Shown here in pieces: positions 1 through 35,044 of a stretch of DNA of 35,044 nucleotides. The stretch comes from an archaeon (lineage in GTDB: Archaea > Iainarchaeota > Iainarchaeia > Iainarchaeales > Iainarchaeaceae), in NCBI GenBank assembly GCA_035289485.1, contig DATDXA010000063.1, forward strand, positions 1-35,044. The letters are read 5' to 3'. The notes below the pieces were generated by a model that was given only the letters and a program-made list of their open reading frames with translations, was not told the DNA's origin and made no database searches. Every line of letters begins with the position of its first letter. Within the stretch, counting starts at the first letter, position 1. The translations under genes and the position numbers were made by a program.

Positions 1-1
1 T

Positions 2-154
2 GCTAGGCAGGTTCGCGAAGCGGCAATTGTTGGCGCGGACATTGCAACAATGCCATTTGGCGTGTTCAAAGAGCTTATGGGGCACAGGCTCACGCGCGAG
101 GGAATGAAAAAGTTCACGGAAGATACGCCGGAAGAATTCAGAAAGCTGGTTTAG
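2..154 (+). CDS. tal: Transaldolase (TalC/FSA family), C-terminal fragment; 5' end outside window
   Basis: Not in the ORF track. Frame 2 translates to ARQVREAAIVGADIATMPFGVFKELMGHRLTREGMKKFTED...KLV*, matching the short-transaldolase C-terminus (GADIAT.P...H.LT..G...F..D). It lies directly upstream of gnd. Confidence 0.88.
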   Translation, partial: ARQVREAAIVGADIATMPFGVFKELMGHRLTREGMKKFTEDTPEEFRKLV

Positions 155-182
155 ATTTTTGATTAATATTTTGCTAGAGGTG

Positions 183-1085
183 TTGCGGATAAGAATTGGT
201 TTCATCGGACTTGGAAAAATGGGCTCGCGCATGGCGCAGCACCTTCTTGAGAAGGGCCATGAGGTAGTTTTGTACGCACGCCACCCTGATGCAATGAAAG
301 GGCTTGTTGAAAAGGGAGCGATTTGCACAAACAGCTACGCCGAATTTGCGCTCCAACTTCAGGGGCAGAAAATAATACTGCTTATGGTAACGCACGGTAA
401 GCCGGTTGATGAAGTGCTGCAGGGGCTTTCACACTACTTTCTGAGCGGAGATATAGTAATCGATGGCGGGAATTCATTTTACAAGGATTCAATGGTGCGG
501 GCAAAGCTGCTTGCAAAGAAAGGGGTTTACTTTTTGGACGCGGGGACTTCAGGCGGCCTTGATGGCGCGCGCAACGGCGCTTCAATAATGATTGGCGGCG
601 ATGAGAAGGCCTACCGGATTGCAGAGCCTGTTTTCAAGGCGCTCGCAGTTGAGGACGGATATTCATACCTCGGGCCATCTGGCGCCGGGCATTTTGTGAA
701 AATGGTGCACAATGGAGTTGAGTACTCGCTTTTGCAGGCATATGGTGAAGGGTATGCACTTCTTGCAAAATCAAAATTCAAGCTTGATTTGCAAAAAGTC
801 ACAAAGGTTTACAGGCACGGCTCTGTGATTCGAAGCTGGCTTGTTGATTTACTTGCGCGCTCGCTTGAAATGGATCCGAAGCTTTCAAAAATTTCAGGAA
901 AAGTTGGCGGAGGAGATACCGGAAAGTGGACGCTTGCAAGCGCGAAAGAGCATAAAATCAAGATGCCGATTCTAAATGAAGCCATGAAGGCGCGCAAGCG
1001 CTCGCTCAAAAAAGGGGATTTTTCAACCAAGGTGGTTGCCGCGCTGCGCTACCAATTTGGCGGGCACGAAGAGCCAAAGAAGTGA
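183..1085 (+). CDS. gnd: 6-phosphogluconate dehydrogenase, decarboxylating (short ~300-aa type)
   Basis: Motifs GFIGLGKMG, IDGGNS, DAGTSGG, GHFVKMVHNGVEY, SVIRSWL, ALRYQFGGH. Start uncertain: TTG 183, or ATA 189 after GAGGTG at 177-182. Confidence 0.95.
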   Translation: MRIRIGFIGLGKMGSRMAQHLLEKGHEVVLYARHPDAMKGLVEKGAICTNSYAEFALQLQGQKIILLMVTHGKPVDEVLQGLSHYFLSGDIVIDGGNSFYKDSMVRAKLLAKKGVYFLDAGTSGGLDGARNGASIMIGGDEKAYRIAEPVFKALAVEDGYSYLGPSGAGHFVKMVHNGVEYSLLQAYGEGYALLAKSKFKLDLQKVTKVYRHGSVIRSWLVDLLARSLEMDPKLSKISGKVGGGDTGKWTLASAKEHKIKMPILNEAMKARKRSLKKGDFSTKVVAALRYQFGGHEEPKK

Positions 1086-1092
1086 ACAAGAT

Positions 1093-1707
1093 ATGCCAAG
1101 AAAAATGCGCCCGGAAAATGTGCGGATTTTTCATGCATTGGTAAAACATTATACTAAACACCCACACATTAAGCATGATACAACCGCACTTCATAAACAG
1201 CATGCGCCTGGGGAAAACCTTGCGATATTTGAAAGAAGAACTGCGTTTACGGTAAATGCCGCAAGAAAAAAAGCTGCCCAAAATTTGGAACGTTTATGGG
1301 AAACCACTCCAGAATTACACGGTTCTACCTCCAAAGCAGATTTTGCAAGAGTCTATCCCGCAATTGAGCAATTTGGCCCTCCGAATCCAAGAACAGCTTT
1401 AACAACTCCTGGCGGAAAAAAATATCTGCCCTATGTCCCGAGGGGCAAGGGAATTTATTACAGAAATGGCGTGGTAACTGCAGTTTTGGAATTCATGATT
1501 GATCACCCTGGTGAGAGGCTGGTAACCGCTAACTTTGCGAGGCTGGCTAATGTTGATCCCGGCGACAGAAAACAAATGCAAAATTTGCATAGCGCCATAG
1601 ACATACTGGCGCGGCGCATTATGGAAGCAAGGCCAAATCTTGCAGTAGTCAGAAAAAGAGGCGGTTCACATTTCAATGGGAAAAGGCGCAGAAATAGGCT
1701 GCACTGA
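1093..1707 (+). CDS. Orphan basic protein inserted in the PPP operon
   Basis: ATG 7 nt after the gnd stop (MPRKMRP...); fills the gnd-pgl gap; Arg/Lys-rich ends; no family recognised. Confidence 0.7.
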   Translation: MPRKMRPENVRIFHALVKHYTKHPHIKHDTTALHKQHAPGENLAIFERRTAFTVNAARKKAAQNLERLWETTPELHGSTSKADFARVYPAIEQFGPPNPRTALTTPGGKKYLPYVPRGKGIYYRNGVVTAVLEFMIDHPGERLVTANFARLANVDPGDRKQMQNLHSAIDILARRIMEARPNLAVVRKRGGSHFNGKRRRNRLH

Positions 1708-1741
1708 ATGTTTTAAGTAACTTAAACTACTCATTATAGAA

Positions 1742-2416
1742 ATGCTCAAAACATTTCACTGCAAAGATTTCAATGAAATGAGTGAAAAGGCCGCGGATTT
1801 GGTTTTGCAGGAAATTCTTGGCGCAAAAAAACAGGTTGCAATGGCAATTTCTGGCGGGAATTCGGTTACCGGGCTTCTTAAAGTGCTTGCTGAGAAGAAA
1901 ACAGGACTGCAGGGAGTGAACGCATTCATGGCAGATGAGCGCCTTGTGAGCGCAACGGATCCGGAAAGCAATTACAGGCAGGCAAATGAGCTGCTTTTTT
2001 CAAAAGTTCCTGGAATTCACGGATTTCCCTTTGATATGAAAGAAGGAATCGATGATTACAACCGCAAATTCCTGATTGTAACCAAAGGCAAATTCGATAT
2101 GCTGGTGCTTGGAGTAGGAGAGGACGGGCACATTGCTTCGCTTTTTCCGAACAATCCCGCCCTCAAGAGCGGCGAGGACGGATACATTCCGGTGCACGAT
2201 TCCCCAAAGCCTCCGAATAAGAGAATCACGCTCTCGCATGAAGCTATTTTGAATGCAGGCTCGGTGATTTTGCTCTTTGCTTCGGATTCAAAGAGGGAAG
2301 CATATGGAAAATTTGTTGATGCGGCTGTGCGCGAAGCGGACTGCCCCGCAAAAATAGCCTTAAAAGCGAAACGAACTTTTGTCTTTACAGTATTTGGTGA
2401 ATTGGATGCAAAATAA
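1742..2416 (+). CDS. pgl: 6-phosphogluconolactonase
   Basis: Motifs ISGGNS, DERLV...SNY, GVGEDGHIASLFP, PKPPNKRITLS; lies between gnd and zwf. Confidence 0.92.
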   Translation: MLKTFHCKDFNEMSEKAADLVLQEILGAKKQVAMAISGGNSVTGLLKVLAEKKTGLQGVNAFMADERLVSATDPESNYRQANELLFSKVPGIHGFPFDMKEGIDDYNRKFLIVTKGKFDMLVLGVGEDGHIASLFPNNPALKSGEDGYIPVHDSPKPPNKRITLSHEAILNAGSVILLFASDSKREAYGKFVDAAVREADCPAKIALKAKRTFVFTVFGELDAK

Positions 2417-3830
2417 TTTCTCATTTATCATACTTGGAGCGACTGGGGATCTGGCGCAGAAAAAACTTTTCCCGGCGCTGCACGGGCTTCTCAAAATGAA
2501 GCGCCTTGGGGATGACTTTTTCGTTGTGGGCGCCGGAAGAAAAGATTACGCACGTGAAGCATTTGTTGAAGAAGTCAAAAAAAACATTCCAAAAATAAAT
2601 GAGGAGGCTTGGGGAAAGCTCTCAGAGCGCATTTACTATTTTCAGCTTGATTTCGACCAGCCGGACAGCCAGTTTGTAAAACTTGGAGAATTTATTGCGC
2701 AGGCTGAAGAGAAGCACAACACAAAAGGCAACAGGCTTTTTTACCTTGCCACATTGCCATCCCATTTCAAGGGAATTGCAGATAACATCAAGAAAAACGG
2801 CCTTGCAGAAACCAAGGAAGGCTGGTGCCGCGTTGTTTTTGAAAAGCCATTTGGCTCGGACCAGAAAAGCGCGCGCGAACTTAACAATACCCTGACAAAG
2901 GTCTTTGATGAGAAGCAAATTTACAGAATTGACCACTACCTTGGAAAGGAACTGGTGCAGAGCATAGGGATTTTGCGCGCGGGAAACAGGATTTTTTCCC
3001 CCATTTGGAACAAGGAAAATATCGACCACGTGCAGATTAACCTTATAGAAAATTTCGGGGTTGGCACGCGCGGGAATTTTTATGATACGCAAGGGGCGCT
3101 TAAAGATGTCGGGCAAAACCATCTTTTGCAGCTTCTTTGCCTCACCGCAATGGAAATTCCCACGCGCTTTGATGAGAAATGCATCAGAAATGAAAAGGTG
3201 AAAATTCTAAAGAAAGCGAAAATATCCAAAGATGATGTTGTATTGGGGCAGTATGAGGGGTATTTGGATGAGGTAGGCGTGAAGAAAGGCTCGCAAACCG
3301 AAACCTACTTTGCAATGAAGCTTTTGATAAACAACAGGCGCTGGAAAGGCGTTCCGTTCTATTTGCGCTCCGGAAAGAACCTTGACAAGAAATTTGCTTC
3401 CATTTACATAAGGTTTAAGGAGCCAAATTACACGGTGTTTGAAAACCAGCAGCTCAACCCGAACTATTTAGTGATTCAGATTCAGCCAGATGACGGGATG
3501 CTTGTGCAGCTAAACGGGAAAGTGCCGGGAGAGAAGATGAAGATTCAGCCAGTGAAGATGACTTTCTGCCACGAGTGCGCATTCGGGCCCAATACTCCGC
3601 AGGCATATGAAACGCTTTTGCATGAGGCGATTGCAGGGGACCAGAGCGCATTCATCCGCGCAGATGAAGTGGAATATTCATGGAAAGTGTTTGACAAAAT
3701 CACAAAGAAGAAGCCCGCGGTGCGCAAATATGCAAAAGGTTCTTCCGGCCCTAAAGAGGCCGAGGAAATGATTCAGAAGAACGGGCGCGAGTGGTTCAAC
3801 CGCGTTGAGAACGTGGTGCAGGGGCTGTGA
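2406..3830 (+). CDS. zwf: Glucose-6-phosphate 1-dehydrogenase (bacterial/eukaryotic type)
   Basis: Motifs GATGDLA, EKPFG, RIDHYLGKE, DVGQNHL, RWKGVPFYLRSGK. ATG 2406 follows GGTGA at 2396-2400 and overlaps the pgl end. Confidence 0.97.
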   Translation: MQNNFSFIILGATGDLAQKKLFPALHGLLKMKRLGDDFFVVGAGRKDYAREAFVEEVKKNIPKINEEAWGKLSERIYYFQLDFDQPDSQFVKLGEFIAQAEEKHNTKGNRLFYLATLPSHFKGIADNIKKNGLAETKEGWCRVVFEKPFGSDQKSARELNNTLTKVFDEKQIYRIDHYLGKELVQSIGILRAGNRIFSPIWNKENIDHVQINLIENFGVGTRGNFYDTQGALKDVGQNHLLQLLCLTAMEIPTRFDEKCIRNEKVKILKKAKISKDDVVLGQYEGYLDEVGVKKGSQTETYFAMKLLINNRRWKGVPFYLRSGKNLDKKFASIYIRFKEPNYTVFENQQLNPNYLVIQIQPDDGMLVQLNGKVPGEKMKIQPVKMTFCHECAFGPNTPQAYETLLHEAIAGDQSAFIRADEVEYSWKVFDKITKKKPAVRKYAKGSSGPKEAEEMIQKNGREWFNRVENVVQGL

Positions 3831-3832
3831 GG

Positions 3833-4315
3833 ATGAAACCGGTAAGCATCTATAGAACTAGACTGCTTAAATTGACTGGGCAGTATCAAAGAAAACACCC
3901 CGATTTTAAAGATAAAATCCCTGTCCCAGGAAGAATTGCGCTTGCAAAAAGAGTTGAATATGCAAAAAAAGCAACAAGGATTTTTCTTAATGATAGATAT
4001 TTGCATCAAATGTTATTCAGTTCTAAATTAGAGCAGTATGAAGGTACTAAAAGAATTGCCAGGTTTGTAATGAAACGATGCGCAGGAAACAAGCAAAAAG
4101 CTCGCGAATATGTCGAGTCACTTATAACTCAGTTGAATAATAGCGGGTTTACTGAAGAAGAAATAAAAAGCCTTTCCGCTTTACAAGGCATCAGTGAAGA
4201 AAAAATCGAGGAATTTGAAGGCGAAACAAAACACATGTCAGGGGCAGCTATGATGCTTGCGTTAAGCAGATTAGAAAGAGTCAGGCATGTTCTAAACAAG
4301 CAAGGTAAAATTTGA
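3833..4315 (+). CDS. Orphan basic protein
   Basis: ATG 2 nt after the zwf stop (or GTG 3827 overlapping it); AT-richer than neighbours; basic N-terminus. Confidence 0.7.
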   Translation: MKPVSIYRTRLLKLTGQYQRKHPDFKDKIPVPGRIALAKRVEYAKKATRIFLNDRYLHQMLFSSKLEQYEGTKRIARFVMKRCAGNKQKAREYVESLITQLNNSGFTEEEIKSLSALQGISEEKIEEFEGETKHMSGAAMMLALSRLERVRHVLNKQGKI

Positions 4316-4353
4316 AAACCCCGTCATTCTATTCCCTAGCACAATTAGAAAAA

Positions 4354-4506
4354 TTACTTTGACCCGGAGTGGTACTTTACAAATGCCCTTGCGGATTTTA
4401 TGAATTCCGGGTCCTTTCGGGCTTGCGCCATATCATTCACTACTTTTTTAAGCCTGGCAATATTTTTCCTCGAACGGCCTTCCTTCTCAACAGTTTGCTG
4501 ATACAT
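4354..4506 (-). CDS. Small hypothetical protein (~50 aa)
   Basis: ATG 4506 (MYQQTVEK...DPEFIKSARAFVKYHSGSK) downstream of pepA; the longer ORF-track start looks like intergenic sequence. Confidence 0.5.
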   Translation of the reverse strand: MYQQTVEKEGRSRKNIARLKKVVNDMAQARKDPEFIKSARAFVKYHSGSK

Positions 4507-4571
4507 CAAAAAACACTTCAATAATACCTGGATGCTGAAATATATAAAAGTAACTTCTTTGGCTCCATTAA

Positions 4572-5969
4572 TCATATCCGCTTAAGGAATTCAATCGCAA
4601 GCCGCAGCCCAAACCCAGTTCCATCCTTTGGCATGTAATCTTTTGGTTCGCAAATCATTGCAGTGCCCGCAACATCCAAATGTATGAATGGCACAGGGTC
4701 AGTGAATTTTGAGAGGAACGCGCCCCCGAAAATCGCGCCGTTGTTCCCGCTTTTTCCAAGAGAGCGGAAATCAGAGCGCTCGCCTGTGACCTCATCCAAA
4801 TATTCTTCCCACATTGGCATCTCCCAAACGCGCTCGTAAGTAGTTTGCCCCGCATCAAACATCTTTTCCCCGAACTCTTTCGAAGTTGACATCATCCCTG
4901 CCGCGTGCTCGCCAAGCGCGCGAACAATTGCGCCCGTAAGAGTTGAAAATTCAACAATCACTTTAGGAGTGTACTTCTTTGCGCCGTATGCAAGGGCGTC
5001 TGCAAGAATGAGGCGGCCTTCCGCATCGGTGTTTAGGTTCTCAACGGTTTTTCCGGAGTAGGATTTGATTATGTCCCCCGGCCTGTAAGCGCTTGTATCC
5101 ACAAGGTTCTCAACGCACACCATAATCCCAACAATGTTTTTCTTAAGCTTTAGTTCCGCTGCGGTTTTCATTATTCCAAGAACAGTTGCGGCTCCGGCCA
5201 TATCCATGCGCATTCCGAGCATGTAATCGCCGGTTTTAATATTGAGGCCGCCCGTATCAAAGCACACGCCTTTTCCAACGAAAAGAACCTTCTCCTTTGA
5301 GGAAGGGTTGCCATGGTATTCAATTGCAATGAGCCGCGGAGCCGCTGAACCTGCCTTTCCGACATTGAGAATTAGGTTCATTCCGAGTTTTTTTAGCTCG
5401 CGCTCGTGCAAAACATCTATCTTGAGCCTTGCCTTGCGTGAAATCCCTTTTGCAACCCTTTCAAGAAACTCAGGGGTAACAACATCGCTATTGTCCGAAA
5501 CCAGGTCCCGCACAATGAAAACATTCCTGCAGGCAACCGCCGCGGCGTGGATGAATTCTGAAAACTTCTTTGCGTATGGAGGGAAAGTGAACTTCTTCAC
5601 TCTCATCGGCCTTTCGGCTTCCTGCTTGTACTTATCAAATGAATAATTTGCAAGGTAGCCGCCCTCAAGAAGCGCAACGCAGTGCTCTGCGGAAAGGCCC
5701 TGAACGGAGAAATGAACCTCTGGGATTTTGTAAAATGAAGCGGCTTTGCACGCCCTTGCGGCGGCGCGCCTGTAATACTCAAGCTGGATTTTATCCCGCT
5801 CCCCAAGGCTTATTACAAATGCCTTTTTGTCAGGAAGAAAAATCGAATCGAATTTTTTTCCGGTAAAAGAATTCGGGATTTCTGAAAAAAGCTTCTTGTC
5901 GCCTTGGTATACAAGATGAACTAAAAGGCTGCCTTTTGTGTCTTCTGAAAAATCGTATTCTGCGTGCAT
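4572..5969 (-). CDS. pepA: Leucyl aminopeptidase (peptidase M17)
   Basis: Signature NTDAEGRL, plus GKGVCFDTGGLNIK, DMAGAA, TLTGA and HLDVAG. Confidence 0.96.
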   Translation of the reverse strand: MHAEYDFSEDTKGSLLVHLVYQGDKKLFSEIPNSFTGKKFDSIFLPDKKAFVISLGERDKIQLEYYRRAAARACKAASFYKIPEVHFSVQGLSAEHCVALLEGGYLANYSFDKYKQEAERPMRVKKFTFPPYAKKFSEFIHAAAVACRNVFIVRDLVSDNSDVVTPEFLERVAKGISRKARLKIDVLHERELKKLGMNLILNVGKAGSAAPRLIAIEYHGNPSSKEKVLFVGKGVCFDTGGLNIKTGDYMLGMRMDMAGAATVLGIMKTAAELKLKKNIVGIMVCVENLVDTSAYRPGDIIKSYSGKTVENLNTDAEGRLILADALAYGAKKYTPKVIVEFSTLTGAIVRALGEHAAGMMSTSKEFGEKMFDAGQTTYERVWEMPMWEEYLDEVTGERSDFRSLGKSGNNGAIFGGAFLSKFTDPVPFIHLDVAGTAMICEPKDYMPKDGTGFGLRLAIEFLKRI

Positions 5970-6025
5970 GATATAAAAAGAAAATCAAAGGATTTTTAAT
6001 GGATTCCACGGCCAAAAATCCTCTA

Positions 6026-7096
6026 ATGCCTCCTTTTAGCATCCAGCACACAAACGGCGCAGCAAGGGCAGGCACGCTTGCAACTGCGCACGGCAAAATA
6101 AAGACCCCATTTCTGATGCCTGTTGCAACCAAGGGTTCGGTCAAGCTCCTCTCGCACGAAGAGGTTGAAGACACAGGCACGCAGTGCATGATTGCGAACG
6201 CATTCATACTTTCAATGAAGCCAGGCACCGAAGTCATTGAAAAGCTAGGGGGATTGCACAAATTCATGCACTGGGACGGAGGTCTTTTCACGGATTCAGG
6301 AGGTTTTCAGGTTCTTAGCAAGGAATTCTGCCTTGCGCTAACTGAAAAGGGCGTGAAGTTTCGCAACCCGTTCACTGGAAAGTCCATGATTTATACTCCG
6401 GAAATGGCAATGGAAATACAAAACACGCTTGGAAGCGATGTTGCAATGTGCCTTGATGATGTTCCGAATGCCGGCGAGCCGCTTGAGAGGATAAAAGAGG
6501 CGGTGAGGCGTACGGGGGAGTGGGCGGCGCGCTGCAAGCAGGCTCACGCAAACAAAAAGCAGCTGCTCTTTGGGATTGCGCAGGGCGGCACGCACGAAAA
6601 ACTGCGAGAGCAGAGTACGAAGCAAATTATCGGGCTTGGGTTTGATGGTGTTGCACTCGGAGGCCTTTGCATTGGCGAGACAAAAAACAAAATGTATGAT
6701 GCAATCAAATCCTCAATCAGGCTGATTCCGCAGGAAACTCCTAGGTATTTGATGGGTGTTGGCTCTATTGAGGAGCTTGAGGGCGCAATTGCAATGGGTG
6801 TCGATTGCTTTGATTCGCGCTTTCCAACAATCACTGCAAGGCACGGGCGAGCGTTCAGTACAAAAGGAAACATCAACATTGATTCAGCGGTTCACAAAGA
6901 GGATTCGGCGCCGCTTGATGCGGAGTGCAAATGCTTTGTTTGCAAAAAGCACTCGCGCGCATACATCCACCATTTGTTCCGCACAAAAGAGGAGAATGCC
7001 GGCAAGTATTTGAGCTTTCATAATTTGTTTTTTGTGCAGCAGAGAATGGCGCAGATAAGGAAGCGCATTTCTGAAGGAAATTTTTTAAAAAAATAA
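6026..7096 (+). CDS. tgt: tRNA-guanine transglycosylase, short bacterial/queuine-type architecture
   Basis: Motifs TPFLMPVAT, TDSGGFQV, GIAQGG, YLMGVG, and Zn site CKCFVC...HN. About 356 aa with no PUA extension. Start ATG 6026 (or 5999). Confidence 0.93.
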   Translation: MPPFSIQHTNGAARAGTLATAHGKIKTPFLMPVATKGSVKLLSHEEVEDTGTQCMIANAFILSMKPGTEVIEKLGGLHKFMHWDGGLFTDSGGFQVLSKEFCLALTEKGVKFRNPFTGKSMIYTPEMAMEIQNTLGSDVAMCLDDVPNAGEPLERIKEAVRRTGEWAARCKQAHANKKQLLFGIAQGGTHEKLREQSTKQIIGLGFDGVALGGLCIGETKNKMYDAIKSSIRLIPQETPRYLMGVGSIEELEGAIAMGVDCFDSRFPTITARHGRAFSTKGNINIDSAVHKEDSAPLDAECKCFVCKKHSRAYIHHLFRTKEENAGKYLSFHNLFFVQQRMAQIRKRISEGNFLKK

Positions 7097-7098
7097 CA

Positions 7099-7824
7099 CT
7101 ACAAATATCTTACTTTTGATTTCCTTGCTGTGATGAGAACAAATGGCTGATTTTTAGTATCAAACTGCTCATATCTATTAAGAAGCAGCAAACCATCATG
7201 CGTTTCAAGGTTTTGTTCTGCCCTTTCTTTTAGTTTTACTTCTTTCAAGTAATCAAAAAGTTCTCTTCTAAAACTCTCTGAAGCTTGCGAACCATCACTC
7301 TGCTTAAGTTCATCTCGCCTATGCATAAATTCATCCAAAGTTTTAGCATTTTTTTCAGCCTGCGGGGTGCCGAGCCTTTTCACTTCCGCAGAAGCCATTG
7401 CTTTGGTTGTAACACCAAAGCCGTGCTGTGCAAGCTCTATTGAAATAAGTTTTCCATAGCCTTCTTCCTCTACCGTTTTGAATGTGGCTCCGGGCCTGAG
7501 TGTTCGCAATATTTGTTGGTATAATTCAACTCTTTGAGGGCGCGGAACATGCTGCAATAGGAAATGCGCATAGATATGGTCGAAACTATTTGGTTTTTCT
7601 GCCCGCAAAATATGCTGTGCCTCTAGCCCTGTTGCAATTTTCAAATTTGGAGGTATTTCAAAATGGCCTTGGCCATGCAAATATTCGCCGAGTGCACTTT
7701 TATTATGCACACGTAAATCGTTGGCAAAAAAGTTAACATCAGGATGCCTAAGCGCTAGGTCAACGGCCTTTTTCAAAATAGGCCCTTCGCCTAACCCTGC
7801 AACCCGCTTGATTTGCCTTGGCAT
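7099..7824 (-). CDS. Class I SAM-dependent methyltransferase-like orphan protein
   Basis: VAGLGEG (motif I-like), FFANDL, SFDHIYAHFLLQHV, ILRTLRPGATF; ATG 7824 (MPRQIKR). Confidence 0.65.
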   Translation of the reverse strand: MPRQIKRVAGLGEGPILKKAVDLALRHPDVNFFANDLRVHNKSALGEYLHGQGHFEIPPNLKIATGLEAQHILRAEKPNSFDHIYAHFLLQHVPRPQRVELYQQILRTLRPGATFKTVEEEGYGKLISIELAQHGFGVTTKAMASAEVKRLGTPQAEKNAKTLDEFMHRRDELKQSDGSQASESFRRELFDYLKEVKLKERAEQNLETHDGLLLLNRYEQFDTKNQPFVLITARKSKVRYL

Positions 7825-7885
7825 GCTATTGACATACCTTTCTGAGTTTATAATTTTTGCACTTTGCAAATATAATTAGATATAT

Positions 7886-8101
7886 CGCCCCCGCTGGGAT
7901 TCGAACCCAGGTCTCAAGCTCATTCCCAACCTTTTTCTTTTTCTTGGAAGAAAAAGAAAAACGTTGACGAAAAAGGAAAAAGAACAATTCCCGTTCCTTT
8001 TTCAACACTTTTCTTTTTCCCCAGGGTTTTTCTTTTCGTGTCAACGAAAAGAAAAAGGCTGGCCGGAAGCTCGCATACTATCCAGGCTATACTACGGGGG
8101 C
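7886..8101 (-). tRNA. tRNA-Arg(CCG) with canonical 37/38 intron (exons 8101-8063 and 7920-7886)
   Basis: Acceptor stem GCCCCCG/CGGGGGC with G73; D arm GTAT-AGCCTGGATA-GTAT; anticodon stem CGAGC/GCTTG with loop TT-CCG-G^A; T arm CTGGG-TTCGAAT-CCCAG. CCA is not encoded. Confidence 0.96.
7921..8062 (-). other. 142-nt archaeal tRNA intron with bulge-helix-bulge splice motif
   Basis: 5' side CGAGC|TTCC|GG^C|CAGCC pairs with 3' side GGTTG|GGAA|TG^A|GCTTG, giving a 4-bp central helix with two 3-nt bulges. Confidence 0.93.
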
Positions 8102-8210
8102 ATTACTAGATTGGCTTCGGAAAGCATTTAATCCTTCCAATTATACGGCTAAAATGCCCTTTGCATGCGCAGGGAAATGTTTTAAATATCCCGCAGGACT
8201 TATTTGTAAC

Positions 8211-8966
8211 ATGGAAAGGGACAGGATAATTGCGGTGGTTCTGATTGTTGGTTTCGTTTTCCTTGTTGCGGCACTCTTAGGGGTAGTTGCAATTACCGGA
8301 TTCATACTAGTGTTTACAGCCCCGCAGGATTCATCTCCAGCACCTTTGGATGCTGCGCCCCTTATTGAAACGGGCGATACGGATGCGGGGACAGGCAGCG
8401 GTACACCCGCGGGAAATGATGATGCGCCGGCAACTGATGAAAATCCGCCAGCAGAGCCCGCGGCGCCTGTTTGCGGCAACAACAAAAAGGAAAGCGGGGA
8501 GCAGTGCGAAACTGATTCACAATGCTCCGCCACCCAAACATGCAACAGCACCTGCCAGTGCGTAAATAAGCCGGTTGAAAAGGCCGCACTCAGGAACATT
8601 ACAATTACAAAGCTCAATTTCTGGTGCGCTCCGGATTTCAACGGCAAGAAAGGGCTTGCAATTAAGTTCATTGAATTCAAGAATTCAGGAGCAGCCTTTA
8701 CGCATGATGGGACAATCAGGATAACTGCGGTAACAGGAGAAACCACAGATTCTGTTCAGACCAATGCGGCCTTCAAGTTCAATATCCCATCTGGCAAGAC
8801 ACTTGGGCTTTACCAAAAGGACATACTAAGGGCTGATGCGCCGTACATATTCCTTGGCAGCACTCCGGACAAGACCAAAATTACGATTGACATCTCAGAA
8901 ACAGAATACATTGAGTATGAATACACCCTCAAGGGCAATGACTTCGGCTCTGTCGGATGCTTGTAA
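8211..8966 (+). CDS. Membrane-anchored surface protein with Cys-rich module
   Basis: N-terminal hydrophobic helix, acidic Pro/Ala linker, CGNNKKESGEQCE..QC....TC...CQC module, beta-rich C-terminal domain. Confidence 0.8.
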   Translation: MERDRIIAVVLIVGFVFLVAALLGVVAITGFILVFTAPQDSSPAPLDAAPLIETGDTDAGTGSGTPAGNDDAPATDENPPAEPAAPVCGNNKKESGEQCETDSQCSATQTCNSTCQCVNKPVEKAALRNITITKLNFWCAPDFNGKKGLAIKFIEFKNSGAAFTHDGTIRITAVTGETTDSVQTNAAFKFNIPSGKTLGLYQKDILRADAPYIFLGSTPDKTKITIDISETEYIEYEYTLKGNDFGSVGCL

Positions 8967-9013
8967 AGCAAATAGCTAACAAATAGGCGGATAATTTTCA
9001 AGATTGCTAAAGC

Positions 9014-9700
9014 CTACTTCTCTTCAAGGACTTTTTTGTATATCAATGCGCCGAGCAATGCACCCACAATTGGGCCGACAATGTAAATCCACAGCTGCCA
9101 GAGCGCTTCACTTGGCGCGAAGAGCTCTGAGATAAATGCAGGCCCTATTGAGCGCGCGGGGTTTAGTGAGGCTCCGGAGAATGGAATCGCAAAGAGATGC
9201 GCGGCAAGAAGGTAGAACCCTATTGCAAGCGGCGCATGGCTTGCATCGCTTTTCTTTGCAGTCACACTAAGAATAACTATAATGAAGAGCGCGGTTGCAA
9301 TTATTTCCATTAGCACAGCGCCTATTGTTCCAAACGAGCCCGCCGTGGTCGGCCCAAGGCCGGCGGAGGGCGCTATTATCCAGAGCAGGGCGCTTGCAAG
9401 CACTGCGCCAAGGATTTGTGCAATGATGTAGGGAATTGATTTAGCTTTTGGGAATTTGCCAAGCCAAGTGAGCGCAATTGTTACCGCGGGGTTGAAGTGC
9501 CCGCCTGAAACAGCGCCGAATGAATAAATGAGCACGGCAAGCGTGAGGCCCGCTGTGAGCGCAACCGGTAGAAGGTTGAATGCGCCAAAGCCTCCTGTGA
9601 GCTGCACTGAGCCTACAATAGAAGCCGTTATTGCGAAAACAAGAATGAATGTCCCGATGAATTCGGCGTAGATTTCCCTTGAATCCTTCAACTTAAGCAT
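9014..9700 (-). CDS. Aquaporin (MIP family)
   Basis: AEFIGTFILVF, SGGHFNPAVT, GASLNPARSIGPA, WIYIVGPIVGA; start ATG 9700 or TTG 9691. Confidence 0.96.
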   Translation of the reverse strand: MLKLKDSREIYAEFIGTFILVFAITASIVGSVQLTGGFGAFNLLPVALTAGLTLAVLIYSFGAVSGGHFNPAVTIALTWLGKFPKAKSIPYIIAQILGAVLASALLWIIAPSAGLGPTTAGSFGTIGAVLMEIIATALFIIVILSVTAKKSDASHAPLAIGFYLLAAHLFAIPFSGASLNPARSIGPAFISELFAPSEALWQLWIYIVGPIVGALLGALIYKKVLEEK

Positions 9701-9788
9701 CTCCAAAAGCCATGCAATTGAGCAATTAGGTGGAGAAGTGGTATTTATACCTTGTTTTTGGGAAATTTTTAGAATGCAGCGCTCGCTT

Positions 9789-10799
9789 TCACTTGTACAG
9801 CATCCCATAATACATATTCTCAACAATGCCCCAGTAAGCGACCCTCTCGCCTGTTTTCTTGTCAATTGGCATCTTCTCGCTCACAACATATTCCGGGGGG
9901 AATGCATAGTACGCAACCCTTCCCCCAAAGCCGCTTGAAACTATGAGCGGGAGCGTTCTGCCAAATCCCTGCCGCTCGGTTTTTAGCCAGAAATTCTCTG
10001 AGGAGGGGGTGCCGATTAGATTCTCGCCATAATCTAGGTATGCAAGGGCGGATTGGTATGCGCTGTCATTTTGCTTTACTATTGAAAAGTTCCCATAAAA
10101 TGGGAGCGCTTGTGAAATGCCGTTCACCAGTTCCTTATCCGTGCCGGAAATATCAAGGTGCCCAACTAGGCTTCCGTCACCCGAGCATTTCACAGTATCG
10201 CAGTAATCCGCGAGGTAATCAACACCGAGCAAGTAGTCAAATGAGAGCTGCTTGTTTCCAACCTTTCTCGCCCACGGGCCAATGTAATCTGGCGAGCCGC
10301 CGGATTTTCTCTCCGAGTATTTGAGGAAATAATTGAGATCGCTTTCAGTATCAGGTGCAACAGTGCCGGCATCGCCAATCCATACGAGCTTTCCGCCGCG
10401 GTTGACATAATCCTCAAACATTTTCAGGTCCTCAATGCCCATGACACGCGCTCTTTCAACTATCACAATCTGGCTTTCCATTAAAACTGGCAGGGACACG
10501 ACCTGCATATCCTTAAGGGCAACCCTTGCACTGAAGTGCGGGGATTTGAGCACGTCATAGAGATGCTCAGGGTTGCCCATTCCTGATTCACCGTGCACAA
10601 TAAGGACTTTTGGCTTTCCTCCCGCGACAAGCGAGTAGTAAACATCACAAACCACAGGATGGACAGAATTGCACGGCACCGCCCTAAAATAAATCAGAAC
10701 GCCAAGCAGTGCGAGAAGCAACACAACAAGTATGCCAATTTGAAGCAAATAATTCTCTTTTCTTGCAGGCACTGCTGCAGCCGGTTCTGGATATGCCAT
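9789..10799 (-). CDS. Membrane-anchored extracellular protein, possible GATase-like/beta-galactosidase-trimerisation-type fold
   Basis: One N-terminal TM helix; segments EDYVNRGGKLVWIG and GGRVAYYAF are typical of that fold (fold call tentative). Confidence 0.7.
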   Translation of the reverse strand: MAYPEPAAAVPARKENYLLQIGILVVLLLALLGVLIYFRAVPCNSVHPVVCDVYYSLVAGGKPKVLIVHGESGMGNPEHLYDVLKSPHFSARVALKDMQVVSLPVLMESQIVIVERARVMGIEDLKMFEDYVNRGGKLVWIGDAGTVAPDTESDLNYFLKYSERKSGGSPDYIGPWARKVGNKQLSFDYLLGVDYLADYCDTVKCSGDGSLVGHLDISGTDKELVNGISQALPFYGNFSIVKQNDSAYQSALAYLDYGENLIGTPSSENFWLKTERQGFGRTLPLIVSSGFGGRVAYYAFPPEYVVSEKMPIDKKTGERVAYWGIVENMYYGMLYK

Positions 10800-10896
10800 T
10801 GGACTAAGATTAAATTTGAACACCTAAATAAGGGTTTCTGTTAACAAAATGCGGCGCACGCAAGAGCAATGCGGGTTTTTTGGCATGCCGCCCTAA

Positions 10897-13800
10897 TTAT
10901 TTGGCGAAGCATGCATTGAGATTCAAGGAGGAATTGGAAATCTTCTCGCGCAGGCTTTTGAGGAACTTCTCCTCGTTCCACCATATGCCAATTGCCTCGG
11001 CTGAAACTGAGCTTCCGGATAAGGCGATGCATGTGGCGCTTGTATCTATTGCCTCGATTGCCTTTGCAATCGTATTCATTGCATTCGCGGGCCTTGAAAG
11101 CGCGAGCGCTGGCGAGGAGGAAATCACTTTGGAAAATCCCGTTACGCTACCATCATCCGAAAGCTGCCCGACATATATTGCGCCCTGGTTTTGGCAGGCG
11201 TTTTGTATCTGATAAACCGTGCTGCCTGCTGGAACATAATAAATTGATTCGTAGTAAATGTTCGCATCCACCGCGGCGCTGTTCGAAATCCCATAAATCG
11301 CAGTCTCGGGGATCCCGGATTTTACCGCGCACCATGTGCCCGAAGACGGCTTTTTGTAATCTGTCGGCAATGGAGCTGGAAGCGCCTTTCCATTTGCCGG
11401 CGGGTCAAGGCACTGTACGCCGCCTGTTTTTCCCTTATGGCCTATTTCTGTCACTCTTGCCGAATAGGTCCCGAAATTTATTCCGCCTATGCCCTGCTTT
11501 AGAAGCTCGTACGATACAACATTCGAAGACCCGTTGCCCTGCCCTTCAAATACAACAGGCACGGGGTTTGCTGCATAGAACTTCAAAGTGTACCTATTAG
11601 TTGTTCCTGAATCCTTTGAAATGCTAAGGAGCTGGCCAGCACTATTTACGGTCGTGTCAATGAAATCGTCATGAACCTGCACATTTACAAACGCAACAGG
11701 CCTTGATGCGGCTGATGCTGCCGCAGTCCACACGGTTGCATCGGCTTCGCCGGTAACTTCGGCCCATTTCACATTCCTGCCGGCAAAGCCGACTCCGTAG
11801 CCATCACGGTGCATGCTCTCTCCGGATAGCCCGAGCTGGCCGTCTATTGGCAGATCATAAAGCACATTCGGCTGCAGGATGCTGATTTTTCTGAAATCCA
11901 CAGTAATGGTTGCTTGCGGCTCATTTTGGAAATCAAAAAACATGAAATCTGCCCCTGTTGGGAAATCAATGCTGAGCGTGACCTCATAAACGCCGGCTTC
12001 GTGAATTCCCTTTGCGGCATCAGGGTTCCCATTAGATTCAATCTTGAAGCGTGCGGGGTTTTCAAAGTACTTTCCCCATTTGGAATAATTCAGCCCATCG
12101 GCAAAGAACCTGCTGGCGGCATATGAATCAAAGTCCGCCCTGAAATCGTCCGAAAAGCCATCGCGCAGCATATATGCCCTGAAGTTCTGGAGCTTGAGAT
12201 TTGCTTGGTCCTGCTTTCCTGCTTTCGCGAGCTGGTCCGCCGCATCGAGCCTTTTTAGGAGCGCGGTCATGAACTGCGCCGAATCGCACACCGAGTAATC
12301 CGCATTTCCAAAGTCGCATTCATTGTCAGATATTGCAGATGCGCGCCAGTCATATTTCACGTGCGGCTTTGCAATCTCGCCCGTAAGGCCTGAAGAGTCG
12401 CCCTGCAGGTCGCGGCACATGCCAACAGCACCGCCCTTGACCCCGAAAATGTACTTTTCAGTGTCAACCCAGAGCAGGTTCACGTCAAGATGCGGATAAT
12501 TGGATCCCGGAGCTGATTCCAAATAATCGGTGCGCGCGAAAACCTCTGCCTTGCCATCAACAGCGGATTTTACGACAAAAAGGCTTGTGCTATCATTGAA
12601 AATTTCGGTGAGTGGCCCGGCAGCTGACCTTGAATTCGGGGCGCTGCCAACAGTTGCATTTATGAGCGCGAACACAGGCTCGCCCGCTCCTGCCACAGAG
12701 GGCGCCTGCATGGAATATGCGCCGAGCTTTTTTGTCCTGTCGAAAACATTGACAGTGGCATTCTGCACAGAAGTTGAAGAGCCCGCCACAACAGACTGCG
12801 AGCCAAGGCTCACTGCACCGCCTTCCGTTACAATGCTCTCACCTGGAATAGTGTTCGCTGCGGGGTCGAATGAAGTGCCAAGCTTTGCAAAGTCTCTGCC
12901 CGCAACGCTTCCGACATTTCCTGTGACCACAAGAGTATAGGGCCCGCCCTTTTGCGCAGTGAAGCTGAAAAGCGCCCCATCAAGGTCATTTTCAGCAAGG
13001 TCAGCTGGGTCAGAACAGCTTGCAACCGCAAAAGAATCCGCGCTGTCCGGCTCCTCGCCAACCTCTAAGGGAATATCCGGAGTTTCGCCAATCACCTGCG
13101 CGCCGGTCCCGCTCGCGCCATCAAATACAACTGCAGATATGCTTGTGCCACCAAAGAGAGGGTTTCCTGCCCCATCGGCGCAAACCTGCAGGTAATATTT
13201 TGTGTTTGGAATCGCATTGAACTGCACCATCTTCGTGAAAGGGGAAAGCGCAATCGCCTGCACCTGATAGCTCACTGCCTGGTCCACGGGCTTCTTGCCT
13301 GTTGCCGTGTCTATTTCATCGCCGTCCAGCTTGGTTTTGTATTTCACGTTGATTGAAAGCTTCTGCTCATATGGCGAAACAGGTGGCGCGTACGCCGAAA
13401 ACTTTTCCTGGATTACATTTGTCCCGTGAGGCGGAATTATTAGTGGCGACTGGGGCGTTGCTGTAAAGTAGGGGAAGCTGCAGCTCTCAAGCAGCACATC
13501 TCCAGTCCTCTGGCAGTTGATGTCATCAACTGATGTGATGTATAGCGGTGTTTGCCCGGGATTTTTTAAAACCCATGCAAGCGTGTTTTCCACAGGCTCT
13601 GTTCCATAAACGCTTCTTTTTACCCCGATTGAGTTCAGGTTTGGCGGAATGATTTCGAGCTGCCCGCCCAGAACAATCACGTCGAATTCCCTGAAGGTTG
13701 CCCACTCGCTTGCATTTATGGTTGTTGCATATTCAATGCGCAGATGGTATGTTCCGGGGAGCGTGAACTTGAAATCAGGGAGCCTGTCTTCAGTTCCGTG

Positions 13801-14259
13801 CACGATTTGGCATATTCCCGAATTCTGGCACACAATTGTGTTTGGAAGAACCTGGGCATTTGTCCGAAGTGGCGCTGGGCCAGTAACGGAGCTGCCATCA
13901 GCCTGATTGACATCCACAAGCCTCACAACGGCATTGTCAGTGACAAGCTTGCTGCTCCCTATGCGCTTTCTTCTCACCTTATTGATGTCCTCAACCGAAA
14001 GCACTGTGTCTGGCATTACAAGGTAGGTTGTTTTAGAATAGCCCTGCCCCAAAGCAGCATTTGGGGAAAAACTCATATTCATGTCAATTGTTGGGATGAA
14101 TTCGGGATTGGAGGGAGTTGGCTTGCCTATCTTTGGCCCTGTAGGAGGCTGGAAATACCAGCACGAGCCGCCGCAGGTGTATGCAGCTGCCACTCCGACA
14201 GCTGACAAAAGGAGAAGCGAGGCAAACACGAGCGCAGCAAGGATTTTTTTAGACGGCAT
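10897..14259 (-). CDS. Large secreted surface protein (~1120 aa)
   Basis: Signal peptide MPSKKILAALVFASLLLLSAVGVAAA after a GGTGA RBS; Ser/Thr/Gly-rich beta segments and paired Cys. Confidence 0.85.
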   Translation of the reverse strand: MPSKKILAALVFASLLLLSAVGVAAAYTCGGSCWYFQPPTGPKIGKPTPSNPEFIPTIDMNMSFSPNAALGQGYSKTTYLVMPDTVLSVEDINKVRRKRIGSSKLVTDNAVVRLVDVNQADGSSVTGPAPLRTNAQVLPNTIVCQNSGICQIVHGTEDRLPDFKFTLPGTYHLRIEYATTINASEWATFREFDVIVLGGQLEIIPPNLNSIGVKRSVYGTEPVENTLAWVLKNPGQTPLYITSVDDINCQRTGDVLLESCSFPYFTATPQSPLIIPPHGTNVIQEKFSAYAPPVSPYEQKLSINVKYKTKLDGDEIDTATGKKPVDQAVSYQVQAIALSPFTKMVQFNAIPNTKYYLQVCADGAGNPLFGGTSISAVVFDGASGTGAQVIGETPDIPLEVGEEPDSADSFAVASCSDPADLAENDLDGALFSFTAQKGGPYTLVVTGNVGSVAGRDFAKLGTSFDPAANTIPGESIVTEGGAVSLGSQSVVAGSSTSVQNATVNVFDRTKKLGAYSMQAPSVAGAGEPVFALINATVGSAPNSRSAAGPLTEIFNDSTSLFVVKSAVDGKAEVFARTDYLESAPGSNYPHLDVNLLWVDTEKYIFGVKGGAVGMCRDLQGDSSGLTGEIAKPHVKYDWRASAISDNECDFGNADYSVCDSAQFMTALLKRLDAADQLAKAGKQDQANLKLQNFRAYMLRDGFSDDFRADFDSYAASRFFADGLNYSKWGKYFENPARFKIESNGNPDAAKGIHEAGVYEVTLSIDFPTGADFMFFDFQNEPQATITVDFRKISILQPNVLYDLPIDGQLGLSGESMHRDGYGVGFAGRNVKWAEVTGEADATVWTAAASAASRPVAFVNVQVHDDFIDTTVNSAGQLLSISKDSGTTNRYTLKFYAANPVPVVFEGQGNGSSNVVSYELLKQGIGGINFGTYSARVTEIGHKGKTGGVQCLDPPANGKALPAPLPTDYKKPSSGTWCAVKSGIPETAIYGISNSAAVDANIYYESIYYVPAGSTVYQIQNACQNQGAIYVGQLSDDGSVTGFSKVISSSPALALSRPANAMNTIAKAIEAIDTSATCIALSGSSVSAEAIGIWWNEEKFLKSLREKISNSSLNLNACFAK

Positions 14260-14908
14260 CGTTATCACCCGAAACAAATTTCATTCCAAAAACCATAAGC
14301 GCAACAATCACAAGAAGGCCGGCAATCACAACAGCGCCCTTGAGCCCCTGCGAGAAATCATTTGGGTTAGGGATATTTTCCGCAACAAGCACCGGAAGCG
14401 CATTTGGCTCGCATGCTCCCTCGCAGCACACCTGCAAATTAGAGCCTGGGAGCAATTTCCCGCTGCAGGACTCCTGCAAAGAGCAAATTGCGCCGCCCCG
14501 CTCATTGCACGAAAGGCCTTGCGGTGCCGCCGCTTCGATTTCCCGGAAGAACTGGCCTGGCGCAGAGAGGTCGTCGACAATCACCATGAATTTGCCGCTT
14601 CGAGCGCGCACGGAATCGCTAAAGCACTCTCTTCCTGAAATAATGGAATCGCGCAGCTGCGCCTGCGTTGAAGAGTCAATCACCCCATAATGCACATTGA
14701 GGTTTTTTGGATTCCCCGCGGAATCAAAACCGCATATCTTAGTGGCTATTGAATCGGTGGCATTCGAGTAGGAGGATTCAACATCGACATACCCGTTGTG
14801 CTCTGAGGCGTAAACTATTTTTTCGGCGGCTGCAAAGCCCGAGAGCAAAATCAGGGCGGTGAGCATGGCAAGAATTGCCTTCGCACAATTATCGGCATTA
14901 CGTGTCAA
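14249..14908 (-). CDS. Surface protein with signal peptide, Cys-rich module and C-terminal TM anchor
   Basis: TTG start after AGGTGA; CNERGGAICSLQESC...VCCEGAC; hydrophobic C-terminal helix. Confidence 0.8.
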   Translation of the reverse strand: MTRNADNCAKAILAMLTALILLSGFAAAEKIVYASEHNGYVDVESSYSNATDSIATKICGFDSAGNPKNLNVHYGVIDSSTQAQLRDSIISGRECFSDSVRARSGKFMVIVDDLSAPGQFFREIEAAAPQGLSCNERGGAICSLQESCSGKLLPGSNLQVCCEGACEPNALPVLVAENIPNPNDFSQGLKGAVVIAGLLVIVALMVFGMKFVSGDNDAV

Positions 14909-14914
14909 ATGGCA

Positions 14915-17900
14915 TCACCTGCTCCTCACATAATCCTCTGTGGTAACAAGGAAAAATTCTTCCGTGGAAAAGCCGGTGTTGCGCACATCAATCCGGTATT
15001 CACTGGTTCCTGGAGAAACAACAGATGGCTCGCTACTGACTCCGGATGCCTTGCTCCCGAGAGGGAAAGTGTTGGATGGAAATCCCTGTCCGGCCTGCCC
15101 GCTATAGCACTTGTTGAAGAACCTTACAATCTCGGAGCTCTTTATGAAATCGAGCTGGAAATCATTCTCTTTGGTGTCGGTTTGGGTTAGGACATCGTCA
15201 GCGAAAAGGCACACGCTTGGGTCGAAAATTTTAATGCGCGCTGTGGCGCCGTATGAAGTTGCGCCATGCTTTGCAGTAATGATTAGCGGGTGCAGGCCGA
15301 AAACATTCCGGGATTTTACTGCAAGAGTTGCGGAACTGTTGTTCTGCAGCGCAAATAAAGGATGCTCTGAAAAATCATACAAAGAGCCGTTCACGCTAAG
15401 GGTGATGTCGCTATCTGGGAGCTTCTCGATTTTTGTTATTTCAACGGCGGCGCCACAGCCCTCATTTAGGAGCCTGAATGAAACGGACCCGCCACGATTG
15501 TTTATCTCCGCAACAGCGTCATTGACGGCATACTTCGCGCCGGCAATTTCCGCCTTTAGGCACTGAAGGTCTGGAATGGCATCTGCCGCAGCGCCAACAG
15601 ATATTTTTCCGCTCGCGGTAATATATCCAAGCTTGGAAGCATTCACATCGAACTGCGTGCCTTCCTGGTAAGATGGCATGTTGAATGTGCAAAAGCCCCC
15701 CGAATCCGTGCTGCACTGCCTTATAGGGTCAGTTGCGCCTGCGGGATAAATTCCAACGAATGCCCCCTGTACCGAATTGCCATCTGAGCCGGTGGCTTTC
15801 ACAACAAGGCGATTGCTGCGGTTTGCCTCAAGAGCCTGCGGGGAAAAGGAAAGTGATATTGTTTTCAAATCGCCTATTGAAAAGAGCAGGCGCATGCTGT
15901 TGTTTTTCGCTTTCGCGCTGAGGTTTAGGTCGACCTCGATTTTCTGGGCAATGTTTTTTGCCGTGATATCAAAGCTGCCTGCCACGGGCGCCGGCTGGCT
16001 CTTTAGAAGAGTTCCCACAGGGAATGAGCTGCCAGAGAGCTGCAAAAAGTTATTCTGAAGGTCAGATGGCTTTGAGGCCAAAAGGCTCACATTATCAAAG
16101 CGCTCGCCTGAGAGGTTGGATATTTGGTAGCTCACCTTGTACACAACCCCTTTTACAAGCGAAGAGAGCGGGCCATTGTCCGAAAGCTTCTTGGGCACAG
16201 GGATTAGCACTTTTGCCGCGTCCTGTATCGTTGCCTCAATCAAAAACCCGCAATCGGTTGCAGAGCAAAATGGCTTGCTTAGCACCGCATCCCAAAGATA
16301 GAGGCTGTTTTCATCCGGCTTGAAAACAGTGCTTGCTGCACTTTGGCCCTTCACGCCAAAGCGCATCTGGATATGGGCGTTTTGGTCTGAGGGGGATGGC
16401 ATATCCAGCAGGTATGCTGCAACCGAAATCTCATAAACTCCCTGCGAAAGGGAGCTGAAATTTTTGGTGGCCATTTTTGCACCCGAAGAGGAAAAATCAA
16501 TCTGGCCTTGGCCGCACGAGGCGTAATTGTTCGCCGGGTTGAAACAAGGGTAATACGCCGCATCGCCTGCAAAGGAAGAGAACTTCTTTATTATGAAATT
16601 TGATTCAGATGCGTTGATTTCATTTTCAAGCCCCGAGCGCGCAACGAATGATGCCGAGTTTAGGTCCCCGAGCACAGTGAAATTGAACTTGAAAGTATAG
16701 AGCTTGTTTTCATCGACCTTTGAGGCCTTCTTTGCGGCAGAATCGAAAACGCCGGTGAGCTCGACATCAAATGGGGCAAGAGTATTGGGGCTGCGCTCCC
16801 TTATGAGCACAACTGCTATGCTCACTTTCGTGCCCGGGATTATTTCATAGGCAAGCGAAGTGTAATTGTAATAGCCCGGCTTTGTGACCACGATGTAGGG
16901 CTTTTTGTCCTGGCGAAGCTCCACGGAATCGGTTTTTCCGGAGGAGTTAGTTGGCTTTCTTGCAAGCACCTGGCCGTTAAGCGCGCTTTTGAAAGTGACA
17001 TTGGCATCCTTAACTGGCTTGCCATCCTCATCAAGAACGCTCGCCTCGGCAGTGCCGTTTGCAATTATCAGGGTTATCGGGAGCGGAAGTATTTGCCGGG
17101 CAAGCAGGGGCTTTGTCTCGGAGTTGGCGTCAAGCAGCACCCCGTTCACTGTTTTGCCTGCATTCGCATAATAATTGCCGGCCGGTAAGTTGGTGAAGAG
17201 AATATTGCCATCTCCATCGGTTGTGCCTGTAAGGACTGGGAAAACAAGCTCGGTTGAATAGAGAGCGACAGCGGCATTTGCGACCTTTGCCGCCGAATAA
17301 TCCGAGACAGTAACTTTTACATTTCCGGAAGTTCCGGACGGGGCTTTTGTGAGTTTTACTATTGTTGGCGAGGAGCTGGATGAAATTATGTTAGCGTCCT
17401 TTACAACCCTTAGGACATAATCCTTGTGCGAAGCTATCACCGAGTAGCGGTTGCCGTCAAGGTTTGCAAATTTCACAGTGCCATCAGATGCTGACTGCAT
17501 CGGGAACTGCGCAACATTCATGCGCACAAGTGTCGCCTCAACGCCTGAAATCGGACCGCCGCTATTTGCATCCACAAACTTGAGATAAATCATTTTTGAG
17601 GAATCGGCCTTTTGCAACAGCACCGCAATTTCGACTGTGGAGCTGCCTGAGAGTTCTGCAGCGCCTATTGAAAACTCGTTGCTATAACCGACACTGTACC
17701 CTAAATAATCGGGAGCAACTGCCTGCAGAATATAAGTTCCCGCAGGAACAGCAAAGAGCATTGAAGCCCCTGTCGCATCCGTAACAGAGCCCTGAAGTAC
17801 CGTGATGTCGCCGCGGCGAAGCGTAATTGATGCACCCTCAATAGGAGAACCCGTGGCCTCATCCATTACAGTTGCAAGCACCGATGCAGAGGAGTTCTTT

Positions 17901-18643
17901 GCTTTTAGTATTACAATGACCGCCCCTTCCTGCAAGGCGGCGCTTACCTGCCTTTTCTCCTCCTCAAAGCCTGGGACATTGATTGTTCCCGTGAGAGTTC
18001 CGCAATCGCTCTGCACGGAAACCGCCTGCCGCGGGCCATTGCGCGTGAAGCCCGGCGGCTCGAGCCCTTGCGAGCTGCACGAGAATGACATGGTGACTTC
18101 ATCTGAAGCTGAAAGAAGGACCCTGCTCTCATCGCGCAGCTCAAAATTGATTGTCTTGACCGTGACAGCGGGCTTTGCCGGCATTAGAGTGATTTCATAT
18201 TCCCCGCCAGAAGCAATGTCTATTTTGTCCGAAAATTCGGCATAATCCTTGGCCTTAATGCGCACATCAACGCCCGTGCCAAAAAGCCGCGTCTGCAGCT
18301 CGCCAAAAGAATCAGTGGTTGCAGATTCGCCTTTGCCATCAAGCAAGAAATCCACTATGATGCCGGAAAGTGCCGTGCCTTCGCTGTCTGATACAATGAA
18401 CTTTGCCGCGCTGCCGCCTGAAAAGAATGATATCAGGATTTCGAGAGGATTGCCGCCGAGCACGAGGAAAAAAAGGAGCAACAAAAACAGAACCCCAATA
18501 ATCATGAGCAGGATGAATGAGGGGAAAACGGCGTCGATTGGGTCGACAATGCTATAAATCGGGAATTTCTCCTCGAATTTATCCAGGACTTCATAATATT
18601 TGTCCTCGAATTTGTAGTAAATTTCCTTAACCTTTTCAAGCAT
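14915..18643 (-). CDS. Large membrane-anchored surface protein with tandem carboxypeptidase-regulatory-like (Cna-B/Ig-like) domains
   Basis: N-terminal TM helix; repeated V.D..G.P..GA.V...TD..G...F...PAG.Y pattern; 1242 aa. Confidence 0.88.
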   Translation of the reverse strand: MLEKVKEIYYKFEDKYYEVLDKFEEKFPIYSIVDPIDAVFPSFILLMIIGVLFLLLLFFLVLGGNPLEILISFFSGGSAAKFIVSDSEGTALSGIIVDFLLDGKGESATTDSFGELQTRLFGTGVDVRIKAKDYAEFSDKIDIASGGEYEITLMPAKPAVTVKTINFELRDESRVLLSASDEVTMSFSCSSQGLEPPGFTRNGPRQAVSVQSDCGTLTGTINVPGFEEEKRQVSAALQEGAVIVILKAKNSSASVLATVMDEATGSPIEGASITLRRGDITVLQGSVTDATGASMLFAVPAGTYILQAVAPDYLGYSVGYSNEFSIGAAELSGSSTVEIAVLLQKADSSKMIYLKFVDANSGGPISGVEATLVRMNVAQFPMQSASDGTVKFANLDGNRYSVIASHKDYVLRVVKDANIISSSSSPTIVKLTKAPSGTSGNVKVTVSDYSAAKVANAAVALYSTELVFPVLTGTTDGDGNILFTNLPAGNYYANAGKTVNGVLLDANSETKPLLARQILPLPITLIIANGTAEASVLDEDGKPVKDANVTFKSALNGQVLARKPTNSSGKTDSVELRQDKKPYIVVTKPGYYNYTSLAYEIIPGTKVSIAVVLIRERSPNTLAPFDVELTGVFDSAAKKASKVDENKLYTFKFNFTVLGDLNSASFVARSGLENEINASESNFIIKKFSSFAGDAAYYPCFNPANNYASCGQGQIDFSSSGAKMATKNFSSLSQGVYEISVAAYLLDMPSPSDQNAHIQMRFGVKGQSAASTVFKPDENSLYLWDAVLSKPFCSATDCGFLIEATIQDAAKVLIPVPKKLSDNGPLSSLVKGVVYKVSYQISNLSGERFDNVSLLASKPSDLQNNFLQLSGSSFPVGTLLKSQPAPVAGSFDITAKNIAQKIEVDLNLSAKAKNNSMRLLFSIGDLKTISLSFSPQALEANRSNRLVVKATGSDGNSVQGAFVGIYPAGATDPIRQCSTDSGGFCTFNMPSYQEGTQFDVNASKLGYITASGKISVGAAADAIPDLQCLKAEIAGAKYAVNDAVAEINNRGGSVSFRLLNEGCGAAVEITKIEKLPDSDITLSVNGSLYDFSEHPLFALQNNSSATLAVKSRNVFGLHPLIITAKHGATSYGATARIKIFDPSVCLFADDVLTQTDTKENDFQLDFIKSSEIVRFFNKCYSGQAGQGFPSNTFPLGSKASGVSSEPSVVSPGTSEYRIDVRNTGFSTEEFFLVTTEDYVRSR

Positions 18644-18783
18644 CCAATACCAATCCCAAATAGCCCAAAACTCGCCTAAGACTTATAATATTTCTAATAT
18701 AAATAGTTCACCCGCACCGCTATACGCGGATTTAGGGCAAAAAGGCGGTGCTTGGGCACTTTTGGAGGGCGGTTTGCCAAAGT

Positions 18784-19233
18784 TCACTTCAGCTCGCGCA
18801 CGAAATGATAAGCGACGACATGGTCCTTGTACATGAGAGGAATCATGTCGGTTTCCGCATTGAAATATGACCCGTCCTTTCTCTTTCCCCTGAATTTGAA
18901 TGTGACGGGGCGGTCGAGGGTTGCAATGTAACGGTCATAATTGAGCGCAAAGAGTTCAATGTCATCCGGGTGCACAAAATCCTCAAGGTCGCCGCTTGAA
19001 GCCTTCCACTCAGAAGCGGTGTAGCCAAACATTTTGGCAAGCAATTCATTGCAGAACTTGGACTCTTCGTCCATCATGAGGTATACGCCGCACGTGCTGT
19101 TCTCCAAAATGGGCTGAAGCTCGTGCTCAAGCTCGTCCATCAAAGCCTTGTGAGCCGCACCTTCGTGCATATGCCCATGATTGTGCCCTGCGGTTTCCTC
19201 ATCCCCATCATCTCCGTGTTCGTGCACTACCAT
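18784..19233 (-). CDS. Stand-alone PAS-domain protein with His-rich N-terminus
   Basis: FCNELLAKMFGYTASE, FVHPDD, FRGKRKDGSYF; ATG 19233 preceded by GGAGGT. Confidence 0.88.
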   Translation of the reverse strand: MVVHEHGDDGDEETAGHNHGHMHEGAAHKALMDELEHELQPILENSTCGVYLMMDEESKFCNELLAKMFGYTASEWKASSGDLEDFVHPDDIELFALNYDRYIATLDRPVTFKFRGKRKDGSYFNAETDMIPLMYKDHVVAYHFVRELK

Positions 19234-19373
19234 AAATAAAAACCTCCAACGCCAATTACTGGCAAGTATGGACACAAGAAGTGAGTTTCTGGTTTTAATG
19301 TTATTGCGGCGTTAAGAATCGGCCCGCGCCCTGCGGCAAAGTATAAATACCAATAAATCCAAATGAATACACA

Positions 19374-20459
19374 ATGAAAACACTCTCAAAGCTGCTTGTT
19401 CGCGCGCGCGACATAAAGCCAACGCTCCCAAATTTCAGGGTGCGCGGGGCTCTCAACCCGGGCGCTGTGCGCCTTCCAAACGGAAAAATAGAGCTCTTCG
19501 CGCGCATTGCAGAAACACCAAAGCACGGGGAGAAATACTTTCTTGCTCCGCGCTTTGAGGGCACGAAAAAAACCCGAATTGTGATTGAAAAAATCCCGCG
19601 CCAGATGGGCAAAATCTCCCCTGATTATTTTCTCATGAATGAGCACATCTACAGGCTCCCCACAATTTCGCACATTCGAAAAATCCTGCTTGATAAAAGC
19701 GGCATGAATGTGCAGCGCATAAGCCAGAAGCCGGATTTTTTGGGAAGGACTGAGGATGGGGACTTTGGCGTTGAGGACCCGAGAATCACCGAGTTCGCTG
19801 GCGAAGGGAGATATGGGATGACCTATGTTTCGGTTTCCATGTCTAGCGGGGTTTCAACTTCACTTGCCATCTCAAAGGACCTCATTAACTGGCAGCGCAA
19901 GGGGATAATTTTTCGCCAGCAGAACAAGGACGTTGTAATTTATCCGGAAAAAATCGATGGATACTATGTTGCAATGCACCGTCCAGAAGGCACAATGATA
20001 TTTGATAAGCCAAGCATCTGGCTTTCATACTCAAAAGACCTCACTTTTTGGGGAAAAGACAAACCCATAATGCAGCCGCGGGAGAATTCATGGGACAGCC
20101 TGCGAATCGGTTCTGGCACGGTCCCGCTAAGGCTCGATGAGGGCTGGCTCGTGATTTACCACGGAGTGAAGCTGCAGGATCCCGATGACGATGAGTCGAA
20201 AAAGGTTTACAGCGCGGGCGCGGCGCTCTTTGACATCAAAAACCCCGCGCGCCTGCTAGCAATGAGCCCGAAAAACGAGCCGCTCTTAGAGCCCGAACAT
20301 GATTTTGAGCGCAATGGATTTGTAAACAACGTCGTGTTCCCAACTGCCGCAATCCCCGACAAGGACGGGCGCAATCTTCTCGTCTACTGCGGCGCTTCGG
20401 ATTCAAATATTGAAGTGCGCAGGCTCAAAATCAGTTCGATACTCAGCTCTCTTGTGTGA
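19374..20459 (+). CDS. Glycoside hydrolase family 130 (mannoside phosphorylase/hydrolase-like)
   Basis: LNPGA, GVEDPRIT, NKDVVIYPEKI, HRP, GWLVIYHGV, NNVVFPTA, YCGASD. Confidence 0.9.
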   Translation: MKTLSKLLVRARDIKPTLPNFRVRGALNPGAVRLPNGKIELFARIAETPKHGEKYFLAPRFEGTKKTRIVIEKIPRQMGKISPDYFLMNEHIYRLPTISHIRKILLDKSGMNVQRISQKPDFLGRTEDGDFGVEDPRITEFAGEGRYGMTYVSVSMSSGVSTSLAISKDLINWQRKGIIFRQQNKDVVIYPEKIDGYYVAMHRPEGTMIFDKPSIWLSYSKDLTFWGKDKPIMQPRENSWDSLRIGSGTVPLRLDEGWLVIYHGVKLQDPDDDESKKVYSAGAALFDIKNPARLLAMSPKNEPLLEPEHDFERNGFVNNVVFPTAAIPDKDGRNLLVYCGASDSNIEVRRLKISSILSSLV

Positions 20460-20613
20460 AATTTCTTGCGCAATCACAATTCCGCGCGCCGCTCACACGT
20501 TTTTTTCACGCGAACGCACAAAATTTTCCCAAATCAGGCGCTCGGACGCTAAACAAAAAGTAATTAAACAACAAATGTAGCAATTAATCATTAGGAGCAG
20601 TTCGCTGATTCAA

Positions 20614-22797
20614 ATGTCTGGAAAGAAAATACTTTTTCTATCAAGTTTCCCGCCGCGCGAGTGCGGCATTGCGACATTCACAAAGGACCTCACCGAATCG
20701 GTGCGCAAAAAATTTGGAAACAGCGTCGCCCCCAAGATCATAGCAATCAATGATTCGGGCTCGAGTGTTTACAAGTACGACAGAAAAGTTGAGCTAAGCA
20801 TTACAGAAGAGAGCCTTGAGAGCTATGAGGCCGCGGCGCGCAAAATAAACAAGATGAAGAGCGTCGAAATAGTGAACATCCAGCACGAATTTGGCCTCTT
20901 TGGCGGAGAATACGGCGAATACCTGCTCAGATTCCTCGAACTTCTGAACAAAAAAATAGTCACAACACTCCATACAGTGCTCGAAGAGCCTCCTGAAAAA
21001 ATGAAATGGGTTGTGCAGCAGATTTTCGAATTAAGCGACACCGTTGTCGTGATGACAGAGGCGGCAAAGAAAATTCTTGCCGAGAGGTATGCTATCGAGC
21101 CCGAAAAAATTTCAGTAATTCCGCACGGAGTTCCCAGTATCGAGTTTGCAGGGCTTAAGAGCGCGAGAAGAAAGTACGGGATAAAGGAAAAAAATGTCCT
21201 GCTCACTTTCGGCCTTCTGAGCAGGGGAAAGGCAATCGAGAACGTGATTGAGGCGATGCCTGCAATTGTCAAGAGGCACCCCGACACCGTGTACCTTCTT
21301 GTCGGTGAAACACACCCGCGCGTGAGAGAGCATGAGGGCGAGAGCTATAGGCAAGAACTTAAGGCGCTAGCTGAATTGCACAATGTAGGGAAGCACGTAA
21401 AATTCCTTGACAGGTTTCTAACGCAGCAGGAAATCATTGAATGCCTTCGCATGTCAACTATTTATCTCGCGCCCTCACTTGATCCGCGGCAGATTTGCAG
21501 CGGCACTGTTAGCTATGCAATGGGCGCGGGAAAGGCCATAATCTCGAGCAAGAACAAGTACAATGCAGAAGTGCTCTCCTCAAAGCGCGGGATTGTAATA
21601 GGCCAAAATGACCCCAAAAAATTCGCAAAGGCAGCAATCAGCCTACTATCAGATGCACAGAAAAAAGAGGAGCTTGAAAAGAACGCATTCGAGTTCAGCA
21701 GGAAAATGGCCTGGCCAAATGTCGCAACCCAATACTACAATGAATTCTCAGGGCTCGCGCAAATCACGAACGGCTCATTTAGCAGGCTTCCGCGGATTAG
21801 CTTCCGGCATTTTTCCGAAATGACGGATGATTTTGGGATGATACAGTTTGCAAAGTATGCCGAACCAGATATTTCAAGCGGCTACACCCTTGATGACAAT
21901 GCAAGGGCGCTTGTTGTGGCGGCAAACGGGTATGAGCGCTTTGGCACAAAAACAATGCTCTCATTTGCGGATACGTTCCTCGCATTTATAGAAAAGTGCC
22001 AGATGCAGAATGGCGAGTTCCACAACATATTGGATGGCAACCGTGAATTCATCGATGACACAGGCAGTGAGGACAGCTACGGAAGGGCTGTGCGCGCGCT
22101 TGGAAAAACCCTAAGAAGCGGCCTTCCTGAAGATTACCGCCTGAGGGCAAAAAAAATGCTTGAGAAAACGGTTTCGGGCGGGCTTGAACTTGATTCACCG
22201 CGCGCACAGGCAGATACGCTTATCGGGCTTTCAAATTCAGGAGAATACCTAGCTCAGGATGCGACATTTGAAATGAAGGGTCGGATTCTTGATTCGTTTA
22301 TTTCCAAATACAACGAAGTGAGCGATGGGGAATGGAACTGGTTTGAGAACTATCTCACATACGGGAACGCGAAAATACCCGAAGCACTATTTGAAGCGCA
22401 GGCGCAGGATAAAACAGGCATTGTTGAAAAAATCGCAAAAGAATCCATGGACTTTCTCACAAAAACCCTATTCATCAACGGAAAGCTCGTTCCGATAGGT
22501 CAGGAAAAATGGTTTGTCAAAAAAGAGGAACGCTCAATGTATGACCAGCAGCCGATAGAGGCCGCGGGGATGACGAGCGCATACCTCAAGGCCTTTGAAA
22601 AAACAAATGACACTGGGTATAAGCAGAAGGCTCGCGATTCCTTTGACTGGTTCCTTGGCAAGAACTCACAGAACCAGATGGTGTATGATGAGGCCACAGG
22701 CGGCTGCTTTGACGGGCTCACAAAAACAGGCGTGAACGCAAACGAGGGGGCTGAATCAACTGTTTCCTATTTGCTTGCAAGGCTTTCGATTTTGTGA
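20614..22797 (+). CDS. GT4 glycosyltransferase fused to a C-terminal (alpha/alpha)6 glycosidase-like domain
   Basis: N-half: PPRECGIATF, IQHEFGLFGG, TFGLLSRGK, SGTVSYAMG. C-half: GYTLDDNARAL, EDSYGR, DQQPIE, NEGAEST. Confidence 0.9.
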   Translation: MSGKKILFLSSFPPRECGIATFTKDLTESVRKKFGNSVAPKIIAINDSGSSVYKYDRKVELSITEESLESYEAAARKINKMKSVEIVNIQHEFGLFGGEYGEYLLRFLELLNKKIVTTLHTVLEEPPEKMKWVVQQIFELSDTVVVMTEAAKKILAERYAIEPEKISVIPHGVPSIEFAGLKSARRKYGIKEKNVLLTFGLLSRGKAIENVIEAMPAIVKRHPDTVYLLVGETHPRVREHEGESYRQELKALAELHNVGKHVKFLDRFLTQQEIIECLRMSTIYLAPSLDPRQICSGTVSYAMGAGKAIISSKNKYNAEVLSSKRGIVIGQNDPKKFAKAAISLLSDAQKKEELEKNAFEFSRKMAWPNVATQYYNEFSGLAQITNGSFSRLPRISFRHFSEMTDDFGMIQFAKYAEPDISSGYTLDDNARALVVAANGYERFGTKTMLSFADTFLAFIEKCQMQNGEFHNILDGNREFIDDTGSEDSYGRAVRALGKTLRSGLPEDYRLRAKKMLEKTVSGGLELDSPRAQADTLIGLSNSGEYLAQDATFEMKGRILDSFISKYNEVSDGEWNWFENYLTYGNAKIPEALFEAQAQDKTGIVEKIAKESMDFLTKTLFINGKLVPIGQEKWFVKKEERSMYDQQPIEAAGMTSAYLKAFEKTNDTGYKQKARDSFDWFLGKNSQNQMVYDEATGGCFDGLTKTGVNANEGAESTVSYLLARLSIL

Positions 22798-22806
22798 AGT
22801 GGAAAA

Positions 22807-23013
22807 ATGACTGTAAGAAAGCCGCTACAGCTGAATGGAAAAGTGCGCGGGCCGAAAATAGGTGTGCTGTCAAGTTCATCAAGCAAGGGAATTGCATATG
22901 CGAGAAGGCAGCTTCGCAGCAAGCAAAACGTACACGGGCTTCTTAAAGAACTTGACTTGCCAAGAAGAGGCATCAAACACACAATATTGAACCCAAATGC
23001 GCCTTTCAAATAA
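22807..23013 (+). CDS. Small basic orphan protein (68 aa)
   Basis: ATG 9 nt after the upstream stop; fills the gap between convergent genes. Confidence 0.5.
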   Translation: MTVRKPLQLNGKVRGPKIGVLSSSSSKGIAYARRQLRSKQNVHGLLKELDLPRRGIKHTILNPNAPFK

Positions 23014-23018
23014 TTCAA

Positions 23019-24668
23019 TTAGCTTTTTTTCAGTTTCCGCGCCGCAGCAGCATCAACTATTATCGCCGAATTAGGGTGCCTGCGCAAAACCGATGCGGGC
23101 GCTCTCTCTGAAACTTTTCCATTGAATGATTTTGCAATCGCCCGCGCCTTTTTCGCGTCCGTAGCCGCCAAAATGATTATTTTCGCGCCCATTATGGTTT
23201 TCATCCCCAATGTGAGCGCGCGGGAAGGCTTTGCGCCCCTGAACCTTGCCTTTCTCGCGCTTAGGGCGCCTCTTGGGATTTCAATTACGCGCGTGCGCGA
23301 AGAGAATGATGAACCAGGCTCGTTGAATGCGATGTGCGCGTTCTCCCCAAGCCCTAAAAGAACAACTGTGAGCCCTTTCCTTTTCACTATTGATTCGATT
23401 CTTCTGCACTCTACCGCCAAATTTTTCGCATGAACATTGAAAAGGAATACATTTTCCTTTTTGAAATTGACCTTATCGATGAAGTTCTTTTTGAGCGAAT
23501 GCGCGAAACTGTCGTGCGAATCCGAAAGGCCCAAATACTCATCAAGCTGCACAAAAGAGGCGCGCGAAAAATCAGCTTCGCCCCTGCGGAAAGCTGATAC
23601 AAGCGCGCGGTAAATTGGAATGGGGGTTTTTCCTGCGGCAAGGGAAATCACAGCATTCGGCATTGCGTTAATGAGAAATGAAATCCTTTGCACGGCCTCT
23701 TTTGCAACACCCGCACGGTTGCGTTTCACTGTGATTTCAGTGAGATTTTGCGAGCGCAAAAAATCCTTCAAATCGCCTTTGAGCGTAGGGCAATACTCAC
23801 GCGAAGACACTTTGCGCGCTGCCGCGAAGTTCCCGCAGCGAAGGCAATTTAGCGCGCTGAATGAATTTGCAAGGCCGTAAACAAACCCCGCGTTGAAGAA
23901 ATCCCCGGCGCCAGTGGCATTAAGGGCACGCACACTCAGGGCAGGAGAATGGATGGGTTTTGTGCCCATAAGCGGCAAATAATATTCAGAACCCCCGCTG
24001 CCGCGCTTTAGCACCACATGATTTGCGCCCATTGAAAATAGCCTTCGGATTCCCGAAGCGTTTGATTTTGCGCGGGTGATGGCGCGCAGCTCCACCTCAT
24101 TTAGCATGAAAATATCGACGTTTTTTAAAAAATCCCGGATTTTCCAATTCCCGTACTCATCATAGCAGCAATCAAATGCCACAATGGCCTTTTTGCGCTT
24201 TATTGCCTTAAGCAGGCGCAAAAACCCCTTGCGCATTTTGGGCAGATGGAAAAACCCGCCGAAAAAAACGATGTCACCTGCGGATACCTGCGGGAGAAGG
24301 CGCCTTGCAACAAGCGCTGAATTGAGTTCAAGCAGGCACCCCTTGCTTGAAAGTATGGCGCGCTCGCCGTCACTGCGCACGAAAATGTTTGAAACGCCGT
24401 TTGGAAGGCCGTATTTTTGCAGCAAAGGCCTTATGCGCAGCCGCTTGAGCCCGCGCATGATGAACGGGGTGAAAACATCAGAGCCGATTGCGCTCACAAG
24501 GCGCACATCAAGCCCAAGAGAGGCAGACGCAGCGGCGAAATTGGCAGCATTGCCGCCCAGAGTGCAGTGGAATCCTTCGGCGTGCGCTTCCGTGCCGAAC
24601 TGCGCGAAGCGAGAGATGTGCGTGAAGAGGTCAACATTCACATCCCCAACAGCAAAAATCTTCTTCAT
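23019..24668 (-). CDS. Fusion of a PfkB/ribokinase-family sugar kinase and glucosamine-6-phosphate deaminase (NagB-like)
   Basis: N-domain: GDVNVD, GGNAANFA, NEVE, NATGAGDFFNAGF. C-domain: LAAGKTP, LDEY, GLGENAHIAFNEPG, ALTLGMKTI, PASVLRRH. One continuous frame; ATG 24668. Confidence 0.9.
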   Translation of the reverse strand: MKKIFAVGDVNVDLFTHISRFAQFGTEAHAEGFHCTLGGNAANFAAASASLGLDVRLVSAIGSDVFTPFIMRGLKRLRIRPLLQKYGLPNGVSNIFVRSDGERAILSSKGCLLELNSALVARRLLPQVSAGDIVFFGGFFHLPKMRKGFLRLLKAIKRKKAIVAFDCCYDEYGNWKIRDFLKNVDIFMLNEVELRAITRAKSNASGIRRLFSMGANHVVLKRGSGGSEYYLPLMGTKPIHSPALSVRALNATGAGDFFNAGFVYGLANSFSALNCLRCGNFAAARKVSSREYCPTLKGDLKDFLRSQNLTEITVKRNRAGVAKEAVQRISFLINAMPNAVISLAAGKTPIPIYRALVSAFRRGEADFSRASFVQLDEYLGLSDSHDSFAHSLKKNFIDKVNFKKENVFLFNVHAKNLAVECRRIESIVKRKGLTVVLLGLGENAHIAFNEPGSSFSSRTRVIEIPRGALSARKARFRGAKPSRALTLGMKTIMGAKIIILAATDAKKARAIAKSFNGKVSERAPASVLRRHPNSAIIVDAAAARKLKKS

Positions 24669-24748
24669 CAGCACCACAAATGCGCTCAATGGCGCGCAAG
24701 TATTGCGCAAACATCATATTTATTCTTATCTAAGCATTGATATCATGC

Positions 24749-25330
24749 ATGAAAAAGGCGCTTGTGATAGTCGCGCACCCTGATGATGAGACGATATGGA
24801 TGGGCGGCAAGATTTTGCGCGAAAAGGGCTGGGAGTGGACAGTGCTCTCGCTTTGCCGCAAGGACGACATTGACCGCAAGCCCAAGTTCTTCTCCGTGAT
24901 GAAAGAATTAAATGTGCGCGGATTCATCTCCGACCTCGAAGACGACCATCCTGAGCAGAAGCTCGCTGATTTGGAAGAGGTTGTGCGGCGCATCGAGCCT
25001 GTTGCGCATGACAAGAAGTTTGATGCAGTGTTCACGCACGGCGCGAACGGAGAGTACGGCCACAATAGGCACATTGAAACGCACAATGCAGTGAATCGCA
25101 TGATTGAAGGCGGGCTTCTTGCGTGCAAGGAGCTTTTCGTGTTCGATTATGTGCGAAAGGAAAACCCCTTCAGGTGCGAGATAAACCCAAAAGCGCCGCT
25201 CAAGCTTGAGCTCACACGCGCCGAGCATGAAAGGAAAAAATATTTAATCGCCAAAGTTTATGGTTTTTCGGAAAATAGCTTTGAGTGCATCAGCTGCTGC
25301 GCAACTGAAGGATTCAGGAAAGTGTTTTGA
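24749..25330 (+). CDS. PIG-L/LmbE family N-acetylhexosamine deacetylase
   Basis: VAHPDDE metal motif and THG..GEYGHNRH. Confidence 0.88.
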   Translation: MKKALVIVAHPDDETIWMGGKILREKGWEWTVLSLCRKDDIDRKPKFFSVMKELNVRGFISDLEDDHPEQKLADLEEVVRRIEPVAHDKKFDAVFTHGANGEYGHNRHIETHNAVNRMIEGGLLACKELFVFDYVRKENPFRCEINPKAPLKLELTRAEHERKKYLIAKVYGFSENSFECISCCATEGFRKVF

Positions 25331-26584
25331 ATGATGCCCAACGGAAAAAACGGGAACGGCCACCAAAACGGAAAAAACGGACCTGAAAGAAATGGAAACG
25401 GAAAAAATGTCAATGGAAAAAACGGCAACGGCAGGAACAACAAATTCACCTCAATAATCCTATACCCCTATCCCCCTGAGCTTGATGGGATAAGCCTTCA
25501 GGGAGAGTACCTCTACCGCGGCCTGCGGGAAAATGGATACACGACAAAGCCCTGCAACCGCCGCCCGGGCTTTGAAAAGGACTTTTTGTTTAAGAGCTAC
25601 AAGCCCGATGTCGCAATAGGAATCGGATTTTGGGGCGACACGCCTGATTTGGTGATAAGCCCGCAGGAAAATGGCATTACGCCCGTGCCTTGGCTCAATG
25701 CCGATGGATGGGTTGCAAACTACCATGAAACCCTCGAAAAGCTCCCGTTGATTTTTGTCACAAGCAACTGGGTTAAGGAAACCTACCGCAGAGACGGCGT
25801 TTTCAACAAGAATATGTTTCCAATGCCAATTGGCATGGATACTGAACAAATGCGCCCTATTTCAAAATACGACCAGCGCGTAAAGAGCATGCGTGAGGCA
25901 CTTGGGGTAAAGCCTGATGAGAAAATGATACTCACAATCGGCGGAGATACCACGAGCAAGGGATTTCAGGAAGTATTAAGGGCCCTTGGCAAGATTGACG
26001 GCGAGTTTTCGAAATGGAAATATGTCGGCAAATCATGGGAGAACCGCCAGCCAACATACCACTACAAGGCCGAGGCTGAAATCATAAAGGAATTCGGCTT
26101 TCGCAAAAAGGTGAAGTACATAGACGGGCCCATGTCTCGCGAAACCATGCGCATACTCCTAAGCGCCGCGGATGTTTATGCCGCCCCCAGCAGGATAGAG
26201 GGCTTTGGCATGATACAGGTAGAGGCGATGTCATGCGGAACTCCCGTGCTTTCAGTTGATGCGATGGGAGTAAAGGACACCGTGGTGCACAGGGAAACTG
26301 GGTTCCTTGCAAAGGTCGGGGAGAGAGTTGATTTGGAGCAGGAGTGGGTGTACAAGGACATGGGCTTTGAGAAGAAGAAAATAATAAAATTCGACAAGCC
26401 CAAAACGTTTGGTGTGCGCGCGGATATCGATGACCTTGCGCTGCACCTCAAGAGGATGCTGCAGGATGATGCGCTCATGGAAAAGATGGGGAAGAATGCG
26501 CGCGCCCACGCCGTGAAGAATTTCGATTACCGCAAGACTTCGCTTGACATGGCGAGAATTATTGAGCAGAAGCTTGATTTGTGA
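25331..26584 (+). CDS. GT4 glycosyltransferase with N-terminal NGK/NG repeat tract
   Basis: SKGFQE and PSRIEGFGMIQVEAMSCGTPV (E-x7-E motif); starts immediately after the deacetylase stop. Confidence 0.9.
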   Translation: MMPNGKNGNGHQNGKNGPERNGNGKNVNGKNGNGRNNKFTSIILYPYPPELDGISLQGEYLYRGLRENGYTTKPCNRRPGFEKDFLFKSYKPDVAIGIGFWGDTPDLVISPQENGITPVPWLNADGWVANYHETLEKLPLIFVTSNWVKETYRRDGVFNKNMFPMPIGMDTEQMRPISKYDQRVKSMREALGVKPDEKMILTIGGDTTSKGFQEVLRALGKIDGEFSKWKYVGKSWENRQPTYHYKAEAEIIKEFGFRKKVKYIDGPMSRETMRILLSAADVYAAPSRIEGFGMIQVEAMSCGTPVLSVDAMGVKDTVVHRETGFLAKVGERVDLEQEWVYKDMGFEKKKIIKFDKPKTFGVRADIDDLALHLKRMLQDDALMEKMGKNARAHAVKNFDYRKTSLDMARIIEQKLDL

Positions 26585-26596
26585 AAATCTTTATGT

Positions 26597-27724
26597 TCAA
26601 TCGATTTTGAGAAGATTCTTTTTTTGCTTCACGCTCTCGTAAGCCGCAAGGAAAGCGCCCGCGCTCCATGCCTGGTGCCTGCTCCCGCTTGCCTTTTCAG
26701 TCACGGGGTGAATCCATTCGTTGAAATCCCATTCCCAATCAACGTGCGAACCAAGCTTGTTTGCGCGCGCAAGAGACTCGAGCGCCTTTTTTGCATCTCC
26801 CATCCACCCGATTTCAACAAGCGCGCAGACATAAAAGCCGCCGATGAAAGGCCAGATGCCGCCATTGAGATAGGAATCCTCTTCGCCTGCAAGCGACGCC
26901 TCATAATAATCCTTCCACTCAGGAGTGCCTTTTTTTATTGCGGGGTATATTGCGCGCATCGGGTAGGGATTTGCAATCCCTCGGCGCTGCACAAAACCAA
27001 GAATCGATGCCGCCTGCTTTTCTGACGCGAGCCCGAAAACTATTGCGAGCATATTTCCAAGTGAATCAAACCATGTTTCTTTCTCGCTAAATTCGCCGTG
27101 GTCTTTCCAGTGCCATGGCAGGTAATAGCCCAAGGATTCATCCCAGAGATAATTGTCAATCGCCTTTTTCACTTTCACAAGCGGCTTTTTGTTTCCGGTT
27201 GCCTTGAGCGCGGCATAATACAGGGCCTGTGTGTTGAGGGTGTGCCCGTACTTGTGCGGGAAGCAATCCATCCAGTCGCTTGTGGGGAGCTGCTCTGGAA
27301 GCAAATCATCGCCAGCGTCCTGATACTGGACCCATTTGAGCGCCGCGGCAATGTTTTTTTTGTGCTTTTTCCACAGCGCCGAGCCGAACTTTTTTTTGTA
27401 GAAATGCTCTCCGAGAATGAACCAGAGGCTCGAATCGATTGTTGCGTATGTTGCGGGCTTGTCAATTGAGCCTATGAAATCCACGGCATTTGGTATTTGC
27501 CCGAGCGCGGTCTGTTTTTTTGCAAGAGTACTGAGGCTGCGCGCGAAAACTCCCTTGAACGCGGGCGTGTGCATCACAGCCCCAATCATTGAAACATTCG
27601 AATCGCGTGACCACACCTGTGTGTATCCCTTCAGGCCACCGGAGGCATACATGCCGTATTTTGTCTGGCAGGCGCGCAGGGCTTCTATTGCCTTTCCAGA
27701 ACCCACTTCAATAAGTTCACTCAT
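26597..27724 (-). CDS. (alpha/alpha)6 glycoside hydrolase, GH100 (neutral invertase)/amylo-alpha-1,6-glucosidase-like
   Basis: YTQVWSRDS, IDSSLWF, YLNGGIWPF, FNEW, QAWSAGAFL. Confidence 0.8.
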   Translation of the reverse strand: MSELIEVGSGKAIEALRACQTKYGMYASGGLKGYTQVWSRDSNVSMIGAVMHTPAFKGVFARSLSTLAKKQTALGQIPNAVDFIGSIDKPATYATIDSSLWFILGEHFYKKKFGSALWKKHKKNIAAALKWVQYQDAGDDLLPEQLPTSDWMDCFPHKYGHTLNTQALYYAALKATGNKKPLVKVKKAIDNYLWDESLGYYLPWHWKDHGEFSEKETWFDSLGNMLAIVFGLASEKQAASILGFVQRRGIANPYPMRAIYPAIKKGTPEWKDYYEASLAGEEDSYLNGGIWPFIGGFYVCALVEIGWMGDAKKALESLARANKLGSHVDWEWDFNEWIHPVTEKASGSRHQAWSAGAFLAAYESVKQKKNLLKID

Positions 27725-27768
27725 GACAGGCAACTAAATGGATTTTGAGGAATAAATAGGTTTGCGTA

Positions 27769-28257
27769 CTACAATGCCCTTTTTTTCAGGAGAAGGCTGG
27801 AACGCCACGGGTTAGTTGAGGAGGTGCGCCTTGCCATGCGCTCCTTTTCTTTAAGACGCTTTAAATCGAATGAAATCCCGGCAAATTCATTCACAGGTTT
27901 GAAGCCGACAGTACTTGTTTGCCTAGGGGTTGGTTTAGGGTATGGGGCTGCTTTTGTTTTTTGTTTATTTGCGGTCCATGTTTTGCTCAGCCCTGGAAGA
28001 TGGTTATGCAAGTATTGTTCAGTATAAATACCCACAAACAATTTGGCTACCAGTTCAGGTGTCACACCCGACTTTTTTTGCATTTCTGGAGAGCACAATT
28101 CTTTTGCCTTTCGAAACGCACGCTGGGCATCTCGAAAAATATCCCCATCTATAATTCGGCGGCTGCCATTATTTCGTGCAATAATTTCTTTTATGGCCTT
28201 CTCAAGCGAGGCACGGCCAGTTATTTGCCCGCTGATTGGAATTGGATTCTCAGGCAT
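27769..28257 (-). CDS. Orphan basic protein
   Basis: ATG after GAGGTTG; Lys/Arg-rich with a basic C-terminal tail; no family recognised. Confidence 0.7.
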   Translation of the reverse strand: MPENPIPISGQITGRASLEKAIKEIIARNNGSRRIIDGDIFRDAQRAFRKAKELCSPEMQKKSGVTPELVAKLFVGIYTEQYLHNHLPGLSKTWTANKQKTKAAPYPKPTPRQTSTVGFKPVNEFAGISFDLKRLKEKERMARRTSSTNPWRSSLLLKKRAL

Positions 28258-28470
28258 CAGGCAACCTCTGCATTCTTAACCGGAGCCTGCCCGCTCAGGC
28301 TGATGAATATCTCCCCAAAAAATAAATGCTGTTATTATATGGTATAAGCGTTAAATTTTCAAGACTGCTAATTAGCATATTCATAATGTAAATATATAAT
28401 TGCAAACTGATATATATAATTTGCATATAAACCGCCCCAATTATATGCGGGTGATATATATGAAGTCGAT

Positions 28471-28572
28471 ATGACACACAAAGAGCCGTCAGGCCGCCAT
28501 TCTGAAAAAAAATATTGGCGAAATGTTGGGAAAAAAATAGATGCTGAAATTCGCAAAGCAATTGAAAGGTGA
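28471..28572 (+). CDS. Small ORF (33 aa, MTHKEPSGRHSEKKYWRNVGKKIDAEIRKAIER)
   Basis: Below the ORF-track cutoff; its stop lies inside the AGGTGA RBS of the next gene. Confidence 0.4.
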   Translation: MTHKEPSGRHSEKKYWRNVGKKIDAEIRKAIER

Positions 28573-28579
28573 TTTACAA

Positions 28580-29209
28580 ATGACAGATGATTGGATAACT
28601 GAAGAAGAAAAGGTAGTTACTTCAATCAGCATCCCAAAAGAATTCCATTCCGAACTAAAAGAGTTTTCAGAAAGTTTGGGATTACCCATGAGCGAAGTCA
28701 TTGTACGCTATTTGAAAATTGCTTTTAATGTGGAACAAAGTGGGGTGCCAAATGACCTTGCAGAAGTTACCGCTTCAAACACCAAAATGGAACGTTATTT
28801 GAAAAAAATCGTAGACGAACAGGAAAATGTTAAGAGAATTGCTGATGAGCGAAGGGAAGCCTTGCGAAAAATGGCTGAAAAGCATGACAAACAAAGAGTC
28901 AAAGAGTTGGCTGAAAAAGACAAACTGCGCAAAATGCAAAAACGCTTTATCCTCAAAAATAAAGCAACAGGCATAAAGCTAGAGGATGGTGAACTTGGAA
29001 GGGAAACTCTGATAAGCCCTGAACACAAATACTGGCCTATTGTTTGTAATGGAATACGGCTTGAACTAGAAGAACTGTTATCTGATGACTCATTGGATTG
29101 GAAACAAATTGAGAAAAGGAAGGACATTTTTGAAGGGAAAAGTCAAATGGGCGGGATTCTTACAAAGTCTTTCAAAAAGGAAAAAGAGGTGAAACAAAAT
29201 GAGAAATAG
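28580..29209 (+). CDS. Ribbon-helix-helix (CopG-like) domain protein with coiled coil
   Basis: VVTSISIPKEFHSELKEFSESLGLPMSEVIVRYL fits the RHH beta-alpha-alpha pattern; ATG 28580 after AGGTGA. Confidence 0.72.
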   Translation: MTDDWITEEEKVVTSISIPKEFHSELKEFSESLGLPMSEVIVRYLKIAFNVEQSGVPNDLAEVTASNTKMERYLKKIVDEQENVKRIADERREALRKMAEKHDKQRVKELAEKDKLRKMQKRFILKNKATGIKLEDGELGRETLISPEHKYWPIVCNGIRLELEELLSDDSLDWKQIEKRKDIFEGKSQMGGILTKSFKKEKEVKQNEK

Positions 29210-29495
29210 AGCAATGGAACTGGGTTCAATTTGGGAATTCGGTGCAATTGTGGATGGGAAAACTAGATATTTTTCCAAAAATCCGCAGAGTAAATATAGC
29301 GAGGCAGAATTAATTGAAGATATTTTACGCAGAATTGAAAGTTTAGAAGGAAAAATAGCTTCAACACCTGGGTCGTCAGAAACTGCGAGGAGAAACAAAC
29401 TTAAGGTTGCCTGGGAGCGAGCTGACAGATATGGTAGCGCAAAAGCGTTAGAAATGGCTTACGAACGAAGCCTTAGAGCTTACCAAAGGATTTGA
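29199..29495 (+). CDS. Hypothetical protein (98 aa)
   Basis: GAGGTGA RBS; overlaps the upstream stop. Confidence 0.7.
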   Translation: MRNRAMELGSIWEFGAIVDGKTRYFSKNPQSKYSEAELIEDILRRIESLEGKIASTPGSSETARRNKLKVAWERADRYGSAKALEMAYERSLRAYQRI

Positions 29496-29592
29496 TGCTG
29501 GCATATGGCACCTCGATAAAACTCAGGAAAGGCAGGGAGGTTTGCTCTCCTATGGTTTCCTCCCTGCTTTACTTGTTGCAAATGGTGGTTGA

Positions 29593-30075
29593 ATGGGAGA
29601 ATTTCCGCATAAGTTTTCAAAAGAAGAATCAATCCGTGGCGGTTCAAGTCGCAGCTTGGCAAAGAAATTATCCTCCCCTATAAATCGGATTACAGACAGA
29701 AACGTGCTGCTAAATACAATTGATGCGAAAATCGGTGAGAGTGTGCAGGACAAGGCTGCGTTGAAAAATCTCTTGCTGCTCGCAGGCTCTAACGAGGGCA
29801 GGCATTTGATTTCTGAAATGATTGACGTTCTTATAAATTTGAAAAATAGTACGGGCGCGGATGATTTCGAGAGAAATAATATTTACTTGCAGCGTTTGAT
29901 GGATTTCAAAAGAAGCATTTGGGGCGACAAGCTGCAAATTATATCGCAAAAAGAAATAGAGGACAAAAAAGAATATTTTCGGCGGATTGATGCATTTCAA
30001 AGAGCTGGAGTGCAGGACGATGGATACAGGGAAAGGGTCGATAAAATACTTAATGAAAAACTGGAGGCTGATTAA
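29593..30075 (+). CDS. Hypothetical helical protein, possibly terminase-small-subunit-like
   Basis: GGTGG RBS supports the gene. The N-terminus FSKEESIRGGSSRSLAKK recalls KGG-type basic N-termini of some viral TerS proteins; function is speculative. Confidence 0.6.
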   Translation: MGEFPHKFSKEESIRGGSSRSLAKKLSSPINRITDRNVLLNTIDAKIGESVQDKAALKNLLLLAGSNEGRHLISEMIDVLINLKNSTGADDFERNNIYLQRLMDFKRSIWGDKLQIISQKEIEDKKEYFRRIDAFQRAGVQDDGYRERVDKILNEKLEAD

Positions 30076-30078
30076 AGC

Positions 30079-30165
30079 ATGAACAAAATTGAGAAATTGA
30101 AGGCGGAATTAAGCGAAATTAAGCAAATCATTTATTCGTTGTGCGAAGACAAACTAAACCATTGA
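30079..30165 (+). CDS. Small ORF (28 aa, MNKIEKLKAELSEIKQIIYSLCEDKLNH)
   Basis: GGAGG upstream; amphipathic helix; starts 3 nt after the previous stop. Confidence 0.45.
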   Translation: MNKIEKLKAELSEIKQIIYSLCEDKLNH

Positions 30166-30176
30166 GGCGAGTTGAA

Positions 30177-30365
30177 TTGAAGAAAATCTATCACGTCATA
30201 TTCGAGGACAAGGAAAAATGTTTGAACGTGGAAATACCGCAAAACACAAAAGCACATCTACTTTTGACCAACGAAACAGGAGAAACACGGCTGGACTTTG
30301 ATTGTGTAAGGCAATTCTTCCTAGGAAAACCACAGGACACCATTGGAAATTCTAATACAAAGTAA
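30177..30365 (+). CDS. Small hypothetical protein (~62 aa)
   Basis: TTG start after GAGGCG; last gene of the + strand run. Confidence 0.5.
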   Translation: MKKIYHVIFEDKEKCLNVEIPQNTKAHLLLTNETGETRLDFDCVRQFFLGKPQDTIGNSNTK

Positions 30366-30451
30366 AGGGCATTAAGAATCCCTTATTGGGGTTAATATTT
30401 CTCAATGGAACAATAAACAATCATGGTGTTTAGGGGAAATGTTATAGTCTT

Positions 30452-31393
30452 TTACTTTAGCCTCACAGTTTTGATAGTTTGAGTATAAGTTACACTATCA
30501 ATAGTCAACTTGATTGTCGCTTCTGCAACATCAGGATATTCATCTATTGGTTTAATATAATTCATTTTGTAAGTTAGTTTTATTGATTTGTTCCCTAAGT
30601 TATCTTCAGAATAGGTTTCTAACTCATAATCATTTTCTGAAAAAGTGGTTTCCCATGCTTCAATTAATTGTTTTGTTTCACTATTGTAAATGCTTGTTTC
30701 TATTTTTCCACTAAAAGGTTGTGGATGCATATCCCAAAAATAAATACTGTTAATTAGCCCATCTTTTTCAGCGTCTGAATCCCAGTTTTCAGTACTTAAT
30801 CGACTCTCAAAATAAGACAATCCTGGAATTTTTTCAACACCAACATCGTCTTTTTCAATTTTCTTTAATCGGATTAATTCTTCCTTTGCAGAAAATTCTT
30901 TGCCACTCGTTATAAAAGTTGCTTCCAAATTAGCTAATGTTTCTTTTTGCAATTCATCCTTAAATTCCAAAACAAATACAGGGTAATCTCCAGCCATGCT
31001 ACTTCTAAAGGAGTAAATTTCAACATTGTTCCATTCTTCAATTAGCTCTCCGTTTTCTCGTGAATATAATTTTGCATCAACAGTACCTTCAGGGTGTTTT
31101 TCTCCAACTTTAGCATGGTAACTCTCCATATCAGGTTCCTTTAAAATAAAAATAAGCAATATTACATCTTCAGCTTCATCTAAATCCATATTCATTGGGT
31201 TTGCTACCCAAATATCAACAGAAACTATTTCAAATTTTGAATCAGGCAGATTTTGTACCTTATTTATTTTTTCGCTATTTACTGGTCCAACCCCATTAGT
31301 TGAAGAACTGCAACCAGCTAACAATAAGAGTATAGTAATTAATAAAAAAATTAATTTTGTTTTGTTATTTATATTTTGATAAGTCAACCTCAA
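30452..31393 (-). CDS. Lipoprotein with two related beta-rich domains
   Basis: Lipobox LLLAGC; TTG start (31393 or 31387) after GAGGAGG; internal duplication. Confidence 0.8.
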   Translation of the reverse strand: MRLTYQNINNKTKLIFLLITILLLLAGCSSSTNGVGPVNSEKINKVQNLPDSKFEIVSVDIWVANPMNMDLDEAEDVILLIFILKEPDMESYHAKVGEKHPEGTVDAKLYSRENGELIEEWNNVEIYSFRSSMAGDYPVFVLEFKDELQKETLANLEATFITSGKEFSAKEELIRLKKIEKDDVGVEKIPGLSYFESRLSTENWDSDAEKDGLINSIYFWDMHPQPFSGKIETSIYNSETKQLIEAWETTFSENDYELETYSEDNLGNKSIKLTYKMNYIKPIDEYPDVAEATIKLTIDSVTYTQTIKTVRLK

Positions 31394-32474
31394 ATTCCTC
31401 CTCTCCTTTATCAAAGACGGCAATAATTGTTACTTTTTTATCGCCAAACTCTTTAAATCCAAAAAATGTTTGCAATGTGTAATAATAATCACCCATGCCT
31501 GTAGATGATTTTTCACTTGCATAGAAAGTTTCCGAGCCTTTTTTGATAACAAATGTTTTAAATGAGCCATATTCGTTTGATTTGTAAGAACAGGAAATAG
31601 CTAATTCATCCTCTATAAGCTTATTTGCAATTTCTAAATCCGTAAAAGTTTCATGTTTTTCCTCTTTTTCTACAAATTGCCTTACTGCCCTCACAAAAGG
31701 GGTTTTGATTGAAATTTCACAATTACTTCCGAAAGTACAATCGATTTCAGGTTCTAGCTTACATTTTTCTTCTTCTGAATCAAATTTACATTCTTTTGCA
31801 AGATTTCTAACTTTAGTGACATCCGCAATACTGTAAGTAGTTAACCCTAATTCTAAAATTTCTAAAGACGTATACTTTGGGAGTTCATAAACTGTTGTTG
31901 TTACCTTTTCAAAGTACCCGCCTAACGGCAAACTAAAAGCCAAATATATTGTACCTTCTTGCTTCAACATACTTTTTTCGATTTCTGCCAACGGAATTTT
32001 ACCCAACCAAATAAGTCTTTCTACTTTAGGAGAAAATGCAGATGTGCTTACTTCAGCTCTAAAAAAATCTTCTTTGTTGACCTCAAAAGTTTTTTGAAAA
32101 ACAGTTTCTCCTGATTCATTCTTAATTTCAATGTCTGCTGTACCATCTAAAGCGATATCTTCTTGATTTACGTCTAGAAAACTGAACCAAAACTTGATAC
32201 ATTCTATTCCGTCACATTCTCCAGCGTGTGTTGCATCAAACCCATAAATACTCTTAACTTGCGCTTCTAAATTATTTTGCGGATTATTTTGACTTGCAAT
32301 AGTTTGTTTGTTCCCAACTTCACGCAAACACAACTCTTTTACTTTTATGTCACTTATGCCTGCACATATAGAAGGGTCATTTTTCTCAATGGCAACCCTA
32401 TAAAAATCATCATCTGTCAGACAACCACTAAACAGAAGAATACTCGTTAGTAGTAAAATAACTAAAATTTTCAT
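31365..32474 (-). CDS. Lipoprotein
   Basis: MKILVILLLTSILLFSGC lipobox; ND..IC..I......LC module; beta-rich domains. Confidence 0.85.
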   Translation of the reverse strand: MKILVILLLTSILLFSGCLTDDDFYRVAIEKNDPSICAGISDIKVKELCLREVGNKQTIASQNNPQNNLEAQVKSIYGFDATHAGECDGIECIKFWFSFLDVNQEDIALDGTADIEIKNESGETVFQKTFEVNKEDFFRAEVSTSAFSPKVERLIWLGKIPLAEIEKSMLKQEGTIYLAFSLPLGGYFEKVTTTVYELPKYTSLEILELGLTTYSIADVTKVRNLAKECKFDSEEEKCKLEPEIDCTFGSNCEISIKTPFVRAVRQFVEKEEKHETFTDLEIANKLIEDELAISCSYKSNEYGSFKTFVIKKGSETFYASEKSSTGMGDYYYTLQTFFGFKEFGDKKVTIIAVFDKGEEEFEVDLSKYK

Positions 32475-32477
32475 TTT

Positions 32478-33665
32478 TTAGTCACCCACCGAATTATTTA
32501 TCTTTAAAGTTAAGCTCGCTTCCCCTTTCGTAAGATTTTTTACTAACTCTTCCAATTCTGATTTCAAAAAATTCTCTGTAAAATTTTCTCCGTATTTCGA
32601 GCTCATCATTTTCAAACATTCAACTTCAATCTCGTCCTTCTTAGAGGAAGTGCCCAGTTTAGATTTTGTTTTCTCAATGTCTTCTGCCAAAGTGACAAAA
32701 GTTTTTTGAAGTTTACGAAGCCTTTTTTGGAATTCTTTTATTTCAGCCGGAACGGTTTTCAAAATTGGCATATAATCATCAACGTCACAATTTACACATG
32801 AAGATAACGTACCAAAAACATTTGCCGCCAAACCAAAATTATTAATATCGAATTCAAGAGTCCCTTCTATAATTTTTAGCCTCTCTAACAGTTCTGCTTT
32901 AAGTTCTTCTTTAGCACTTTCCTCGGCTTCATGCGAGGTTCCTTCCTGCACTAAAGCCTGTAGAGCGAACCCTAAAAGTAAAACTCTGTTTGCGCCAAAT
33001 GTCAAAGTTTTTTGTCTTCCTTGCACGGCTATACGAACAGCGTCGCTGAAAGGCTCAAGAGATACAATCTTATTGCTTGCATAGTTATAGCTTTTGAACT
33101 GCCCATTGAAAATAAACCGTTTATTTGTAACAAACAAGATGCCATTGTCTATTTGTCTCAGTTCCCCATGTGATTCAGCAACACTAGACCCTAAGCGCAC
33201 CCACCATCCTTTCATTATCCTGACACTATGTCCACCATAATTGGATACTCTTACCGCTCGCTCTTCACAAAAATTTGAAAAATCTTTATACAAGATTTTT
33301 TCATCTTTCTGCAATATTATTTTCTCGTTTGATTCTTGTAAAGTTTCTCGTGCAGTTAAATATTCAGTAAGTTTTTCAATTTTAGAGTTAAGGTTAGAAT
33401 TATCTTTTGTAGAGCCTATACTCCATGCATCATATACATTCCAAACCCACACGACAAATAAAAGCGTCCAAAATAATGCCCCTGCATCTAAGATACTTGC
33501 AATAATTGCGAGCAATATAAGGAAGAATGCTCCTGCCATAACAAGGATGCCTCTCAATAAGCGTCCTTTAATTATTTGCCCAAGTCCTGGCCAGAAGAAT
33601 GAAGCAAAACTAGCAATAAACTTCTTTGTTTCTTTATCCAAGTTACTCAGCCTATATGTTACCAT
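32478..33665 (-). CDS. Membrane protein with N-terminal TM hairpin, PH-like middle domain and helical C-terminus
   Basis: SFFWPGLGQIIKG..LRG...WVWNVYDAW; ILQKDEKILY...DNGILFVTNKRFIF; ATG 33665. Confidence 0.8.
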   Translation of the reverse strand: MVTYRLSNLDKETKKFIASFASFFWPGLGQIIKGRLLRGILVMAGAFFLILLAIIASILDAGALFWTLLFVVWVWNVYDAWSIGSTKDNSNLNSKIEKLTEYLTARETLQESNEKIILQKDEKILYKDFSNFCEERAVRVSNYGGHSVRIMKGWWVRLGSSVAESHGELRQIDNGILFVTNKRFIFNGQFKSYNYASNKIVSLEPFSDAVRIAVQGRQKTLTFGANRVLLLGFALQALVQEGTSHEAEESAKEELKAELLERLKIIEGTLEFDINNFGLAANVFGTLSSCVNCDVDDYMPILKTVPAEIKEFQKRLRKLQKTFVTLAEDIEKTKSKLGTSSKKDEIEVECLKMMSSKYGENFTENFLKSELEELVKNLTKGEASLTLKINNSVGD

Positions 33666-33683
33666 TATTAACTTTTTTATAAA

Positions 33684-33759
33684 TATATCTTTTAGATATA
33701 AGCTATCCTGATAGAGTGTATATTGCCATAAAAGCGATTTCACTATCCCATAGATAGTG
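33684..33759. promoter_or_regulatory. Divergent promoter region with three TATC..GATA inverted repeats
   Basis: TATATCT-ttt-AGATATA (33684-33700), CTATC-ct-GATAG (33703-33714), CACTATC-ccata-GATAGTG (33741-33759). Confidence 0.5.
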
Positions 33760-33767
33760 GTTTTGCT

Positions 33768-34082
33768 ATGAGATATGCACCTAAACAGTGGGGCGCGGTT
33801 GCGATAGTTATGAGGGATTCGACTTTCAAAATACTTGAGGCTTTGAGCCAAGATGCAAAAACATGGACGCAACTAAAGGACTTTTCAAGCCTAACAGATG
33901 GCGGAGTACAGAAAATAGTCAAAGAACTGATTAATAGAGGCGCAATTGAGGAGAAGCTCTTCAAGAAACAAGGTAGCGAACTAAAAGAGAAGAGATATGC
34001 ACTAACTGATAACGCCAAGAAGGAAAAGATTTTTGAGAAGGCAAAAGCCCTGAAGGAAGCGTTGAATAGATTGCAAAAATAA
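33768..34082 (+). CDS. Winged helix-turn-helix transcriptional regulator (ArsR/HxlR/MarR-like)
   Basis: KILEALSQDAKTWTQLKDFSSLTDGGVQKIVKELINRGAIE...YALTD. Confidence 0.82.
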   Translation: MRYAPKQWGAVAIVMRDSTFKILEALSQDAKTWTQLKDFSSLTDGGVQKIVKELINRGAIEEKLFKKQGSELKEKRYALTDNAKKEKIFEKAKALKEALNRLQK

Positions 34083-34148
34083 CCGTACTAGATGAGATTA
34101 TAAATTATTTATTACTTAGAAATCGATGGTGTTACTCTGAAAAATAAA

Positions 34149-35044
34149 GTGCGCAAAGTTCAAATTACGAAACAAATAGGGCTTGATGAAGTAGAATGCC
34201 CTAAATGTCACAAAATGTTTCAAATATCTGATGCTATTTCTCACCACATGCAAGAACAAGCCGACAAAATAGCAGAACAAAAAGCTGAAGAAAAAAGAGA
34301 TAAAGAAAGACTGGAGTGGGAAAAAGAGAAGGAACAAACAGTGAAAAAAGCCGTTCAAAAGGCTGAAGCAGAACTTAGTAGTGACTTGAAAGAAAAGGAT
34401 ACTAAAATAAACAATTTGAAAAAGGCGGCGAACGATTTTGAAGAAAAGGAACTGAAATGGAAAAAAGCTATTGATAAAGAAAAAGAAAGGTGGATTAAGG
34501 AAAAAGAACAGATAGAGAAAAAAGCTTTTGAGAAGGCTGAATCGGATGTCAGTGTCAAATTGAAAGAAAAAGAGGCTAAAATAAAAAGCTTGGAAAAAAT
34601 ACCTTTAGAATACGAGGAAAAAGAATTGAAGTTGAAAAAATCTCTTGCGAAAGAAAAAGAAGAGTGGGCTAAGGAAAAGGAGCAAATAGAGAAAAAAGCC
34701 CATCAGAAAGCAGAAGCTAAGGTTCTTGTTGAATTGAAAAGTAAAGATGCCGAACTAAATGATTTGAGAAAAACAGAGAAGGATTTCCAAGAAAAGCAAT
34801 TAACGTGGATAGCTGAAAAACGAGAAATTGAGAAGGATAAAAGAAACTGGGAATTGAAAAAACAACAGGAACTTGACGAAGAAATAACTAAAATTCGAAG
34901 TCAAGAGTCTAAAAGAGCGCAAGAAGAAAGTTATACAGAAGTTGCATCTCTAAAAAAAACAATTCTAGATATGCAGAAACAACTTGAAGAAGCGCAAAGA
35001 AAGGCCACCCAAGGTTCGCAGCAAACTCAAGGCGAAGTTGCCGA
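34149..35044 (+). CDS. DUF2130-like coiled-coil protein, partial (3' end outside window)
   Basis: Not in the ORF track. N-terminal CPKC zinc knuckle, long coiled coil, and KATQGSQQTQGEVA matching the QGSQQ.QGEV motif. Start GTG 34149 or CTG 34137. Confidence 0.82.
   Translation, partial: MRKVQITKQIGLDEVECPKCHKMFQISDAISHHMQEQADKIAEQKAEEKRDKERLEWEKEKEQTVKKAVQKAEAELSSDLKEKDTKINNLKKAANDFEEKELKWKKAIDKEKERWIKEKEQIEKKAFEKAESDVSVKLKEKEAKIKSLEKIPLEYEEKELKLKKSLAKEKEEWAKEKEQIEKKAHQKAEAKVLVELKSKDAELNDLRKTEKDFQEKQLTWIAEKREIEKDKRNWELKKQQELDEEITKIRSQESKRAQEESYTEVASLKKTILDMQKQLEEAQRKATQGSQQTQGEVA
34317..34838 (+). repeat. Three degenerate 174-bp (58-aa) tandem repeats inside the DUF2130-like gene
   Basis: W.KEKEQ..KKA..KAE units start at 34317, 34491 and 34665. 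Confidence 0.85.

Follow-up and report, generated by a model that had tools for sequence, protein, structure and literature searches.

The window analysed here, a stretch of 35,044 nucleotides, comes from a tiny groundwater archaeon with a genome of 1.16 Mb and carries on its minus strand a gene for tRNA-Arg(CCG) (7886..8101, intron included). ARAGORN, with introns allowed, reported this gene as tRNA-Arg(ccg) at c[7885,8102] with an intron of 142 nt. With default settings ARAGORN found 0 genes and Rfam gave 0 matches at the gathering score in the window, so that both missed it. Genes of this sort escape the standard tRNA finders, and as a result more tRNAs may be scored as 'missing' from DPANN genomes than really are. 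The cloverleaf and the boundaries were read from the sequence by hand: G1 is 8101, the discriminator is 7886, CCA is not encoded, and the 5′ exon (8101..8063, minus strand) and the 3′ exon (7920..7886, minus strand) form a complete cloverleaf.

Archaeal tRNA introns usually have a few tens of nucleotides. The intron described here spans 8062..7921 on the minus strand and interrupts the gene at position 37/38. The initial annotation had proposed an intron of 142 nt with a bulge-helix-bulge (BHB) structure, and this was borne out by ARAGORN and by our own reading of a 3-4-3 motif. The motif was assigned by hand because neither the minimum free energy (MFE) nor the centroid fold draws it; the ViennaRNA centroid has a 5x5 internal loop there, as is usual for BHBs in energy folding. 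As read, the anticodon stem CGAGC/GCUUG is followed by a central helix U32U33C34C35/GGAA, with a 5′ bulge G36 G37^C and a 3′ bulge U G^A38, and by an inner helix CAGCC/GGUUG that continues into U/A arms. Both predicted cuts fall after the second bulge base, and the motif is the canonical 3-4-3. The 3′ end of the intron, GGUUGGGAAUG (7921..7931, minus strand), supplies both helices, GGUUG pairing with CAGCC (8061..8057) and GGAA with U32-C35. The central GGAA/UUCC helix is retained in two related genomes (G002 and G005).

The genome encodes the splicing endonuclease EndA (PF01974 at G000:C20:6508-6768, 94.9 bits) and the ligase RtcB (PF01139 at C60:3216-4529, 569 bits), and it contains an RNase P RNA. 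In position, 3-4-3 motif, exon cloverleaf and the presence of EndA and RtcB, the gene is like those with canonical 37/38 BHB introns (reviewed in PMC4090602), but its intron differs in its 142 nt and in a content that is almost wholly dispersed repeat.

The intron is also strongly structured: its MFE is −53.7 kcal/mol, compared with −33.9 ± 4.0 for shuffled sequences (z = −5.0; 0 of 200 shuffles as good). This value speaks against chance low-complexity sequence. A local misassembly of repeat-rich DNA is likewise opposed by Logan contigs from four DNA metagenome runs that tile 7600-8400, overlap and are identical base for base in long pieces. Contigs of run X1 span 7600-7915, 7892-8038 and 8029-8400, and those of X3, from a separate study, span 7892-8056 and 8029-8174. 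No single Logan contig covers the entire 801-nt stretch, and contigs overlap only briefly since assembly graphs are fragmented at the repeat, which is the one point in favour of an artefact. Near-identical introns of 140 and 148 nt are present in the assemblies of two other species. With no sign of misassembly in the contigs of the four runs, we regard an artefact of either kind as exceedingly improbable.

Two inverted modules fill the intron

The intron consists of two inverted copies of a module of about 56 nt, and as a whole it is an inverted repeat with 54-nt arms that are 78% complementary. Each module starts from a pyrimidine/purine hairpin of 13 bp, to which a near-palindromic spacer of 8 nt joins a third arm, the mirror image of the purine arm. 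The arms are A/T-rich, of the T5CT4 / A4GA5 type, and 11-13 nt long. Both copies were located as hits of a covariance model (R1), and their arms were read from the sequence. Copy 1 lies beside the 5′ splice site in what we call the trailer orientation (8006..8056, minus strand). On the RNA strand it has the pyrimidine (Y) arm at 8056..8044, the loop at 8043..8040 and the purine (R) arm at 8039..8027, followed by the spacer CCCUGGGG (8026..8019) and the mirror R arm (8018..8006). It is the best R1 hit of the genome (8005-8060, 76.4 bits). Copy 2, in the leader orientation beside the 3′ splice site (7932..7985, minus strand), begins with the third (Y) arm at 7985..7970, which has one extra C, and continues with the spacer CGUCAACG (7969..7962), the Y arm (7961..7949), the loop (7948..7945) and the R arm (7944..7932). 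Its R1 hit covers 7928-7983 of the minus strand (71.9 bits).

The two perfect 13-bp stems with 4-nt loops in the initial annotation are exactly these hairpins (7932-7944/7949-7961 and 8027-8039/8044-8056). Its central stem is present at 7969-7978/7994-8003, but the proposed GTTGA/TCAAC extension is only roughly right, since it shares two bases with the stem and can form only with a small bulge. In the MFE structure this stem is formed by the third arm of copy 2 and a purine run of the central linker (7986..8005, minus strand), which was delimited from that structure and from the inverted repeats I3 and I15. The absence of C/D boxes was confirmed, the intron holding neither a C box (RUGAUGA) nor a D box (CUGA) and giving no Rfam hit that would point to a C/D box sRNA.

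The module abuts tRNA processing sites

A BLAST search of the intron against its own genome gave 79 matches. Model R1 gave 51 matches at E ≤ 0.01 in the 1.16-Mb genome, with at least 32 distinct full-length places, a minimum count for which one full-length hit overlapping another on the opposite strand was dropped. The hairpin units that the initial annotation took for a palindromic element are thus real and belong to a dispersed family with other copies outside the locus, so that this proposal was essentially correct, but the unit is a three-arm module with a mirror third arm and no plain palindrome. Nor is the module merely sheltered in introns, since sites of tRNA processing of every kind are flanked by its hairpin end. 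In 21 of the 32 copies this end lies at most 7 nt from a tRNA boundary, whether 5′ end, 3′ end or exon-intron junction (8 copies at 3′ ends, 8 at 5′ ends and 5 at intron positions, which belong to 4 introns), where 0.77 copies would be expected if they fell at random within the 67 kb not covered by long ORFs. Three other tRNA introns of the genome also carry copies (four module positions). One further copy stands behind the 3′ end of the 23S rRNA. Some copies adjoin the ends of ORFs, which were taken from a crude ORF call with homology unchecked, and some begin right after ORF stop codons. Rfam searches of 10 module loci (E ≤ 0.01) returned only the 23S rRNA end, RNase P RNA and two tRNAs.

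The orientation of the module to the transcript is not fixed. The 8 copies in leader orientation, which end 1-4 nt before tRNA 5′ ends, and 1 intron copy have the order Y-Y-R on the sense strand, while the 8 trailer copies and 4 intron copies have the order Y-R-R. The rule that the hairpin end points towards the tRNA is symmetric in DNA. Inverted pairs of modules are found in the tRNA-Arg(CCG) intron and in introns of relatives. Pairing of a leader with a trailer copy across a tRNA was also considered: in this genome tRNA-Glu(UUC) alone is flanked by the two, and in such pairs of a relative the arms are out of register.

One reading of this placement, which we consider quite unlikely, is that tRNA genes use the module as a functional signal for transcription. 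Its oligo-T first arm would then be a terminator, the two T-tracts of the opposite strand would stop incoming polymerases and act as an insulator, and in leaders the third arm and the spacer would fill the TATA-to-start interval of the promoter. T5 starts 3-5 nt past 8 tRNA 3′ ends, and module-free tRNA genes are followed by T5-T7 tracts where the trailer modules start with (A)ACC-T5. The copies placed directly after ORF stop codons fit as well, and in several leader cases T/A-rich boxes were seen by eye about 20-30 nt upstream of the hairpin, being absent in others. However, 1535 sense T5+ runs lie inside 558 ORFs of at least 250 aa, and a T5+ run follows the stop within 60 nt in only 168 of 553 such ORFs. 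T5 alone therefore appears to be no efficient terminator here, and the frequency of such runs inside ORFs weakens both the terminator idea and that of a split expression of the gene discussed below. Moreover, the tRNA-Arg(CCG) intron itself holds five sense T5 runs in a gene with conserved exons and BHB, a terminator needs neither the hairpin nor the mirror third arm, modules are gained and lost at orthologous sites, and the PIT elements of E. coli are reported to be without promoter or terminator activity (PMC4666352).

Covariation of the three arms

The run lengths of the third arm were compared with those of the purine arm in 51 unique modules. They agreed in parallel only in 35 modules and in antiparallel only in 0, with 6 symmetric cases and 10 that agreed in neither direction. 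Exact concordance was found in 41 of 51 modules, whereas 2000 shuffles averaged 9.6 and never exceeded 18, a statistic that overstates independence because the copies are mutually related. When other families were included (77 modules), the parallel alignment was better in 67, the antiparallel in 3, and 7 were ties; parallel matches totalled 1004, compared with 852 ± 8.7 for permuted third arms, with the same reservation about related copies. In the hairpin, 93.1% of the pairs are paired, both partners have changed in 5 of 12 pairs, and the observed score was attained by 0 of 500 shuffles. These data indicate that the three arms co-vary as Hoogsteen triples require, and such three-way covariation speaks more strongly than any one consensus for selection of a three-stranded fold. 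The covariation that the initial annotation had asked for was therefore found, in a structure that belongs to the repeat and not to this intron.

The module may thus form a triplex. Because the third arm mirrors the purine arm, the Y-Y-R strand could form a triple helix of the T.A-T / C+.G-C type, and the Y-R-R strand its purine-motif counterpart. Against a triplex in the tRNA-Arg(CCG) intron, the third arm of copy 2 contains one C too many, and folding predicts conventional pairing between this arm and the linker.

In layout, the closest known kind is that of the bacterial PIT/BoxC/TMECO intrastrand-triplex repeats, known from E. coli and other bacteria (Hoyne et al. 2000, 2002, cited in Holder et al. 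2015, PMC4666352). They share the order of Y stem, loop, R stem, loop and mirror R stem, and in both the opposite strand carries the complementary triplex class. Like the module they occur in tens of dispersed non-coding copies per genome, some as inverted pairs, with copy numbers that vary strongly among close relatives and loci that are variable between strains (PMC4666352). In contrast, TMECO is G/C-rich (CCCTCNCCC) and the module is A/T-rich, with no sequence relationship; the module gave no match to the TMECO consensus, so that it shares the design but no common descent as a family. The second connector of the module, a near-palindrome of 8 nt, exceeds the 1-6 nt searched by ITxF, and the module is archaeal, tied to tRNA ends and splice sites and found inside BHB introns. 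For the E. coli counterparts, in vivo footprinting is reported to have given no support for a stable triplex (PMC4666352). The word 'tRNA' is absent from the main text of that paper, whose supplementary tables list motifs per genome, archaea included. The family described here extends intrastrand-triplex repeats, hitherto described in bacteria without known role, to archaea.

Could the module work as RNA? The Y-Y-R strand would then be a self-contained U.A-U/C+.G-C triple helix like the ENE+A of MALAT1 and MEN-beta. The strand order is the same as in those elements, namely U-rich Hoogsteen strand, connector, U-rich Watson-Crick strand, loop and A-rich strand. The likeness extends to two U-rich and one A-rich strand with C+.G-C interruptions, and the three-arm covariation fits Hoogsteen geometry. 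The eight leader-orientation copies lie directly upstream of the RNase P site, as the triple helix does before the tRNA-like substrate of MALAT1 (PMC7583470). With an RNase P RNA in the genome, a module placed 2-7 nt before tRNA +1 would, once RNase P has cut, remain as the 3′ end of the leader, as with MALAT1/mascRNA. In the intron, the excised and circularised RNA would be unusually stable, and pyrimidine-motif intrastrand triplexes are reported to form in RNA (PMC4666352). However, about half of the module copies are reversed and the host is an archaeon, which the MALAT1 comparison does not share. All eight copies at tRNA 3′ ends and 4 of 5 intron copies show Y-R-R in the sense RNA, and purine-motif triplexes reportedly do not form in RNA (PMC4666352, PMC7583470). 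The symmetry of the placement rule in DNA also speaks against it. Tolerance of G.U on the sense strand showed no asymmetry (11 G.U compared with 9 C.A, in counts for which detection differed between the strands). An ENE-type RNA triple helix would have a fixed orientation in the transcript, and with both Y-Y-R and Y-R-R copies in the sense RNA this was not found. We therefore consider a function of the module as RNA unlikely. The word 'archaea' does not occur in the review PMC7583470.

Turnover of the module and origin of the long intron

Matches to the module occur in every other genome of the family (22 of 22), where its copy number ranges from 2 to 42 per genome, and at least one R1 hit was found in 53 of 101 sampled genomes of the order. 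Among 16 loci from other families, 13 have a tRNA within the locus of about 360 nt around the module, and in the loci of other families that were inspected the module abuts a tRNA or sits in its intron. Double-module introns recur in the tRNAs Pro-CGG, Leu-UAA and Ser of relatives.

The gene for tRNA-Arg(CCG) was followed among relatives beside the TGT gene. The ortholog series comprises 8 genomes because TGT synteny yielded the tRNA in only 7 of 20 loci. There is no intron in G001, a module-free intron in G003 (41 nt) and G010 (about 23 nt, own reading), one module in G006 (103 nt), two modules in G002, G000 (the genome studied) and G005 (140, 142 and 148 nt, respectively), and an intron of 186 nt with a nested second element in G021. 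The tRNA-Leu(UAA) introns likewise range from none through module-free (19-71 nt) to one and two modules, and their state is uncorrelated with that of tRNA-Arg(CCG). Modules have thus been gained and lost between close relatives. The initial annotation had called for a look at relatives and at other tRNA introns, and both carry the module, family-wide and with a content that differs between orthologs.

This series also bears on the idea that tRNA-Arg(CCG) is a split gene like the split tRNAs of Nanoarchaeum, in which transcription stops in copy 1 and restarts before copy 2, the module arms pair in trans to build the BHB and the halves are trans-spliced; alternatively, the intron could be the fusion scar of two half genes. 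The intron is exactly the sequence found in this genome behind tRNA 3′ ends plus that found ahead of 5′ ends, the two copies can pair through some 16 bp of their outer arms, as the flanks of Nanoarchaeum-type halves would, and double-module introns occur in several tRNAs. Yet in each genome examined the two halves adjoin in collinear order, including all 8 with an Arg ortholog. A candidate promoter box, GATTAAATG (8127..8135, minus strand), was read about 30 nt upstream of the tRNA 5′ end and resembles the YTTTTAAA-type boxes upstream of module-free tRNA genes in the same genome; the linker contains no such box, and T5 appears to be a weak stop signal here. In addition, the orthologs with short module-free or one-module introns point to stepwise insertion into an existing intron and not to fusion. 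Either version of a split gene is therefore very doubtful, and a Nanoarchaeum-type arrangement was rejected.

Starting from the observed anatomy, copy number, placement rule and three-way covariation, we propose that the long intron is probably a canonical BHB intron swollen by two copies of a lineage-specific triplex-patterned repeat. Two inverted repeats of about 56 nt would have entered an older, shorter intron, which would account for both the unusual length and the neat structure. EndA presumably cuts out the intron and RtcB joins the exons; the modules would be passengers in the intron and be discarded with it. Pairing of the outer arms of the two copies may have given a longer inner helix to the BHB. 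Because the orientation relative to transcription is not fixed, selection for the three-stranded fold would act on single-stranded DNA and not on the RNA of the intron. The repeat may spread by a DNA-level process, against which it counts that no mechanism of spread was found. The junctions of 0-7 nt and the order-wide conservation could instead reflect a function in the expression or processing of tRNA genes.

REP/BIME elements and MITEs are short, structured, dispersed non-coding repeats. The initial annotation had placed the intron sequence close to them, and the module is indeed short, structured, dispersed and non-coding, with variable presence in introns; nested insertion of a second palindromic element inside module copies is also seen. 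The mirror third arm is foreign to both, and the defining features of MITEs and of REP/RAYT were not found. The double module has inverted ends, single modules also stand alone, and inspection of junctions by eye revealed no target-site duplication. Y1 transposases (PF01797) are present in 9 of 23 family genomes, and R1 found a module at only 1 of 18 Y1 loci, both counts coming from incomplete assemblies; no link to mobilisation by a RAYT (Y1) was found in them. No autonomous partner element of the module was found. A pattern scan of viral contigs gave 9 loci, about 4 of which resemble true three-arm modules and the rest simple A/T runs; none of the 9 has an adjacent tRNA.

Fujishima et al. 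are said to have described in 2010 the transposition of tRNA introns in Thermoproteales. The module resembles that case in that intron sequence is common to different tRNA species and is rapidly gained and lost between relatives. Unlike it, the module is a defined three-arm unit that also occurs outside introns (at tRNA, rRNA and ORF ends), and it is seen enlarging existing introns, with no case of creating one. A preprint (10.64898/2026.10.13.758758) uses the Thermoproteales transposition as a 'positive control', and according to its abstract how archaeal tRNA introns arrive remains open.

It is possible, though we hold it only tentatively, that the module is a small mobile DNA element that homes to tRNA cut sites, with the three-stranded fold as its recognition structure. 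If so, it would be raw material for the growth of DPANN tRNA introns, which might also arise, split and be lost through it, and it would offer a concrete, testable route for archaeal tRNA intron turnover. No published description of the module was found in the literature searched, a Nanobdellota preprint included and subscription journals and supplements outside its scope. Here, the filler sequence of long introns could be identified outside introns, with a strict placement rule at tRNA cut sites, and the no-intron, short-intron, one-module and two-module states can be traced among species of one genus in two tRNAs.

The tRNA-Arg(CCG) intron and its repeated module

When introns were allowed, ARAGORN placed a tRNA-Arg(CCG) gene with a 142-nt intron at c[7885,8102], on the window's minus strand. 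Neither default ARAGORN nor Rfam at gathering score made a call at 7885-8102. By reading the sequence, G1 was assigned to 8101 and the discriminator to 7886 (both minus strand), and the intron to 8062..7921, the bounds already proposed in the initial annotation. The splice sites form the bulge-helix-bulge (BHB) claimed there, in textbook form: the anticodon stem CGAGC/GCUUG, the 5′ bulge G36G37^C, the central helix U32-C35/GGAA, the 3′ bulge UG^A38 and an inner helix CAGCC/GGUUG that extends into the U/A tracts. Both 13-bp hairpins, each with a 4-nt loop, lie exactly where they had been described (7932-7961 and 8027-8056). The central stem also exists, although its claimed extension holds only approximately, and a motif check for C and D boxes found neither, as had been stated. 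The predicted fold reaches -53.7 kcal/mol versus -33.9 ± 4.0 in dinucleotide shuffles (z -5.0; 0 of 200 shuffles as good), and overall the intron is an inverted repeat with 54-nt arms. The region is tiled by contigs from four DNA metagenome runs, and the long pieces of these contigs show no differences. All four runs also contain a contig of low depth (about 3-4) that links 7920 to 8063 without the 142 nt, its shorter side having just 22 letters; its probable source is a related organism whose gene lacks the intron, as in the family genome G001.

A BLAST search of the intron against its own 1.16-Mb genome (G000), a check proposed in the initial annotation, gave 79 matches. We compared the flanks of all 43 ARAGORN tRNA genes of this genome, which share one layout. 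In trailer copies, located behind tRNA 3′ ends, (A)ACC is followed by a pyrimidine arm (T5CT4-type), a 4-nt loop, the complementary purine arm, an 8-nt near-palindromic spacer (CGTTGACG, CCCCGGGG and similar) and a second purine arm. The reverse complement of this order precedes tRNA 5′ ends (leader copies), with its GGTT end a few bases before +1. The tRNA-Arg(CCG) intron consists of a trailer copy at its 5′ splice site and a leader copy at its 3′ splice site.

Placement of the module at tRNA boundaries

A covariance model built from 33 copies gave 51 matches in G000 at E <= 0.01, 32 of them at distinct full-length sites. Of the 32 copies, 21 have their hairpin end no more than 7 nt from a tRNA boundary: eight at tRNA 3′ ends, eight at tRNA 5′ ends and five at positions within four introns (Arg-CCG twice, Pro-CGG, Leu-CAA and Tyr); copies scattered at random over the 67 kb that lie outside long ORFs would give 0.77. 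Copies are oriented with the hairpin toward the tRNA or exon and with the third arm away from it. The other 11 copies include ones at the 23S rRNA end, a tRNA-Gln fragment and ORF ends; several start directly past the stop codon of a putative ORF, and one precedes a putative thermosome-like gene. The trailer-type copy behind the 23S rRNA 3′ end (L029:304-358, contig G000:C2) follows after a gap of about 17-21 nt, and the RNase P RNA is located 780 nt beyond it. Upstream of tRNA-Gln(UUG), a module (L033:404-475; G000:C52:803-874) is preceded by 16 nt that nearly duplicate the 5′ end of the same tRNA. This layout of tRNA fragment, trailer-type module and full tRNA may have been left by recombination or duplication.

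A module behind a tRNA could be read as its terminator, a reading weakened by the finding that T5 runs are common inside ORFs. The same frequency bears on the possibility that the halves of tRNA-Arg(CCG) are expressed separately: the five T5 runs in the intron are no longer paradoxical, and most of the case for split expression is therefore gone. We favour ordinary splicing of the intron, in which the modules would be passengers. In the predicted fold, the outer arms of the two copies would pair over about 16 bp and so lengthen the inner BHB helix. The splicing endonuclease EndA, the ligase RtcB and the RNase P RNA are all encoded in G000.

A mirror-image third arm

With respect to the hairpin arms, the second purine arm is no direct or inverted repeat; it mirrors the purine arm. 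The opposite strand reads pyrimidine arm, spacer, pyrimidine arm, loop and purine arm, and its first pyrimidine arm runs parallel to the purine arm with T at A and C at G over 11-13 positions. At the level of sequence, this is the pattern of a pyrimidine-motif triple helix. The interrupting C/G position varies among copies in at least seven run-length classes, all three arms shifting together. Since templated copying cannot yield mirror repeats, each class needs coordinated changes.

The covariation analysis suggested in the initial annotation bore this out. In 35 of 51 unique modules the third arm agrees with the purine arm only when read in the parallel register, and in 0 only when read in the antiparallel one; 6 are symmetric, and 10 match in neither register, several of these being parsing errors. 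Exact concordance was found in 41 of 51 (2000 shuffles: mean 9.6, maximum 18). With 21 modules from other families included (77 in all), the parallel register was better in 67 and the antiparallel in 3, with 7 ties; parallel matches total 1004 versus 852 ± 8.7 with third arms permuted. The hairpin arms co-vary too; the copies are mutually related, so that all these figures overstate independence.

The bacterial PIT/BoxC/TMECO repeats share the design of pyrimidine stem, loop, purine stem, loop and mirror purine stem. In the published account, they are intergenic, dispersed, partly arranged as inverted pairs and variable between strains, and those of E. coli are described as lacking promoter or terminator activity, a stable triplex in vivo not having been shown (PMC4666352). 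Unlike them, the module is archaeal, A/T-rich and unrelated in sequence, has a second connector of 8 nt and is linked to tRNA cut sites and BHB introns. No published description of it was found in the main texts of openly accessible papers. Because its orientation to transcription is unfixed and its placement follows a rule that is symmetric in DNA, the three-stranded fold is probably selected in single-stranded DNA, where either strand could fold, rather than in RNA. When tolerance of G.U was compared with that of C.A on the sense strand, the counts (11 and 9) did not separate DNA from RNA. A REP/RAYT-like link was not found at the Y1 transposase loci of the family genomes. In G000, an IS200/IS605-type Y1 transposase gene is truncated at a contig end (L060:1500-1683; G000:C40:8017-8184), with no module within 1.5 kb upstream.

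Some modules contain a second palindromic element, which is unrelated and about 55 nt long (GCAAACC...GGTTTGC type); it is nested between purine arm and third arm or in the spacer, which may be an insertion hot spot. It occurs at L034:301-371, L035:311-386 and L036:606-663 (contigs C5 and C29 of G000) and in the tRNA-Arg intron of G021 (in L053). At L036:200-340 (G000:C29:52800-52940), tandem short modules, each made of a 7-bp hairpin, a spacer and an A-run, alternate with repeated copies of gene tails.

Intron states and occurrence in relatives

Orthologues of tRNA-Arg(CCG) were anchored on the adjacent TGT (tRNA-guanine transglycosylase) gene, found in 20 of 23 genomes; the tRNA is beside it in 7 of the 20 loci, plus one at a contig end. 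The intron is absent in G001, module-free in G003 (41 nt) and G010 (about 23 nt, read by hand), carries one module in G006 (103 nt) and two in G002 (140 nt), G000 (142 nt) and G005 (148 nt), and in G021 (186 nt) has a spacer that holds the second palindromic element. The BHB-building ends are similar in short and long forms, as would fit modules having inserted into an older intron's loop. The series recurs in the syntenic tRNA-Leu(UAA): no intron in G000, G007, G012 and G022, module-free introns in G019 (19 nt), G015 (38 nt) and G010 (71 nt), a collapsed remnant in G001 (38 nt), one module in G005 (71 nt) and two in G006, G004 and G003 (123, 127 and 135 nt, respectively). Arg(CCG) and Leu(UAA) states are uncorrelated across genomes, and the changes are therefore recent and site by site. 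No intron created by a module was seen among the orthologues compared. Each intron ends in bases complementary to the anticodon loop of its own tRNA, a match that a generic element could not have carried in.

Copies were matched in all 22 other family genomes. Of 101 genomes sampled from the order, 53 are matched by the module model; the seven sampled from the family have 2-42 matches each, and numbers are lower elsewhere. In 19 loci from relatives, modules again adjoin tRNAs or sit in their introns, double-module introns occurring in Pro-CGG (138 nt), Leu-UAA (127 and 135 nt) and Ser (121 and 156 nt). In other families of the order, 13 of 16 loci have a tRNA in the ~360-nt stretch around the module, and in those inspected it abuts the module or holds it in an intron. 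With introns allowed, ARAGORN mislabels several module-bearing tRNAs of relatives (for example, Leu-UAA as Val-tac and Arg-CCG as Gly-ccc), and tRNA censuses of such genomes will undercount. Upstream of tRNA-Cys in G008, from another genus, two tandem leader-type modules (L014:1502-1612) fill the 120 nt before +1, which puts the promoter location in question. In IMG/VR, four putative viral contigs (L179-L181, L183), three of which are related, carry apparent three-arm modules with mirror third arms and have no tRNA beside them.

The host is a DPANN archaeon from groundwater-type metagenomes, and the nearest named records of the neighbouring gene come from unclassified archaea, Woesearchaeota and Nanobdellota. 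The TGT gene (window 5999-7096, plus strand) is of bacterial type, with 39-47% identity to many bacterial Tgt and only a few closer archaeal records; lateral transfer into the DPANN lineage is possible.

What the first reader, a model, noticed from the sequence alone, without database searches (positions are those of the whole stretch)
23019..25330. PfkB kinase-NagB fusion divergent from a PIG-L deacetylase: candidate deacetylate-first amino-sugar pathway
Seen: a single-frame kinase+deaminase with catalytic motifs retained (GAGD; DEY; HIAFNEP), 80 nt head-to-head with a PIG-L gene. Established: bacteria use NagK or PTS, then NagA and NagB; Thermococcus deacetylates first with the PIG-L-family Dac, then uses an ADP-dependent kinase and GlmD. 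Inference: GlcNAc to GlcN (PIG-L), then GlcN-6P and Fru-6P on one polypeptide, a compact route for scavenging amino sugars. I do not know this domain architecture from characterised proteins.
Basis: partly seen in the sequence, partly recalled or inferred. Interest (0 to 1): 0.7.

Follow-up and report, generated by a model that had tools for sequence, protein, structure and literature searches.

The report
Fused amino-sugar kinase and deaminase gene
A tiny uncultured archaeon makes one protein that joins a sugar kinase to a glucosamine-6-phosphate deaminase, and this gene belongs to a conserved, undescribed sugar gene cluster that probably builds, trims and recycles a glucosamine-containing sugar compound.

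Summary
Window 23019-24710 (-) is one open frame: a PfkB kinase joined to a NagB-type deaminase, all catalytic motifs intact, 80 nt head-to-head with a PIG-L gene. Contigs of three other runs cross the domain junction without indel or stop, and about 35 database proteins share the architecture, so it is no assembly artefact.

Kinase and NagB are functionally coupled: both split forms occur in relatives, and each half stays in the cluster. The genome has GlmS but no NagA, ROK, BadF/G or ADP-dependent kinase was found. That fits a catabolic route from glucosamine to fructose-6-P.

The constant partner of PIG-L is not the kinase. It is the GT4 glycosyltransferase directly downstream (28 of 28 relatives, 60 of 61 metagenome loci), usually with a six-hairpin glycoside hydrolase. 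So PIG-L more likely deacetylates a GlcNAc-glycoside made by that transferase, as MshA/MshB do, than free GlcNAc. The hydrolase would then release GlcN for the fused enzyme. The aglycone, the kinase substrate and the order of steps are inferred, not shown.

Six full-text searches found no paper on it. This scan noted the same fusion twice before, in other genomes. It is a new variant of known enzymes, of moderate interest.

The parts
23019..24668 (-). Fusion gene (549 aa from ATG 24668; the frame is open up to TTG 24710): PfkB sugar kinase + NagB deaminase
23799..24668 (-). PfkB kinase domain. Carries GDVNVD, GGNAAN, NEVE (the NxxE motif) and TGAGD. The family also has invariant D166/D170 and near-invariant H141/W175 (A2 numbering), which the aligned ribokinases and YdjH lack
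23709..23798 (-). Inter-domain linker, modelled as a helix. The whole-protein model is confident (pLDDT 92.9, pTM 0.91)
23079..23708 (-). NagB (monomeric, B. subtilis-like) glucosamine-6-phosphate deaminase domain with AAGKTP, LDEY, HIAFNEP and an invariant Lys (K510 in P0001)
24669..24748 (.). 80-nt divergent promoter region. A TATA-like TATTTATTC lies at 24717-24725, 23 nt before the PIG-L ATG, and recurs in most orthologous loci. A 6-3-6 palindrome GCGCAAGTATTGCGC lies at 24694-24708
24749..25330 (+). Small (193 aa) PIG-L/LmbE-family deacetylase with invariant AHPDDE and GEYGHxRH (Arg replaces the Asp of MshB's HPDH)
25331..26584 (+). GT4 glycosyltransferase 'GT4b'. Its start abuts the PIG-L stop. 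It is the constant partner of PIG-L
26597..27733 (-). Six-hairpin glycoside hydrolase (Pfam GDE_C, GH100, MGH1-like; best solved relatives are GH100 alkaline invertases), convergent on GT4b
19374..20459 (+). GH130 phosphorylase of the beta-1,2-mannoside type (best solved relative Lin0857, E 3e-49). Accessory module, present in 15 of 20 fusion loci
20614..22797 (+). 727-aa GT4 glycosyltransferase 'GT4a' with a C-terminal domain of about 340 aa and no Pfam family. The architecture is widespread in bacteria. Accessory module

Best explanation
The gene encodes a bifunctional cytoplasmic enzyme. Its N-terminal ATP-dependent PfkB kinase most likely phosphorylates glucosamine at O6. Its C-terminal monomeric-type NagB converts the GlcN-6-P to fructose-6-P and ammonium. 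It is the recycling arm of a conserved module. GT4b would transfer GlcNAc (UDP-GlcNAc can be made: GlmS, GlmM and a split GlmU are present) to an unknown acceptor, giving an alpha-glycoside. The co-translated PIG-L would deacetylate that glycoside, as MshB and BshB do after MshA and BshA. The six-hairpin hydrolase would release GlcN. The fused enzyme would then return it to central metabolism, with Fru-6-P entering through the transaldolase/FSA-type enzymes. Shown: the architecture, intact motifs, synteny, co-inheritance, both split forms, and the gene content of the genome. Inferred: every substrate, the direction of flux, and the order of deacetylation and phosphorylation.
For: (1) Domains and motifs are intact. 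The model is confident and its NagB half superposes on B. subtilis NagB (TM 0.93 by target).
(2) The genes stay together. In 20 of 20 fusion loci the order is fusion <-> PIG-L > GT4b, with the GH next in 19 and 5 kb away in 1.
(3) Both split forms exist. The kinase alone stays in the cluster in 6 genomes. In 4 of them it lies directly upstream of the GH on the same strand, about 70-90 nt away; in the other 2 it sits head-to-head with PIG-L. NagB alone stays in the cluster in 2 genomes.
(4) The genes are co-inherited. In 215 genomes of the phylum the fusion query hits 54, PIG-L 48 and the GH 47; 47 of the 48 PIG-L genomes also hit the fusion query.
(5) PIG-L > GT4b adjacency holds in 60 of 61 metagenome loci.
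(6) In a second, distant lineage the module lies among glycolysis genes and includes a standalone NagB that passes the TIGR00502 cut-off (239.3 and 262.3 against 236.9), with a ROK kinase nearby.
(7) In this genome GlmS, GlmM-like and GlmU halves are present. NagA, ROK, BadF/G and ADP-PFK/GK were not found in a 90% complete genome.
(8) The glycolytic-operon PfkB of the second lineage is the orthologue of another paralogue of this genome (C31, next to GAPDH; 33-39% identity, 134-176 bits). It is not the orthologue of the fused kinase (24-28% identity, 37-68 bits).
(9) In metagenomes NagB is also fused to NagA, to a PGM-type mutase and to kinases of other families. These are mostly partners that could supply GlcN-6-P.
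(10) The only solved sequence relative of this PIG-L is MshB, a glycoside deacetylase that follows a GT4 enzyme. The Zn-ligand and catalytic positions align.
Against: No substrate is shown. The kinase's nearest solved relatives are ribokinases and E. coli YdjH at 21-26% identity, which says nothing about amino sugars. The NagB domain scores below the NCBIfam cut-offs (177.3 against 236.9 for TIGR00502). In this sub-lineage it has lost the T-R-x-A-N stretch that more distant members keep. Nothing identifies GT4b's donor or acceptor. Its best solved match is a sucrose-phosphate synthase, and only over the donor-binding half. The invariant Arg residues of PIG-L would equally suit a sugar phosphate such as GlcNAc-6-P or GlcNAc-1-P. 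Foldseek ranks MshB, diacetylchitobiose deacetylases and BshB about equally (TM by query 0.62-0.75). NagB was detected in only 9 of the 23 well-flanked metagenome loci. No fate for Fru-6-P through PGI or FBP aldolase was found here. The genome is only 90% complete.
Confidence: 0.45

Rival explanations
1. One reading: PIG-L deacetylates free GlcNAc (or chitobiose) to GlcN, and the fused enzyme then makes GlcN-6-P and Fru-6-P. GT4b and the hydrolase would be functionally separate neighbours.
For: The head-to-head arrangement shares an 80-nt promoter region and is conserved in 20 of 20 loci. There is a Thermococcus precedent for a PIG-L-family deacetylase acting before a kinase. No NagA was found. 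Diacetylchitobiose deacetylases are among the fold matches.
Against: PIG-L is tied to GT4b (28 of 28 and 60 of 61 loci), with or without a kinase or NagB nearby. No GH18 or GH20 was found. The GH130 is of the beta-1,2-mannoside type, so it gives no obvious source of free GlcNAc. The sequence match to the diacetylchitobiose deacetylases is not significant (E 0.56).
Confidence: 0.2
2. Phosphorylate first: the kinase is a GlcNAc 6-kinase, PIG-L replaces NagA as GlcNAc-6-P deacetylase, and NagB finishes. A variant without a kinase: GT4b acts as a phosphorylase, PIG-L works on GlcNAc-1-P, and a mutase gives GlcN-6-P.
For: NagA was not found. PIG-L has invariant basic residues (R37, R43, R107) that could hold a phosphate. 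NagB-LmbE fusion proteins occur in the same phylum and widely elsewhere (NF002557 hit). Many loci have NagB but no kinase.
Against: The fused domains would then catalyse steps 1 and 3, not consecutive ones. No PIG-L enzyme acting on a sugar phosphate is known to me (recalled, not searched). The GT4b link is left unexplained in the first version. GT4 phosphorylases are rare (recalled).
Confidence: 0.13
3. The kinase acts on the fructose side. Either it is a fructokinase or a 6-phosphofructokinase that takes NagB's product onward, or it is a fructokinase that feeds NagB running in the aminating, biosynthetic direction.
For: The PfkB family includes fructokinases and PFK-B. The hydrolase's best solved relatives are invertases and GT4b's is a sucrose-phosphate synthase. 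No classical PFK or ADP-PFK was found. Some family members carry a weak ketohexokinase-family tag, and a Khk-NagB fusion exists.
Against: A different paralogue (C31, next to GAPDH) is the orthologue of the kinase that sits in PFK-aldolase-TIM operons of the second lineage. No FBP aldolase was found here. GlmS is present, so an aminating NagB is not needed. The 1-PFK/PfkB subfamily models score weakly (37.9 bits).
Confidence: 0.12

Closest known systems
Monomeric NagB of Bacillus subtilis (PDB 2bkv/2bkx) and Streptococcus mutans (2ri0/2ri1)
   Same: The C-terminal domain aligns over its whole length (E 2e-39; Foldseek TM 0.93 by target, 34% identity). It has the G-x-T-P, DEY and H-x-x-F-N-E-P motifs.
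   Different: Here it is fused behind a PfkB kinase. It scores below the NCBIfam nagB cut-off.
Thermococcus kodakarensis chitin pathway (deacetylase TK1764, exo-beta-glucosaminidase TK1754, ADP-dependent Glc/GlcN kinase, deaminase TK1755)
   Same: A PIG-L-family deacetylase acts before the kinase, and GlcN is phosphorylated and then deaminated (passages read in PMC6579819, and 10.1101/482810).
   Different: No chitinase (GH18) or GH20 was found and no ADP-dependent kinase. The deaminase is NagB-type, whereas TK1755 is, as I recall, a SIS/GlmS-like enzyme. The kinase is an ATP-type PfkB and is fused. PIG-L is coupled to a GT4 transferase.
MshA/MshB and BshA/BshB (GT4 GlcNAc-transferase followed by a PIG-L-family deacetylase)
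   Same: A GT4 gene and a PIG-L gene form a fixed pair. MshB is the only solved sequence relative of this PIG-L. BshA and MshA are among GT4b's better matches.
   Different: All scores are far below the family cut-offs. No Cys-ligase partner was looked for. The pair travels with a glycoside hydrolase and NagB, which points to turnover of the product. Arg replaces MshB Asp146.
Long NagB-LmbE proteins (NCBIfam NF002557 / PRK02122 and shorter forms of about 485 aa)
   Same: NagB is coupled to a PIG-L-family domain. Such proteins occur in the same phylum, some in genomes that also have the kinase-NagB fusion.
   Different: The fusion partner and the order differ. The LmbE domain there (SPHPDD, HPTH) is a different PIG-L subfamily: tblastn with this window's PIG-L did not hit those loci.
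E. coli YdjH and ribokinases (PfkB family)
   Same: They are the best solved relatives of the kinase domain (family profile against YdjH 121.7 bits; ribokinases TM about 0.8 by target). They share the GG, NxxE and GAGD motifs.
   Different: Identity is 21-26%. Ribokinase Lys43 (E. coli numbering, recalled) is Asn here. The family-specific FD-x-x-x-DEYGKW stretch is absent from them.

Membership tests
PfkB carbohydrate kinase family (PF00294) | Profile score over the curated cut-off | tested here: met
   132.6 bits against 25.8, residues 15-304
PfkB carbohydrate kinase family (PF00294) | N-terminal GG motif, NxxE motif and C-terminal (D/N)TxGAGD with the catalytic Asp (motif definitions recalled) | tested here: met
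   GGNAAN at 52-57, NEVE at 204-207, NATGAGD with D270. Invariant or nearly so in 27-33 orthologues
Glucosamine 6-kinase (EC 2.7.1.8), as an activity | Phosphorylates GlcN; homology to a characterised GlcN kinase | not testable with these tools
   The characterised GlcN kinases listed in the passages read are an ASKHA-type enzyme, an ADP-dependent ribokinase-like enzyme and a protein-kinase-fold enzyme. None is an ATP-type PfkB. The assignment here rests on the fusion and on gene context only
NagB glucosamine-6-phosphate deaminase (TIGR00502 equivalog) | Score over the equivalog cut-off (236.9 bits) | tested here: not met
   177.3 bits; NF001684 gives 202.1 against 326. The 6-phosphogluconolactonase model scores much lower (60 bits), and the true Pgl of this genome is a separate gene
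NagB glucosamine-6-phosphate deaminase (TIGR00502 equivalog) | Catalytic Asp (DEY), His and Glu (H-x-x-F-N-E-P) and phosphate-binding Lys (roles recalled from E. coli NagB) | tested here: met
   D379, H448, E453 and K510 (P0001 numbering) are invariant in 33 sequences. Aligned with 2bkv. TM 0.93 by target
PIG-L / LmbE deacetylase family (PF02585) | Profile score over the cut-off, and the fold | tested here: met
   45.4 bits against 28.2. The model (pLDDT 96.3) matches MshB, diacetylchitobiose deacetylases, BshB and TT1542 at E 1e-8 to 1e-7
PIG-L / LmbE deacetylase family (PF02585) | Zn-binding and catalytic motifs AHPDD and H-P-D-H (MshB H13, D15, D16, Y142, H144, D146, H147; numbering recalled) | tested here: inconclusive
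   H10, D12, D13, Y103, H105 and H108 are invariant, but the Asp146 position is an invariant Arg (R107)
Thermococcus-type deacetylate-first chitin pathway | Chitinase, exo-beta-glucosaminidase, ADP-dependent kinase, SIS-type deaminase | tested here: not met
   GH18 and GH20 not found. ADP_PFK_GK not found. The deaminase is NagB-type. The GH35-type glucosaminidase was not searched
MshA/MshB-like GT4 + PIG-L biosynthetic pair | Fixed pairing of a GT4 transferase with a PIG-L deacetylase | tested here: met
   28 of 28 related loci and 60 of 61 metagenome loci
MshA/MshB-like GT4 + PIG-L biosynthetic pair | UDP-GlcNAc donor; the deacetylase acts on the transferase's product | not testable with these tools
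   Only weak similarity to BshA and MshA (65.8 and 61.4 bits against cut-offs 273.7 and 462.5)

The most novel reading that the evidence does not exclude
Iainarchaeota and other uncultured small-genome lineages make and turn over a so far unknown cytoplasmic glucosamine glycoside, either a compatible solute or a carbon-and-nitrogen reserve. It might be a sucrose- or trehalose-like non-reducing GlcN disaccharide, or a GlcN-primed beta-1,2-mannoside. GT4b and PIG-L would be its synthase and deacetylase, and the six-hairpin hydrolase and GH130 its breakdown enzymes. The fused protein would be the first ATP-dependent PfkB-family glucosamine kinase, channelling GlcN straight into NagB.
Probability: 0.25. 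Interest if true: 0.75.

Novelty: new variant of a known kind. Interest (0 to 1): 0.5.

Why it matters
If the kinase is a glucosamine kinase, it would add a new protein family to the few known GlcN kinases. It would also show a two-step amino-sugar entry into central metabolism on one polypeptide, in organisms with about 1 Mb of genome. The wider point concerns the module PIG-L + GT4 + six-hairpin hydrolase (+ GH130, + a 727-aa GT4, + NagB). It is conserved in 47 of 215 genomes of this phylum and in dozens of metagenome contigs, in one lineage embedded among glycolysis genes. Six full-text searches of the held paper library found no description of it. It probably marks an unrecognised glucosamine-containing metabolite in DPANN-type archaea, which would bear on how these symbionts store or exchange carbon and nitrogen.

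Tried and rejected
- The scan of genome contigs with the fusion alignment was swamped by ordinary NagB and PfkB genes. Of the 80 loci kept, only L006 held the cluster, and it is the same contig as G069:C70.
- A search for longer, fused forms of this PIG-L found none among 541 candidates. The tool itself calls this weak evidence.
- Six full-text searches found nothing on the fusion or on a PfkB glucosamine kinase. A seventh gave only the GlcN-kinase background paper. No supplements were opened.
- No RNA holder was listed for the stretch, so nothing can be said about expression.
- Foldseek on the fusion and on PIG-L confirmed the folds but did not discriminate substrates. Model coordinates could not be read, so pocket residues were judged from alignments only.
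- The 6-3-6 palindrome in the promoter region is single in the window, within chance expectation for the loose pattern, and not kept as a palindrome in orthologous loci. It was rejected as a demonstrated operator.
- The search for class I aldolase PF00274 is uninformative, because the control rang in no genome.
- The idea that GH130 supplies GlcNAc from Man-beta-1,4-GlcNAc was set aside. Its best relatives are beta-1,2-mannoside phosphorylases (171 bits against 90 for UhgbMP).
- The idea that the fused kinase is the glycolytic PFK was weakened by the paralogue comparison.
- My gene calls in related loci are crude: longest non-overlapping ORFs. PIG-L was masked in 6 of 20 loci by spurious longer ORFs until checked with tblastn.
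Full report
**What is in the window**

The window is contig C63 of a 1.16-Mb genome in 64 contigs, 90% complete. Earlier notes of this scan and the names on database relatives place it in the DPANN phylum Iainarchaeota/Diapherotrites.

At 23019-24710 (-) lies one open frame of 563 aa. Pfam finds PfkB at residues 15-304 (132.6 bits) and Glucosamine_iso at 335-544 (73.7 bits). The most plausible start is ATG 24668 (MKKIF...), where the orthologues begin.

| Motif | Residues |
|---|---|
| GGNAAN | 52-57 |
| NEVE | 204-207 |
| GAGD | 267-270 |
| LDEY | 389-392 |
| HIAFNEP | 459-465 |

The PIG-L gene starts at ATG 24749, exactly 80 nt from the fusion's ATG and on the other strand. Its stop codon directly abuts the ATG of a GT4 glycosyltransferase, here called GT4b, at 25331.

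**The fusion is real**

- Contigs of three runs that are not flagged as possible sources of this DNA (X3, X4, X5) bridge the inter-domain linker with no gap and no stop. X3 and X5 carry three substitutions in the HIAFNEP region: two synonymous and one Gly-to-Cys.
- In the 5.8-billion-protein collection, 35 of the first 36 hits carry both Pfam domains in proteins of 477-569 aa at 39-66% identity. Where named, they are labelled archaeon or Diapherotrites and called 'PfkB family carbohydrate kinase', 'glucosamine-6-phosphate deaminase' or '6-phosphogluconolactonase'.
- An exhaustive HMMER search of 1.84 billion 50%-identity representatives lists only about seven clusters that match both domains. 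After them come kinase-only and ordinary NagB proteins. The architecture is therefore rare and confined to one lineage.
- An AlphaFold2 model built on 33 sequences is confident as a whole (pLDDT 92.9, pTM 0.91). Its C-terminal half matches monomeric B. subtilis NagB (TM 0.93 by target). Its N-terminal half matches ribokinases, YdjH and sulfofructose kinase.

**The conserved gene cluster**

I fetched 20 fusion loci from related genomes, out of the 30 near-full-length matches that one search listed.

- All 20 have the order fusion <-> PIG-L > GT4b. A six-hairpin glycoside hydrolase (Pfam GDE_C, GH100, MGH1-like) follows convergently in 19 and lies 5 kb away in 1.
- Fifteen also have a GH130 phosphorylase and a 727-aa GT4 (GT4a) on the other side.
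- Across 215 genomes of the phylum the fusion query hits 54, PIG-L 48 and the hydrolase 47. Of the 48 PIG-L genomes, 47 also hit the fusion query. The 7 extra fusion hits are weak matches to a single domain.

**Split forms**

- In six genomes the kinase stands alone (about 300 aa) but stays in the cluster. In four of them it lies directly upstream of the hydrolase on the same strand.
- In four of these six genomes (the four whose second match I fetched), NagB sits elsewhere as a NagB-LmbE protein of about 485 aa.
- In two other genomes NagB alone stays in the cluster and the kinase lies elsewhere.

Each half is thus tied to the cluster on its own account. This is the strongest evidence available here that the two domains and the cluster work together.

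**The wider picture from metagenomes**

A metagenome scan with the PIG-L alignment returned 80 loci at 30-72% identity.

- PIG-L is followed on the same strand by GT4b in 60 of the 61 loci that have 600 nt or more downstream. The exception is the most distant locus.
- Among the 23 loci with 4 kb or more on both sides, the counts are: hydrolase 22, GH130 16, GT4a 15, NagB 9, fusion-type kinase 2.
- In seven loci a standalone NagB gene lies directly upstream of PIG-L on the same strand; in an eighth (L173) it lies 280 nt upstream.
- In a second lineage of seven loci the module sits among glycolysis genes. On one side lie a GHMP kinase, a ROK kinase, a PMI-like cupin, TIM, a DeoC/LacD aldolase and a PfkB kinase. 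On the other lie the hydrolase, NagB, PGK and GAPDH. The two NagB proteins I tested there pass the curated nagB cut-off.

So the module feeds GlcN-6-P into glycolysis in several lineages. The constant core, however, is PIG-L + GT4b + hydrolase, not PIG-L + kinase.

**What the kinase is not**

The PfkB kinase in those PFK-aldolase-TIM operons is the orthologue of another paralogue of this genome (C31, beside GAPDH): 33-39% identity, 134-176 bits. It matches the fused kinase at only 24-28% identity and 37-68 bits. The fused kinase therefore belongs to a separate subfamily, and reading it as a phosphofructokinase is unlikely.

This subfamily keeps the sugar-binding Asp and the catalytic machinery of ribokinases. 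It has Asn where ribokinases have Lys43 (E. coli numbering, recalled), and a family-specific FD-x-x-x-DEYGKW stretch. I could not inspect the pocket itself.

**Genome context**

| Status | Genes or families |
|---|---|
| Present | GlmS, two PGM/GlmM-like genes, both halves of a split GlmU |
| Present | Two transaldolase/FSA-family genes |
| Present | An oxidative pentose-phosphate operon in this window |
| Not found | NagA |
| Not found | ROK, BadF/G, ADP-dependent kinases |
| Not found | Classical PFK |
| Not found | PGI of two types |
| Not found | Three aldolase types |
| Not found | GH18, GH20 |

These absences are in a 90% complete genome and are not proof.

UDP-GlcNAc can be made. NagB is not needed for biosynthesis. 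No other candidate hexosamine kinase was found in the searches run, which covered the ROK, BadF/G and ADP-dependent kinase families but not GHMP, hexokinase or glucokinase families.

**PIG-L**

It is a small (193 aa), divergent member of its family. The invariant residues are AHPDDE, R37, D40, D42, R43 and GEYGHxRH.

Its only solved sequence relative is MshB (E 0.003). The zinc and catalytic positions align, but an invariant Arg replaces MshB's Asp146. The fold search matches MshB, the Pyrococcus diacetylchitobiose deacetylases, BshB and TT1542 about equally.

The basic residues suggest an anionic substrate: an acidic or phosphorylated aglycone, or a sugar phosphate.

**Reading**

The most economical model is a cycle:

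1. GT4b makes an alpha-GlcNAc glycoside.
2. PIG-L deacetylates it.
3. The hydrolase releases GlcN.
4. The fused kinase-NagB converts GlcN to Fru-6-P.

In lineages without this kinase, a ROK kinase could do the phosphorylation.

The best-hit pattern (sucrose-phosphate synthase, invertase, PfkB) allows a sucrose-like GlcN disaccharide as the boldest guess. That pattern rests on weak, partial matches.

**Comparison with what is known**

The passages I read list three characterised microbial GlcN kinases: an ASKHA-type enzyme from Vibrio, an ADP-dependent ribokinase-like enzyme from Thermococcus, and a protein-kinase-fold enzyme from Streptacidiphilus (10.1101/482810). They also describe the Thermococcus pathway genes TK1765, TK1764, TK1754 and TK1755 (PMC6579819). 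None is an ATP-type PfkB kinase, and none is fused to NagB.

NagB itself is a frequent fusion partner in metagenomes: with NagA, a PGM-type mutase, a GHMP kinase, a DAGK/YegS-like kinase, a Khk-type PfkB kinase, PIG-L and an AraC regulator.

This scan noted the same fusion before in two other genomes (e1-939473, e1-3172324), with the same general reading. New here are the rule that PIG-L pairs with GT4b, the two split forms, the paralogue test against PFK, and the lineage in which the module is embedded among glycolysis genes.

Noticed in passing
window 159-4315: An operon for the oxidative pentose-phosphate pathway: 6PGDH-like (159-1085), 6-phosphogluconolactonase (1742-2416, passes TIGR01198) and G6PDH (2379-3830). 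Two ORFs without any family (1036-1707, 3827-4315) are interleaved. No PGI was found in the genome, so one of the unknowns might supply that step.
   Followed up: partly
window 10897-18643: Two very large minus-strand ORFs. One is 1126 aa with no Pfam family. The other is 1242 aa with Ig-like and CarboxypepD_reg domains. Homologues of the 1242-aa protein flank the sugar cluster in 9 of the 21 loci compared, the window included.
   Followed up: no
window 28000-35044: G+C drops from about 0.49 to 0.32-0.40. None of the six ORFs scanned there has a Pfam family. This may be a foreign or mobile island.
   Followed up: no
window 25331-25445: GT4b of this genome has an Asn/Gly/Lys-rich low-complexity N-terminal extension of about 38 residues. 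The orthologues lack it: their alignments start at residue 39-41.
   Followed up: no
window 24694-24725: The divergent promoter region holds a 6-3-6 palindrome GCGCAAGTATTGCGC next to the TATA-like box. A half-site-like TATTG(C/G)G(C)AA recurs about 10 nt upstream of the TATA box in six close relatives. It may be the fusion gene's own promoter element or a regulator site.
   Followed up: partly
window 23315-23328: Contigs of runs X3 and X5 carry a strain variant inside the NagB active-site motif: NEPG becomes NEPC, with two synonymous changes beside it.
   Followed up: yes
L006 (JAFCBY010000005.1), the same contig as G069:C70: A public contig titled 'Candidatus Falkowbacteria bacterium' has the same length and the same matches as a contig of a genome placed in the window's own archaeal order. 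The record's name looks wrong.
   Followed up: partly
L146 5027-8899 (G151:C45): Where the fusion-type kinase stands alone in G151, it is convergent on an operon of GT2, a HAD phosphatase (S6PP-like) and a GH15-like hydrolase. That looks like a two-step glycoside synthase/phosphatase plus hydrolase set.
   Followed up: no
L150 6870-10256 (G214:C19): A PFK-like PfkB and a fusion-type PfkB kinase lie in tandem, followed by an amino-acid permease, in a class-level relative whose genome has no match to the cluster's PIG-L or hydrolase.
   Followed up: no
L159, L161, L162, L182, L195, L203, L221: A second lineage has a glycolysis supercluster (GHMP kinase, ROK, PMI-like cupin, SDR, TIM, DeoC/LacD aldolase, PfkB | PIG-L, GT4b, GH130, hydrolase, NagB, PGK, GAPDH) with the sugar module inserted in its middle.
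   Followed up: partly
P0103, P0131, P0135, P0141, P0186, P0208: Other NagB fusions occur in metagenomes: NagB-GHMP kinase, Khk-NagB, NagB-PGM, NagA-NagB, DAGK/YegS-NagB and AraC-NagB.
   Followed up: partly
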